A DNA stretch of 63,207 nt, counting the filler, from Stramenopiles sp. TOSAG23-3 (Eukaryota): NCBI GenBank assembly GCA_900128585.1. It is 5 parts of 5 records of this genome, joined end to end, with 100 filler letters (N's around TTAATTAATTAA, not from the genome) between each part and the next. Parts side by side here need not be neighbours in the genome. Positions count along the whole stretch, not along the records: positions 39,505 to 59,054 come from LT642397.1; 4 more parts are not named here. One strand, written 5' to 3'. This document shows, in pieces, positions 1 to 63,207 of this stretch; positions within the stretch are counted from its first letter, which is position 1; every line of letters begins with the position of its first letter. The notes beneath the pieces were generated by a model. That model ran no database searches. It saw only the letters and a list, made by a program, of their open reading frames with translations, and had not been told where the DNA came from. Made by a program: the position numbers and the translations under genes.

Positions 1-256
1 CATTCCTTCATGAACTGCGAACTTAACTATCATTCTCAGATGTACTCCATTGATGATCTGAATCAGTAGATGGATTAAAGACTGCTTAATATGATATCGA
101 TATTAAGACGAGAAATAATTTAATTTTAATTGAATTTTAACTTTAATTAAGTCTACGCGTACTCTCGGTACTAGAATACTTGTGTCTTGTAGACAAAAAA
201 CAGAGATTAAACTTTAACTTTCAGGTTTCTTTTTTATTTCTAACCCAGGTTCTTTG

Positions 257-1729
257 TTACTCTGTTTCTTGCCCTCGCCCAAAATTATGATCGCTCTGTA
301 CCTCCCTCTCCGATTTTTCGTTCTCTGCTGCGACCTTCTCCGAGTCAGCCCGATCGACTACACTTGCATTGAGTTCTTTGGTGTTGCACCACATGTTTGC
401 AAACGATTTTATCTTCTCGGCGTGCTCCAGCCCCTGGAGCGTAACCTTTGAGCAGAACGACACGTCCAGAGTGCGCAAGGACTTGCACGATTTGCTCAGG
501 GCATTCACCGCCGTGTCAGTTACCTCGTAGCAGCTAGAAATGTCTATGGACTCGATTTCGTGGCAGCTGTGGGCCAAGAGCCGGACGCCTTCGTCCGTGA
601 CGCCGTGGCACCACCGGAGCGTTACGGTCCTCATGTGCTTGCAGCCTCGGGCTATATAGCTCAAAGTCTTATCACCGATGTTGCAATTATCGGCATAAAT
701 GTGCTGCAAACTCCCACGTTTCATGAGCAATGGGTCGAACGCTTCGTCCGTGACCCGGGGACAGAACGAAACGTTTATGCTTTCAAGAGAGGTTATCGCG
801 TACAGGATGTCCTGCACCCCGACCGAAGAAATACCCTTGCAACGGGCCATGACAAAAACTCGCAACTCGGAGGAAAACTTTGCAAGCTGGGTTAGTACTC
901 GGTCGGTGAGCTGGTTGCAACCGGAGATGTCCAGCTCCTCCAGACACAAGAGACCGTTTAAGGGGGAAAATAACGACATGTCTTGGTGGAAGGCGGCGTC
1001 CGTCAAACTTTTGCAGTCGTCCACGCGCAGGACCTGTGGTTTCAAGCGAGGGGGTAAAAAAATGTTAGAACAGATTCAGGCGGATATGATTGTACGGCGC
1101 ATGTCTCGCATACATACCTTGAGTGAGGGAGACGCCTGCAAAGCGGCGCGCAACACTATGTTGTTCACTTGTGTGCATTGTCCCAGGTCCAGCGACGTCA
1201 GTTGGTGGCAATGGAACAGGGCCTGCCTAATGACAGACTTTCTCAAATAGTGGCACGCCCGGATGTGCAGCTCGCTCCGCAGCCTTGGTCGCAAGAGCAT
1301 TAAGCACAGGGCGTCCGTGAGCTGGTTCCGGGCGACCAACCGGTTGAACATTATGTTGACCAAGTCAAACGGCAGTTTTCGCACGTTGTTCGAAAGGTCG
1401 ATGGCGGGGTGGTTCCTGTCCCTCAAAATTAAATCGCACGTCTGCTCCACCAGCGTTGTGCCCGCGCCGTCGTTGTAGGACATGCAGGCCTTTCTGTCTA
1501 CGCACGAAAGGAAAAAGGCACCCCCCGGGCTGTCCACCGCCTCGTTTCGAGTGGGGGTCGGCGGCGGTGGTGCGGGGAGAAAGGTGGGAGTCGGCGGTGT
1601 GTCGTCTAGCGGCCGCGGGGATGAAAAAACGGTCGCCGAAGTAACCAGCGTGGTGCGCGCGGGGGAGACAGTGCCTCCCCCGTCGCAGCCGTCCCTTGCT
1701 CCCGATGGGACCTTCTCGCTGTTCTCCAT
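257..1729 (-). CDS. Cysteine-containing LRR (FBXL/AMN1-type) protein, two exons (1729-1118, 1033-257)
   Basis: Many LRR-CC repeats (LTSLDLGQCTQVNN, LEELDISGCNQLTD, IESIDISSCYEVTD). ORFs 1076..1750 and 257..1045 join in frame via a GT-AG intron (..SLK|VLRVDDC..). First ATG at 1729. No clear F-box seen. Confidence 0.8.
1034..1117 (-). other. Spliceosomal intron, 84 nt, phase 0
   Basis: Minus strand AAG|GTATGT donor, CTAAC branch-point motif near 1064-1068, CCACAG|GTC acceptor; removal fuses the two LRR ORFs. Confidence 0.8.
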
Positions 1730-3380
1730 GGACAAAAATGAGAACACCACACGTGCGAGTGTAAGTGTACTTGTACGTAAATATTTGTATATTTGTATAC
1801 TTTCTTAAAGATTTAGATGTTTATGAATCCATTCATTTCATTTTCGTTCTCGTTTTCTTTTCGTTCTATATATATATAATATACGAGGACTAACCTTTTT
1901 GATACTACTTTATTTTTTATATACCTGGTAATAATATATAATAATAATAATTAAATTAATATTATAATAATAATAATTATTTAGAACAACCTCCTCCTCC
2001 TCCTCCTCCTCTCTCTTCTTCTCTCTATTATTGCTGTGGTGGTTCAATGTGATTTTATTTTTAAACTAACGAGTTCTCCTCTTGATTTTATTTATAACTA
2101 AATAGAAGATAAAGGGGACTTTTGGATGGCGTATTTACTGTACTGTATCCACATATTACATAAAACATTACTTTATATCTCTCTCTTCTCGGCTCTCGCG
2201 TCTCGGAGAGTGAGGGTAGTTTTCTCAATAGCACCTCAATAGCACTACAAGAGCTGGTTTCCAGTCCGGGATTGCGTCCTGGCTGCGGTATTCCCAACGT
2301 TTCAGGTGCTGTGTACCTGCTGTGGGAATACCTCGATTTTGGTCATAGGAAAATAATCGTATACATTTAAGTACAAGAAAAAACCACCTACAAATTGTAA
2401 AAATAGCAATATCCTTAAAATGAGTTTGGACCTACATCAAGAATTTGGAATTTTCATGATTTTTTTATGTTTTTCAACATTCTGACAGAATTATTCAATG
2501 CTACATGGATGCTAGAAATCTGTAAGAAAAATTAGCAGGGGATAGCATGATACGCGCAAACAGCCTAAAACATCTTGGCTAGAGAATCTATGTACTTTGC
2601 TACTAATAATTTTAGGCAGTTATAATAAACTATTACTAAAAACAACTCTACTACTTTCTCAATTAATATTGTTTTACATGCAAGATAATTAAATTAAATA
2701 AAAATGAATACATACACAATAAATATACAAATACACTTTCCACTCACACACGGAATATAAAATTCCTGTAAAAAGGTTTTCTAAACAAGTTTGACATTGT
2801 TTACGTGTTTAGGATTCATTTATTAGTGTGTAGAAATCATTTTCTGGTGTTAGTTTTATTTGCGCGGTGGTTTTATTTTATACGGTGTTGGGTATCGGCG
2901 TTGAGAGCTACGATCGTATAGACGTGTATAGACCCTTTTCTAGGACGTCTAGAATAATATCCAACGCGGTATAAAAAGATAGACAGGTGTGTGTGTGACA
3001 TTGTACCGAGCATATTATCGATTGGCAAGTGTGGCTGGTGTGGTCAAATTGTGTTGGGAATTGTTCGGCAGTGTGGTTGATTTCGTTGACGGTGGTTGAA
3101 TATTTTCTAAAAGGGTAGTAAACGACGTGATTAAATCAGAGGTTTCAACGGGTGTTGGATATTTTTTTGGAAGAGCAGCTGCCAACCTAGTCAGAAAAGT
3201 GATATTGAAAGCTTTTCTAACGTCATACACAAGCAATTAACATCAAACATATTGGTATATTGTTGTCGATAGATATTTGTGATTGGTTAGATAAAATAAG
3301 GCGCTTACATAAGTTTTAACCAGTATTGCGTATATTTCTGAGCGTCTGAGGCTCTAGCGCTTTCAGAAAAAAGTCAGACT

Positions 3381-5132
3381 ATGGCGTTCTTACGTATCGT
3401 GTTATTCGCTAGCTTCGTCGGAGTTGCGCTGGCGGGGGAGTGGAACTGTGCCGATACGAGTGGGGTGTTTACACAGTCAACAGACTGTACTGTAGGCAGC
3501 CAAATTGTCGTCACTGGCTCGTTGAACATCACTGGCGTTCCAGACGCTCAAGGAAACCTTCCCAAAATCATCGGTGGCGGGTCGAATCGTTTGTTCAAGG
3601 TGGACAGTGGCGGGGAGTTGGTGCTGAAGAGCTTGAACTTGACAGGGGGTGTGAGAAATTCTGGAACAGTCGCGCAAAAGTCCGGAGGGGCAGTACTTGT
3701 CACAGGTGCCACCTCGAAAGCAATCGTGTTTGGCTCTGTATTTCATGGGAATACCTGCGTTCATTCTGGGGGGGCAATCTTGGTAACAGAAGGAGGTAGT
3801 TTGTCGTTGAAAAGAGCTAATTTCACGCAAAACTCTGCCCCATATGGTGGTGGTGTATATGCCGATGGTGAATATACATATTTTTCAGCAATTGATACAA
3901 TTTTTGAAGAGAACGTGGCAACCGGACGAGGTGGGGCATTGTATGTTTGCTGCGGTTCACACAACACTGTTATTAACTCCAAATTGATGAACAATCGGGC
4001 ATTGGATGCTGCTTCCTATGGTGGAGGGGCAATTGCTTCATACAGCTGTTGTAGTTTAATATTAACAATTATTTTGAAGGGGGTCACAATGCTAGGAAAC
4101 ACAGCGGAGTCTCCGGGTCATGAAATTTACTCTTACGAGAACGATAATGACGCTGGTACAACACTCTACCACTTGATAAATACTGATTTTGGCATTGCTG
4201 GGACTACAGCAAATGATTTTAGTGGATATCCAAGTGCATACATTGGGACTCAATCCTGCTCGGACGCCCCTACCCAGTGCGCCGACAATGGCTATACAAA
4301 GGCAAGTTGCGCCACACGTCAAAACGCCAACGACGGTGTTATTTGTGCCCAAAACTGTTCAGTAGGTTACCAAAAAGCTGGAACATTCAACCACACATGT
4401 GAAACATGCCCCAGTAGAACCTACAACCCTTTATGGAATCAATACCGATGCCAGTCTTGGTCCGATTGCTCCAGCGGTCAGTACATCTCTACCAACGGCA
4501 CGAGCAGCTCTGACCGTGTATGTAGTAGCTGCGGGACCGGGAAATTTTCCGCATCTACCAACGCCTACTCCTGTACGGACTGGACGAATTGTGTGGCAGG
4601 TCAGAAAATAGCTTCCAACGGCACTGCAACCACCGACCGTATATGCGTAACATGTCCGACTGGAACATTCTCTACCGCAACCAACCAGAACGCATGCACG
4701 AATTGGACCACATGCAACACTACTACCGAAGTAGAAAGCGGCGCTGGTTCTACTACCGCGGATAGGGTCTGTGCAACAGCAGGAAGTCCTACACCAGCAG
4801 GTGATAGCCCGTCACCAGCAGGTGCTCCTTCGCCATCGGGTGATAGCCCCACACCGGCAGGAAGCCCTACACCAGCAGGAGCTCCTTCGCCGTCCGGTAA
4901 TAGCCCATCGCCGGCGGAAAGTTCGTCATCGCCAGCAGATGCCCCATCGCCTTCTGATAATGCAACATCACCGGCAAATGCCCCATCGCCTTCTGATAAT
5001 GCGACATCATCAACAGATGCGCCATCGCCGGCATTACAGGATAAGATAGACGAGCTGAGTATCGGTAGTTGCAATCAGCCAGTCTGGTTTACAACGATGT
5101 TTCTGATTGCATGGAGTATTTTGCAATGGTAG
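3381..5132 (+). CDS. Secreted/GPI-anchored surface protein: Pmp-like beta-helix repeats, Cys-rich TNFR-like repeats, Ser/Pro stalk
   Basis: Signal peptide MAFLRIVLFASFVGVALA; alternating GGA(I/V/L) and FxxN motifs; repeated CxxWxxC..G..T.DRVC; APSPS repeats; hydrophobic C-terminus with no cytosolic tail. Confidence 0.75.
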   Translation: MAFLRIVLFASFVGVALAGEWNCADTSGVFTQSTDCTVGSQIVVTGSLNITGVPDAQGNLPKIIGGGSNRLFKVDSGGELVLKSLNLTGGVRNSGTVAQKSGGAVLVTGATSKAIVFGSVFHGNTCVHSGGAILVTEGGSLSLKRANFTQNSAPYGGGVYADGEYTYFSAIDTIFEENVATGRGGALYVCCGSHNTVINSKLMNNRALDAASYGGGAIASYSCCSLILTIILKGVTMLGNTAESPGHEIYSYENDNDAGTTLYHLINTDFGIAGTTANDFSGYPSAYIGTQSCSDAPTQCADNGYTKASCATRQNANDGVICAQNCSVGYQKAGTFNHTCETCPSRTYNPLWNQYRCQSWSDCSSGQYISTNGTSSSDRVCSSCGTGKFSASTNAYSCTDWTNCVAGQKIASNGTATTDRICVTCPTGTFSTATNQNACTNWTTCNTTTEVESGAGSTTADRVCATAGSPTPAGDSPSPAGAPSPSGDSPTPAGSPTPAGAPSPSGNSPSPAESSSSPADAPSPSDNATSPANAPSPSDNATSSTDAPSPALQDKIDELSIGSCNQPVWFTTMFLIAWSILQW

Positions 5133-5412
5133 CATATCAATTATCATAATTCACGATTTCAAAATCATCATTATATTCACAAATCATTATTTACAAATCA
5201 CAATTATTATTCACATAAATTACAACCATACAAATAAAAATAAAATATCATTTACAAATCACCATTATACAAATGGAATGCCATTCAATAGTGGATTGGT
5301 CTCCATTGTCATATATATCCGAGCGTTGCATTCAATCTCAGAAGCGTGGTTTCACCAGCGTTCTATGGTAAGCATATCAATTGTCATAATTCACGATTCA
5401 CAAATCATCATT
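5126..5412 (+). repeat. Imperfect ~47-nt direct repeat (5126-5172 and 5365-5412) spanning the stop codon of the surface-protein gene
   Basis: atggt(a)agcatatcaatt(a/g)tcataattcacgatt..aaatcatcatt present twice. Confidence 0.75.
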
Positions 5413-5886
5413 CGGATTTTTTTGTACTTAGAGTATATAATTAAGATATTTAAATTTTTTTGTATACGATAAACGATAAGGGCAGGTGTCGAAATTGTTA
5501 TTTTATTAATGTTGCTAATAGAGTTATTAGTAGAGTTATTAATACTGCAGAATATTCTTAGCGAATTCGAATCCATCTTAATCTGTCCGAATCAGAATAT
5601 TCCGACATCCTAATTTTCGGATATTTTGTTTGGATGCAAAAACCGTCAAAATGGTCATGCCTATTGGAAATAGTTAATAGGCTTCAATACGTTCCGATAC
5701 TACTAGCAGGTTAGGCTACCGAGCAAAATAAGGGTGCTTATTTTAGGAGGTTTTTAACAGGGACACAGCATGGCTATATGCTAGTATGGTGATACCACCA
5801 CACTCTTCGAGCACCGAAATAATGTGGAGACCCCGACTCTCCGAGCTTTGTATATCGGCTCTCGGCGGCCACAAGAAATAATTCTG

Positions 5887-5944
<58 letters not shown>

Positions 5945-5945
5945 G
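5887..5945. repeat. (GAAA)n microsatellite
   Basis: Direct reading. Confidence 0.9.
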
Positions 5946-6134
5946 AGAAAGAAAGAGGAGGTTCTTTTCTATAATAGGAATACTACGTACAATATAAATG
6001 CACCATTTCATTATTTATATATATAGACACAGTATAGTAATTGGAGTTTTGTATATTCAACAAGGTGATTTAAATTAATAATTAACAACTAGGGAATAAG
6101 TCATAAGATAGTAGATTAATTATTATTTTTCATT

Positions 6135-7154
6135 CTAGTTGATTTTAGCGTTTGAAAAGTCCATCTCTGGATGCTGGGCCATGAACTTTTTCAACATGTC
6201 ATCCTTTTTCATTTCGTCACTGGTCGGCTTGCCCATTTGCTTTTGCCGCTGGTCGAACATCATCTTCTCGACCGTTTGACGAGTCTCGCCGTCCAAATCT
6301 CCTAGTTTCGAATTTTCAGGCACAATCTTCTTCGTGTTGATCTCTGGGCCACCTTTCACGACGCTTTTCCACCACTCCATTTGGTTGTCCTTTAAGATGT
6401 AAATAACAATATCGCGGCCCTCGTCGCTGTCTTCCAGCGTCCAGGTGCACTCGTCCGGGCGGATTTTGCCGAACAGCTCCCCTTTGATCAACGGTTCTGC
6501 ACCTTTCAAACCGCACGTCAGTTTCGACGACGAGTACGTGACATTGCAGTGCTTTCCACGGATTCCGGCAGGAACGTGGACGTAGATGTTCACCTCTTTC
6601 AGCGTTTGGGTCCATTGGTACTCGTCCGTCTCACCGCCGTTGCCGATGAGCTTGGGCCCGTCGTCTTCCTCGTCGGACTCTTCCTCGTCCTCGTCCTCGG
6701 CTTCCGCGTCCCCGGGCTTCTTGGCGTCCTTCTTGGCGTCCACGTTCGACTCGCCTTCGTCGTCATCAAGGATTTCGATCTCCGGTCCGTCGGATGTGCT
6801 CAAGGCAGCGGCTTCCTCTTTCGCCTTCTTGCGCTCCGCGCGTTTCTTTTTCCCCAATGCTTCTGCTTGGTTTCTACGTTCTTCTTCCCGCGCAGTCTGC
6901 TTCCGTTGCTTCTCCTGGGCGGCTTTCAACTGCGCCTCGCGCTTTTTTCGGACAACGCTCGCTTCCTTTACGTACCGGGAGACCACGTTCATAATGATTT
7001 CTTCCGCTTTGCCTTCATCTCCACCGGTAAAAAAGTCAGTTTTACGTTGCAAGAACGAGAAGAAGGTGTGAAGGAGGGACTCCACGCTGCCACCGTTGGC
7101 AGTGTGTTGTTGTGCAATGGACAACAAGACTGGATCAAACCGTGCTGGGTTCAT
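6135..7154 (-). CDS. nudC: Nuclear migration protein NudC / BOBBER-like co-chaperone
   Basis: N-terminal FFSFLQRKTDFF, coiled coil, CS domain (YQWTQTLKEV..IRPDECTWTLED), C-terminal LDGETRQTVEKMMFDQRQKQMGKPTSDE..FMAQHPEMDFS. Confidence 0.95.
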   Translation of the reverse strand: MNPARFDPVLLSIAQQHTANGGSVESLLHTFFSFLQRKTDFFTGGDEGKAEEIIMNVVSRYVKEASVVRKKREAQLKAAQEKQRKQTAREEERRNQAEALGKKKRAERKKAKEEAAALSTSDGPEIEILDDDEGESNVDAKKDAKKPGDAEAEDEDEEESDEEDDGPKLIGNGGETDEYQWTQTLKEVNIYVHVPAGIRGKHCNVTYSSSKLTCGLKGAEPLIKGELFGKIRPDECTWTLEDSDEGRDIVIYILKDNQMEWWKSVVKGGPEINTKKIVPENSKLGDLDGETRQTVEKMMFDQRQKQMGKPTSDEMKKDDMLKKFMAQHPEMDFSNAKIN

Positions 7155-8097
7155 GATATAGAGCTGTTCGGGTGTGCGTGAAACTGTGTGTAGCTATGCG
7201 TACTTTATTTGCGGAATAGAAAGTGTGAAAACAAAGTGGGATTGTCTGTTGACACAATGATTCATTCCGCTAGATTGGTTATTTTCATTTTTGTTTTGTT
7301 AGTAGATTAAGTACCGTACGAAGTTTGTAAGGAGGTGGATTATTAATTTAAAAAATAAAAATCAATAATATAATAATAATCAGATCTGCAGCCGGAGGAG
7401 GAGGATGATTTATTATTAATAATAATATTTTGATGATGATGATGTGATAGTGCCATAGTATTAATATTTATAGTTATTATTATTTATAATAAAATCCTTT
7501 TTTTTTTCTTTTTTCCTTCGTCGGGGAGGAGGAAGAGATAGAAGAAAGAAGAAAGAAGAAGGAGAGGAGGCAGCTGTGAATGGTGGGTGGTGTGTATGGT
7601 TTGGCTGGCATTTATATGCTGTGTCTATATATTTATTAGTTTTCAAGAAAGGAAAAAGTATTACTATACTTTTCATGTATGCTGTGTAAAGTTCTTTGAA
7701 AATATATTCGTATACAATACATTTTAATTAATTATTATTACGTATTATAATGGATACACTATGGTATAAATATATACCATCAAAAAAAAGTCTCTTCTTC
7801 ATCACCCACCCGCATCACATATGATGGAGGAGGAAGAATCGACGAGAAGAAGGAGGACGACGACGGACAAACAACAACACGACGACCCCTGCCTTCTTCT
7901 TTCTGTTCATTCCATTATTATAGGATTGTGATTTGTAATACTTCTGTATATATATAGAATATATGAAATTGATATAATTATGTGTGCTGAATGGAAATTT
8001 CAAAAGTATTGAATCAACGTGGTGAAATTTATTTCTCCAAAGCAGCCGTTTCCTTGCTCCTTTAAAATTGGGTGCGTTTCCAGATAACAATAGTATC

Positions 8098-9162
8098 ATG
8101 GCATCCTTTGCCGCCCCCTCAACGAGCGAATGGAAGGACGTGTTGGCGGGCAAAACTGAAGATACGTACGTCGTGTTGCGAATTGAAAAGAAAAGCATTT
8201 CTGTAGTGAAAAGAGGGAAGGGGTTGAACGATTTGATCGCATACCTTCTGAACGAAGAAAGTGGTCAGAAGAATGTCCTATCGATAGGATTTGTTGTTTA
8301 CGGCATTGATAGCCGCGGCGATGTAACGTCGAAGCGGCAAAAATGCTTTCGAGTAGACTGGATGGGCCCGAAAGTGAGTCCTATGAAACGTGGTTTGCAG
8401 CTGAAATGCAAGTCACACGTGAGCGAATACTTCTCTTCTTGCAATATTATTCTGCAATCAGGTGACGCTGACGACTTGAGCGAAAAAGAACTGACGGAGC
8501 AACTGTTGTCGAGCGGCGGTGCCCATAAACCAAAGTGTTACGACTTTGGGGATGGGGCAAAGACCACCGAAGAATTACTGACGAAAACCCCTTCGCCGAT
8601 TGTGGACACAAAGAAAACAGAAGCGGGAGCGCCCGAGACGTTAGCCTCCAAAATGGAAGCCGTCGATGTGGTCGCGCCAAAATTCAGCACTGCCACATCC
8701 ATCGAAAAGAACAAGTTGGTGCCCGCAGTGAAAAATGAAGCTCAGCCAACTTCAAAGCCATCCAACGACGGCAATGCAGGCGCACAGACGAAACCTTTCG
8801 AAGCTACGACGGAAACCCATGCGATTCTACTTATTTCGTCCTACGGCTCAGGTGGAGGTGGACAACAGGCAAAGTGCACAAAGTTGCGAGACACAATATC
8901 TGCGTTAAAGATTAGGTTTGTAGACGTGGATGGTGCCGATGGGTCCAACAAAGATAAGCGCAACGAATTGTTTGGAATCAGTGGAATACGAGGCGGGTAC
9001 CCACAAACATTCATTCAAACTTCAGCGGGGGTGGTGAAGTTTGTTGGCGATTACGAAAAAATGATGGATTTGGTTGAATCAAACGATATCCCCGAGGATA
9101 TACTGAAACAAAACCCTGGTATTGAAACCTTCAACACCGTTTTCAGTGATTGTAAGCTTTGA
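8098..9162 (+). CDS. Coactosin-like ADF-H domain fused to a C-terminal SH3BGR/glutaredoxin-like domain
   Basis: SKRQKCFRVDWMGPKVSPMKRG..LLSSGGAHKPKCYDFG (coactosin-type); C-terminal ILLISS..VDVDGAD..RNELFGISGIRGGYPQTF..FVGDYE without CxxC. First ATG at 8098. Confidence 0.7.
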   Translation: MASFAAPSTSEWKDVLAGKTEDTYVVLRIEKKSISVVKRGKGLNDLIAYLLNEESGQKNVLSIGFVVYGIDSRGDVTSKRQKCFRVDWMGPKVSPMKRGLQLKCKSHVSEYFSSCNIILQSGDADDLSEKELTEQLLSSGGAHKPKCYDFGDGAKTTEELLTKTPSPIVDTKKTEAGAPETLASKMEAVDVVAPKFSTATSIEKNKLVPAVKNEAQPTSKPSNDGNAGAQTKPFEATTETHAILLISSYGSGGGGQQAKCTKLRDTISALKIRFVDVDGADGSNKDKRNELFGISGIRGGYPQTFIQTSAGVVKFVGDYEKMMDLVESNDIPEDILKQNPGIETFNTVFSDCKL

Positions 9163-9735
9163 ATTTTATTATGAAATTGTCTCATTTCCTTTTGTTGTTG
9201 ATGATCTGATAATATTAATTAATTTTATTATAAGATGTGGTGATGATGATGGGTTTATTTTTTATTCTTTTTTTCTCCTATTTATTATCTCATCTCCTAT
9301 GTCCTCATCATACTCCTCCTCCTTTTTTTCTTCTTCTTCCTCCTTCTTCTTCTCATCTTCTTCTTCTTTTCTACTTCTTCTTCTTCATCATCATCATCAT
9401 TTATTTTTTTTAATATATATTTTATAATAATTAATTTGTTGCGGCGTCGTCGTTGTTGAAGAACATACATAGACTACTTGGTATATTATTATTATTATTA
9501 TATAATAATAATATTTTTTATGAATTTCCCAACCAAGAAGAAATGTCTCCTACTACTACTGTACGGATATCGCACATATAACTGAAGTTGCACGAATCTT
9601 ATTTTGCACGATGGTAAGGTTTCAACAGCAGGAGAATTTATTATTAAAAGCATTGGATCGTTCAATTAAAATACATCTGCACGCACCTAATAGACGCACC
9701 CATTTCCTACAGCTGGCCACCACGGCGTTTCTGTA

Positions 9736-12417
9736 ATGGGCTATTTGTTTCGGTTGGTTTTACTCTGTCTTTTTGCGCCGCTTTGCTTTGCGAATACCGA
9801 GCGTAATGGTGAGGATGTTGAGCATCCGCGCTTATACTTTTCAAAGCATGATTTGGGGCACTTGCGTGGCAAGAAATCAAACCCATTTTTTGCTGGCGTT
9901 CTCCAGCAATACGAAGCCGCGCTCGAGCATAAACTCAACTATAGTGCTGGTGGAATAATGGTTGACGTTGAAAACGGACCAGGGACACGGCTTCAACTAG
10001 CGACGACGCTGTATCTTCTCCAATATGGGAACTATAGCTACTGGGGGAATGTTGCAAAGCAGGATTTGTACAAAAAAGTCATCGCGCTTACTCCTGCTAC
10101 TGGAAATTGGTTTGCCGGTAGCGAGCGCAACCTCGAACAGTATATCGCTTCCTACGATGTTCTTGCGGCCCTGTTCAGCCCCGAAGAAGCTCGTGCCATG
10201 GAAGCGTCGTTTTCACTCAATGCAAACTATATGTACAGTGGCATCGGGGTGTCCCCAGACATGGCATCCCGTTTGATGAATCCGGCGGCGGATCGGTTAG
10301 CTGCGGTTGGCTTGATTGCGCTCACATTTCCAAACCAGCCGAATGCTACCGAGTGGTTGGACCAATCGCTTTTTGAATTCAAATGGATGCTAGAAAATGG
10401 GGTGATGGAGGATGGCCAGTGGCACGAGCCCACGACAAGGTACCATGGCCGAGTTCTGGCCGCATTTATTCCATTTGCGTACGCACTTCGGCAGGCAGGC
10501 ATTATGGACCCATTTGTCGACATTGAAAACTTCAAGAAGTATGTCGGGTGGTACCGCCACGTGCAGACACCTCCCGATTCTACATTAGGGGGTTGCGCCC
10601 TTACGCCTGCGCTGTCGGATGGGAATTGGGAACTGGTCTGGTCGGTGACACTGGGTTGGGCTGCCGCAGCGTACGTTCAAACCGACCCTACGTACGCAGC
10701 CCAGTTGTGGGAAGCTTGGGAGCGGGCATGTGCTCCAATGGGGTTAGAACCGTCTCCACCGGCGCAGCTTACTTCGCTTCTGTTTATCGGCTGTGTTCAC
10801 GAAGGGGAGTGTTCAGATAGGTTCGTGGCGCCCTTCTCCTCGCTGTCGCGCAACGCCCCAATAAGCACGCCGCGGCAGTCCACCATGCTGACAGGGTACG
10901 CCGTCTTGGAGCAGCCTGCGATGAAGAGCCGCCCTTACTTTCTGATGTCCACCAGCACCCAGCGACAGACGGAAGGCCACGAACACCCCGATCGAGGTTC
11001 ATTTTCTTTGTACTCGCACCAGACGCCAATTGTGCTTGATCCCGGAGTTGGCTGGTGTGGGTACAATTGGTTCGGGACAATCCCCACAAGCCGGGCGAAT
11101 GGGACAGCGTTCGACAAAGGACTTCAGTTTGGAGCATGGTACAGGGGTTCGCAGAGTCATTCGATGGTGAACTTTGCGAAAGAGGGTCCAGGAATTCTTC
11201 CGGAAAACAAGACCTGGCGCCCCCCCGGGGCGTATGGGCACGAATGGGGGCTTCGTGGCGCCGCGTGGGTGCAATCGAACGTTTTCTCCAGTGCCCTTGA
11301 TTATGTCGATGTCAACATCACTCGCGCCGTGCAAGCGAGCCAGCTTGGGGGAGTCCAGGGTTACCACCGTCGCGTTTTTGCGAACCGGCGAGATGGGTCC
11401 TATTTGCTGTGGGATGCCATTGAGGCGCCACTCGAAGACTGCTCTCAGGCGACTTACAATTTGCACGTAGTCACGCAATTGGGGTGGCCTGGACAAGTAG
11501 GTTGCCACACCTTGTCCGATACCCGCTTTGGCGCTACGAACCTTGAATGCACAGCATTGAATGACCTGCGTTTCGATGTGACAGTGCTTCAACCTTCGAA
11601 CGCGGTGGAGGAAAACTTGCTTCATCTTGAAGCGGACCCTTTGCCTGTCCAATTCACTGGGATGACTGGGAGCGCTGGGCATGCACCAGGTATGAGGGCC
11701 GTAGGGGGTGCGCTTGGGGGGGACTGGAATGCGCCAGGAAATTTGCCCCCTAAGGAGCCTCACTGGGCCCCACGAACCCCGACCTGGATCCGTATAAATG
11801 GGGGGAAGGCGTCATGCAACGGGTTCCTTACACTGCTTCATGCCCGCAAGCCTGCAGAAGCCAAGGCCACTGTGGAGTCTTTTGAAGAGCTTCCCGGTGG
11901 ATCTTTCCGAATAACAGTTGCCGGAGAATCGGGGGGAACGCTGTACTTGTTGGGACAGCAGGAGCAGGTGGAGGGTGTTGCCGGGGTAGTAGGGTGGGGC
12001 GCCGATGGCCACAAGCAGTTGGACCACGCGGAGTTGGTGCAGGGAACCTGGCTCAGCGCACCGAAGAGTTCGTTTCGCATAAGCGCTTCGTTGAAAGTGT
12101 CGCTTACGATAAAGTCGCCATCCGATGAACAGTATGTCTTGAGAGTGCACGGACCCTCCTCTGAGCCAGTTGTTATAAACATTACAGTCCCCTGGGCGTC
12201 CCCTCCAAAACAAGTGAACGTTTGGCGTGGCGCGCATGTATGGCATGTTACGAACAACACGTTAAACAGCGGTTCCATAGAGCCAGCACTAGTCTTTGAA
12301 GTTTTGCCAGGCTTGGATTACCTTATAGAACGGCAATGTTATAGGAGCCCGAAGGCTGGATACCACGATGGGAAAGGGGGGTGGTTGTGCAACACTGCAG
12401 AGAAAAATGAACTGTAA
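9736..12417 (+). CDS. Secreted heparinase II/III-like polysaccharide lyase
   Basis: Signal peptide; HPRLYF N-terminal motif; DGQWHEPTTRYH; GHEHPDRGSFSLY..PIVLDPG; SHSMV; 893 aa, intronless. Confidence 0.75.
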   Translation: MGYLFRLVLLCLFAPLCFANTERNGEDVEHPRLYFSKHDLGHLRGKKSNPFFAGVLQQYEAALEHKLNYSAGGIMVDVENGPGTRLQLATTLYLLQYGNYSYWGNVAKQDLYKKVIALTPATGNWFAGSERNLEQYIASYDVLAALFSPEEARAMEASFSLNANYMYSGIGVSPDMASRLMNPAADRLAAVGLIALTFPNQPNATEWLDQSLFEFKWMLENGVMEDGQWHEPTTRYHGRVLAAFIPFAYALRQAGIMDPFVDIENFKKYVGWYRHVQTPPDSTLGGCALTPALSDGNWELVWSVTLGWAAAAYVQTDPTYAAQLWEAWERACAPMGLEPSPPAQLTSLLFIGCVHEGECSDRFVAPFSSLSRNAPISTPRQSTMLTGYAVLEQPAMKSRPYFLMSTSTQRQTEGHEHPDRGSFSLYSHQTPIVLDPGVGWCGYNWFGTIPTSRANGTAFDKGLQFGAWYRGSQSHSMVNFAKEGPGILPENKTWRPPGAYGHEWGLRGAAWVQSNVFSSALDYVDVNITRAVQASQLGGVQGYHRRVFANRRDGSYLLWDAIEAPLEDCSQATYNLHVVTQLGWPGQVGCHTLSDTRFGATNLECTALNDLRFDVTVLQPSNAVEENLLHLEADPLPVQFTGMTGSAGHAPGMRAVGGALGGDWNAPGNLPPKEPHWAPRTPTWIRINGGKASCNGFLTLLHARKPAEAKATVESFEELPGGSFRITVAGESGGTLYLLGQQEQVEGVAGVVGWGADGHKQLDHAELVQGTWLSAPKSSFRISASLKVSLTIKSPSDEQYVLRVHGPSSEPVVINITVPWASPPKQVNVWRGAHVWHVTNNTLNSGSIEPALVFEVLPGLDYLIERQCYRSPKAGYHDGKGGWLCNTAEKNEL

Positions 12418-12494
12418 GCGTAAATATTTTGCAACTTGAGAGCAGTGTAATAATCCAAGGCCGATTTAAAAACCTTCGCTAAATATGATATCTC

Positions 12495-13847
12495 TCACTT
12501 CTCTACTTTTGATTCTTTCTTCGGTGATGAGGGGGCGCTTTCTGCCCGCACAGGGGTCTCCGCGCCCCCATCGTTATCTTCCGGGTCTGCTGTGCTTCCA
12601 CCAGCCCACACTGCAGCGGCAAGCTTCTTCGCCCTTTTCTTTATCTTGGTCTTCTTCTTTTTCTTCCTGGACTTGGATTTGCTGGGAGAGCCTGTCTTTT
12701 TGGGAGAGGAGGTTCCGACCGATCTATTCCGGGAGGGCGAGGACCGCTTCGGGCTCAATGCTTTGCCGTCACCGTCTGTTTTGCTCTGTGCTACCTTCTT
12801 TGGTTGCCCCCCATACTTGTCAATGAAATTTTTTGGAAGTTTACCACAGCCTGCATACGTTTCAAAAATTGACTGAGAATCCTTTGCGTATTTATTTACA
12901 TTGCCCTCCAGTTTATCCCAGAGTTTTGCATTCATCTTCAGCACGCGCCACTGGATTTCGTCTTGGCTGTACATGTCCCTTCCAAACGGCAAGCCCAGGT
13001 AAACATAGTGCAGGGTGTGGTAGCACTCCTCGTACGACTTTTTGTAGTCGTTCAAAAGGTCTCCCAGGGACTTGAATGTTAGTGGCTTGTACATTAATGT
13101 GTCCTTGCGACTCAGGCCGATCGCCCCCCACTTTCCCGTGGATGACCTGATCCCTAGCACGATGTGCTCAAAAAAATGCCCCTCTACGTTCGAGCGGAAC
13201 GCGATCGGCATTCGGAACGCACTTTTCATGTCATTGGTCAGGTATACCCCCATGAAAACCGCCTCGATGCACTTTATTGGCAAAGGGTTGGCGATGATCT
13301 CTTTGGCTGTCCTGGCTATCCGGTACATCCCTTGCGTCTTTCTTACGTCGTAGTAGCTCGGGCGGTCGGTATGGTTGTATTCAAACCCTTCGATGTACTT
13401 TTGAATTCTAAAAATATTTGTATCCAATTCTGCGTGGTTTAACGCTGGCAGCACAGGCGCCTTTGGCGCAGATGGGACATCAGACCTTGCGGTTGCGTTT
13501 ATTTTGTTTATCAACGCTCTGAGCTGCTTCTCCGTCGTTGGCATGCGTTTCATCCCAAAGTGTTTTAATACCTTCTGGGCGTGCAGCGACAAGCCGTCGA
13601 AATCGGGTATAAAGTCTAAGTGCGACGGCTGGGCGGCAGCGTTCGACGGTGTCACTGGCGTAGGGGACGCCGGAGAAATGTTCTTCTCTGCAGATATTTC
13701 CGCCATCGCATCGATCGTAACCGAATCCGGCGATTGCACAGCATCTGATACAGTGGGAGTCTTAGGGGACACCAGGGCCTCCTCATCTTCTCCTGTGTCC
13801 ACCGAGGCCGGGGCCACCTGAGGCAGAGGCGGGTTGCTTTCCGACAT
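12495..13847 (-). CDS. VASH: Vasohibin-family tubulinyl-Tyr carboxypeptidase
   Basis: IQKYIEGFEYNHT, PLPIKCIEAVFMGVYLT (catalytic Cys), HIVLGI (His), GKWGAIGLSRKDTLMYKPLTF; ATG at 13847. Confidence 0.92.
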   Translation of the reverse strand: MSESNPPLPQVAPASVDTGEDEEALVSPKTPTVSDAVQSPDSVTIDAMAEISAEKNISPASPTPVTPSNAAAQPSHLDFIPDFDGLSLHAQKVLKHFGMKRMPTTEKQLRALINKINATARSDVPSAPKAPVLPALNHAELDTNIFRIQKYIEGFEYNHTDRPSYYDVRKTQGMYRIARTAKEIIANPLPIKCIEAVFMGVYLTNDMKSAFRMPIAFRSNVEGHFFEHIVLGIRSSTGKWGAIGLSRKDTLMYKPLTFKSLGDLLNDYKKSYEECYHTLHYVYLGLPFGRDMYSQDEIQWRVLKMNAKLWDKLEGNVNKYAKDSQSIFETYAGCGKLPKNFIDKYGGQPKKVAQSKTDGDGKALSPKRSSPSRNRSVGTSSPKKTGSPSKSKSRKKKKKTKIKKRAKKLAAAVWAGGSTADPEDNDGGAETPVRAESAPSSPKKESKVEK

Positions 13848-14274
13848 CAAAAGATGACGGTGCCGTTCAGCAGTAGTTGCAGTCGAATAACTATCCTTCT
13901 CCAGTCTATTCTAACATGCACACCCAAAAAGAACACGAACTGCTTTTTATCCAAGCCGATTCTTCCTTTTCCCATTCCTTTCAATTTGTTTCAATTATAA
14001 ATAGATGTTATCGTCAGGTAATATATATAAACAATCGATTCGAAGTATTGATGACTTTTAGTTATTTGGTTGTTTCTTTTTTTTCTTTCTTCTTCTTCTT
14101 CTTTGTTGTATAGTTTTTCATTACTTATTAATGGTATTTCTATATAAAGTTAGTAACGGTCGATGGGTGATTTATTACAGCAGTATTATTAATAATACTT
14201 CTTTTTGCTTCTTCTTTTTTTTTGTTTTTTTATTATTATATTTTTAAAAAATTATTATTTTAATTCTTCTTCTC

Positions 14275-14355
14275 TTCCTTCTTTCCTTCTTTCCTTCTTT
14301 CCTTCTTTCCTTCTTTCCTTCTTTCCTTCTTTCCTTCTTCTTTCCTTCTTTCCTT
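14275..14355. repeat. Pyrimidine-rich (TTCC/TTTC) low-complexity repeat
   Basis: Direct reading. Confidence 0.8.
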
Positions 14356-14899
14356 CTATTTTTTCCTTCTATTTTTTTCTTCTTCTTTTTTTCTTCTTCT
14401 TTTTTTCTTCTTCAGATTTCAGATAAATAATTAAATAATAGTAGTAATATAATATACACACAGCATACCGCGACAGGTAGCATGGACGGACGAGGCATAA
14501 TAAAATATAGAACTAAAAGAGGGACGACAGAGGAGGAGGAGGGGCGACGGAGAAAAAAGAAGAAAAAAACAAACAAAACAAATCTTTATTTTATTTATTT
14601 ATATTAAAATTAAATAATTAGCCGTCCTTCCAGATGCTATTAAAGGTACCAAATATTATTACGTACAACAATCCCAATTTTTTCTTCTTCTTCTTCTTCT
14701 TCTTGCTTCTTCTTCTACTACTACCTTGGTATTACTATCTTTATTACCGTAATTGTACAAATACATTACTTTCGAACGACACTCGGAATGATGATTAACG
14801 GGGAACTTCTTATCAAAGAATCCTTTACATATTTTAAAAAGAAGTAAACGTTGACTCAAACAAACACGCACACACACACACACACGGAATACTTCAAAA

Positions 14900-16717
14900 A
14901 TGGCTGCACAGTTGAACGAGAACAAGTCCGTTCTGAAGGACGATGCAGTCTTTGGACTTCTTTCTAAGCTAACAGAGCTTGGCCAAGGCCACCTGTTCGA
15001 AAGTTGGCCTGCGCCAGGTTCGAACGACGATGATAAGAGAAGATTGGCCAGCCAGCTGAGCGAGTTAAACTCACAGTACCCTGGCGGCTTGGAAAGCTAT
15101 ATTGCCAACGCAAAGAAGCTGCTCGCAGAGTCAGCAAAGGGGGCGAACCCCTACGAAGGATTTACCCCAAAGGTCCCCGCGGGGGAACGCTTGACCTTTG
15201 GTTCAGAGGAGTTCCACGTGGCCGAAGAGGCTGGAATGGGCGCCATAAAGGACGCCGCTTTTGTCCTGGTCGCAGGAGGGCTTGGGGAACGCCTCGGGTA
15301 CAATGGCATAAAGGTTGAGCTCCCGACTGAACTGGTCACGGAGAGCTGCTATTTGGAGTACTACTGTCGGTACATCCTTGCGCTGCAGAAGCGTGCGGGG
15401 GACGACAATGTCCAGCTGCCCCTTTGCATCATGACGTCTGGGGATACCCATGCAAAAACTGTGGACCTGCTGGAGCGCTTCAACAATTTCGGCATGGAGG
15501 AAGGACAAATTACCATCGTCAAGCAGGAGAAAGTTCCTGCGCTGATCGACGCCAGCGGTCGGTTTGCGGTGGACGAGATCGACCCGTTTTCGGTCAGCAC
15601 GAAACCGCACGGGCACGGAGACGTCCATACACTGATTCACATGAGCGGCACGGCGAAAAAGTGGGCCAGCGAGGGAAGAAAGTGGGCAGTGTTTTTCCAA
15701 GACACCAACGGCCTCGTCTTTCGGTCTGTCCCAGCTGCGCTGGGGGTGAGCGTCCGGAATAGTTTCGCGCTGAACTCCTTGACGGTGCCCCGGAAGCCGG
15801 GAGAAGCGGTGGGTGGAATCTGCAAGTTGGAGAGCAACGGCGATGGGGGCAGCTCTTCGGTCACCATCAACGTCGAGTACAACCAGCTCGACCCGCTCCT
15901 GCGCTCGACGGTCAACCCAAACGGAGACGTTGCAGACGACACTGGTTTTTCTCCGTACCCAGGAAACATTAACGTACTCCTGTTCAACATCCCTACGTAC
16001 GCAAGCGTACTGGAGGAAACTGGGGGCGCCATCCCTGAATTTGTCAACCCAAAGTACAAGGAGGGTTCTCGGACAGAGTTCAAAAAGCCCACCCGGCTGG
16101 AGTGCATGATGCAGGAGTTTCCAAAGCTGTTCAAGCCAGAGCACCAAGTAGGCTTTACCCAGATGGAGCGATGGATGTCCTTTTCCGCCGTGAAGAACAA
16201 CCCGAAAGACGCGCTGGCCAAGTTCAACAAAACCGGGTTTGCCGAGAGTGCATGCGCCGGCGAGGCAGATTTCTACAGGACCAACCGAAAACTTTTAAAC
16301 TCGTTTGGCGTGAACGTGGTCGTGGAGGCTTCAACGCGCAACTTTTTGGACATTCCTACGAACATTGGTGCCAAGGTGGTCCTTTCTCCCCAATTTGGTG
16401 TGACCGTCGCGGAGCTGAAGGGGCGGTTCCCGTCTGCCGACTGTGTGTCTATATCTAGTAAATCGACCCTCGTGTTGGATGGGGACATAACCGTTGAGTC
16501 GTTGGAGTTGGATGGCGCGCTTATTGTACGGGCGTTGGAAGGAGCAAAAGTTGTCATCAAGAAGCTCAAAGTGGACAACAAAGGCTGGGAGTTTGAAGAT
16601 CTGCCAGCCGACACCGAGCACCCAGAGATTCTTAGGATACGGGGGTACTCGTTGGCCAAAAGGGAGCAGCGTGTCATCGAGTTCAAAGAAAGCGGAGAAT
16701 TTGTCGTTGAAGAGTGA
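14900..16717 (+). CDS. USP: UDP-sugar pyrophosphorylase
   Basis: FVLVAGGLGERLGYNGIKV, KPHGHGDVH, FFQDTN, INVEYNQLDPLL, FSPYPGNIN, PEFVNPKYK, TRLECMMQ. Confidence 0.95.
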   Translation: MAAQLNENKSVLKDDAVFGLLSKLTELGQGHLFESWPAPGSNDDDKRRLASQLSELNSQYPGGLESYIANAKKLLAESAKGANPYEGFTPKVPAGERLTFGSEEFHVAEEAGMGAIKDAAFVLVAGGLGERLGYNGIKVELPTELVTESCYLEYYCRYILALQKRAGDDNVQLPLCIMTSGDTHAKTVDLLERFNNFGMEEGQITIVKQEKVPALIDASGRFAVDEIDPFSVSTKPHGHGDVHTLIHMSGTAKKWASEGRKWAVFFQDTNGLVFRSVPAALGVSVRNSFALNSLTVPRKPGEAVGGICKLESNGDGGSSSVTINVEYNQLDPLLRSTVNPNGDVADDTGFSPYPGNINVLLFNIPTYASVLEETGGAIPEFVNPKYKEGSRTEFKKPTRLECMMQEFPKLFKPEHQVGFTQMERWMSFSAVKNNPKDALAKFNKTGFAESACAGEADFYRTNRKLLNSFGVNVVVEASTRNFLDIPTNIGAKVVLSPQFGVTVAELKGRFPSADCVSISSKSTLVLDGDITVESLELDGALIVRALEGAKVVIKKLKVDNKGWEFEDLPADTEHPEILRIRGYSLAKREQRVIEFKESGEFVVEE

Positions 16718-17762
16718 ACCAATGATTGCTGTAGGAGGTACTCTTAAAAATAGAGCATCATGCACTAGATTTTTGACTTTATTGAAGTTCATAATCTGAG
16801 CAACCCGCTAAACAAAGAAAACATTTAGTGAGCTTTTCAAAAAAGAGGTTCCATCATTATTTATTACAATGTGCTGTATTATACTCACAATGAGAGTATT
16901 GCTTAGTGCTACTATAAATTTAATAAATTTGTATCTTTTAGTCGTCTAATAATAAAATATTCCATCATTTATATCTACTATCATTAATAATTATTTCCCA
17001 TACTAAATATATATATTATATTATACTCCTCTGACAAAAAGGCTATTTTATTTTAACCCAAATAATAATATTATAGACACTATAAATAAACAACAAGAAG
17101 AAGAAAAGAAAAAAGAAGAAAGAAAGAAAAATAAATAAATAAATACCGTTAAAGAGGCTTCGGCTACATCTAAATATTATTAAATACATAACTATAGCAA
17201 AGAGATAATAAAAATGAGAAGAAAGAAAGAAAGGAAAGAAATTATTATTATTACCACAACATCATCAACATATTTTAATTATCATCCTCCATTCTCCCTC
17301 CTGCTGTATAGTTGTTGTTCGTTGTTTTAATTACTTGCTACTACGGGTAATAGACTCCATCGCATCGTCTTTCAAAAAAACAAAAACAAAAAAAAGAAGA
17401 ATTCATCTTCTATTATTATCTGCTGGGAGGAAGAAAAGAACTAGAAATAGAAGGAACACAAGGAGAAGATACAAAAGAAAAGAAACAAAAAGAAAAAAAG
17501 GAAAAAAAGAATAATAATAAATAAAACAACAACGAACCCTTTCACCTTTCACACGCACTACATCATACCAAGGTAAGAAGAAGAAGAAGAACTTGTTGTG
17601 TTTTTCATTTTCCTTTCGTACGAGTTAAAGTAAAACTGTATTTTTATATTTCAGCAAACGAATCACAAGAAAGGAGTATTATTAAGTATCAAAAACGATC
17701 ATTCACCCAGTCACACTTTTTATTTCAATAAGCCAAACGTACACGAACGAACCAAGTTAGCC

Positions 17763-18371
17763 ATGCAGTTTTCCTCCAACTCTTTTGCCAACGGTGCCAA
17801 CCAAAATTGTGGCAACGTAATCTCGAACCGCTCCTCCACGCGCTTGCACGCACCCCCTGGGGGGCGCTCGACTGCGGGCTCGTTGATTTTTGGCGGTGGC
17901 GCCCCTGCACCAGCACAGGGCGTATCCAGCAACCGGTTCGCTAATGGGTCCAACCAGAACTGCGGGAACTTCATGACGGGGCGCTCCTCCACACGGCTCC
18001 ACGCTCCCCCTGGCGGCTCCTCCCAAGCGGGAAACCTGATCTTCGGGGGCGGCGCGGCCGACACCCACCAGCGCACCACTGGCCGCAGACACATAGCGCA
18101 GCCAACGGGGACTGCAAAAATGCCAATGCAACCGGTAGAAACCAATGTACAAAGTGCACCCATCCAAGCCATGGCCTCCAAACAGCAGTACGAAGCCCCG
18201 CCGGCCGCGTCCGCGCCGGCAGCCCACTCGACCGGCAGTCGGAGTGGCGGCGTCTCCGCCAACAGGTTCGCCAACGGTGCCAACCAGAACTGTGGAAACT
18301 TCCTCACTGGCCGCCCAACGTCTAGGGTCCTTGCCCCTCCCGGTGGCAAGAGCAGCGGTCCGTTGTGGTAA
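17763..18371 (+). CDS. SPIRAL1-like microtubule-associated protein with three tandem motifs
   Basis: Three copies of SN.FANG.NQNCGN...R.(S/T).R...PPGG, matching the plant SPR1 C-terminal motif (GQNCGNF.T.RPST.V...PGGG). Confidence 0.7.
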   Translation: MQFSSNSFANGANQNCGNVISNRSSTRLHAPPGGRSTAGSLIFGGGAPAPAQGVSSNRFANGSNQNCGNFMTGRSSTRLHAPPGGSSQAGNLIFGGGAADTHQRTTGRRHIAQPTGTAKMPMQPVETNVQSAPIQAMASKQQYEAPPAASAPAAHSTGSRSGGVSANRFANGANQNCGNFLTGRPTSRVLAPPGGKSSGPLW

Positions 18372-18894
18372 TCACCCCCTCGCAGGCCCGCGGGCCTGTT
18401 TACAAAGAAAGCAACGAAACGATTGGCTTGTCACCTTTTGTTTTGTTTTTCTTGTTGCTTTCTCCGAACGATGTTCCCTGCAGTATGCAATGTCAAGCTC
18501 ACATGGAAATGTATTTTTGAATAGCCAAATAAAATTAGGAAATCGGCCCGAGGGCCGGTAAAACTAGCTGCGTTGTGCGAGGGCGATGCGTGTTGCTCCT
18601 CCTCCCATATGTGCAACATTAAGGAAGATTGATATTTTTGTACTCATACACCTTAGGCATGTCCGCCGGGACCTCTTGGCTTATGTGAGAAAACGTGAGA
18701 TAGATGTCTCACAAGGTGTGTAAGCGCGTTAAAAAACATTTTCTTCACCGAAGTACGATATAAAAACCAAAATATATAGTACGATATATGTAATAAAATA
18801 TATAAATGCGTCTTATAAGCAGTTTTTACATTTAAATTGTGGTACGAACTTCATGTTGCGAGATTTGCAAATTTCTTCGTACGAACTGCAGTAC

Positions 18895-19662
18895 CTAGAG
18901 CGCGGGCATGGACTGGTGCTGCCGCTCCATTTGCTCCAACCGTTTCGCTAGGCGAGTCACCTTTTTCTTCCGCTTACCGCCACGCTTCTTTCGGACCACC
19001 CGCTTCTTCTTCTTGCGGTATGCACTCGACGCGCTGTCCAGGGCGCGATAGTCGCTCCCGGCCGATACCGACCTTGAGAGCCCCAGCATTTGCTCGCTTC
19101 CTAGGGGAGATTCCAAGAGTTTCCGTGGGTCGTCGTCCGCCATCAAAACCTTCGGGGTCCGAGGCAGGTACCGGGAGTTCATGTTGCTCCGTGACAGCAC
19201 CGCGCTCAGGGAGCCCTGGGTGTGCGACCGCAAGTCGACTTCGCTCATGTTCCGCATGAAATTTTTGCGGGTCTGGTCCATCCGGGCCCGCAAGCCGACG
19301 CCAAGCCCCGGCTGGGGTAAAAGGGGGGACGGCATCGAACCCTGGACCGGGTTAAACTTGATCTTTGGGGGCTCGTGAAACTGGTCGTGGGGTTTCGGGC
19401 GATTCGACAACGAGCGGTCGGCAAACTCCTTCCTGGCCCACTTCTTTTGGGCCAGGCGCCGGGACAGCCGCCGCGCACTCTTTTCCTTCTCCGACGCCAC
19501 CGTCGGGACGAAGAAAGGGCCGTGGACGACCGAGGGCGCAATCCGGGGAGCAATCATGATGCTGGCCTTGTTCGGCACTGCGTACCACGAGTGCCCGGTG
19601 CCTTTCTGCTTGCGCTTCGGAGCGGCCGCGGCTTGCGGCACAGGCGCTGTTTGGGGCTGCTG
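18895..19662 (-). CDS. Basic, low-complexity hypothetical protein, 5'-truncated by the assembly gap
   Basis: GC-rich frame stays open from the gap edge (QQPQTAPVPQAAA..) to the stop at 18895; no family recognised. Confidence 0.55.
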   Translation of the reverse strand, partial: QQPQTAPVPQAAAAPKRKQKGTGHSWYAVPNKASIMIAPRIAPSVVHGPFFVPTVASEKEKSARRLSRRLAQKKWARKEFADRSLSNRPKPHDQFHEPPKIKFNPVQGSMPSPLLPQPGLGVGLRARMDQTRKNFMRNMSEVDLRSHTQGSLSAVLSRSNMNSRYLPRTPKVLMADDDPRKLLESPLGSEQMLGLSRSVSAGSDYRALDSASSAYRKKKKRVVRKKRGGKRKKKVTRLAKRLEQMERQHQSMPAL

Positions 19663-19762
19663 NNNNNNNNNNNNNNNNNNNNNNNNNNNNNNNNNNNNNN
19701 NNNNNNTTAATTAATTAANNNNNNNNNNNNNNNNNNNNNNNNNNNNNNNNNNNNNNNNNNNN
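19663..19762. other. Artificial contig linker (N44-TTAATTAATTAA-N44), followed by a 31-nt poly-G run (19763-19793)
   Basis: Identical 100-nt structure occurs four times; the 12-mer gives stops in all six frames. Confidence 0.95.
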
Positions 19763-19793
<31 letters not shown>

Positions 19794-19838
19794 CTATTTA
19801 ATTTAATTTAGTAAAAAAGGCCTTATTCAATGGTCCAT

Positions 19839-19858
19839 ACAAGAAAATTGGCTGTTAT
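19839..19858 (+). repeat. Dispersed 20-nt element copy A, ACAAGAAAATTGGCTGTTAT
   Basis: Identical to copies at 37468 (+) and 56559 (-); any upstream gene is lost in the gap. Confidence 0.8.
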
Positions 19859-19961
19859 ATGTGGCGAAATATTACGGCGGCTTGGGCGGCCGTAATCAAC
19901 TTCACCCCGTGCGTCGTGGGAGAAAGTGCTAGCGTGGCACAGGCAGGTTCTTATTGTTTTC

Positions 19962-20069
19962 TTACTATACAAATATATATAGGTAAATTGTATAAGTACA
20001 ATATAAAAAGTTTTTGCGATAAACGCGTGTTGTACTTGTAATATTTGCCTATATAAATCCGTATAGCAA
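19962..20069. repeat. Imperfect inverted repeat, 40-nt arms, 28-nt loop
   Basis: 19962-20001 versus the reverse complement of 20030-20069: 32/40 identical by manual alignment. Confidence 0.7.
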
Positions 20070-20414
20070 AAAATGCCCCCAAAAAAGTTAGTCGGTGCTC
20101 TGTGGCTGGACATTTGCGCCTAGTGAAAAAGTACAGGCAATAGCAGACCACCACTTCACCGATTTTCGGATCTAATAATTCAAAATTAGTAGGAAAAAAG
20201 GAAGAAGAGTGTGGTGTAGAGTAACAAAACTCAGCAAAAAAATCACATGTGTAATAATATAATTTAGAATATGTATTAAAGTAATACATTTTAGAAACAG
20301 AACAGGAATATTGAGACGGGTGAATTAAATTGTGTGTCTATACCGTTTTCAAGAATTTTGATAAGAATAGTTTCTGTCTTGTATATTTTTGTTCAAACGA
20401 GCCAAACGGTCAAG

Positions 20415-21593
20415 ATGTCGGGACAACAAATTCGGGTTTATTTCAACCAAAAATGGCAACCCGGCAACATCGTGCACGAAGAATCAAAAAATGGAGTGAA
20501 AGTATTCAAAGTAAAATACAACGATGGCGTAGAGGCCGTTGTAAACACAAAGTTGGACAAGTACATAATCATCAGGAATGTCACTTCCGATGAAGCGGAA
20601 GTTGTCGTTGATGAACCTGAGGTTTCTGGAGCTGGCGCGGCCTCAGAGGCAGAACTCGCTGATGCGAGCGGTTCGACAGAGCCCGGGAATGCCGGGTCGC
20701 CGAAGGAGGCAGTAGTCAACCCCCCCCCGGCACCCGCTCCACGATGGGATGAAAACATCATGGTATCAATACTGGACAAAGAAGTTTATGTAGAATTGGA
20801 CAGAAAGGGTCTCCCTTGGTGCCGATACTGCGGAGCTCGGGACACTTCGGGCTGGAGCAGGGGCCCGTGGGCGTCAAAAACGCTCTGTATACCGCACTAC
20901 GTGGCTTGGTGGCAGAAGAAAAAATTGGACCTAAGCGCGTATGCGGACGCCCTTCCAACGCAGCCCATCAACCCACACGAAAATACAGAATTCAAGTATA
21001 CCGCATGGAAAAAAGAAAAGCAAAGAAAGATAGAAAGGCAAAAGTTGCAGGCCCAGGCGCAGAAACCGGCGACAAGCGGCATTGACGAGGCGGAGTTCGC
21101 ACAGTTTGCCGAGAAAGAACGAAGCGCCGCAGAGAAGTCAGGTCGAAGAATAAGCTCTCGAGCAATCCGGGCAAAGTTTGTGAAGATGAAGGAAGAAAAA
21201 GAGCGGGGCATAAAGATGAAGGAGTTGAAAAAACAAGAGGAAATCGAAGAAGCGGGCAAACGAGAGAGGCGCCGACAACTCGAGGCACAGCGACGACTAG
21301 AGCGGGAACGGATGGAGGCGCTCCGGCAAGACCGAAAACGCGAGCAGGCGAGGAGAAAGAAGGAAACCGAAGATTTGAAATTGTCAAGGAAAAGGGAGAG
21401 GGAGACGAAGGTTAAGTTGGCGGTAAAATCAAAGAGGGTGAAAGTAGAGAAGAAAAGGGAGAGGCAGGCTGCTCTGGAGGAGGAGGCCAACGGAAGGAAC
21501 AAAGTGTCGTGGACCGCGACGGCCTCCGACGAAAGCCCCCCGCCGCCGCAAGAGCCCATGGGATTGTTTTGGACAAGGCCAAGGCGGGCGTAG
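20415..21593 (+). CDS. Putative nuclear protein: Tudor-like N-terminus, atypical GATA-type zinc finger, charged coiled coil
   Basis: IRVYFNQKWQPGNIV..FKVKYNDG (Tudor-like); CRYCGARDTSGWSRGPWASKTLCIPH; K/E/R-rich C-terminal half. ATG at 20415. Confidence 0.65.
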   Translation: MSGQQIRVYFNQKWQPGNIVHEESKNGVKVFKVKYNDGVEAVVNTKLDKYIIIRNVTSDEAEVVVDEPEVSGAGAASEAELADASGSTEPGNAGSPKEAVVNPPPAPAPRWDENIMVSILDKEVYVELDRKGLPWCRYCGARDTSGWSRGPWASKTLCIPHYVAWWQKKKLDLSAYADALPTQPINPHENTEFKYTAWKKEKQRKIERQKLQAQAQKPATSGIDEAEFAQFAEKERSAAEKSGRRISSRAIRAKFVKMKEEKERGIKMKELKKQEEIEEAGKRERRRQLEAQRRLERERMEALRQDRKREQARRKKETEDLKLSRKRERETKVKLAVKSKRVKVEKKRERQAALEEEANGRNKVSWTATASDESPPPPQEPMGLFWTRPRRA

Positions 21594-21806
21594 TGGGCAA
21601 ACGGTTTCTGAAAGAGTCAAACAACCATGTCGTATTTTCGTGAGAGAGGCGCAGAGTTCTCTGGAGAGCAAATTGAAACAAGCCCCCGTGCAAGACCTAC
21701 ACTAGTTTATGGCGCTATGTTACGTTTTCTTAATTACTTCTTCTTCTTTTATTTTTACAAAAAATCAAACCTGCCACACCTGCCACTACTGGCATTTTTT
21801 AACGCT

Positions 21807-22982
21807 CTACATGAATGCCTCGTGGTCTAATGTTTCCTCGTACACAATTCCAGCGTCTAGACTCTCCACCAACCTTCTATGGTCCTCACCGTACACTGGC
21901 ATCCCGTGAATCACATGTGGGACGTTGGACGCTGGCGGGTTTGCTCCAGGGTTCAGTTTATCGAGCAGCGCAAAGTCTTCCTCTGTGAGCACACGCCGCC
22001 TCGTTGGATTCAAGTGATCTTTTTGCGATGTTGATGGCGAGTCCGAGAGTAAGGCTCCCTGCTTTGGCATGCAAATGGTCGTCGTTGATACCGTATCGAA
22101 TTCCAAAATAAGTTCGTACTGGTTGAGCAAATCGCATTCGGACAGCAACGTACTATACTGTGCGAACCTGGAGACCCTCCGTGCCCGTACAATGAAGTCG
22201 GAGTCTTGCAGGGTGTCCGGCTCTATGGCCCGGATTTTTGTTCTACCTAAATCTATTTCTCTCAACTTTGGGCAACCCGCCAAGTGCGTGTAATTCGTCG
22301 CCGTCCCATTCATTTGAATCCGCAGCAACGAGTCCAAGTTCCGAAAGGTGCCGGGCTCTATCACAGAGAGATTCGGGTTAATGGAAAGGCGAATGGTCTC
22401 CACCAGCGGAAGATTCTCGAATGTGCCTTGCGCCAAAGATGTAAGGCTATTGTTTGTTATTCGAATATGGGTCAGGCCGGGAAGGTTCACGAACGAGCCG
22501 ACCTCAATCCCAGAGATTTGATTATCGTCCAGCAGTATAGTTGCCAGCTCTGGTAGATCAGTGAAAGCCCCCGCAGTAATGTTTTTTATCTTGTTGTTTC
22601 GCAGGTCTACGATTTGCAGCAATGGTAAGTTTTTCAAAAAATTGGAAGGGATATACTCTATGTTATTGTTGTGAAAACTGGCGGACATAATTGTTTTCGG
22701 CATTCCAATTGGCGCCGAAGTCAAGCCCACACTGTCGCAGTTCCAGGTCAACTTTGAGCAAAAGCAAGTAGGTGGGCAGGTTTGTGCTCGGCTGGATGCC
22801 ATGTGAGTCATTGGAGACCTATACGCTACAGACTCGTCTCCACGAACGGGAGGAACAGGAACATCGGGCATACTTTGATACCCTGCTTCCGCCACGTATG
22901 TACAAAATTCGGCGAGGGTAAGAAAACAAAGCCAAGCCTTCCACAGGCACGGCACCCAACGTTGCTTGGCAGTACCATTCAT
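21807..22982 (-). CDS. Extracellular-type LRR protein with LRRNT cap
   Basis: Hydrophobic N-terminus; CPPTCFCSKLTWNCDSVGLTSAP cap; 24-aa repeats such as LQIVDLRNNKIKNITAGAFTDLPE. Confidence 0.75.
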   Translation of the reverse strand: MNGTAKQRWVPCLWKAWLCFLTLAEFCTYVAEAGYQSMPDVPVPPVRGDESVAYRSPMTHMASSRAQTCPPTCFCSKLTWNCDSVGLTSAPIGMPKTIMSASFHNNNIEYIPSNFLKNLPLLQIVDLRNNKIKNITAGAFTDLPELATILLDDNQISGIEVGSFVNLPGLTHIRITNNSLTSLAQGTFENLPLVETIRLSINPNLSVIEPGTFRNLDSLLRIQMNGTATNYTHLAGCPKLREIDLGRTKIRAIEPDTLQDSDFIVRARRVSRFAQYSTLLSECDLLNQYELILEFDTVSTTTICMPKQGALLSDSPSTSQKDHLNPTRRRVLTEEDFALLDKLNPGANPPASNVPHVIHGMPVYGEDHRRLVESLDAGIVYEETLDHEAFM

Positions 22983-24088
22983 GGTGGACTGAAGGGGCTA
23001 TCGTGACACACCTTACCTCTTTACTTCAACAAATGCTTCCAGCGAAGGTTCTTACGTTGAAGTTTCGCGAAGGATGTTTGAAAACTATTTTCAATCGCTG
23101 AATCTTAAACTCCGTGGCATCATTTTGAATCTTATTTACCGCACAATAATAATTTCATTCTTCTTATTATTATTATTTTTGAGCAGTAGTACACCACCAC
23201 GCACGAGGAGTGATAATAAGTAAAAATAATTTTAAAAAAATAATACAGAATATTCAAAGTTTTTTTGTTCAGGGGGGTCTTGGCTTGCTATAGTTTGTAG
23301 TATTTTCCCTATACAATATTTCCAAATATATGTATTGAATCGATTATTATCAATAAAAAGACCTATGAGTACCGTAAAATGAGCAAATAATTGGAAATAA
23401 TTATATAGGCACAATGAATATCAATCAAAAACCATTTATAATACAGAATATTGTACTTGTTTATTTTGAAAGGGAAAGATTTTTTCCGCAACCTTAGTTA
23501 AGTACAAGAGCAGTCTTTTTTTAACTGTTAGCCCAACTGTCCAATGCTGTGATGATGATCAGTTTCTTATCAGTTTCTGATCATCAGTTCCTTTCCGTTT
23601 TCGTGTGAAAGGCACACCTTTCTTAGTCTAGGACTATACTACGGTAGTGACTTGGACCAATCACACAGGACCAGTTAAGTTCCTTTTTTATATTAGTTAT
23701 AATTTGGATTATTTAATGTAATAGATCTTCTTCTTTCTTCTTTCATCAGATCCGTTTTTTACAAAATGTAATCACTTCGTACTCATCTACGGTATTTACC
23801 TGTACCATACCTTAATAACTTTTTTTGGTCCCACCTCCATCCTCCTCCTACTACCAAGTGGTACAAGTTTTTATTATTATTGTTTGGTACTACATAATTG
23901 GATCCTACATTTTAATTACTTTGCTCGCTTCAGAAGTGCCAGTTAACAGACGAAATTACCACCGTTCGTGTGAGACGACTTATAAATTCACCAAGATAAG
24001 CGGACAGGGGGCAGAGAATCCGATAGTTTCAATAGCTGTATTTGATCTCACGCCAGCTCAACAGTTTGGCTGCACTTTTGTGTCACCG

Positions 24089-25372
24089 ATGGGTAAAAAG
24101 AAGAAACATAGCGGGGAAATATATCTTACTCCCCGTAAAGGCGAAGCGGGGCAACCATCGGGCGACGAAGAGAAAGCGGAGAAAGCGAGAGATACGATCC
24201 ATGATGCGTTTTCTGGAATTAGGGAAGAGACGAAGGAAGGCGGAGGCGAAGCAATGCACGATGGAGAAGAAATCGTCGTTGCAGACAGTGCAGCAGCACC
24301 ACTATTGGAAGTAGAGTCGGGAGAAACTGGGGTCGAGAAAAACATTTATACGGGGCACGGTCTCGGAAAGAAGATTAAGTTCGTAGGGGAGTACGAGGCT
24401 AATAATTCTGGCAAACCAATGGACGTCCAAACTGTCTCTTATAGCGCCTCGCATTTGATTTTAGGTGAAAATGGCCACCACAGTCTACTGAAGTTTAGAA
24501 AGTGTGCAAAGGCGGTGGTCGCGGCGGGAAGGTTGACGAAAGGGAGTGCTTTGCAACAGCGTTGGTACAAGTCTATTTCGAATGAGTTAGGGGGGCGTCC
24601 CGTGAGGGAGGCTACAATAGAAGAGCTTGTATACATTGCCAAGAGGGAAAACATTCCTATCCCAAAGCGCGGAAGCTTGTACGGTTATGTTAATGTGTTT
24701 GTCTCGAAAGTGAGAAAAATATCGTTCGATAATCCCATTGGTTTCGTCGTGGGGTTATTCGGTTGGAAAAAACCGTCGGTATCCATCTCAGTGAGAAAGA
24801 GGTCTCCGGTGAGTTTGGGGGCTTGCAAGGGCATGTTCTTTACTAGGGTCAGAGGACAAGAAAAACCGGAGCACATAGAAGTTCACGACAAATATGTAGA
24901 GGACGTCGTCGTTCAAGTCTATCGAGGGGAGCGGTTGGTTGGAGAAGGGTTTTCCAAGGTTAATTTGGCCTCCGAAAACCCGTCTGGTGTTCTGGAGCAT
25001 TCGGCGAAGATAAAAATTTATGCATCTAAAGACCTTGCAAAAGGAAAGTGGCAAAAGCTGTACGACAGAATTTTCAGGTACAGAGGAGATGTGAACATTA
25101 ATTATACGTACGACAAGTCTGCTGCCGAGGAGTTGGGGGGGCTCTCCTATCGTCGCGCGTTGATAAACGCAATCGGGTTGCCGATTAGCGATTTGCCAAG
25201 AAACTTGGACAGGAAGAAAGAACTGAAGGCCTTGGGCATAAAATTGAACAAAAAGAAAAATAGTGACATGAGATGGGGCAAGCTAAGGGCGAACTATACC
25301 CCTCAGGTTGATAACCATAGAAGTAAATCCGCTGCAACCATTGTCCCCGTTCTTAACTTTCCAACACGGTGA
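24089..25372 (+). CDS. Hypothetical protein, possible C2-like beta domain in the C-terminal half
   Basis: Long ORF with coding-like composition from ATG 24089; VVVQVYRGERLVGEGFSKVNL resembles C2 strands (weak). Confidence 0.5.
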   Translation: MGKKKKHSGEIYLTPRKGEAGQPSGDEEKAEKARDTIHDAFSGIREETKEGGGEAMHDGEEIVVADSAAAPLLEVESGETGVEKNIYTGHGLGKKIKFVGEYEANNSGKPMDVQTVSYSASHLILGENGHHSLLKFRKCAKAVVAAGRLTKGSALQQRWYKSISNELGGRPVREATIEELVYIAKRENIPIPKRGSLYGYVNVFVSKVRKISFDNPIGFVVGLFGWKKPSVSISVRKRSPVSLGACKGMFFTRVRGQEKPEHIEVHDKYVEDVVVQVYRGERLVGEGFSKVNLASENPSGVLEHSAKIKIYASKDLAKGKWQKLYDRIFRYRGDVNINYTYDKSAAEELGGLSYRRALINAIGLPISDLPRNLDRKKELKALGIKLNKKKNSDMRWGKLRANYTPQVDNHRSKSAATIVPVLNFPTR

Positions 25373-25800
25373 GTAGAAAAATAAAAAAGAAGGTCTGCAT
25401 TTTTTTTCTACCTTGTTCCAATTTAATATGATGATCTATATTATTATATAGGAAATTGTTGTCAGTGTAAAATAGTATAAACGTTTGTAATCTTTTTATT
25501 TATAACTGATAAAAAAATCATCAATTTGTGGAAAAATACAGGTAAATAACAAGGGAAAAAAACTCGTTCTTTCTTCTTTTTCTCTTCTTCTTCTTTTCTT
25601 CAAAAAAATTTGAACTGATAGATACTATACTTACGCACTATATTTCTCATTCAAATATTAAATGAAGAAACGAGGTAGTCTATATATATAGAATTTATTA
25701 TGAAAATGAAAACGGGTTGTAAGGAGACGAAACATTAAACACAACCTTTAAGATCGTTTGTTTTATTTTATCTTATCTTGACGAAGCGAAAGACGGGACA

Positions 25801-27006
25801 ATGGATTTGAGCTTGGATGACTTAATTAAGAGGGATAAGAAAAACAAGGGGGGCGGCAACGGGAAAGGCGGCAACGGGAAAGGCGGCAACGGGAAAGGCG
25901 GCAACGGGAAAGGCGGCAACGGGGAAGGTGGGAACGGCAAGAACGCCAGGAAGCGCCCGCAGAAAAACAACAACGATTCCAGGAATACCAAGCGGAAAGA
26001 CCACCCCCAGAAAAATAATGGAAGCAAAAACAAGAAACGCCAAAGGGGAGGTGGTGAAGACGGCGAGCGCGGTGGCAAACGAAGGAGAGACACTCCTTTG
26101 CCTGGCTCGTTCGGGCGACGTGGAAACGCTGGAGGAAAAGGCGGAAAACGTGACTTTCACAGGGGAGACCCCCACCGCCGCCAATCGAACCACCCGAAGC
26201 AGCAGAGGGAAGAAAGCTTTGACTTTCAAGCGGCATGGCGCCAAAACCACGTTGCCATCCAGTTGCAGGGCATCGATATGGTAGTTTGCTACAACAGTGG
26301 GCGCCTGGTGTTGAACTCCGCTGGACAACAAAACCGTTACTACTTGAAAGCCTTTAACCTCATTTTGAAAGTGTTCGGTCTGACCATTCAGCCAAGTGGC
26401 CCCAGGATGTGGACAATCTATGATACAAATGTGCCGGAATTTCGACAAAAGTTTTTCGACGGGTGCTACGTTATGGATTCCATGAAGAGCAAAGAGAGAA
26501 TGCGATTAAGGTGGAGAGTGATCAATGAATTGTACGGGAGAACAGTGGAAGAATACGAGCCCTCGCGCAATGCAGCCCCGCCCGCGCTGAAGTCAAACAC
26601 ATGGCGCCCTGCCAACGCTTTGGACAATGTCGCAGACGAAGGCGCTGCTGCCGTCGGGGCCAGATCTGCGGACGAAGAACTCCCGGAGCACGAGAAAACA
26701 GGACCAATATACTTCTTGCGCGCGTTATGCGAGAGAAGAGGATGGAGCGCCCCAGAGTTTACAAAGGAAGAAAATGATGATTTTCAACTCGGCTATACCG
26801 TAAAGCTTTCCATTTTTGAAGATCCAATCTCACCTTCACAGTGGCACGACAAAGACAGCGATGCCAAAGTGAACGCTGCCAAGGAAGCCCTGGACCTAGT
26901 CCGCGAATACCAGAAAGCGCAAAAACAAGAAGCGTCTGCGGAATCGTCACAGATTGGGGGGTTCGAAGATTTGCAGAAAGCAGACGACAGCACAGCCGCG
27001 GAATGA
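25801..27006 (+). CDS. RNA-binding protein: N-terminal UAP56-binding-like motif, GGNGK repeats, C-terminal dsRBD-like domain
   Basis: MDLSLDDLIK (ALYREF/UIF-type motif); G/R/K-rich region; PIYFLRALCERRGWSAPEF..YTVKL..KDSDAKVNAAKEALDLV. Confidence 0.7.
   Translation: MDLSLDDLIKRDKKNKGGGNGKGGNGKGGNGKGGNGKGGNGEGGNGKNARKRPQKNNNDSRNTKRKDHPQKNNGSKNKKRQRGGGEDGERGGKRRRDTPLPGSFGRRGNAGGKGGKRDFHRGDPHRRQSNHPKQQREESFDFQAAWRQNHVAIQLQGIDMVVCYNSGRLVLNSAGQQNRYYLKAFNLILKVFGLTIQPSGPRMWTIYDTNVPEFRQKFFDGCYVMDSMKSKERMRLRWRVINELYGRTVEEYEPSRNAAPPALKSNTWRPANALDNVADEGAAAVGARSADEELPEHEKTGPIYFLRALCERRGWSAPEFTKEENDDFQLGYTVKLSIFEDPISPSQWHDKDSDAKVNAAKEALDLVREYQKAQKQEASAESSQIGGFEDLQKADDSTAAE
25852..25940 (+). repeat. Coding 15-nt tandem repeat (GGCGGCAACGGGAAA)n encoding GGNGK, about six copies
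   Basis: Direct reading. Confidence 0.9.
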
Positions 27007-27325
27007 GTGGGACCAAATGTGACCCCCCTCCCCCCCACCTGGACCAGCAACGCCGTCGGGGGCGCAGTGCTCAAGCACAGAAAATAACTTTTTCATATAT
27101 GAGAAAGTATTTTGTTTTTTCATATATGAAGTAAAAATGAAAATATGTTTTCTCATTATATTCTAGATTTTCAATTTTTTAAAAGAGAATATTTTACAAA
27201 GTATTTTGGTTTCGTTCTGTCTCTCTCTCTCTCTCCGGTAAAAAAATTAACACTCTAGCGCCCCCGAACACCGTTTGCCACAAAAGTGTTTCCAGCTTGT
27301 CAAAAAGTCTCTCTCTGTCCCACTT

Positions 27326-29209
27326 TCAATCATCCGCATAAATATCCCTGAACTTTTTCTTGGATGCAGTCCTGCTTTCCTGCATTTCAAGCTCTTTCAG
27401 CAACGAGTCCAATTCGACATCGTCGTCAAAATTATTGCTTTCAGAAAGTGGCGTGAAGCAAAAACACACAATAGAACAGAGCACTACCACAATGCTTTTC
27501 TCTGTTTGGGTAGACCTCCAGTACGAGTAGGCCAACAGAGCAACGACGACCCCTAGCCCGGCCAAAGCGACGATCAACATGAAATTTGCATTGAAAAAGG
27601 AGAGAGTGGGGCTACACATTGACACACTTGAAGCCCCAATTTGACCGTGGTGCTTACCAACCGGGCATAGTTCGCACGAACCACTGCCCGTCCCCCCAGC
27701 GCGTTCATTGTACTTCCCAGATTCGCAAGCCATGCATTCACCAGATAGCCCGACGATGGAATTGTATTTCCCAGCCGAGCATTTTGAACAGTACAAGAAT
27801 TTGGTTTGCCCATCGATGTACTCTTTTGTTCCTGGGGAACACCCCACAGACGCCAGAATCCCACGGTTGTAGCGGCCTTGGTTGGATGCAAGGATAACTT
27901 CACCTGAAGCCGACACTGCCGAAGCAATATGGTTGATTTCGCAAGTGTCGCCTTTTTGGGGTTCTTCAAAATCTAGCGGAGAGTCAGAAGCGTCACAGCG
28001 AACCGTGTAGACCGCCCCACCAATGTTGTCTTCTCCTTTGTTGAAGCGGCAAAGTGTGACAAACACACTGCATGGGTGCTTTTCTTTATGTAGGCGGTAC
28101 AAAACAAGCGCGCTTGCAGATCCTGGAAACACTTGGGTCACCACATCATATACGAACGAGTCCTTGATCACGGTGTATTTGTAATCCTCGTCATCTATAC
28201 ATGCCACAGAGTGGCCGTCAGAGTCCTTCAACTGTATGTTGCACGCGGTGGCTAGCAACGCCCCCGATGACGTTCGAAGAAAAAACAATATTCGCCCGTT
28301 CGCAGGCAAATCATTTGGACCGGGGGTAATGTCTAATGCGGCATGTTGTATTCTAATTTGTGAAATCTTCTTTTCTGAAAAAGTCGTAGGCTCCCCGTGG
28401 CAATGCAAATCTTGTATTGTGCAAACAAGCAGCTCGGGCTTCATTTGGTTTTTCCAATTGCTGTACACCACGAGGGCACTTTTCCCAGAGTGAATAGCTG
28501 CTATTTGTAGGTTCTGTGGCTGGATCTGCGTGGGATTCTTCACCAGCACCTTGGGAGGTTTCGTGCATACCAGGGACATGTTCTGGTCCACAACGCGACA
28601 AACCTGCCCCTCAACCCCCACCCCACCAGCCTTTGAAACCCACACAAACACGATCTCCCCATCTTGCCTACCGTTGTACTGCATGCCTTGCAGCATGCTT
28701 CCCCCCGAAAAGAGCTTCATTTCTTCGCCGCATGTAACGTTTGAAGCACTGCCCAGAACTCCGCCAAAATTGCATGGACGAACCCAACCGTCGCTGTATT
28801 GGTCGGTATATGCAAGAACAAACCGCCCGTTTATTGTTTCCGAAAGGGACACGACGTCGATCTTCATAACCGCAGCAGCGTGGAAGACGTATGGGCTGGT
28901 GCACTTTTTCAACTTCGTCTGGTCATAATTTATTGGCTTTAATGGATCAACGTCATGGTTGTCCAGCCTGCAAACTTGAAAAGTGCCGAAACGTTTGTTC
29001 TTCCCATCCCGATACGCAACAGCGACGTCGTAAGGCTCCCTAGCCAAGCCCAAAGCTACTTCTTTCACACTATTTGCTTCAAAGTAGACCGGAATCGTGC
29101 TTCCAATGCTGTAAACTGCCCCTGGCGGCTCTGCTCCCGACCCGGCCACCAAGAGGAGCAATCCCAACACAACCGAAAAATGCACGCTCTGCATATTTTC
29201 CCGTGCCAT
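27326..29209 (-). CDS. Type I membrane protein with beta-rich ectodomain and Cys-rich (GCC2/GCC3, ephrin-receptor-like) repeats
   Basis: Signal peptide VVLGLLLLVAGSGA; CSKCSAGKY, CMACESGKY, CELCPVGKH; TM helix FMLIVALAGLGVVVALLAY; possible second hydrophobic segment. Confidence 0.7.
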   Translation of the reverse strand: MARENMQSVHFSVVLGLLLLVAGSGAEPPGAVYSIGSTIPVYFEANSVKEVALGLAREPYDVAVAYRDGKNKRFGTFQVCRLDNHDVDPLKPINYDQTKLKKCTSPYVFHAAAVMKIDVVSLSETINGRFVLAYTDQYSDGWVRPCNFGGVLGSASNVTCGEEMKLFSGGSMLQGMQYNGRQDGEIVFVWVSKAGGVGVEGQVCRVVDQNMSLVCTKPPKVLVKNPTQIQPQNLQIAAIHSGKSALVVYSNWKNQMKPELLVCTIQDLHCHGEPTTFSEKKISQIRIQHAALDITPGPNDLPANGRILFFLRTSSGALLATACNIQLKDSDGHSVACIDDEDYKYTVIKDSFVYDVVTQVFPGSASALVLYRLHKEKHPCSVFVTLCRFNKGEDNIGGAVYTVRCDASDSPLDFEEPQKGDTCEINHIASAVSASGEVILASNQGRYNRGILASVGCSPGTKEYIDGQTKFLYCSKCSAGKYNSIVGLSGECMACESGKYNERAGGTGSGSCELCPVGKHHGQIGASSVSMCSPTLSFFNANFMLIVALAGLGVVVALLAYSYWRSTQTEKSIVVVLCSIVCFCFTPLSESNNFDDDVELDSLLKELEMQESRTASKKKFRDIYADD

Positions 29210-29693
29210 TTGGTTTATATGGACTTGCTTGCCTCTAATGAACGTTTCCTATCTATCCGTTTTATTTTTTTCCCTCTACATGTACAATTGTTATATGACT
29301 GAAAGACATTAAATGATTGAAGTCGGCGGGCCGGTGTACTCGTTACATTATCATCATGTGACATCATAATAATATTTTTTTTGTTAGGTTGGTAGTATAT
29401 ATTTACTACCAGAGGGAATATAAAGTATAGAAATATTATTATAAATAATGATAATAAATATAAATAATAATAATCAATAAAATATAAGAAGAAGCCATCA
29501 TCATAAATTATTCTTTTTTTTTATTTTTTTATTTTTGATATTTATTATGAACTACCAACTCTCCCATATTATACAAAAAACAAAATATAGTATATTCATA
29601 TACCCCCCACCCCCCGTGTACTACTTCTGTTTTTTTTTTTAGTAAATAAAATTCTTAATTAAAATAGAAAAAATAATTTAGAAAGATCATTTA

Positions 29694-31004
29694 TCATTGC
29701 ACTCTTTCGTTTTCTTCATCCCTGACGACGTATTTGCTCTTTCCTTTCTTACTCGATTCGCTTTCAAAAACCTCCTTTCGTTTGCACTTGGTTTGGATGT
29801 CCCCACCTTTCTTTTCCTTGAAGTCGTCTCCTCCTGCCCGACTTTGTTGTTCCCCATTCGGCTTCTCCTGCACCTTCAGCGTTTCTTCTTTCCAACTTTC
29901 TATCATCGATCTTAAGCCGTAATTGGGAACCAGAACACCGTCGGGCAAACGCAAGTTTGTCACAGGGCTTCGCAGAAAATAATTCGGCCTCAGACTTGTC
30001 CACTCCAACTCACTGCATCTGTGGCCACATCTGTCAAACCACTGCTGGATTGATTTAGTTTCATAAGTGTACCCGTCGGAAGCGATAACAGGACGAATCA
30101 TTATTTCTTTACTTATCGGACAAACGAAGCCAGGTGGTACTTTTGCACCGTTATGTAAATTTTCTTCGATTCGATCGGTAATTTTTCTCTCCGCTCGAAA
30201 CGCTTTTTCTTCGATTTCCAGCATTAACTTTACTGCATGCCAGTCTTCACACCTTTCCCTTTCTTCTTGCCGAATCCTTTCCTCATCCATCTCCAGGTTC
30301 TGCTCCCTCCCTAACTCAAGATCTGCTTCATAATCTGAAAAAGAATCATAAGAATCCATTGCTTCCAACCGGTTCCCAAGCCGCTCTCTCTGCCTCTCTA
30401 TATAGCGTTTTTTTAACCATTTCCTCCACCATAAAAAAAAGAGAAAGTAAAGTAGTAGAGCAGCAGCAATAAAACTCCCCATAATCGCCCAGAAACCATC
30501 CACATCGCTACATAACGAGATCGAATCTGCACCAGGGGCCCACCAACTCGTCCCCTTAAAATTTGTAAAGGGCCTGTCCGTGGGGCACATTTTGCAAATT
30601 GCGTCTGCTCCACCTGGAGAGTAGGATCCTTTAGGACATGGCGAACATTTTGGAATACGGCAAACAGTGCGAGCCCCCATCTCTGGCTTTCTTGTGGACG
30701 ATGTTGCCAAGTTCAATATGTACTGAATATTTGGTTCCGGGTTTGGTCCAAACAACGGTTTGGAATACGGTAAAATGCGAACACAACCCTTTGGAAGCAT
30801 CTTCATAGTTCCATTTCCACTGTAACCTTTCATCAGAGGATCAAACGCTGTATTAACCAAAGCTGCATGCTTGCATCGCGCCTCACTTAAAATTAAATCA
30901 CAAGACTCTTCGCTGTCCCCTGTTCTGTGTCCACCTTCGTATGTGTACTTGTACCTGGTGCCTTCACCCGGTCCACATTCCAACAAACGAAGACTTTCGT
31001 TCAT
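29694..31004 (-). CDS. Receptor-like membrane protein with cytosolic U-box (E3 ubiquitin ligase)
   Basis: Cys-rich N-terminus (CSPCPKGSY..CKMCP); TM helix FWAIMGSFIAAALLLYFLFFLWW followed by RKWLKKR; coiled coil; U-box PPGFVCPISKEIMIRPVIASDGYTYE..SPVTN..LVPNYGLRSMIESW. The 5' end is uncertain (no signal peptide). Confidence 0.8.
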   Translation of the reverse strand: MNESLRLLECGPGEGTRYKYTYEGGHRTGDSEESCDLILSEARCKHAALVNTAFDPLMKGYSGNGTMKMLPKGCVRILPYSKPLFGPNPEPNIQYILNLATSSTRKPEMGARTVCRIPKCSPCPKGSYSPGGADAICKMCPTDRPFTNFKGTSWWAPGADSISLCSDVDGFWAIMGSFIAAALLLYFLFFLWWRKWLKKRYIERQRERLGNRLEAMDSYDSFSDYEADLELGREQNLEMDEERIRQEERERCEDWHAVKLMLEIEEKAFRAERKITDRIEENLHNGAKVPPGFVCPISKEIMIRPVIASDGYTYETKSIQQWFDRCGHRCSELEWTSLRPNYFLRSPVTNLRLPDGVLVPNYGLRSMIESWKEETLKVQEKPNGEQQSRAGGDDFKEKKGGDIQTKCKRKEVFESESSKKGKSKYVVRDEENERVQ

Positions 31005-31792
31005 CGCTCCAACCTAGTAACATACAGTTTTGCAATAGATGATTTTCCTTGAACGAAAGAAATATAATTAATTCCATTCACATTTCCCTTTCGAGCATGT
31101 TCATACCCACCAAACTCGAATTTTCTCTCTCTCTCTTCTAGTTCAATTATATTAGCTTCATCATATATCATTCTTCGGGTCATCATCATCATCAAACATT
31201 TATTATATAATAATACCAGTACCTTACCGGTAGTACGTACACAACAGCAGCAGCAATAATAAATAATACAAAAACAAACAAACAAAAATCAATAATTTGG
31301 ATTTGAAGAAGTAAGTGGTAAGTGCTAAGCTTATTTAGTGTCTCGTGTGTGTGTAGGTGTTTGTCACTCTCTCTTCTTTATTTCTTTCTTCTTTCTTATT
31401 AATATAGAAATTTGATGATGATGATTATAGTCACAGTACCGCCGGTTGTTTGTTCTATTATTATTTTTAAAAATTTTATCAGAGAGAAGAAGAGAAGAAT
31501 GCATTCAGCACGATTATTCTTGCTTCTTAGTAGTAATTCCTCCCCTTATTATTACTATGGTATTCTTCTTCTTCTTTCCTCCGCCGTCCGTGCATTTAAA
31601 AAAAATAATAATTTAATCTCTACTATACTAATATTCTTTTAATCTCCGTGTGTATGTGTGTTTGAAAAGAATGAGATCACAAGGAAGGATTTTATATTTA
31701 TCGTAGAATCAGTGGACAAGAAAGTGTTGTGAAACGATCGATGGAACGGACAGTTGGTTCTATCGTTTTACCCCAGAAAGAAAACAGCGAGC

Positions 31793-33043
31793 ATGGAAGA
31801 AGAAGACGATGGGAGAAGTATTGTGAAAGAAGCGTCGCTTCCGCGGCTAGTGCAGCGTGATAGCCACCGTGTGCTGAAGAAAAATAAAAATAATAAAAAG
31901 TTGATTCAGGCAATTTTATTATGGGTTCTCCTAATTGTATTAGGTGGACTGGTGTTTCATGTGTGTGAGTTCGAGGGTCGCGAAGAGGAAGTGCGGCAAC
32001 AGGAGCTTCACTTCGAGTTGGTGAAAGAGTTCTTTCAGCACAACGACACAGTCTTGGCATTTCTGAACGAGCATTACACAGTGTTTGATGATAGCACGTA
32101 CGCCCACAACTGGGGTTACTCCGACAGCATTTTCTTTGCATTTACTCTGTTTACAACGATTGGTTACGGCAACACTAGCCCGCATACATGGTGGGGTCAG
32201 TTTTTCGTCATCGTTTTCAGCGTCGCCAGCATTCCTGTTGCCGGTGCGGTGATCATGTTTTCGTCCGGCCGAGCGTTACACCTCTTGCGAGTCGCGTACA
32301 CATTCGTGAAAAACAAGTTAAAGTCTTACGATGCCGAGAAACACAACATTGAGAAAGCGTTCCAGCAGTTGAATGATAATAATACTGGCACCCTTGATAT
32401 AAGAGAGTTTCTGGATGCTATGAAATTGTTAGAGATACCATACGACGTTGATGCCGTAAGGGAATACTTTGGAACCAAGAAATGTGTTAACCTCGAGTCT
32501 TTCTCAGGTCTGGTGAGAGAGTTGGACCTGGACATCATCGACGTGGCAACGCGTTCTGCACAGTTAAAGATTGCAGTTGCAGGTTTAAGTGTCTTATTTG
32601 CGATGTTAGTGTTTTTATTGCACTCAATAGAGGGCTGGACTTTCTGGAAATCCTTTTACTTTTCATTCGTGACGTTGACGACGGTGGGATTAGGAGATGT
32701 AGTCCCCCAATCTATCCCAGGGCAGCTGATTACTATGGCCTTCGCCATGCTCGGCCTTGGACTTCTTTCCATTATTCTTGGATTGCTTGGGTCTGAGTTT
32801 CACAAACGTTCTAAAATGATGCGCAGGAGAGCGGAAAGGGCGCGTGGGGCGGTGAAAGAGAAATTGGTTGCATCAAAGAAAAAATTCGATAAGCGAAGGG
32901 AAAGTGTGTCTTGGGGGTGGACGACGAACAAAAGCGACGACAGCGAGAAGCTAACACGAGACGCAGGTGCGTTGGAGTTGAGCCAGATAAAAAATTCGTG
33001 GGTGCAAACGCCCGCAAAAAATCGTTCTTTCACGGTGGCATAG
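31793..33043 (+). CDS. Two-pore-domain (K2P/TPK-type) potassium channel with EF-hand-like insert
   Basis: Four TM helices; P1 FTTIGYGNTSP, P2 LTTVGLGDVVP; EF-hand-like AFQQLNDNNTGTLDIREF between M2 and M3. ATG at 31793. Confidence 0.88.
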   Translation: MEEEDDGRSIVKEASLPRLVQRDSHRVLKKNKNNKKLIQAILLWVLLIVLGGLVFHVCEFEGREEEVRQQELHFELVKEFFQHNDTVLAFLNEHYTVFDDSTYAHNWGYSDSIFFAFTLFTTIGYGNTSPHTWWGQFFVIVFSVASIPVAGAVIMFSSGRALHLLRVAYTFVKNKLKSYDAEKHNIEKAFQQLNDNNTGTLDIREFLDAMKLLEIPYDVDAVREYFGTKKCVNLESFSGLVRELDLDIIDVATRSAQLKIAVAGLSVLFAMLVFLLHSIEGWTFWKSFYFSFVTLTTVGLGDVVPQSIPGQLITMAFAMLGLGLLSIILGLLGSEFHKRSKMMRRRAERARGAVKEKLVASKKKFDKRRESVSWGWTTNKSDDSEKLTRDAGALELSQIKNSWVQTPAKNRSFTVA

Positions 33044-33928
33044 ACATTGAACCCCCCGTGTTTTTAGTAGCAAAGTTAAAGCGTGAGTTCATTTTAAAGT
33101 GATAAGTGGAATTATTATACAGAAGTAATCACGTAACATCACTACTACAACGACAAAGAAGTTGCTTTTTTCTCGACACACGTGTTTCGTAAATTGTTGA
33201 GTTCTTCATTATTTTTATGTTCGTAGTGCGATGCCCTATGTAATGTTCTTAGCAGGCTTACATCATTGTTTTCGTGGATTTTAAGCGGCAAAATTTCATG
33301 TTACGTGACTTGTACTTATATCTTTTCAAATACGTAGAAGTATTCTGAATTTCCTATCAATGTATGATTTCAGGTTCAGAAATGGCTAGTGTGGCGTAAC
33401 ACCGAAACCATATTTGATGCTGTATAATGTTATGAGTTTGGTAATTCGCCATTATCTGCAATCACGTAACGTACATTATGTTACGTAATACTTAGTACCA
33501 ACATTAATATTCTAAATATGGCCAAATCCGCCATCAAATGTTACGTAAATATTACAGGCACATACAATCAGAAAAATGCCAGAAAAACGCAATAATGATT
33601 ATATTTCGAAAATTCCTATGTAAACCAAACCAAACCGGCTTGGCGGCTATTTTGATATTATTTGGGTGATTCTGGCCCATTGACTCATTTTGAAGGAAAG
33701 GACCCAAATTAAATTGTTTTAATTTAAAAAAAGGTGTAGTAAGTCAATCGTCAATCGTCAATAAACGAAAAGCTGTAGAAATGTAAATTTAGTATCAGAT
33801 ATATATATACAATATAGGACTATAGGAATAATAATTTATATTTCAATCAATCAATCAAACTGACTGACTTTAGTATGTCTCTTTCGTTTTCTTAAAAATT
33901 AGATATTTCTTAGTGACGATCGTTTAAC

Positions 33929-33968
33929 CGTTCGCTCGTTCGCTCGTTCGCTCGTTCGCTCGTTCGTT
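33929..33968. repeat. (CGTTCGCT)n short tandem repeat
   Basis: Direct reading, about five units. Confidence 0.85.
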
Positions 33969-34662
33969 ATTATAGAGAACCATAACTAACTATATTCACC
34001 ATTTTTAAAGTGTTGTAGTTGAATGTTATTTTCATATTAATTAAGTAACTGGCTATGCGCTGATGAAAAATGGACCATTTAATTAATCCAACCATATTCC
34101 ATGTTGTACAATGTATATTATTAAATAGTTTAAACGCAAAACGGCAAAACGATATTCCTATAAATCAAAACGAATGTAATATAAAGATACAATACAAAAT
34201 AAATCTATTCTTGTGTGTTAAAATACGTTGGATTATATAAGTATATTACATATATAGATAGATGGACATGATTGTTGTTTTTTTTAACGATGAAGAAGGA
34301 GCTGTTGTTCCAAACCGACATTTTCTATTTCTTGATGCTATTTATATGTTCAAAGAGACAATGTTAGAGAGGTGGCATTTAGATTATTTTTTTATGAAGT
34401 CTTCAACGATTAAAAGTATGTCACTTATCGGATGGAAGAAAAGGAAAGTGTGAAAAGGAGAGAAAGGGATACAAGAAGGGGGATGAAAAGAAAAAACGAG
34501 AGAAGAAAACTGTGATTAGTCTCTTTTGTGCGTGTGTGTTTGTTTGTTTGTTTGTGTCAAATGCAAATCAATCCAGAGCCATTTCCAAGTAAGAAACAAG
34601 CAAAGACAGACGCAACCCGGCCTTCTGCACGGTCATTCGACGGGAAACAAGGAAACAAAAAC

Positions 34663-37437
34663 ATGAGCAATGTGGTAACCCCAGAAATGGCCGACAGGGC
34701 TGAAAACGGAGAAATGGGACAGAAGGGGGCGGTCCTGGTCAAGGAGAACCTTTCCTGGACCGACCGAGTCCTAGGCCACAAGTACTTTACGTTTACAATG
34801 TCGGCGTGGACGACGTGGGCCCTCTTTGGGGACGACCTCCGGATGCTCCTAACGGACAGGACGGCTGACAACTTTTTCTACGTAATGGCAATTATCGCGC
34901 TGCTGCTGTTCGTATTCGAGCTTGCCCTTAACTTTTACTCCAGAAAGAGCTGGCGCTTCGGGTTTTACTTCTGGCTGGACTTCTTGGCCACCCTCTCCCT
35001 GATCCCGGACATCGGGTGGATCTGGGACCCAATGTCCGCCGCCCTGCTTGGGGGGGACGACGAGGCGCAGAAAGCCGCCAACGCCGGAAAGCCGGCCCGG
35101 GCTGGCACGAAGACCGGCCGCGTCGTGCGAATCGTACGGTTGGTTCGTATGGTCCGAATGGTCAAGCTCTACAAAATGAACGGTGGGGACGACGACGACA
35201 TGAGGGTGCAGCGAATGCAGAAGCAGGCCCCTAGCAAGGTCGGGAGCGTGCTCTCTGAGAAAATCACCCGGAAGACCATCATCCTCGTCCTCTTCATGAT
35301 CCTCGCCATGCCCATCATTGACGGGTTTGGGGACACCTACAACATGTTCCAAGACTACGGCCTGCAGGGCCTCCACAGTGCTGCGGCCGACTTCAACTGC
35401 AACAACCGGCTCAACAGTGCCGGGCCATTCAAAATCGACCAGAATAGGTTCTTCAGGCCCATGCTTGAGAACTACGCCCGGGAGGCTGGGCGCTTGATGT
35501 ACTTGGAGGTCCATGGCATCGACAGGAACAGGACGGACGAGTGGTTGCCCATCATCAAGTGGGAATCCAAAGAACAGTACGACGCCACCTCGAAGGCCGC
35601 AACGGATGGGAAAGGCCAGGTCGAAATCAAGAACAACGAGCTCCGGGCATGGAGGACGTCCTGGGGGGAGGCGGAGTACGCGTTTGACATCCGAAAACTG
35701 GAGAAGATCGACACCCACTGGCGCCCGAGCGAACTCGGAAAGATCACCGTCAGCGGGTGCTACAACAGCTTCTTTGCGTCGAACTGCACCGACGAATCCA
35801 AATTCATGGTCGCCGACTCGAGCGAAAAAGGAAAGTGCACAAGTTTGGCCATTTTCAACATGAAACCGGAGGCCCAGGTTGCCGCGGGGATGAACATTTT
35901 GAAGACCCTCTTTGTCATGGGACTTTTGGTGTACGGGGCGCTGGCCTTCTCCAAGGACGCCCAGAAGTTGGTCATTGGGCCGATCGAGCGAATGCTTGAC
36001 ACGGTCCAGCTGTTGGCCGAAAACCCCCTTGCAAACACGGCGGACGCCGGGTTCGACCCCGACGAAGGGGACACAGCAAACCAGCAAAAGCAAGGGTACG
36101 AGACGGCCCTGCTGGAGCGGACCCTGAAGAAGGTCAGCAGCCTCATGCAAGTCGGTTTCGGGGCCGCCGGCGCGGAGATCATCGGGGGAAACATGCAGTC
36201 AAGCGACGGGGGCGTGGACGCCATGGTCGACGGTGTCATGATCACCGCCGTGTACGGCTTCTGCGACATTCGAAAGTTCACAGACACGACCGAGTGCCTT
36301 CAGGAAGAGGTCATGACGTACGTCAACAAGCTCGGCGACCTGGTGCACGGAAGCACGCACGCGTACTACGGAATGGCCAACAAGAACGTCGGGGACGCAT
36401 TTTTGCTGTCCTGGAAAATCTGCGACGGGCTGCTCCCTGGGTTCAACAACTTCAAGGACACCCAGCACGGCCCAGGGTTTTACGACTTCGACGAACACCA
36501 GCGCCTCCGCGCCCAGAAGAAGTGGGAGCGGGCCCTTGAGCAAGAGGAGGACTGGAACTACCGATTGAAAAAAATGTACCAAAACGATGCCCCGGAAGAA
36601 GACATCAAAAAGCTCCAGGCGGAGATGACCGCCCTTCCCCCGGAAGGTGAGATTAAACTTGCGCGCCCCAGCGCGGGCAAAGGAAAGAAGCTGCGCCACG
36701 TGAGCCCGACCGAGATGGCCGACAGCGCCTTCACGGCGTTCTTGAAAGCGTGCGTAGACTTGTACAACGCGAACGCCGACGGCAATTTAAGCATGTACTT
36801 GAAGTACCCGCGCGTAGTGCAACGGTTTGGGACGAAGTTCACGATTAAGATGGGATTTGGCATGCACGTGGGATGGTGCGTGCAAGGCGCGATAGGATCG
36901 AGTTACAAAATTGACTGCACGTATTTGTCGCCCCACTGTGAGATGGCCGACAGGCTGGAAGCTGGTTCGAAGATCTTTGAGACGCCAATAAACCTGAGCC
37001 ACTGGATGGTGGCGCTGATGTCCCCGACCATCAAGAAGCACTTGCGCGCGATAGACAGAATCAAAGTGTCCGGGGTACCAGTACCAATGACGGTGTACAC
37101 GTTCGACATTTACAATTATGTCAAAGGCGTGTTTACGCCAAGAGTTAGGGGGGGCCGACAGGCTTCGTGTGACTTTTTCGACGACAATCAATATGCTGAG
37201 CTGCAGCTTGGTATGGACCCAATGTTCTTGCCAAAGTTTCGCGAAGGTTACCAATATTACATACAAGGTTTGTGGGACAAGGCTCGGGATGTGTTTTTAG
37301 AAGTCTTAAAAATGCCAAGTGCCAATCAATACTTACGGCCAGACGGCCCCACCACCCAGCTAATGCAATACATGAGCGAACATGAATTTGTTGCCGGGAA
37401 ACAATGGAAGGGGGTGCATGAATTGGCGGGCTATTAA
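34663..37437 (+). CDS. Ion-channel/voltage-sensor-type class III adenylyl cyclase (ciliate/apicomplexan AC-alpha-like)
   Basis: S1-S4 with RVVRIVRLVRMVRMVKLYK; FCDIRKFTDTTE, NKNVGDAFLL, KMGFGMHVGW..GAIGSSYKID; C-terminal TPR-like helix. Start could instead be ATG 34561. Confidence 0.9.
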   Translation: MSNVVTPEMADRAENGEMGQKGAVLVKENLSWTDRVLGHKYFTFTMSAWTTWALFGDDLRMLLTDRTADNFFYVMAIIALLLFVFELALNFYSRKSWRFGFYFWLDFLATLSLIPDIGWIWDPMSAALLGGDDEAQKAANAGKPARAGTKTGRVVRIVRLVRMVRMVKLYKMNGGDDDDMRVQRMQKQAPSKVGSVLSEKITRKTIILVLFMILAMPIIDGFGDTYNMFQDYGLQGLHSAAADFNCNNRLNSAGPFKIDQNRFFRPMLENYAREAGRLMYLEVHGIDRNRTDEWLPIIKWESKEQYDATSKAATDGKGQVEIKNNELRAWRTSWGEAEYAFDIRKLEKIDTHWRPSELGKITVSGCYNSFFASNCTDESKFMVADSSEKGKCTSLAIFNMKPEAQVAAGMNILKTLFVMGLLVYGALAFSKDAQKLVIGPIERMLDTVQLLAENPLANTADAGFDPDEGDTANQQKQGYETALLERTLKKVSSLMQVGFGAAGAEIIGGNMQSSDGGVDAMVDGVMITAVYGFCDIRKFTDTTECLQEEVMTYVNKLGDLVHGSTHAYYGMANKNVGDAFLLSWKICDGLLPGFNNFKDTQHGPGFYDFDEHQRLRAQKKWERALEQEEDWNYRLKKMYQNDAPEEDIKKLQAEMTALPPEGEIKLARPSAGKGKKLRHVSPTEMADSAFTAFLKACVDLYNANADGNLSMYLKYPRVVQRFGTKFTIKMGFGMHVGWCVQGAIGSSYKIDCTYLSPHCEMADRLEAGSKIFETPINLSHWMVALMSPTIKKHLRAIDRIKVSGVPVPMTVYTFDIYNYVKGVFTPRVRGGRQASCDFFDDNQYAELQLGMDPMFLPKFREGYQYYIQGLWDKARDVFLEVLKMPSANQYLRPDGPTTQLMQYMSEHEFVAGKQWKGVHELAGY

Positions 37438-37467
37438 GGATGAGAAGGAGAGATTTAATTTGATTCA

Positions 37468-37487
37468 ACAAGAAAATTGGCTGTTAT
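37468..37487 (+). repeat. Dispersed 20-nt element copy B, 30 nt after the cyclase stop
   Basis: ACAAGAAAATTGGCTGTTAT exact. Confidence 0.85.
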
Positions 37488-37929
37488 GATATGATTAAAA
37501 TGAAGAGACTTAAATAGTGCCAAAAAAATGTTTTAACACGAGTAGTTTAATGTAACACCCACAAACCACAAATGTTAGAAACAAAATATGCAATAATATA
37601 ATGTATCATACGTTAACCTTGGCAAATTTAATGTGTGTGTGCAGATTCATTTCCGCGGTATCATATGATATCATATGATACATGCTATTGCTGATCCTCC
37701 CCAAGTTCTTGTCAAGATTCCAATTGGCAAGGAAACAGCGGTTAATTGTAAAACAAATTAATTGTTAAAAAGTTATATTGAAAACGATTATATTTATTTA
37801 TCTTTTTCATTTTACAAAACGATAACGGTGTCGCAAAGAGACTAAATGGAGCGTTGACACACTTTAATTAAACCCACGGGCGTCCCGATCGATTTAAAAA
37901 AAACAAGGCGAGAGAAACAATTACTTTAA

Positions 37930-37949
37930 ATAACAGCCAATTTTCTTCT
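37930..37949 (-). repeat. Dispersed 20-nt element copy C, 86 nt after the JHY-like stop
   Basis: Minus strand AGAAGAAAATTGGCTGTTAT (19/20). Confidence 0.85.
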
Positions 37950-38035
37950 TTTAAAAAAAAAAACAAGGCGAGAGAAACCGTTCGCCTGCCTCTCCCCCAG
38001 CGCGCCGGCATCATCCTTGGCTGGCGTGACAACGA

Positions 38036-39229
38036 TCAAAACCCGTACTCCCGTCGAATCGCATCTACGTTGTACCTTGAACTTTGGTGTTCCATTTCTA
38101 GCTGGTCCAGCTGGCTCATTTCCCCGTGCCGCCTTTCCCACGTCTCTTGGTCTGGTTCGTCCATGAAATCGTCCCCATCGCCATAGACGCCCCCGCCGTT
38201 GCCGTACGAGTCATTGCCGTATTCATTTATGTTTTCCTTCCGTCCTAATCTAGAGATGCCCGAGTTCTGTTTGAAGCCCTGCGGCTTTGGTATGTTTTGT
38301 GCGTACATCCTCGCCTTCTCTCTGACCGAGAGCTTCTTCTCGTTTCCCTTCTTCGACTTCCTCTTCGACGCAGTTATCATCTTTTGGTTTATTGCGCGAA
38401 GGTTCAGTGAAAAATCCTTGACTCTCTGCTTGTTCGCCCGCTTCTTTATCAAGTGCTCTGAGTTCAAATCGGCCGGAAGCTTTCCGAGTTCTACGTACTC
38501 TTGGGAGTGGATCCGTTTGTACTCTGAGAGGGTCTTGGGTCGGTAATTCACGGACCTGCTTTGGCGGCTAAAGTACAGCCCCCCATTCGGAGAATTCTGC
38601 GCAAGCTCTTCGTTTCTATTTTCCCTTCGTTGGTACCCATTGTACGTCTCTGGGCGGCGCTGCGGCTGCTGGCGCTGCGGAGGGTGGCCCATGCCGCGGG
38701 GGCGGCGGGCCCCGGCACTGGCCATGGGCCTCCCTGCCCTGGGCGACTTTCCATTCCTTCTTCTCCCTTCGCGCGGCAGGCTGCCCCCTTTTCCACCGCT
38801 GTAGTCGAACTGAGAGTTCGATGGGCCGCTGTTGTACGGGATGGATTCCCCGCCCCCTCCCTGGTGCACCATTTGCGGGCCGCCGTAAGCGTTTTGCATG
38901 GGCGCGTTCCCCCCGCCGTTGTTGTAGTCAAACATCATGTGGCCCGGCTGCAGCGCCGCCTGGTGAAGGTCGTTCAGTCCTGGCCGCCCCCCCATCTGGG
39001 GTGGCATTTGCATCTGCATGCCGCCGCCGTAGGCCTGCTGCTGGTTGACTTGGTGCTGCGGCGGTTGTCGTTGCTGTTTCTGCTCCCTCCTATTCCCGTT
39101 CCCTTGTCGCTGTCTACTGACCACCCTTCCGTCCGAGACACGTTTGTGCTCACCGCTGGGCGTGGTGGTGGTCACCTTTCCCTTAAATCGAGCAATGAAG
39201 TTGCTCTGCGGCTGTCCCCTCCTCGGCAT
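38036..39229 (-). CDS. JHY-like (ciliary) protein with Q/G/N-rich disordered N-terminus
   Basis: C-terminal YRPKTLSEYK..LGKLPADL..SVREKARMYAQNIPKP..LEMEHQSSRYNVDAIRRE resembles the conserved JHY C-terminal region. Confidence 0.6.
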   Translation of the reverse strand: MPRRGQPQSNFIARFKGKVTTTTPSGEHKRVSDGRVVSRQRQGNGNRREQKQQRQPPQHQVNQQQAYGGGMQMQMPPQMGGRPGLNDLHQAALQPGHMMFDYNNGGGNAPMQNAYGGPQMVHQGGGGESIPYNSGPSNSQFDYSGGKGGSLPREGRRRNGKSPRAGRPMASAGARRPRGMGHPPQRQQPQRRPETYNGYQRRENRNEELAQNSPNGGLYFSRQSRSVNYRPKTLSEYKRIHSQEYVELGKLPADLNSEHLIKKRANKQRVKDFSLNLRAINQKMITASKRKSKKGNEKKLSVREKARMYAQNIPKPQGFKQNSGISRLGRKENINEYGNDSYGNGGGVYGDGDDFMDEPDQETWERRHGEMSQLDQLEMEHQSSRYNVDAIRREYGF

Positions 39230-39404
39230 ATTTGTTGCGTATGTATGTGTATAGCTGCTATAATTTAATTACTGTCCAGGTTCTACCGACCGTGTCAACG
39301 CCAATAAAAGTTAGAATGACTGGTCAGGGTGGGAGGGATAGCTGGTGGAACCACACGCTCGTTCGTTTCTTTGTTCGATAAGTACGTATGAACAATCCCT
39401 AACG

Positions 39405-39504
39405 NNNNNNNNNNNNNNNNNNNNNNNNNNNNNNNNNNNNNNNNNNNNTTAATTAATTAANNNNNNNNNNNNNNNNNNNNNNNNNNNNNNNNNNNNNNNN
39501 NNNN
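39405..39504. other. Artificial contig linker
   Basis: N44-TTAATTAATTAA-N44. Confidence 0.95.
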
Positions 39505-39633
39505 GTGGTGAGTGGTGTATTAAAAAAAATATATTATAAAATAACTACTACTTCTACTACTAAAAGAGTACAGTATAATATTAAATAGTATGTAAAAAAT
39601 ATTATAATAAGATGATGATGATGGTCTTTTTTC

Positions 39634-42237
39634 TCATTTCTTCGTGTAAATAATTCTCTCCTGCGATACTGGCTCGATGTTGGCATAATTCGCGCCAGTT
39701 TTATGGTACGGTTTTGTCAAATCGCTATCCTTAAAGGGCACCTTTGGCAAACCCTCGACCCACTTTCGAGGTTTGGCACGCGCCTCCTCTTCGTGTTTGT
39801 TTATTTCACGCGGAGTCATGCTCATAGCTGGGTGGGCGTGCGGACTGGCAGGCAACTGATTTTGCGCCGCGCCGTAAGACGTCAAAAGGCCGTTCTTCAG
39901 GACAGCAGGGTCGTGCGATTTCAAAGGGTCCCTGTTCAAGTTCGACGCGGGGGGCTCTTTGGAGTGGTGATACGGCGACGTTTTGGCCCACAGGTCTGGG
40001 TCGTATGGACGGTTCTCGTATCGTTTTGACTTGTCGAACGCAGGGTGGGTAGGGTCTAAAATTTCATGGGCGTGGTACTCCAGCAGACTTGCCTGCACCA
40101 GTCCCGGTGTCGGGGCCTTCCCTTTCATTCTCCGCTTGCGCTCCTTGACGAAGACGCTGCCAGTTTCTTTTACCGCGGCGCTCAGTGTGAACAGTGCACT
40201 GGAGGTCATGTGCTTGCTCACGCCTATTGTTGACAATGTGTCTTGGTTCAAGTCGAGCTTGAGGCGAAACGTGTGCTCGCTACCGGGCTCCAACACTTTT
40301 TTCTTGTGCTTGTGGGCAATCTTGGCATAAATCTTGCCTTGCCTGGTCGTTTTGTACACGATACGTTTCCCGGTGTAATCGATGGCGAAGGCCAGTCCTG
40401 CAAACGCAACTGTGCGTTTTTCGCTAGGGTGTTTGTTGGTGACGGTTAACGTCACTTCATACGGCGTTTCGCTGCCGATGCTTAGTTGACCTGAAGGGAA
40501 CGACGCCTTGAAGTTGACGTCGCCCTTGCCGTTGGAGTGGCCAAAGAGAGATTTCTTCTTGGCGGCGATTGGCGCCTCGGCGACTTCGGCAAGCGAGACT
40601 GCCGGATCCTGGGGCTTCGCCTCCCGGAGGGGTACGCCTTCCTTGCCCGTGTGGATGTCCAGGCACTTCGGGATATTGCCGGCCGGGGTTGCTTTGCCAG
40701 GATGGCTCGGCTCTGGATATTTGTAGAAATTGGTGATGTCTAATTTACAATTCTTCGACGGGGACGCTTCGTCGTGCTCTTCCGTGTTGCACCCAGGCTT
40801 CGAGGTGACGATCAGCGTGCCCACCGTGTTCATCTCGTCCTCAAACGGGTCGGCGGCGTAAGAATCTTCGTAAACGAACGGTTCATTCGATCCCTGCTTC
40901 CGTACGTACAAGTTGATGTCCGCGTTGGTCTCTGAGATGACGAATTGGTTGTCGTAGCAACCATCTTTGCTTTTCTTCAGCCACTTGACTGGCGCGGGCC
41001 CCATTTGCGAGCGCCCTTGGCTATCCTCCTGTGGTGTGGCATCCACCGCGTTCCATCCCCTTGGGCTCCTTGTAAGGTCGGGTCGGCGGATCCACATTTG
41101 GTTCCAGACATGGAATCCCCACACGCTATCGCCGTGCCCGACACCAGAGCCCTTTTCCGGCTCTACCGGCAAGTAAATGCCCTCTGGGGTTGACTCGAAG
41201 AATTTGCTGATCGCTCGGTCTCCGTTAACGTCGTGCGCGCTCTGGAAGGTCGTCACCACGCTCGTCGGGATACCAAGCGATCGGCCAATCGTGGCCGTCA
41301 CGCCGGCAAAGACAAAGCATTGGCAGTACTGCACGTTGGTGTGACGCTCCTTTTCTGCCACGAGTGCCATGTACTGTTCTAGCAGCTGCGATGACCCCTT
41401 GAAGTTCCCTGGGTCCTGGCACTTTCGCATCCACGACTTTTTGTCTTTCGAACACTTGTACTGATAATTCCGGTCGTTGTTTTCTTCGTAGTCTCCTGCG
41501 CCCCACCTGCCGTAGCAAACCTCGTTGTTGATGGCGAACGTCAAGTGCCGCGCGATGACGTGGGGTTGACTGCGCTGCTCCAGTGTCAAGTGCCGCAGCA
41601 GGTGTAGCGCTGCCATAAGGTTGAGCCCACGGCCCGGGTCCAAGTCCCATACGTGCCCTTTGTGGTCGTCGCTGTTCCCTTGAAAAATCATCGTCTTGTC
41701 GTCCAACACGAAGTCGCGCCCCAAGTTGACCTTTTTGCTGCCGGTCCCTACGGGGCCCCGGGAGTCGAACGGGTTGAAGAGAAGGATGAACTCTGCTTCC
41801 TCGTCGCCCGCTTTCATTATGTACGCCCCGATCGCCGCATCTTTGTCCGACTTGATGGTCACGTCCCCATTGGCGGACCTATCAATTTTCCAGTTCGTTA
41901 CTGCCGTCTCCTTCTTCACGCCGCACTCGCCCAGACCTCTCACCGAACCTTTCAGCAGACCGCACTCTTGGAAAAATATTTGAACCTGATCGGTGGGCAA
42001 ATAATCCGACCGCCAATCCTTGACCGTGAAGGGTTTTCCACGCCGCACAATGAGACGGTTCTTTCCGAGCTTTGGAAGTTTGTCGTACGATTTGTCTTCC
42101 GTCACCAGCGGTTTGTCCCTCAAGTGGTCGGTGGCGTGCTTTTCGTTATTGGACGACGCCAACAGGTCCAAACTACCTGCACGGCAGCAGACACCTCCAA
42201 ACGTTGCAAAACAAAGAAATATCACAAATGCTTTCAT
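39634..42237 (-). CDS. Secreted animal-type transglutaminase (protein-glutamine gamma-glutamyltransferase)
   Basis: Signal peptide; LIVRRGKPF; FILLFNPF; YCQCFVFAGV (Cys), SAHD, SVWGFHVWNQMWIRRPDL (His), GWNAVDATPQE (Asp), MGPAPV; C-terminal beta-barrel-like region. Confidence 0.9.
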   Translation of the reverse strand: MKAFVIFLCFATFGGVCCRAGSLDLLASSNNEKHATDHLRDKPLVTEDKSYDKLPKLGKNRLIVRRGKPFTVKDWRSDYLPTDQVQIFFQECGLLKGSVRGLGECGVKKETAVTNWKIDRSANGDVTIKSDKDAAIGAYIMKAGDEEAEFILLFNPFDSRGPVGTGSKKVNLGRDFVLDDKTMIFQGNSDDHKGHVWDLDPGRGLNLMAALHLLRHLTLEQRSQPHVIARHLTFAINNEVCYGRWGAGDYEENNDRNYQYKCSKDKKSWMRKCQDPGNFKGSSQLLEQYMALVAEKERHTNVQYCQCFVFAGVTATIGRSLGIPTSVVTTFQSAHDVNGDRAISKFFESTPEGIYLPVEPEKGSGVGHGDSVWGFHVWNQMWIRRPDLTRSPRGWNAVDATPQEDSQGRSQMGPAPVKWLKKSKDGCYDNQFVISETNADINLYVRKQGSNEPFVYEDSYAADPFEDEMNTVGTLIVTSKPGCNTEEHDEASPSKNCKLDITNFYKYPEPSHPGKATPAGNIPKCLDIHTGKEGVPLREAKPQDPAVSLAEVAEAPIAAKKKSLFGHSNGKGDVNFKASFPSGQLSIGSETPYEVTLTVTNKHPSEKRTVAFAGLAFAIDYTGKRIVYKTTRQGKIYAKIAHKHKKKVLEPGSEHTFRLKLDLNQDTLSTIGVSKHMTSSALFTLSAAVKETGSVFVKERKRRMKGKAPTPGLVQASLLEYHAHEILDPTHPAFDKSKRYENRPYDPDLWAKTSPYHHSKEPPASNLNRDPLKSHDPAVLKNGLLTSYGAAQNQLPASPHAHPAMSMTPREINKHEEEARAKPRKWVEGLPKVPFKDSDLTKPYHKTGANYANIEPVSQERIIYTKK

Positions 42238-43418
42238 TGTTCCTAAGCTCGCCTAACTTCCTTGGCCTAACTTCCCTTTTAACGTTCGTCGTAATGAAAC
42301 CGTTACGCCCGTTTCCCTTTCGTTTTTATAAGAGTGTACATTCCCTCCACACTTACACTTACAGTTTACTCCCAGAAACAAACAGATAAAATAATGTAGT
42401 AGTATAATATTATTATTTTATTAATAATTATTTTATTATATTATTATTATTAATTTTTTTACATCCAAATCTGTCATATTATAATATTATTAAGTACGAC
42501 TAAAATATCCAAATTACATTCAATAGTATGTAATATCTTAGTATATATAAATACACGACCTATCTGAAGGAAACAAAGGAATCCTTTTTTGTTTTGTTTT
42601 TTAATTAGGTACCGTATACCGAGGAGGAGAATGGAATATCAGATCCCCCCCCCCCCTCTTCTTCTCTTTTCTTCTCTTCTCTTCTTTTCTCTTCTTTTCT
42701 TCTTTTATCTTCTCTTCTTCTTTCTTTTCTTCTCTTCTTTTATCTTCTTTTCTTTTATCTTCTTTTCTCTTCTTCTCTCTTCTTCTCTCTTCTCTTCTCT
42801 TCGCTAAAAAAGAAAAGTAAATCCATTATTATTATTATTATATTCTATATAATATATATATATTTAAGGCATCATATTTGTTTTGATTAATTCTATTATT
42901 ATTATTATATAATTTAACATGTTTATTTATTATTACCTTCGTCTTATTCTTGAAGTATTAATTCCTTAAATGAAATTCAGTTGTAGTAGTAGTATATTAT
43001 AAAATATATAATAATACAGCAGTACAGCAGTATAATAAAATAATAATATAATTATTATTAATAATAATAATAATAATAAAATACTTGTATTTACTGTAGT
43101 ACAGTAGTAGTATCTTTAGTAGTACCAGGTAGTAGCATTATTATTTTTATTATTTTTTTTTTTTTACACTCCTCTTCTCCTCTTCTTCTTCTTCTTGTAG
43201 TATTTTTTTTTAAATAATAATAATAAATAATTATTAATTTTATTGAAAGTTGAAATAATATGAAATTATTTATTGATCAATTCAATTAATGGTAATTGGA
43301 GAATAATTCAATTTGACCCTTATTCTTGTACAAACAAACAACAGACAAGCAATCGCGAAGCGCAGAGGGAAAAAGAGGAAAACAACGGGATAGAATCCAT
43401 GGAACTATATATAGACGG

Positions 43419-45836
43419 ATGTCGAAGCACGGCGTTGTTGACCTGACGGAGTCCCCGGGGAAGGGGACAGGGGCAGGGGCGTCCTTGTCCGCGTCAGTCG
43501 AAGTGCCCCGGCCGCTGAAGCGTCAAAGGAGGGAGGCGGAAAGTGGTGGTAGGGAATGTGGTGCATGGTCCATGTCTACTCAGAAGGTATGGTTGAACCA
43601 ATCAGCAGAGCAGCCATGTGGGAAGACGTCCGTGGCAACAGCGGTCCTGTTCACTGATAGGAAGTTTCTGGCAGCCCCGTCTTCTATAGACGGGAGGAAC
43701 GGCGCACGGTCGTCGTCGAAAGCCTTCGCAAAGCCACCGAAGTGCCTCTGCAAGATTGAGGCGAGGGCAAAACGTGTGAATAAAGAAGGCCCCACTCAAG
43801 GACGGTATTTTTATGGGTGCACAAAGCCCTCCAAGTCCAGGTGCAAGTTTTTCCAGTGGGCAAAGGGAGAGCCGCACACCAAGGAGGCCCTCTCGTCGCA
43901 GTGGTTGCGTTTTTGTTCGCCCCAGTTCTGCCTCTCGAGCAAAACGCAGGGCGTCTGTGCAGCAGGCGCAGGCCGCAGGCAAATGCTGACGTTCTCCCCG
44001 AGCGACATTATTCAAGGTGGCGTTGGTGACTGCTGGTTCATTTCCGCTGCAGCTGTCGTTGCAGAACGGCAGGACTTAATTTCCAGGATCTTTTCAAAGC
44101 ACCTGTACAATTCCAATATTCCCACCAACGGCAAGCTGGACGTGCAGCTTTGCATCGATGGAAAATGGACCAGCGTCGTCGTCGACACGTTTTTACCGGT
44201 CAAGACAATAGAGTCGAAGACGGCCGCAAAGCAGCGATCCGCACTGGAGCAGTTTGGGATGCAGTTCGCTGCGACGTATGCTAAGCCGGGGGCCGGGAAC
44301 TCGTTGTGGGTCGCGTATTTGGAAAAGGCATACGCGAAAGCGTGCGGGAGTTACCAGGCGATCAGCGGGGGCGAGATCGTAGAGGCGATGGGGGTGCTCT
44401 GCGGCTGCCCAACGGAGGTAATATGTTTGAACGGCCCAACGTTCGATAGTGAGGTTGTTTGGGCACGGATGCTATCGTTCCTGTCGTCCGGGTTTCCCAT
44501 GGGTTGCGGAACGGCCTCGAGCGGGGAGGGCGTAGTTGGAGGCCATGCCTACTCAATATTGGACGTCAGGGAAGTGGCAGGTGTGAAACCAAGCCGACAG
44601 CGAACAATGAAGGAATTTTTCGGTGGCAGCAGCAGCAGCAGCGCGGGCGCCAAACCGCCGCCCTCTGAACACCTGTCGCACGAGGGCACGTTGCGGGTCA
44701 TGAAGATCCGAAACCCATGGGGAAAAAAGGAGTGGAAGGGGGCTTTTGGTGCAAAATCGGAGGTTTGGACGCAGGAGCTGCGGGACTTGCTGGGCCAGAG
44801 CGACAAGAACGACGGCCAGTTCTGGATGACGTACCAGGATTTTCAGCGACGGTTTGTCAACATAGACGTTGCAAAAATACACAAAGATTGGTTTGAAGCG
44901 GACTATGAAATTGACGATTCAGGCAGCAACGAAACTGGTGTGCTTTCGAAGCAAGTGGTTCAACTTCGAGTGTTCGAACCGACGTGGGTGCAGCTCTGCC
45001 TGTTTCTTCCCCTCAAACGAGGGAAAGTGGGGGATTACTCGGACGGCACTATATTGGTGATGAAGCGGAGGGCTGCGATGCACCAGCCCATCGAACTGGT
45101 CCAGCACCGGTTTAACTCGTACTGCCGTTGCGACCAAATAGAATTCGTCGCCGACGATACCAGCGCCACGTACGAAGTGTGCTTTATGAATTTTGGAGGA
45201 CACCCCACGCCGTCCGGGCAGGTACTGCCGAACCACGTCTTTCGCATTTTCAGCGCAAAACCGGTGTTTACAAAAGCAAGGCAGCTGTCCGTGCTGCAGC
45301 TGCAAGAGTACATTGCTTGCGTCCGTGGTTTTTTTCATCGGACTATCGTTTCGCGCCAGAGCAGGCCGGGTCTGGTGGGCCTCACGGAGGAGAAGCATTT
45401 TCAAAGGATTTTGAACGAGGAGGTATGTGTGAACCTGTGGTATTGCCGTGGAATATTTGTTATCGCTGTCACAAATCTTGGGACTTCGGAGCGGTGCATC
45501 TCGTTTCCAACCATCGATGGCGTAAAAGGTATCACAAAGGTCCACCCAAACGCGACCATGGGCGACGATGGTCGCTACCGTCTTGGGCTGAAACCGTTCG
45601 GCAAATCGCTGGTAGTCTGCGGTGCAGCCACGGAAGAGTACTCGATTGAGAAAGGCGGGGTTTTATTCTTGTACTTGCACCAAGGCTTCCGTGCAGTAGC
45701 TGCAAAGCCAGCGCCCGGCGGGGCGGCGACCAACTACGTTCACATACTCGATACTATGGAATCGATCTGCAACAACCCGTATATGTCGAAAAAACTTGAA
45801 ACTGTTGGACTGTTTCAATTTGTTGGTTTGTTCTGA
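43419..45836 (+). CDS. GRF zinc finger-calpain (CysPc) protease
   Basis: GRF finger PKCLC..VNKEGPTQGRYFYGC..CKFFQW; catalytic QGGVGDCWF, GHAYSIL, IRNPWG; W.AYLEKAYAK; NDGQFWM; calpain-III-like C-terminus. ATG at 43419. Confidence 0.9.
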   Translation: MSKHGVVDLTESPGKGTGAGASLSASVEVPRPLKRQRREAESGGRECGAWSMSTQKVWLNQSAEQPCGKTSVATAVLFTDRKFLAAPSSIDGRNGARSSSKAFAKPPKCLCKIEARAKRVNKEGPTQGRYFYGCTKPSKSRCKFFQWAKGEPHTKEALSSQWLRFCSPQFCLSSKTQGVCAAGAGRRQMLTFSPSDIIQGGVGDCWFISAAAVVAERQDLISRIFSKHLYNSNIPTNGKLDVQLCIDGKWTSVVVDTFLPVKTIESKTAAKQRSALEQFGMQFAATYAKPGAGNSLWVAYLEKAYAKACGSYQAISGGEIVEAMGVLCGCPTEVICLNGPTFDSEVVWARMLSFLSSGFPMGCGTASSGEGVVGGHAYSILDVREVAGVKPSRQRTMKEFFGGSSSSSAGAKPPPSEHLSHEGTLRVMKIRNPWGKKEWKGAFGAKSEVWTQELRDLLGQSDKNDGQFWMTYQDFQRRFVNIDVAKIHKDWFEADYEIDDSGSNETGVLSKQVVQLRVFEPTWVQLCLFLPLKRGKVGDYSDGTILVMKRRAAMHQPIELVQHRFNSYCRCDQIEFVADDTSATYEVCFMNFGGHPTPSGQVLPNHVFRIFSAKPVFTKARQLSVLQLQEYIACVRGFFHRTIVSRQSRPGLVGLTEEKHFQRILNEEVCVNLWYCRGIFVIAVTNLGTSERCISFPTIDGVKGITKVHPNATMGDDGRYRLGLKPFGKSLVVCGAATEEYSIEKGGVLFLYLHQGFRAVAAKPAPGGAATNYVHILDTMESICNNPYMSKKLETVGLFQFVGLF

Positions 45837-45900
45837 AGGCAAAATCTGAGATTTTAAACGAAAAAGATACGCGCTGAGGCCATACTTGTATATAAAATAA

Positions 45901-45961
45901 AAAAATTATATTGTATTGTTTTAAGACTCTCATTTTAAATCAATTACTATTGCAGTTCCAA
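45901..45961 (+). repeat. Dispersed ~60-nt element, core TTTTAAGACTCTCATTTTAAATCAATTACTA (copy 1)
   Basis: Near-identical to 63123-63182. Confidence 0.8.
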
Positions 45962-46787
45962 TTACGAATAATAGAATTCAACGCTATAATAATCTATAAA
46001 ATTTGACAATCCTGTAGTAGTACCAGGTAGAACGTAAAACGGCAGCAAGTCGATGGAATATATATTCTCTAGTTTAGTATTTTAATAATAAACATATACA
46101 TATACATAGCATTTAAAACGAATTAGGCCAATCACAGATATAAGCCTCCTCTCCTCCTCCTTCTTCTTCTTTCTTCTTTCTTCTTCTATTCCTCCTCCTT
46201 CTTTTTCTTTCTTCATTCTTCTTCTTCTTTTTCTTCAACACACAACAGCGCTGGTGGTGGTGTGGTTAGGAAGAACAAGAAGAGAAGAAGGACGTATGAA
46301 GGAAGAAGAGATAGAAGATATAGAAGAAGAAGTAAAAAAAAAAATTATTTATATATTAATAATTATTAATAATATAATAATAATTAATTCTTCTTCTTCG
46401 ACTGGTTCGTTCATCGGCGGTACGTACTTTATATTATACTTGGTACTACACTTTGATTTCACAACACAGTAATTAATTAAATGGTTCCTTTCAAGCAAAA
46501 TGAATGAATTGAAATGGGAACAATTTCAAGCGGTAGGTAGTATCATTACATACCGAATGCTGGTCGTTGTTACTTTCTTACTTTCTTTCCTTTGTTCCTT
46601 CGCTCGTTGTTGTTGAATTCGTTCTATCTTCTTGTTTTGCCGTTGGTGTAGTATTTGGATATACGACACCGTTTTTGGCGTCTGGGGTAGTATAGAAAAA
46701 GAAGGATATCGCATATAACCATATTGGTATTTGTAGTTGCCAGTTTGTTGTATTTTTGAAGCGATTCATTTTTGAGAATTCGGGATC

Positions 46788-49433
46788 ATGTCTACTCAGG
46801 ACGATGATGTACCTACCGACGTAGAAGAGCTGAGGAAGTTGGTTCTGATGCTTCAGAAGCAGTTGGCGGCCGTGGGCGTAGACCCAACCGCTGCAGCGAT
46901 CTCACTCGACGAGGCCAAAGAGCAACTGGGCGCTGCACTTAACCGGTTGATGGGCGGGGACATGTCTGCCCAAGCGGAGTACGACAAATGGGACCGGTTG
47001 GTGTCGTGCCACCCTGAGCACTTGGAAGAGCAGGAACGCCTAGAGCAAGAGTGGGAGGACAACATAAAATCAGAGTGCCAAGAAGCACTGGTGACTATGC
47101 AAGGAATAGTCCCGAAAAACATCAAAGACATTAGCTTGGCAGAGCTTGGAGACTTACCCGGCATGCACAAATCACTTGCAAAGCGCATTTCGCGCAAAAG
47201 AGCGCTGTGGCTGCTGCACACTCCGCCGGCCGATATCGCAAAGTTCCATGCCGCCGACTTGATGATAAAGTACACGGTGAATGGCCTCGACTTTCGGGAG
47301 TTAAAGGCCCTGTACGCGGTGGTTCCAGAAGAGATGGAGAACGATGGGGACGGGAGAAAGGCGGAGTGGCGAGAACAGCTTCGGGAAAAGGTCAAAGAAT
47401 TTAGCAACAAGCACGCCAATGGAAAACTAGAGCCGAGGAACACGATCAGCCCAGACTACTCAGAAAAGAAGAAAACCTCCCGGCGGAATTCCACCGGGTC
47501 GTTCTCAAGGAAGTCGGGCGGACTCTTGGGAGGGAACAAAAATTTAATGGCTTCTATTTTGGAGCAAAAGTTGAAACTAAAAGGTCCCGGGGGTGGAGGG
47601 AAGATTAAAAACAAGAAACTTGGCGGGATAGCCGCGTCATTGGAAGGGAAATTGTTCAAAGGGGGAAAGGGGCCAAAAATAAGTGGGAAATTGGGAGGGA
47701 TTGCGTCCGCACTGGAAGGAAAGCTGTTCAAACATGGCACCCCTCCGTCAGCGACGAAAAAGAAAAAAATGAAAGGCAAATTAGGAGGGATTGCAGCTTC
47801 TTTGGAAGGCCAACTATTTAAAGGAAAACCCTTGGGGAAAGCGCGCCGATCGTCAATGTCGATGATGGCTACCCCAGAGATCAAAGTTAAGCGACAGAGT
47901 CGACCTAAAAGTGAGAAAATGAAAGCGCTCTCCGCTAACCTGGAAGGGACGTTGTTTAAGAAAGGAAAGCCGTTCGCACCAACACAGAAAAAGGAAACAA
48001 CTCGCACAAGCCCGTCGCGGAAGCGGGCGAAAAAGCAAGACTTGGCAGGGATGCTGGTGCGAAGGCTGGCATCGGTGCAAGCAGCATTGGAGAAAGTAGA
48101 AAAGAAAACTAAATCGCCAAAGAAACTGAGTGTGAAGTCATCGAATTCTTGGATCAAGAGCAAGGGGAGTGGTGACATGCCGGCCGTCGTCGACACTTCC
48201 GAGGGGGACAACGATAAAGAGAACAACGTCGATCCTCGCCCGGTTGTATTGATAAAGTCACAAAAGAATGTACATAAGGGGGTTACCGTGGAACCGCCTA
48301 GCCCTAAAGCACTACCAACACGCGCACCGAACTTGCAGACTACGGCAAAAGCTGATGCGGCAGAATCTGAAACAAAGGCCCGGGCACAGTCAGACCTCGA
48401 CTGCGGGGGGACTCCGGACATTCCCACGCCCACCGAGGTACCTCAACCACAGCCGTCGGGGGTAGAAGGACCGCGAGAAGAAACGGATCTAGGGAGCACG
48501 GGCGTCGTGGTTTCAGAAAACAAGGAAATTACGAGCCCGGGAAACCCGTCCGCTGAGCTGGACGTGGCGACGAAAGAGGGAGAAAAGCCGCAACGTGCCG
48601 AGACCGAGATACCCGAGAAGAAACCAGAAGAGGCCTCAACAAAACCGGAACAAAGCGTAATCAGAGGGGACGGTATCGTTTTGTCCAAAGGAATAGTTAT
48701 TTTAGCCACACTTTTTATTTTTCTGTGCGCCGGAGTAACCGCGCATTTTGCTTTTAATAGATTCAACCCTCATGGGCATTACAAGTCAGTCGTGTGGAGC
48801 TCGCCAAAATGCAAAAGCGAAGTATTTGTGCCCGAAGGGGTGACAGACATCCCAGATATGGCTTTGTTTGGGTGCACTTCGATAACAACGTTGCACTTGC
48901 CGAGCACGCTGAAAAAAATAGGGAAAAACGCTTTCAATGGTTGCACAAACCTGCAAAAAATCGAAAATGTTCCCCGGCAACTAAATTTTATTGGGGACAA
49001 TGCTTTTAAGAGTTGCAATGGACTGACAGAAGTCAGGTTGCCCAAGAAAGTGAAGGTTGGGACGGATGCATTTCATGGTTGCACTAACTTGATTTTGCGT
49101 GCGCAAGAAGATGGCCAAATGGAGAATGGCCAGAACAACAAAGAATCATCCAACGCCAATTACGTGTTGAGTAGCACACGCACGCCCATGTTGCCGCAGC
49201 AAATGCACAAAATCGCGAGAACATGCAAAGCAAAGGGGGGATATGGGTCTGGCTGCGTGTATACGTCCGCGGGGGTAGTGCAAACGGTAGACGGCGTGTC
49301 CTCCCCACCTATCCCCGAAGATAAGAAGCCAACTGCGGAACAAGTTGCGGCTGCCGCAAAGGCTAGGCGGGAACAAAACAAACGTTCAAAATACAAGCAG
49401 TGGCAAGAGGAAAGAAAGAAAGGAAAAAAGTAA
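46788..49433 (+). CDS. Single-pass membrane protein: helical N-terminal domain, LGGIAASLEGKLFK repeats, C-terminal BspA-type (LRR_5) repeats
   Basis: TM helix GIVILATLFIFLCAGVTAHFAF; VPEGVTDIPDMALFGCTSITTLHLPSTLKKIGKNAFNGCTNL repeats. Confidence 0.7.
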   Translation: MSTQDDDVPTDVEELRKLVLMLQKQLAAVGVDPTAAAISLDEAKEQLGAALNRLMGGDMSAQAEYDKWDRLVSCHPEHLEEQERLEQEWEDNIKSECQEALVTMQGIVPKNIKDISLAELGDLPGMHKSLAKRISRKRALWLLHTPPADIAKFHAADLMIKYTVNGLDFRELKALYAVVPEEMENDGDGRKAEWREQLREKVKEFSNKHANGKLEPRNTISPDYSEKKKTSRRNSTGSFSRKSGGLLGGNKNLMASILEQKLKLKGPGGGGKIKNKKLGGIAASLEGKLFKGGKGPKISGKLGGIASALEGKLFKHGTPPSATKKKKMKGKLGGIAASLEGQLFKGKPLGKARRSSMSMMATPEIKVKRQSRPKSEKMKALSANLEGTLFKKGKPFAPTQKKETTRTSPSRKRAKKQDLAGMLVRRLASVQAALEKVEKKTKSPKKLSVKSSNSWIKSKGSGDMPAVVDTSEGDNDKENNVDPRPVVLIKSQKNVHKGVTVEPPSPKALPTRAPNLQTTAKADAAESETKARAQSDLDCGGTPDIPTPTEVPQPQPSGVEGPREETDLGSTGVVVSENKEITSPGNPSAELDVATKEGEKPQRAETEIPEKKPEEASTKPEQSVIRGDGIVLSKGIVILATLFIFLCAGVTAHFAFNRFNPHGHYKSVVWSSPKCKSEVFVPEGVTDIPDMALFGCTSITTLHLPSTLKKIGKNAFNGCTNLQKIENVPRQLNFIGDNAFKSCNGLTEVRLPKKVKVGTDAFHGCTNLILRAQEDGQMENGQNNKESSNANYVLSSTRTPMLPQQMHKIARTCKAKGGYGSGCVYTSAGVVQTVDGVSSPPIPEDKKPTAEQVAAAAKARREQNKRSKYKQWQEERKKGKK

Positions 49434-49899
49434 GGGAAGAAAGCTCGACAGGAGTTTAATGGAAAACGTTCTCGGTGGGAGCATATTTGCATTATGTATG
49501 TATATAAATTTTGCCTATGTAACCAACAACAACCAAATGTTAATGAAAAAATAGCAAGCCGCGACGAAAAGGTGTTGTTGTTTGATTTTTATAATTTTCG
49601 CCGTCTCCCCTACTACGTACCTGCTATTAACAATAATAGAAAGAAAAAAAAATGCCCAATCAATCCCTACACTCCTCTCCTCCTCCTCCCGCCTCCTCCC
49701 GCCCGCCGATGGATTTTTATTCGAACGGCGCAATCGATCATCGGTGGACGGAGAAGACAGCGATATCAACTTTCTCGAAACATTTATTTTCTGAAATGAA
49801 TATCTTTTTCGGAACACGTCACTAGGGCAAGCAAGCACGAGTTTTAGTTATTTACCCGTAAAGGAACTGTTCAGACCGCGTGATGCCTACTGGTACTTG

Positions 49900-51033
49900 A
49901 TGGCAACTGGCCAAGAAGGTTTGCACCTTCCTGTGGGGGGTGCAAACGAACAAATATTGTTAGATTTAGACAATGAAAAGTGCGAAGCACTATTCTTAGG
50001 TGTAAAGTACAGTCCTTGTTCTTCTAGAATTCTCACTGTGTACAATAGTACTGCGGTTGTGATGGGTACTGGGGCTGCGGCAAATGCGACTGCGAATTAT
50101 GTGAACGAGCCAGGGCGTATTTATGATTTTTGTTGGTATCCGCTGTGCGCACAAGCTGGGGAAGCTTCGAGTTATTTTCTTACCTCTGGCAATGGGTACC
50201 CGGTTCATCTATGGAGTGCGCGTGGGGAAAACGTTGCTACTTTGACAAGCTCGTTCTCTATCTACGACCCGAACGAGCAATTGCAGTCCGCGATGTCTTT
50301 AACCTTTAACGCACACGGCAGCAGTGTCTACGCTGGCTCTTTCGGAAAAGTGTCGACATTCGACGTCTCTCGGCCGGGCCGGCCGTTGACAGAAAGATAC
50401 ACGTCTGGTAACGACCGCAGTGGTGGAATTGTGTCTGCAATAGAATTCAATCCAGACTTTTCCGGGATTTACGCAGTCGGGTCATACACTGGTACGGTAT
50501 CTCTATACGAGGAACGAACGGGGGACTTGCTGAAAGAAGTCGAAGCCACGGAGGGCAATCGATCGATTCATAAGAATGGAGTTAGCCACCTTCAGTGGAC
50601 ACGCGACGGCCGCTACCTTCTGAGTGGGGGGCGAAAGGATAGTGCAGTGCGTGTTTTTGACATCCGAGGGTCTGGGTCCATGCTGTTTGAGCTTTCCCGT
50701 CCATCCTCGACGAATCAGCGTCTCTATTTTGATATCGACACCGCTGCCAAACACGTGTATGCAGGAGCGACGGACGGCTACGTGTACGTATACAGTTTGG
50801 ACACCGGAGAGTTGGTCTGCGTTTGGACAAGAGACGGGAAAAAGCTTAGCGCGCCCGATATGTTGCCCACAAACACCATGCCGCCTGTAAACGGGGTAAG
50901 CCTGGGAAAGGACAGTGCATCCATGGCAATAACAACGGGCTGCAGACGGTTTGCTGGGTACGACTCTTCCGACGAGGACAATCTGCCCGATAACGGTGGG
51001 GGCTGGAACCAGCTGCTTGTACACAGGCTGTGA
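49900..51033 (+). CDS. WRAP53: WD40 protein, telomerase Cajal body protein 1 (WRAP53/TCAB1) homologue
   Basis: IYDFCWYP, PVHLW, FDVSRPGR, YAVGSY, GVSHLQW..LLSGGRKD..FDIR, STNQRLYFDID. Confidence 0.85.
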   Translation: MATGQEGLHLPVGGANEQILLDLDNEKCEALFLGVKYSPCSSRILTVYNSTAVVMGTGAAANATANYVNEPGRIYDFCWYPLCAQAGEASSYFLTSGNGYPVHLWSARGENVATLTSSFSIYDPNEQLQSAMSLTFNAHGSSVYAGSFGKVSTFDVSRPGRPLTERYTSGNDRSGGIVSAIEFNPDFSGIYAVGSYTGTVSLYEERTGDLLKEVEATEGNRSIHKNGVSHLQWTRDGRYLLSGGRKDSAVRVFDIRGSGSMLFELSRPSSTNQRLYFDIDTAAKHVYAGATDGYVYVYSLDTGELVCVWTRDGKKLSAPDMLPTNTMPPVNGVSLGKDSASMAITTGCRRFAGYDSSDEDNLPDNGGGWNQLLVHRL

Positions 51034-51063
51034 AATGCGGCATTAGTGGTGAGATATAATCTA

Positions 51064-51085
51064 ACAAGAAAAATTTGGCTGTTAT
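51064..51085 (+). repeat. Dispersed 20-nt element copy D, 30 nt after the WRAP53 stop
   Basis: ACAAGAAAAATTTGGCTGTTAT (two single-base insertions). Confidence 0.8.
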
Positions 51086-51520
51086 TTTTTATATTATCTA
51101 AAAATATCTCGTACTACACGCGAATTTATTAAACTTAGGTGATGATGTGCGAACAAACTGTAAGTTAATGCAGTAATAAATTTAAGGGGTTAAGTCTTGA
51201 GTTTTACAAGTTATATTATAAGTACGCACCTAATATCGAAAACTCGATTTATTCAGTTTTACTCAATTAGTTTTTTTTCAGTTTTACTCATATCATATGT
51301 TATTTGTTTTTTATCAAAGTTATGCTTGAGATTTTTACTTTAAATTTATATTGAAAACAGTTTAATAAGAATACCGTGTAATATTGGTGCCCGTAGGTAG
51401 CGGTAGCCCTTTCTCTAGCTATCTTTACCTACGCACTGGTTCGAAAGGCTGCGATTGCGCAACGTACACGTTTTTCGTTCATCGCCAAGAGGGGGGAACG
51501 AACGCATGGAACCTTTGGAT

Positions 51521-52234
51521 TTACAAATTTCCGGCGTAGAAGCATAGGCCACCAACGACGGCGATTCCGTAGACTTTGCTGCCCAAGTGGTTGAACCAGG
51601 CAATTGGGTTTAGCCCGTGCATGAATACAATGCAAAGCATACATTGGCCAAGGACGATCCATTGGAACCATGCCCTCAAGCCGTCCTTGGTGCTTTTCGG
51701 CGGGTTGTGCGACAAGTTTGCGCACAGTACCATGCAGACAGTGTAAGTCATTATGTTCGATTTGTCGCCTGAACTTCCGTACATAACACCCCCGTAGCCC
51801 ATCAAAACTCCCGCGTCGTGGCCCATCAAAACTACCGCGTTGTCTAGGCAGAACATGAAAAGGAGGGTTCCATATATCATTCGTTGTCGTTGAGTTCCGT
51901 TCATTTTCTCCTTCTTGGAGCTGCCAGACCACGCGTTGGCTAGGTGGAAGAGGCCCAAAACTAGGTTGACCATGGCAACCATTCCATTTTCAGCACCAAA
52001 ACCGCTACCGCTTTGGCGCAAGCAGAAGCAGAGAAATGCCCAGTAGGAACTTCGGTTTTTGTTTTGCCTTGGAACATACCGTTCAACGTACGCGACCATG
52101 ATCAGAGCAAGACCGAAGAACTGGGAGGAGTTACCTTCCTCGACACCGTAGGTGTGTGCCCACTGCGCGTTACGTGCGAGAAGGGCAAGGCCACTGAAGG
52201 CCGTGGCGTAGTTTGTGACGCTGTTTAAGCTCAT
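51521..52234 (-). CDS. Multipass membrane protein of unknown function
   Basis: 237-aa ORF with about seven or eight hydrophobic segments; distant similarity to the C-terminal domain of 54988..56223. Confidence 0.65.
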   Translation of the reverse strand: MSLNSVTNYATAFSGLALLARNAQWAHTYGVEEGNSSQFFGLALIMVAYVERYVPRQNKNRSSYWAFLCFCLRQSGSGFGAENGMVAMVNLVLGLFHLANAWSGSSKKEKMNGTQRQRMIYGTLLFMFCLDNAVVLMGHDAGVLMGYGGVMYGSSGDKSNIMTYTVCMVLCANLSHNPPKSTKDGLRAWFQWIVLGQCMLCIVFMHGLNPIAWFNHLGSKVYGIAVVGGLCFYAGNL

Positions 52235-52639
52235 TGCCAGTAGAAACGTAAAGTTAAAGTGTCAAAGATAAATATTGTTATTTTCTTTCTTAAGACTGAT
52301 TTGAATAGTATTATTTCTTTCTTTCTTCCTCTCTTGTTCAATATTTATTTTGTTTCAATTCCATCCCCTCGTTCGTTCACATTCCTCCCCTCGCATATAA
52401 GTCATCTCCACAAACTGACAGTTTTGTAGTATTCGTAGTTGAAGTTGCATGATAATAAATATATAATAATAATACTAATTAATTAAAAAAAATAAATATG
52501 ATGACGACATCATCATATCATCATACATCATCAAAAGTTGTTTTTCTTCTTCTTCTTATATATAATCGAAGAGTAGTTTTTCTTCTCTAATGCTGTATAC
52601 CTGTTATTAAGGAAGATAAAAATCCAAAAAGAGTCTTCC

Positions 52640-52662
52640 TTTCTTTCTTTCTTTCTTTCGAC

Positions 52663-52702
<40 letters not shown>

Positions 52703-52780
52703 TCGACTCTTTCTTTCTTCGACTCTTTCTTTCGACTCTTTCTTTCTTTCTTTCTTTCTTTCGACTCTTTCTTCTTTCTT
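52640..52780. repeat. (TTTC)n microsatellite interrupted by GACTC
   Basis: Direct reading. Confidence 0.85.
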
Positions 52781-53407
52781 CCGTTGTTTTTTTTTGTTTT
52801 AATTAATTTTTTATTTGCTGTGCTGTGTTGATGTTATTTCAACACAATTACTATTGTACGCCATTGTAATACGATGTAAAATTTTCAAACTATAAATCTA
52901 CGAACTAACTGTACAGAGGAGATTCATTACTTTTTAACTTTGAACAACATAGAAAATAATAAATAAAAGGTGAATAGAAGGAATATGTAGTAAATTCATC
53001 CATCCTTCCTTGCTTCTACAATAAAAATAGCAAAGCAGAGCTGGCGGATTGCAAACAACATTTAAGGATGGATAGAACCATCAATCAATTACTTCTAATT
53101 ATATTAGAAAAGTAAAAGAACGGACTATAATGCTGTGAATATATGGCGTTTCTTTTCTACTTCGTTTCTTATTGGAGTATAATGCTATGATCTTATTATT
53201 TATATCGATCGGTTTTCTCTGTCCATATCGAAATTGCTTTTGCTCCTTAATCTGATATTTTAGTAACAACACCATAGAAAAGAAAGACCAGGAAAGAAGA
53301 AAGAGGTTTCCAAATTAAAGAACTACGAGGCGTATAGGAACCAAATTAGAAGAGAATTATAACAGGAGAAGAGCAGAAGGAAGGAAAAAGAAAGAAAGAA
53401 AGAAATA

Positions 53408-53545
53408 AGGAAAGGAAAGAAGAGAAGTCCACGGAAGAACAAAGAAAGAAATGAAGAAAGGAAAGAAGACAAGTCCACGGAAGAACAAAAAAAGAAAGAA
53501 ATGAAAGGAAAGAAGACAAGTCCATGGAAGAACAAAAGAAATGAA
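53408..53545. repeat. Minisatellite, three ~50-nt units (GAAAGGAAAGAAGACAAGTCCACGGAAGAACAAA..)
   Basis: aagtcca(c/t)ggaagaacaaa recurs three times. Confidence 0.8.
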
Positions 53546-54987
53546 AGCATGTCCAATTATAACAGTACAATAGCTTTTAAATATTGTATTTACTAGGTTC
53601 ACAGCGGGGAACGAACATTCACCTCCTTCTATTGTGCTTAAATACATTACACAGTATTGAATATAATTTATTTAACTTCTACCTAATTTTTTCTTGTTTT
53701 TCTTCTCTCGTTCTCTTCTAAAAATATAACGATATTATATTAATATGACAATAGCATTGAAAAAAATTCAAATTTGATCTTTTCCCTTCGTCCCATACTT
53801 TTTCCCCCCAATTACATCGATCTGCTTCCGATGACCCTCCCCTTCCTACTTCGTACTAATTGATCAGTTGATTGTTCAATTAAGTGCTATTTCTATATTA
53901 CATTCGAACGTAACAAACAAGATGCCACTTCTTCTTCTCTCTTTCTGCACTCTGCACACACACTCATACCAGGCGTTTCATTCGTTTAAATTTGCTCTTT
54001 CGATTCTTTTCTTTCTATTTTTTAAATTAAACGCCGTTTGTGATTATATTACTTAATTAAAGTATAATAAGTTAAATTAAATTAAAATCAACCGACCCTC
54101 CTTCTTCCATTTCTGTTAGTTAGTTAAAAAGGGGATGTAGGCATATTTATGCCAATGCTATTTTAATATTAAAATTTAATTTACTCCTCAATTTAAAATG
54201 GAAAGGTAAAGTAGAAGAAGAAAAAAAAGAAAATATATAAGTTAACACAAAATACAGGTGCTGTGTAATGTACTTTAATTATAATGTATGTAGTAGGAAA
54301 AAAAACATCAAGTAAAAAGTAAGGTGATAGATGTATACAAATTATACTTTAGAAAACACGTTTCTTAATATAATTGATCATAATGAACAATAAAAAAAGA
54401 AATGATAAATAATATGGAAAGTATTTCATTATTCCTTAATTAGTAACTTTTTTGAAGAAGGAAGAAGAAACGTCAAAAAAAAAAACAATTTCGTTTCTTA
54501 TTACATTTAATATGGAAATACCATTGAGCGTTACTGATACCAATCCCTACACATCTGCCTTCCTCACCTCTTCTAAAATAAAAATGTAAAAATATAAAAT
54601 ACTTAAAGTTAAGAATTGAACAATCTAGCATAACATAGCTATAGCACAACATAAAATAACTGATCGTGTTTAATTAAAGGAAAGAAGAGAAGTATTGTTC
54701 TCTTTTTTTTTTAAATAATAAAAAATGTAGCAGAGTACGAGACAGAAGTCACCACACATTGAAACAACCTTTGTTGTGAGTTCGCTTTGTTCGACATTGA
54801 AACGAACATTCGGAGTGGAGGACGTATGATTGATGCACATTGACGACATTGTTCATGGACAGTAAACAATTGAAAGATTATCGGAACCATTCAAACAGGA
54901 ATATTACACACAATCATAGATTTTTAATTTATTATCAACAGATAGTCCTCTTGACACAAAAAAAAACAAGTTCTATACATAAACAAC

Positions 54988-56223
54988 ATGGTATCTACAA
55001 GACGAACCCGCTCTACCAAGGGCAGTAAATCCCCGGCGAAAAGAAAGAGCAAGAGCCCTGCCCCAAAGAAAAAAGCGCCGGCGAAGAAGAAGGCAGCAGC
55101 TAAGAAGAAGAGCAAGAGCCCTGCCCCAAAGAAGAAAACGCCAGCGAAGAAGAAGGCGGCAGCGAAGAAGAAGAGCAAGAGCCCTGCCCCAAAGAAGAAA
55201 ACACCAGCAAAAAAGAAAACGCCTGCCCGCGCCAAGTCCCCAGCCCGCAGAGCCAAGTCCCCCGCGAAGAAGGCCACACCGAAGAAGAAGGCCACCCCAG
55301 TAAAGAGAGCATCCCGTGCCAAGACTCCATCGCCTTCCCGAGCCACCCGATCGTCCGCCCGTGTAGCGAAGAAAGCCGCAGCGTCCACACCGGCCAGTTC
55401 TTCCTCTGCAGGACCGCTTCCATTTAGTGGCGCACAGGTATACCAGTACACCAACACTTTCGTTATGGTCCTTGGTCTTCTCTTAGCCGTTCCGCAATCA
55501 GTAAGTTTCCCTTCCACCATTTTCCTCGCACTCATTCCGCTCCCGAGCAGCATTGCTAACACATTTACGTTTTCACAGGCATCTTTCGTTCAAGGATATC
55601 TTTTCGGCGCGGATGACATGGCGACTTTCGGCGCTCTCGCGTTCTGCTTGGCTTACAATAACCTCTACGGAGCGCAGTACGCAAACGTCGCCACCGCCAA
55701 TGGATCAGCAGCGTTCATGTTCGCCGCTTGGGCAGGCCTCAACCACAACACTGGAGGACAAACCACCACCACTGCCGCATTTGCACTATTCGCCATCCTA
55801 AACTTTTTTGGCGCCTACGGCCAAGATACCCGCTCTGCCAGTGGAAGTGATTCCCAGAAACTCGTATGGTACTTGTCGAGCTTCGGTTGGTCCCTTGACT
55901 CGATGAAAGTACTTGCTACTGGCACTGCCTCGTTCACTTCCTTGAACGGCCAAACCGCCACTGTGAACCGCATGACTGCACTTCTAGTACTTGCTGCATG
56001 TGGAAGCGCCCTTCGTAGTCCCAACGCTGACCTAGGTGCTGCCCTCAAAAGTCAACGCAGTATGTTTTTAAACTACATCATTCTTGTTGGTTTGGTTGCC
56101 CCAATCCTCGGAGGTTCGGATGGGTTGAATCTTGATGTTGTATCGCACTTGAAAGGTGCGGCCAACAACGACCAACTACGAGCAGTATTCGCCAACTGGG
56201 TTGTTAACTGGTTCCTTTCGTAA
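54988..56223 (+). CDS. Histone-H1-like basic tail (KSKSPAPKKK repeats) fused to a multipass membrane domain
   Basis: About 140-aa K/A/P/S/R-rich N-terminus with a 63-nt repeat (55045, 55108, 55171); hydrophobic C-terminal ~270 aa. Confidence 0.75.
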   Translation: MVSTRRTRSTKGSKSPAKRKSKSPAPKKKAPAKKKAAAKKKSKSPAPKKKTPAKKKAAAKKKSKSPAPKKKTPAKKKTPARAKSPARRAKSPAKKATPKKKATPVKRASRAKTPSPSRATRSSARVAKKAAASTPASSSSAGPLPFSGAQVYQYTNTFVMVLGLLLAVPQSVSFPSTIFLALIPLPSSIANTFTFSQASFVQGYLFGADDMATFGALAFCLAYNNLYGAQYANVATANGSAAFMFAAWAGLNHNTGGQTTTTAAFALFAILNFFGAYGQDTRSASGSDSQKLVWYLSSFGWSLDSMKVLATGTASFTSLNGQTATVNRMTALLVLAACGSALRSPNADLGAALKSQRSMFLNYIILVGLVAPILGGSDGLNLDVVSHLKGAANNDQLRAVFANWVVNWFLS

Positions 56224-56558
56224 TGCATTAGCGATAATTAGGTATTGCAAAGCGAGTATGCGGCTGCATGGGCACGGAAACGCAGCACATATGTGCAGCC
56301 TACTGCCCTAGTATGAGACGTCTGAACGCATTTGCATCGGGGTATTACGGGTGGGGTTGTGGGAGCGCGCCGCGTGCACCAACCTACACGTAACGTATGA
56401 TAAGTTATTTACGATAGCAAGATATGCACATGTTATTTTATGTTTATGTGTTCCAAATAAATAATTATAATCAGTCCTGGAGCGAGTCAATGCCGCCTCC
56501 CGCTAAGCTCTTATCACTTGGGATACTTACCTAAATACTGCCGAGGAAAAGAAACTGA

Positions 56559-56578
56559 ATAACAGCCAATTTTCTTGT
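56559..56578 (-). repeat. Dispersed 20-nt element copy E, 60 nt after the stop at 56639
   Basis: Minus strand ACAAGAAAATTGGCTGTTAT exact. Confidence 0.85.
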
Positions 56579-56638
56579 TTAAAAAAAAAACTGAGGCACG
56601 TGAACATAGACTTAAGTACTTTTATTTGCCTTGCGTGT

Positions 56639-58901
56639 TTATGTATCGAAATGCTCAAGGAAGTTCTGTATCGGTTTCAAGTCCTGCCCGGAGGATAGCC
56701 AGACGAAGCACAGTGGGAGCAGAAGGATCAGGGCCCCAATCGCTACGGAGACGAGGATGGCCAGGGTGCCACCGCAAATTCCATACCCATTTGACTTCGC
56801 AAGCTCGTATATTTTCTTGATCTTATCTTCTAGCTCTTCTTCGTCCTGTTCCAAGATCGCATCGATCTGGCGCTGAACTTCGTCGCATTTGCTTCTATAC
56901 TTTTCGTCCTGCTCTCGCACACAGTGGTGATACGATTTGTCAAATTCTTCGTGCATTCGCAAAATGTGATCCCCTGACTTGGATTGCCTGGAGACGTACT
57001 GTTCCAAGTACAGTGACTCTAGGATATTGTCGTGTACACGCTCCGATATTTGGCACGCATTGGCGATAAAATGTAGACGTTTTGTGATGTCGTTTATCTC
57101 CCCAACCCTGTGCGCCGTGCCCAACGCTTTCAAACGCGTTTGGAGTTCAACGAGGGGGGAGACCCTACTCTTCAGGGGGGGGGGCAGGTTTAGCAGGCAA
57201 GGGCTCATTTCTAGGTTCATTTGATTCGTTCGCGATAGGTTCAGCAGCGCTCTCCTGTTTTTCGTTTGCACCGGTCGGCTCCCCTACGGTGTCTGCTGGC
57301 GGTGGTATTTCCTTCTCCGCTTCGCCGTTGGCATCGGCGTTTCCACTTTTGGGCGAAACATTTGTTTTGCGCACGGGAATAAATCGGAAACCGATTTTGA
57401 CGTACCCTTTGTGCGATCTATCGCGCATATTAGCAATAACTTTCAAACTAACCTGACTTGAACGTGGCGACGCAACTACAGAGATAGCATCAATCACGCC
57501 GGTGCCCAGCAACTTGTCGCTCTTGTTTTCTCTCTCTGCGTAAATTAGTACAGAGAGTTGGGCCCGGTTCCCAGCCGCCGCGCCCCCGGGGAAAGTGAAC
57601 GTCTTAATGTTGCGATCGTCGTTCTCCGAGGTCCATTTCACAACGTTCCTTCTCAGCAATCCTGGAGAACTGCGTAAATCCGTCAGAGCACTTCCAGGTG
57701 TTTCGTCCCATAAGCACTTCAGAATTACAAAAAGCGTCGGATCGCCAAACAGGATGCTTGACACACCTCTGAATTCTCCACTTTGGACTTCTACTTCCAG
57801 CGAGCCTGGCGGTATGCTATCAATTAAGGATCCGGGGGAATCGGCCGACAGTGTGGGCAACAGTGCGACTTCGCTGTTGGCGCTACTTTGGCTGATGTTA
57901 ACGATCTCCCTGTCGTCTCCTAAACTCACTTCGATCGCCGTGTCGTTTTCCACGTCCTTGCTAGCATCATCCCATTGCAGTAAATCCATGCCTGCACTAA
58001 AGTATAGGGACTTGATCAAGTCTACTAGCTTGGGCGCCAAAAAGTCATCAATATTGTTGTCAATGAGGTGGTTTCCAGCAACTTCCGAGCTGTCAAGGTA
58101 CCCTATGATTATTACTTGTATTTTATGCTTGGTTCGATAATCGATTTTTCCTTTTATTCGAAGCCACTTTTTTACCAAATTACAAACCAACGGGTCCAAA
58201 TACTCGTGGGCGTGAGCCTCCGATTCACACTCTGCATCGTCCGAACGGTACTCTTCTATAATCTTCCTGACCGAATGTTTCATTTCTCCCTCCACCATTG
58301 CCAAGTACTCCTCCTTTGTGTAAATATGAGATTCATATTTTGCTCTCCATACGTCCAGTCTATCGCCGGAGCTATACCGTTTGTGCTTACTTTCCGCACT
58401 ATCGCTTTTAAGAGCTGTCTCTTCGATGGAAATCGACGGTGGGGATGGTGTTGCAGACGACGCCAACTTCTGGTGCCCCCTCTGGTCTTTAGCGCGAAGG
58501 TTGGGAGAAACGGCATTCATGATAGTTGATCCAATAGTAGACCCAATCTTCCGATATCTCCTGCTGTCCGTTCTTCCTTGGCTCAGTCCATCCGGGGAGC
58601 TGTCTGGGGTTGAGAGTGCTCTAGGAAGGGCATGTGTATGCCTTCGAGTTTTTGTATCGGCTTCCTCTTCCTGGCCTGTAATAGTATCATGCACGTTATC
58701 ACTAGTCCAACCTTCATGCGTTTCGTTTCGACGTCGCGAGCCGCGTTTCCGACCCGTGCTCCCAGGGACGGCATTAAACAAAGGAGACAGTGCACTTGCG
58801 TCCAACCCACTCTCGTCTCGGCTCACCGCACTCCGACGATTTGAACTGCGACTCTTGCTATTCTTTCTACTAATTTTCAAAAGTTTTTTTACATGGAACA
58901 T
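56639..58901 (-). CDS. C2-like-domain protein with C-terminal membrane anchor; apparent frameshift at G10 run 57175-57184
   Basis: C2-like GSLEVEVQSGEF..DPTLFVIL..LSVLIY..DKLLGTGVI; removing one base from the homopolymer joins ORF 57165..58964 to ORF 56639..57271 (coiled coil plus TM helix). ATG at 58901. Confidence 0.6.
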
Positions 58902-59054
58902 TGTGCCCAATCGTGTACTTACAAACCACAATGTTTTTTTCTTGAACGGACAGTTTCTTTCCACTAAACATGTACAATCATTTTTAATCGCAATGAATTC
59001 TACTAAAGGTCGGCATCTGTTATTTTAACTCAAGAACGAAGATATTATTATACT

Positions 59055-59154
59055 NNNNNNNNNNNNNNNNNNNNNNNNNNNNNNNNNNNNNNNNNNNNTT
59101 AATTAATTAANNNNNNNNNNNNNNNNNNNNNNNNNNNNNNNNNNNNNNNNNNNN
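59055..59154. other. Artificial contig linker, followed by a (GAAA)n microsatellite to about 59230
   Basis: N44-TTAATTAATTAA-N44. Confidence 0.95.
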
Positions 59155-59156
59155 GA

Positions 59157-59231
<75 letters not shown>

Positions 59232-59639
59232 CAGGCGAACCCCTCCCCTGTCCCCTGTTGTGGCTGTGATATTATATTATTCAATATACTATTATATAGT
59301 ACTACTATTATAATGTATTTTAGATTACCAGATGATGATGGACTTCCAATTGGTACCGTAATAATAATGTAATAATAGAAGATCTCTTTTTTTTCCACAG
59401 TTTTCACAAGCAACCGGACCGGACCGACCGACACCGACCGACGAGTTGTTCAATTTTTTCCTTCCAATAAAATAATCTCCGTATACATACAATGGATTTC
59501 AAAATACCATTTTTGTATTACGTCTTCCTCATAGAGAACATTACCAGGACTAACTGAATATTTTGAAGGTCGCTGGAACGTTTGTCGACGTCGGCCCCGC
59601 ACCACCACCACCTCTCTGGCCGAGATAGGCTCGTTGAGA

Positions 59640-60191
59640 ATGCCGTCAACCCGAACTCTTGCGACACTTTTGCTTGCATTTTTCTTTTTGTTCGATGCTT
59701 ACATTAAGAGCATAGATGCTACCTACATTGACTTTATGAAGTTCAAGTATGAAAGGTATTATTTGGCGAACTCCTCCAACTGGCATGGGAAAGTCCATGT
59801 GTATATTTGGTTGGAAATCGCTTGTACATATATCGGCTCTTCGATGCTGCTCTGTGTCCCTTTCCCGCGTGTGCAACGGTATGGCGCACTGCTCCTAATG
59901 GCGGTGTTTGTCCCAGTATCCATCGTCGCGCACCCTTTCTATGCCAAGTACAAATTTCGCAAGAATCCTTTTATTCAATTCTCCAAGCACGTTGCGATTT
60001 TTGCCGGGCTGCTCCTTCTTTACAGAGATTTAACCCCTTCAACCGACGGCGCAGACTCGGAAAAGAACCCGGTCGACGACCCCGGGCGTAAAGGGACACC
60101 GGGGCATCCCAAGTTTGCAAGTGCAACGGACGGTGGAGATTATGAACTGCGCCGTCGAATAAGGGCAGGGGGTGCGTGGTCTCAAAAATAA
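59640..60191 (+). CDS. DoxX/SURF4-like small multipass membrane protein
   Basis: Four hydrophobic segments; GALLLMAVFVPVSIVAHPFY..FSKHVAIFAGLLLL. Confidence 0.65.
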   Translation: MPSTRTLATLLLAFFFLFDAYIKSIDATYIDFMKFKYERYYLANSSNWHGKVHVYIWLEIACTYIGSSMLLCVPFPRVQRYGALLLMAVFVPVSIVAHPFYAKYKFRKNPFIQFSKHVAIFAGLLLLYRDLTPSTDGADSEKNPVDDPGRKGTPGHPKFASATDGGDYELRRRIRAGGAWSQK

Positions 60192-60253
60192 TAGGCGCGT
60201 AAGCTTACTAATTTAACGTTTTACACAGTATTAATTTATTTATATATATTTTT

Positions 60254-60985
60254 TTAATTTATTTTGTCAGCTTTCAACTCACGCTCAAACAGCCCTGTGG
60301 TCGTTGAGAGCAGAGAAGATTTGTCGTACAAGTACACGTACTGGCTGGTGGCCATGTTCCCCTTACCAAGCTCAAGCTTTTCCTTCTCCTGCAGAAAGCT
60401 AATCCCCCACCCAATCGTCACCAGCCGGCACGCCCCCCCTTTTCCCAAGTGCTTCAGAAACATGTCCTTCAGTATTGGCAACGACTCTGGCAGCAAAAAG
60501 CATATCATTAGCGTCACAGAGTCCAACGCGTCCCCGCAGTTGGTCGCGTCACCGTAAAATATGTTGACGCGGTCGTCCACCTTTCTATCCTTGGCATTTT
60601 GTTGGCCAATCGCCACCAGGCTTTCGTCAATTTCGATACCAAGCCCACACTTTGCTTGGAAGCGTTGGACTGCCCAGATCGGTATTCTCCCGTCTCCACA
60701 CCCGACGTCACACACCGTGTCCTCGGTCGATACATTCGCAAAGAGGAACAAGTCGTCCAGCCATACCCCGGGCGTTGGGAGAAACGGGGCCAACGAGTCT
60801 CCGTCCAACCATTTTGGAAAAGGGCTTTCGTCCTCATCGCTGTCCTCGACGTCATCCAAGAATACTTCGACTCCTTGCACAATCTGCTTTCCATCTTTCG
60901 CCATCCTTTCCCCGCCACCGTTCTCTGCTTCATTACATTCGTTCCCTAAAATTCCTCCCTCTCCAACAGCAGCGAACTCGCTCAT
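60254..60985 (-). CDS. Class I SAM-dependent methyltransferase, FAM173/ANTKMT-like
   Basis: LAPFLPTP, VCDVGCGDGRIPI, GLGIEIDESLV, FLLPESL; likely ATG at 60985. Confidence 0.8.
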   Translation of the reverse strand: MSEFAAVGEGGILGNECNEAENGGGERMAKDGKQIVQGVEVFLDDVEDSDEDESPFPKWLDGDSLAPFLPTPGVWLDDLFLFANVSTEDTVCDVGCGDGRIPIWAVQRFQAKCGLGIEIDESLVAIGQQNAKDRKVDDRVNIFYGDATNCGDALDSVTLMICFLLPESLPILKDMFLKHLGKGGACRLVTIGWGISFLQEKEKLELGKGNMATSQYVYLYDKSSLLSTTTGLFERELKADKIN

Positions 60986-61131
60986 GGCTCCCTGTAAACG
61001 AAGTAACGCGCGTCGGTTGAAATTTTCACCAGCGCTGGACCACAAGATATGCGCACAGACAAGAGCAACACCGCGCCGTAGCACAATACAACTGTTCTGC
61101 GAAAACTGCTTCTTTTTCTTTCTTCTGATTG

Positions 61132-61231
61132 NNNNNNNNNNNNNNNNNNNNNNNNNNNNNNNNNNNNNNNNNNNNTTAATTAATTAANNNNNNNNNNNNN
61201 NNNNNNNNNNNNNNNNNNNNNNNNNNNNNNN
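61132..61231. other. Artificial contig linker
   Basis: N44-TTAATTAATTAA-N44. Confidence 0.95.
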
Positions 61232-62197
61232 GTTAAACGAATTTCACCGTTCTTTTCCAACTTACAAAAAAAATTCACAAAAAAATCCAACTTACGAGAG
61301 GTGTAGGAGGGGGAGCAGTATCGGGAACGGTGCAACCGTCCTGTATTCGAATGGTGGATGGGTCGACATTCAGTTGTATTCCAAAAAATAAAAACTATCT
61401 TCGTAACTCCTACGGTAACTGCAAACGACTTCTCGCTTGCTTTTTCTTTCGACAATTTTCCAATACTATACTATAGCATGAAGGACTGAAAGCCTGTCTG
61501 CCAATATATGAGCACTTGACATTTACATAGTGTTAAGGTATTTAATAAATATAAATAAAATGAGGCGTAAATGATGTAATGGTATTGATATTATAAATAG
61601 TTGTATAACTGAAAACCGAGAGCCTGAAAATAATTATTAACTGATGGTGTGGATATAATAATACTATACCTCCTATGTTAAATATAAATATTAAGGTCAA
61701 CATATTATGTTGAATATTATATATTGTTTTTTTTTGAAAAAAGTTGTTAGACTATTTTTTTTTTTAATCTCTTCTTCGGCTCTTCTTTTATACATGTTAT
61801 AGACCTATATAGATAATATCCAATATATATAGACACAACAGGAGGGATTTCGCAACTGATTCGTTGCGTTTTGGTTGTTGTATTTAATATGAGTACCGGT
61901 ACAATAATATGGGGTCGTCATATAGCGTGTAGTATGAGATATATTAATAAATAATAAAATAATATGTGATTGATGAGAAGAAGAAGAAGAATTTTTCATC
62001 AACAAACAATATATATATAATAATAAAAATGCGTTTTCATATATATCTTCACGCAAGCGCTGTTTCCGACATCAGTGATTGATGTAAACGCTTGGAAAGA
62101 TATTTTATTGAAAGCCGCCTGGGAAGAAGATAGCATATTTCGTGTTAAAGAATACACATCAGCTTGTAGGAACCCTGGCAATGCTCATTTGAGAAAC

Positions 62198-62584
62198 ATG
62201 GTCGAAATAGGGGATAATCTGACGAGACTTCATGCGGGGCTATTTTCTAGTTACTTCGTCATAACAATGATTACGATTGTGTTTTTCTTTTTCAAAACAT
62301 TTTACCTCTGGCTTAAAAAAATCCTCCAGTACCCGACGAAGCACATCTTGGCGGATAGCGCAAACATCAAAGCGACCTGTGTGGACAAAGAAAAAGAATC
62401 ATTTGACCCAATAGCAGAGGCACAATATATCCTACAGAAAATGAACCAAGAGCCCGATGCTAGCGACGATTTTGGTTTGGATGCGAAGCACAAGAAGAAA
62501 ATTACAGACCGGCAGTGGGAAAAGAAACTTTTGAAACGCATTGGGACGAAAGAAGAAAATGCAGACACAGACTTTCACTTTTGA
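62198..62584 (+). CDS. Small single-TM hypothetical protein
   Basis: Raised GC; TM helix YFVITMITIVFFFF then charged tail; start uncertain (frame open from 62075). Confidence 0.45.
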   Translation: MVEIGDNLTRLHAGLFSSYFVITMITIVFFFFKTFYLWLKKILQYPTKHILADSANIKATCVDKEKESFDPIAEAQYILQKMNQEPDASDDFGLDAKHKKKITDRQWEKKLLKRIGTKEENADTDFHF

Positions 62585-63122
62585 TATTTTGCGAGGGCGC
62601 AGATGTGTAAGCAGTTCCCACGGGACACACTACCTAAAAATTGATTTATCATATATCATATGATATCAAAAAGAACATACTATATTCAAATTTGTATAGT
62701 ATGTCCTTTAATTATTTTATATAGTATGCTTAAAGGCTCTCAATTTATTTTTATATTATGCTTAAAGACTCATCTCTGCTCCTGAGATTTTACTAATCAA
62801 TATACCCTTGCCACTAAGTCTTGACTATCATTCTCATGTGTATAATTTTTTTTTCCTTCATTCTCATGTGTACTCCAAGGTGCTCGCCACAAGAAAGGAA
62901 TTGTCATTTGTGAATTGAGGTGTCGGGAGAGGGTCGTTTTAGATCGGTGTGCGTAATCGGCGTTTGTGGGTTCTGTTGTGATGGTGAAGATTCGGTAACC
63001 CCCCCTAATATTCAGTTTTAAAAAACCAAAATGTGCCTTAAAATAAAATTTTAATTTAAAAAGGAGAGGAGATATTTGTTCTTGAACTGACACCTTCTTT
63101 TATCTTTTTATCAAAAAAAAAC

Positions 63123-63182
63123 AAATTTTATAGTATGTTTTAAGACTCTCATTTTAAATCAATTACTACTATTTCAGTTCCA
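63123..63182 (+). repeat. Dispersed ~60-nt element (copy 2)
   Basis: Near-identical to 45901-45961. Confidence 0.8.
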
Positions 63183-63207
63183 ACCCTAATCCTATCTTGA
63201 TGTTTTA

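Follow-up and report, generated by a model that had tools for sequence, protein, structure and literature searches.

A calpain with an inserted GRF zinc finger and a PIP-box motif in its catalytic domain: a candidate chromatin-directed protease from a stramenopile

An open reading frame of Stramenopiles sp. TOSAG23-3 (GenBank assembly GCA_900128585.1) raises the question of whether a calpain may act at DNA. The window analyzed, a stretch of 63,207 nucleotides including filler, joins five parts of five records, and the locus lies in the part taken from LT642397.1 (positions 39,505 to 59,054). Its product, P0001, combines a calpain catalytic domain with a GRF zinc finger and with short motifs resembling SUMO-interacting (SIM), nuclear-import and PCNA-binding (PIP-box) sequences. 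An earlier note on this DNA had proposed a replication-coupled protease for DNA–protein crosslinks (DPCs), evolved convergently on a calpain fold. Reported here are the domains of P0001, its catalytic triad, the conservation of its loop motif and a co-fold compatible with PCNA.

By its domain content, P0001 is a member of the Zf_GRF-CysPc architecture (GRF finger and calpain domain in one protein), which has been published (Zhao et al. 2012, BMC Evol Biol, PMC3563603). The available portion of that paper mentions neither a function nor a PIP box, SIM or UBM for it, which fits the statement in the earlier note that such fusions are known with no function assigned. In the open-access literature searched, we found no assigned function for the subfamily and no calpain linked to a PIP box, PCNA docking or crosslink repair.

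Domain architecture and fold

RNA-library contigs from seawater runs align, free of joints and indels, to pieces within positions 43349–45961 of the locus (Table 1). The adjoining stretches 42900–43348 and 45962–46400 are without such contig cover, which is not evidence for the transcript ends.

Table 1. Features of the GRF-finger calpain locus (positions in the window)
Feature	Residues	Positions	Strand	Basis or remark
Whole ORF, GRF-finger calpain (P0001)	805 aa plus stop	43419..45836	+	First ATG after in-frame stops
Disordered N-terminal tail	1-45	43419..43553	+	AF2 pLDDT <50 for residues 1-45
SIM-like motif VVDLT, followed by ESP	6-10	43434..43448	+	Motif match
NLS-like basic cluster PLKRQRR	32-38	43512..43532	+	Motif match
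N-terminal strand segment of calpain core, LFTDRKFLAAPSSIDGR	79-93	43653..43697	+	Ahead of GRF
GRF zinc finger, inserted inside calpain core	107-148	43737..43862	+	Zn_ribbon_GRF, Pfam E 1.4e-10
Calpain catalytic domain (Pfam match)	192-485	43992..44873	+	Peptidase_C2, E 1.3e-56
Catalytic Cys205 codon, in GDCWF	205	44031..44033	+	Sequence, alignments
Catalytic His376 codon, in GGHAYS	376	44544..44546	+	Invariant, 123/123
Ser/Gly-rich insertion loop, tip of His–Asn beta hairpin	~388-423	44580..44687	+	Sequence, alignment
PIP box QRTMKEFF	394-401	44598..44621	+	Consensus match, conservation, co-fold
Catalytic Asn432 codon, in IRNPWG	432	44712..44714	+	Invariant, 123/123
Beta-sandwich behind core, calpain domain III (CBSW)-like	~490-622	44886..45284	+	3bow_A alignment; predicted strands 492-622
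C-terminal region: long helix, low-confidence beta region, hydrophobic tail GLFQFVGLF	623-805	45285..45833	+	Mostly pLDDT <60

A Pfam scan of P0001 at E values up to 0.1 returned Peptidase_C2 (PF00648; 192.3 bits, cut-off 23.8) and Zn_ribbon_GRF (PF06839; 41.5 bits, cut-off 25.9) only, and no SprT or WLM (HExxH) domain. The predicted model superimposes on 1kxr_B with a Z score of 32.5 and an rmsd of 2.2 Å over 286 aligned residues, which identifies the calpain protease-core fold. A Foldseek search with the same model matched m-calpain (3bow_A, E 2e-24), and structural alignment with 3bow_A covers model residues 61–614 (Z 31.8, 408 residues aligned). Residues Cys205, His376 and Asn432 are all invariant in an alignment of 30 sequences (A1); in a larger alignment of 123 sequences (A2), His and Asn remain invariant and Cys is conserved in at least 90%. 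Named homologues from Rhodosorus, chytrids, Symbiodiniaceae and Bigelowiella are only 31–44% identical to P0001, and relatives have a hydrophobic C-terminal tail similar to its own.

The GRF finger does not precede the protease core but is placed within it, behind the FxDxxF...S-I-D-G segment, a placement that is new here. Structural alignment with the calpain-1 core begins at model residue 66–73, and D80, F83, S89 and G92 of the N-terminal strand segment LFTDRKFLAAPSSIDGR are at least 90% conserved in A1. Within the finger, A1 shows no variation at C109, C111, G128, C134 or C142, and the G128-R129-x-F131 element is kept as well. The finger superimposes on the NEIL3 GRF (7jl5_B) with a Z score of 7.6 and an rmsd of 0.8 Å over 44 aligned residues at 36% identity.

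ORF, Pfam and motif checks bore out every feature that the earlier note had listed for this interval. Its coordinates for VVDLT and for QRTMKEFF, the latter in a Ser/Gly-rich insertion flanked by the catalytic His and Asn, were exact; PLKRQRR is present; the finger that it had put at about 43740–43860 corresponds to the Pfam match in Table 1; and the triad that it had called intact was confirmed by alignment.

The His–Asn loop and its PIP-box motif

The sequence QRTMKEFF follows the consensus Q-x-x-[ILM]-x-x-[FY]-[FY] and thus reads as a canonical PIP box. A single match of this kind is only mildly unlikely, because the strict pattern Q..[ILM]..[FY][FY] occurred in 3.0% of 20,000 shuffles of P0001; judged from the alignments, the weight of the assignment comes from conservation rather than from the single occurrence.

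This conservation at the loop site is a new finding. Across the 123 relatives in A2 the loop is unalignable save for G-x-Q-x-x-[LIVM]-x-[DE]-[FY]-F. Column 394 holds Q in 109 of 118 residues, column 397 an L, I, V or M in 114 of 114, column 400 an F, Y or W in 93 of 114, and column 401 an F in 81 of 108. The flanking loop columns have entropies above 3 bits and many gaps, save that two positions directly before the motif, G392 and the hydrophobic position 391, are likewise conserved. The canonical pattern was present in 71 of 212 parsed relatives, comprising 69 of the 123 with 'RNPWG' and 2 of the 89 with 'RNPHG', and the spacing from His to Q was exactly 18 residues in 64 of these 71. Within the 123 proteins, it occurred 69 times at the loop site and 11 times anywhere else. 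High-affinity PIP boxes carry [TS][DE] at positions 5–6, and this pair was found in 31 of the 69 loop motifs.

On a tree built from the core without the loop, the broad Q..[ILMV] trait, present in 108 of 196 sequences, requires 11 changes as compared to at least 56 with shuffled labels; 85 of 96 tips in the main clade have it. This loose pattern also picks up spurious matches elsewhere on the tree, dinoflagellate loops among them, and canonical motifs were therefore counted separately (65 sequences). Relatives that keep the motif at its fixed position share only ~30–40% core identity. Absence of the PIP and SIM motifs from orthologues was among the outcomes that the earlier note had named as refuting its proposal; the PIP-like motif is kept across a deep clade.

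Co-folding with PCNA, a check suggested in the same note, was carried out with residues 186–490, so that the whole catalytic domain was present, and a PCNA from an environmental eukaryote as a stand-in; alignments were not used. The mark applied is reached by 51 of 78 solved complexes and by 2 of 108 mismatched pairs. The ipSAE was 0.68 (0.67–0.70 across runs) as compared to 0.01 for the best of three controls. Agreement between runs covered at least 86% of contacts, and the partner pLDDT was at least 87. Residues 393–402 form the interface and enter the classical PIP pocket, where they contact PCNA residues 40, 42–47, 126–129, 232–234, 250 and 252–255. PIP–PCNA complexes have been solved in abundance, and the score may for that reason reproduce known structures of this kind; the model is compatible with PCNA binding.

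The N-terminal tail and accessory modules in relatives

Residues 6–13, VVDLTESP, place a hydrophobic core beside an acidic and serine flank in a tail with pLDDT below 50. A SIM-like motif of this type occupies the same N-terminal position in five of the seven closest sequences (P0001, P0002, P0003, P0005 and P0006); P0004 and P0007 are without it and are possibly truncated models. Among 226 relatives, [VI][VI]DL[TS] with acidic or serine flanks was found in 34, as compared to a mean of 2.0 in shuffles, a 17-fold enrichment. Beyond the close relatives the motif lies at other N- or C-terminal places. As to the conservation that the earlier note had asked about, the motif is enriched among relatives but holds a fixed N-terminal position only in the closest of them; the putative SIM is, moreover, short. 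Matches to [VIL][VIL]DL[TS] near residue 300 (LLDLT, LVDLT) are part of the EALxDLTG stretch of the calpain core and were not counted as SIMs. A basic cluster, either K[KR].[KR] or a run of four basic residues, precedes the GRF finger in 35 of 77 relatives, where 8.8 would be expected from shuffles.

The N-terminal modules of relatives vary, and those that were recognized are ubiquitin or SUMO binders: UBM, UBA, CUE, NZF and [VI][VI]DLT. In 119 scanned relatives, UBA_4 scored at or above cut-off in 16, CUE in two (P0162 and P0167) and RanBP/NZF in two. A C-terminal Smr domain reached its cut-off in only one of the 119 (P0156, 33.8 bits), with P0144 below it. UBM-like motifs were present in 16 of 123 relatives. 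These segments carry the invariant Leu-Pro motif matching solved UBMs, by which a UBM was defined here, and a profile of 15 of them, searched against the PDB, matched the UBMs of Pol iota (2kwv_A, E 1e-10), REV1 (2.5e-9) and HUWE1 (3.6e-5). The Pfam UBM model was found in five relatives at 14.0–20.7 bits, all below its cut-off of 23.3. P0001 has no UBM and has the SIM-like motif in its place. Of the 87 relatives with at least 150 residues before the catalytic Cys, 40 have no recognized ubiquitin or SUMO module. Relatives appear to swap the SIM for ubiquitin readers, including what the profile matches indicate to be true Pol iota/REV1-type UBMs, and such a swap follows the modular plan by which DPC proteases have been described (PMC7782752).

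A chromatin-directed protease and its alternatives

Taken together, these data moderately favor a model in which P0001 is an active calpain-fold protease aimed at chromatin, tethered to PCNA, single-stranded DNA (ssDNA) and SUMO, and organized like SPRTN, Wss1, GCNA and FAM111A on an unrelated fold. All binding by P0001, its nuclear location, its DNA dependence and its substrate are what we infer from the features described above. In this model, the protease would be directed to chromatin rather than to cytosolic substrates, the disordered tail supplying a SIM and a nuclear-import-like basic cluster. The PIP box would be displayed on a flexible loop where the His–Asn hairpin turns, remote from the active-site cleft, and DNA-loaded PCNA could capture it there. 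The GRF finger, inserted in the N-terminal part of the protease core, would sense adjacent single-stranded DNA, and the SIM would read a modified chromatin protein, with a UBM, UBA, CUE or NZF reading ubiquitin in relatives. The protease would then cut the modified protein, possibly a factor of replication or repair that has become crosslinked or trapped.

The loop motif could instead act within the molecule, as a structural element, an autoinhibitory element or an autolysis site that does not bind PCNA, in a nuclear or nucleolar, nucleic-acid-associated calpain with another role, such as the part in cell-cycle entry or ribosome biogenesis that has been put forward for Plasmodium calpain; we consider this unlikely. 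The AF2 monomer model predicts a helix at residues 397–401 and has mean pLDDT values of 82 for residues 391–400, 63 for 401–410 and 82 for 411–420, a confidence at which the motif may pack on the protease itself. Conservation of G392 and of the hydrophobic residue at 391 is unneeded by a pure PIP box, and the essential P. falciparum calpain, a nucleolar protein, has been tied to development before S phase (PMC2746569). However, the other positions under conservation coincide precisely with the PIP consensus (Q, then an aliphatic and two aromatic residues), often with the [TS][DE] pair, in a loop that is otherwise hypervariable. Even with the entire domain included, the motif enters the PCNA pocket in the co-fold, and the P. 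falciparum protein has no loop insertion (PMC2746569). Were short-motif chance or lineage noise the explanation, P0001 would be an ordinary regulatory calpain whose zinc finger has no special targeting role. Short linear motifs are often false positives, and the shuffle frequency of the strict PIP pattern fits such a view, but the fixed position of the motif at such low core identity, the excess of SIM-like motifs over shuffles and the coherence of the accessory modules speak against it; the conservation counts already disfavor this explanation, which we hold to be scarcely probable.

Two further alternatives accept the motifs and assign them to other ends. The motif may be a PIP degron that limits the protease, with CRL4-Cdt2 eliminating the calpain itself at chromatin-bound PCNA during S phase. 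Many relatives have Q-x-K-[VL]-T-D-[FY]-F, which resembles the Cdt1/p21-type degron; a degron, however, needs both T-D and a basic residue at +4, a combination found in 3 of the 69 loop motifs (basic +4 in 8 of 69), and this role is highly improbable for the family. For P0001 it was rejected: K-E occupies motif positions 5–6, G-G-S-S follows, and the +4 residue is S. Alternatively, the family may act on RNA or stalled ribosomes, its GRF finger binding RNA and its readers recognizing ubiquitylated collided ribosomes, in the manner of Cue2-type nucleases with CUE and Smr domains. The relatives with CUE, UBA_4 or a C-terminal Smr domain would fit this role, whereas the PIP box, the UBMs of translesion-polymerase (TLS) type and the NLS-like clusters speak for PCNA and a nuclear setting, characterized GRF fingers bind ssDNA (bioRxiv 10.1101/2022.07.21.500989), and Smr is all but confined to P0156 among the relatives scanned. 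We consider action on RNA or ribosomes very unlikely.

Returning to the chromatin-directed protease, 'DPC protease' remains one specific version of the better supported general reading, that of a protease directed to chromatin by PCNA, ssDNA and SUMO or ubiquitin. The inference drawn in the earlier note accordingly gains from the conservation of the PIP box, from the co-fold and from the SIM/ubiquitin-module logic, and its DPC-specific part stays one version only. More tentatively, GRF calpains with a loop PIP box might be further independently evolved replication-coupled proteases for DPCs or other obstacles, widespread in algae, chytrids and marine protists, with the core-inserted GRF finger as an ssDNA-sensing switch and with interchangeable SIM, UBM, UBA, CUE or NZF heads selecting SUMOylated or ubiquitylated targets at PCNA.

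The proteases known to clear proteins from DNA, SPRTN, Wss1, GCNA, FAM111A and Ddi1, were discovered singly, in yeast and animals. If the proposed model is correct, unrelated catalytic folds would repeatedly have been built up to one plan, in which a protease is combined with binding to ssDNA, docking on PCNA and a reader of ubiquitin or SUMO. The calpain subfamily, on record since 2012, would acquire a function, and calpain biology a nuclear, DNA-linked branch that cuts proteins stuck on replicating DNA, a task so far known only from unrelated proteases.

Comparison with known systems

Plasmodium calpains have the Zf_GRF-CysPc configuration according to a 2026 review (PMC13413365). The P. falciparum protein is nucleolar, has an NLS and an N-terminal region resembling nucleic-acid-interacting proteins, and is essential and tied to pre-S-phase development; in contrast to P0001, it is myristoylated and palmitoylated and ~2,000 residues long, and its His1389–Asn1409 spacing of 20 residues leaves no room for the loop (PMC2746569). 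The P. falciparum protein therefore supports a nuclear location, not a link to PCNA.

Common to DPC proteases are a proteolytic and a DNA-binding domain, a UBA, UBZ or SIM, and a PIP box (PMC7782752), in agreement with the earlier note, which had described them as joining a protease to DNA, PCNA and/or SUMO binding. SPRTN and Wss1 resemble P0001 in pairing a protease with a DNA-binding element and with a PIP box (SPRTN), a UBZ or SIMs (Wss1, GCNA), and they are activated by ssDNA or junctions (PMC7782752). They differ in being HExxH metalloproteases, whereas P0001 is a Cys-His-Asn calpain, so that fold and chemistry are unrelated. The PIP box of SPRTN is dispensable for fork recruitment (PMC7782752), and a PIP box alone therefore says little about the pathway.

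FAM111A clears protein obstacles at replication forks (PMC7782752; PMC7067828). Like the proposed calpain, it combines proteolysis with PCNA interaction through a PIP box and with a region for ssDNA binding, but it is a trypsin-like serine protease and is not known to have a GRF finger. Its PIP box is located terminally, whereas that of P0001 is in a catalytic-domain loop. APE2 likewise has a PIP box, together with an ssDNA-binding Zf-GRF (bioRxiv 10.1101/2022.07.21.500989). APE2 is thus similar to P0001 in joining these two elements to a catalytic domain, and NEIL3 in its closely superimposable GRF finger; the catalytic modules differ, being a nuclease and a glycosylase rather than a protease. 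NEIL3 also carries an NZF-type finger, a module shared with some relatives of P0001. Pol iota and REV1, finally, are unrelated in catalytic function, and P0001 has a SIM-like motif where they have UBMs; these UBMs are nevertheless matched by the N-terminal motif of at least 15 of its relatives, and Pol iota also uses a PIP box.

Gene Structure and Predicted Fold

The calpain is encoded by an uninterrupted 805-residue reading frame that starts at the first ATG downstream of in-frame stops, and Pfam recognized two families in it, a GRF zinc finger and the calpain catalytic domain. The SIM-like, NLS-like, and PIP-like motifs and the Cys/His/Asn triad described in the earlier note all lie where it had placed them. 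Contigs from seawater RNA-library runs, which are uninformative on strand and expression level, matched pieces of the gene across 43349–45961 at 95–100% identity with no joints or indels, covering the stretches that encode the PIP-like and SIM-like motifs. Zero differences fell in the PIP codons, and the sole contig difference in the SIM codons was a third-base change at 43448. The gene is present in seawater and marine RNA libraries from several coded studies.

Features of the GRF-calpain and its surroundings; loop columns give counts in the 123-sequence alignment, in the calpain's own numbering
Feature	Residues	Window position (strand)	Detail
Calpain reading frame		43419–45836 (+)	
VVDLT, SIM-like	6–10		
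PLKRQRR, NLS-like	32–38		
AWSMST strand	about 50–55	43566–43583	
LFTDRKFLAAPSSIDGR	79–93		
GRF zinc finger	107–148		Pfam E 1.4e-10
Calpain catalytic domain	192–485		Pfam E 1.3e-56
Catalytic residues	Cys205, His376, Asn432		
QRTMKEFF, PIP-like	394–401		
Loop column	392		G, 104/120
Loop column	394		Q, 109/118
Loop column	397		L/I/V/M, 114/114
Loop column	399		D/E, 82/114
Loop column	400		F/Y/W, 93/114
Loop column	401		F, 81/108
GLFQFVGLF tail	797–805	45807–45833	
Vasohibin homologue		12495–13847 (-)	E 8.8e-56
Ion-channel domain, weak cyclase match		34561–37437 (+)	one ORF
Jhy-domain protein		38036–39229 (-)	
Animal-type transglutaminase-like protein		39634–42237 (-)	Transglut_N + core; N-terminal hydrophobic leader
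BspA-type LRR protein		46788–49433 (+)	881 aa; predicted membrane span; KLGGIA.SLEG.LFK repeat x4

AlphaFold2, given 123 relatives, yielded a model (mean pLDDT 77.8, pTM 0.81) in which residues 1–45, with the SIM-like and NLS-like motifs, have pLDDT below 50. The calpain-1 protease core superimposes on model residues 66–487 (Z 32.5, rmsd 2.2 Å, 286 residues), and the m-calpain alignment extends to residue 614, which suggests a domain-III-like β sandwich C-terminal to the protease core. Because the structural alignment to solved calpains begins upstream of the GRF finger and the segment LFTDRKFLAAPSSIDGR is almost invariant among relatives, the finger is inserted into the protease core, towards its N-terminus, rather than forming a separate N-terminal domain. 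It superimposes on the NEIL3 GRF to 0.8 Å over 44 residues, and its four cysteines and G-R-x-F are invariant in the alignment of relatives. N-terminal to the calpain segment, a W-x-[LIVM]-S strand (AWSMST) shared by close relatives falls in a region of predicted strands with pLDDT about 80. At the other end, the hydrophobic C-terminal tail, of a [LMF]F..[VL].L[FL]-like form common to many relatives (P0005, P0007, P0008, P0010, P0011, P0021, and P0032), could be an extra docking motif.

The calpain's neighbor genes are unrelated, lie on both strands, and include the transglutaminase-like and LRR proteins. AT-rich spacers separate long intron-free reading frames of GC about 0.5 (window GC 0.34–0.56), and the vasohibin homologue, channel/cyclase, and Jhy-domain genes suggest that the source organism is a protist with flagella or cilia.

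A Conserved PIP-Like Site in the His–Asn Loop

Relatives were pooled from the matches listed by a word-index search (best 120 of 1008 matches used) and those listed by an exhaustive representative search (E up to 0.001; 150 listed of 8841 matches), giving 226 proteins, query included. GRF-calpains among the matches listed carry the names of red and green algae, chytrid fungi, dinoflagellates, haptophytes, and chlorarachniophytes in their sources. The stretch between the catalytic His and Asn could be parsed in 212 proteins, which divide by the residues around the Asn into 123 'RNPWG' proteins, with mostly long loops, and 89 'RNPHG' proteins, with short or different ones. A diatom-like 'RNPHG' clade (e.g., P0068, P0075–P0079) has UIM domains and a distinct, well-conserved loop (..VEFFRDKL..GNVSGFTEYDG..) instead of the PIP loop, and several diatom-like members carry [VI][VI]DLT close to the C-terminus.

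The earlier note had singled out QRTMKEFF as a PCNA-binding match, and the motif proved to be kept among orthologues at a fixed site: the canonical pattern Q..[ILMV]..[FYW][FYWL] occurs in the loop of 69 of 123 'RNPWG' and 2 of 89 'RNPHG' proteins (42 and 2 for the strict form, Q..[ILM]..[FY][FY]). Of the 71 canonical matches, 64 place Q exactly 18 residues past the catalytic His. Most of the other 54 'RNPWG' proteins keep a degenerate form (QLKIEACF, QTKLTAFV, chytrid ...LHDYF), and those wholly without the motif mostly have short loops. From column 402 of the 123-sequence alignment onward, entropy exceeds 3 bits and gaps increase. As judged from these alignments, the exact PIP consensus positions have long been retained within an otherwise freely varying loop. 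On a tree of 196 core sequences with the loop removed, the broader trait Q..[ILMV] (108 sequences, canonical in 65) required 11 changes, versus 56–65 with shuffled labels, and was concentrated in one 96-tip clade (85 positive, support 0.76); related sequences have labels in common, so this result reflects inheritance from a common ancestor rather than independent events. In one relative, P0137, VIDLSS comes two residues past the PIP-like motif, still inside that loop.

For co-folding, a degenerate pattern from two short conserved PCNA motifs was used to pick eukaryotic PCNA genes out of metagenome contigs; full-length reading frames were then extracted, and the one chosen was confirmed as PCNA by its match to human PCNA chains (E 1e-116). 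This environmental stand-in was co-folded, without use of the supplied alignments, with calpain residues 186–490, the whole catalytic domain including the loop. The ipSAE was 0.68 (runs 0.68, 0.67, and 0.70) versus 0.01 for the best of three controls, a pass that may be recall, since PIP–PCNA complexes are abundant among solved structures; among reference cases, 51 of 78 solved complexes cleared the tool's mark, as did 2 of 108 mismatched pairs. The runs agreed in at least 86% of contacts, with partner pLDDT at least 87. The confident interface comprises calpain residues 393–402, 370–371, 417, 439–442, and 446–449 and PCNA residues 24–25, 40, 42–47, 124, 126–129, 208, 232–234, 250, and 252–255; on the PCNA side these make up the hydrophobic pocket, interdomain connector, and C-terminal strand that known PIP peptides use. 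The model supports binding to PCNA, short of demonstrating it.

Ubiquitin and SUMO Readers in Relatives

Relatives have modular N-terminal regions. Among 119 of them scanned with Pfam (58 + 61), the search found UBA_4 at or above cut-off in 16, CUE in two (P0162, P0167), a RanBP-type zinc ribbon in two, and a C-terminal Smr nuclease domain in one (P0156; Smr in P0144 is below cut-off). GRF was found in 56 of 58 and 32 of 61, several scores being under cut-off, and many relatives without a listed GRF are N-terminally truncated. Upstream of the finger, 16 of 123 relatives carry V-D-x-x-V-W-x-x-L-P-x-x-I-x-x-E-L, which the Pfam model of the ubiquitin reader UBM scores at just 14.0–20.7 bits (cut-off 23.3). 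When 15 of these segments were built into a profile, however, it matched the solved UBMs of DNA polymerase iota (E 1e-10), REV1 (2.5e-9), and HUWE1 (3.6e-5), the next unrelated match being only at E 0.046. P0009 begins MSDIRSFF and has a UBZ-like C-x2-C...H-x3-H (WRNIP1 UBZ under cut-off).

The pattern [VIF][VI]DL[TS] occurs outside the calpain core in 34 of 226 proteins (shuffle mean 2.0, maximum 8), in both loop types, usually followed by acidic or Ser-rich residues. The SIM-like motif flagged in the earlier note sits at residues 4–10 in the calpain and, of the six closest relatives among the matches listed, in four; elsewhere the pattern is found at either the N- or the C-terminus. NLS-like basic clusters precede the finger in 35 of 77 relatives (8.8 expected). 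This picture is limited: of the 87 relatives with at least 150 residues N-terminal to the catalytic Cys, one or more recognized readers occur in 47, and the other 40 have none.

Proposed Mechanism and Comparison with Known Proteases

The mechanism we consider most likely, by a modest margin over even odds, is that PCNA-loaded, ssDNA-containing replication or repair intermediates would recruit the calpain, which would there select SUMO-modified proteins, as its relatives would ubiquitin-modified ones. A rival account treats the PIP, SIM, and other short motifs as chance matches; per position, the canonical PIP pattern is ~280 times commoner at the loop site (69 matches) than in the rest of the 123 'RNPWG' proteins (11 matches). 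In another, the calpain is nuclear or nucleolar and its loop motif serves as an intramolecular element. The Plasmodium calpain, as described in the portion of the source available, is nucleolar, with an N-terminal region resembling nucleic-acid-binding proteins and just 20 residues between the catalytic His and Asn (PMC2746569); it supports a nuclear life of the wider group but lends the PCNA link no support. A role of the family on RNA or ribosomes is hinted at by the relatives with CUE and Smr. As a PIP degron, the loop motif fails for this protein.

The GRF-calpain architecture is already known, having been catalogued by Zhao et al. with no function given in the text available (PMC3563603). 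Three observations appear to be new: the PIP loop and its conservation, the heads with UBM or SIM, and the GRF insertion within the core. In the open-access library searched, no paper was found tying calpain to a PIP box, PCNA docking, SPRTN/Wss1-like function, or crosslink repair. The GRF-calpain would be a chromatin-directed protease on a catalytic fold new for such proteases. That it repairs DNA–protein crosslinks, as the earlier note proposed, we regard as rather unlikely. In the sections seen of a review, what the proteases of such crosslinks have in common is a protease domain together with a DNA-binding domain and UBA/UBZ/SIM elements, SPRTN and FAM111A also having a PIP box, and calpain goes unmentioned (PMC7782752). 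The calpain has an equivalent set of modules, but on a calpain fold, and its pairing of a PIP-like motif with a GRF finger is likened to that of APE2, in which, according to the source material seen, a PIP box and an ssDNA-binding Zf-GRF occur together.
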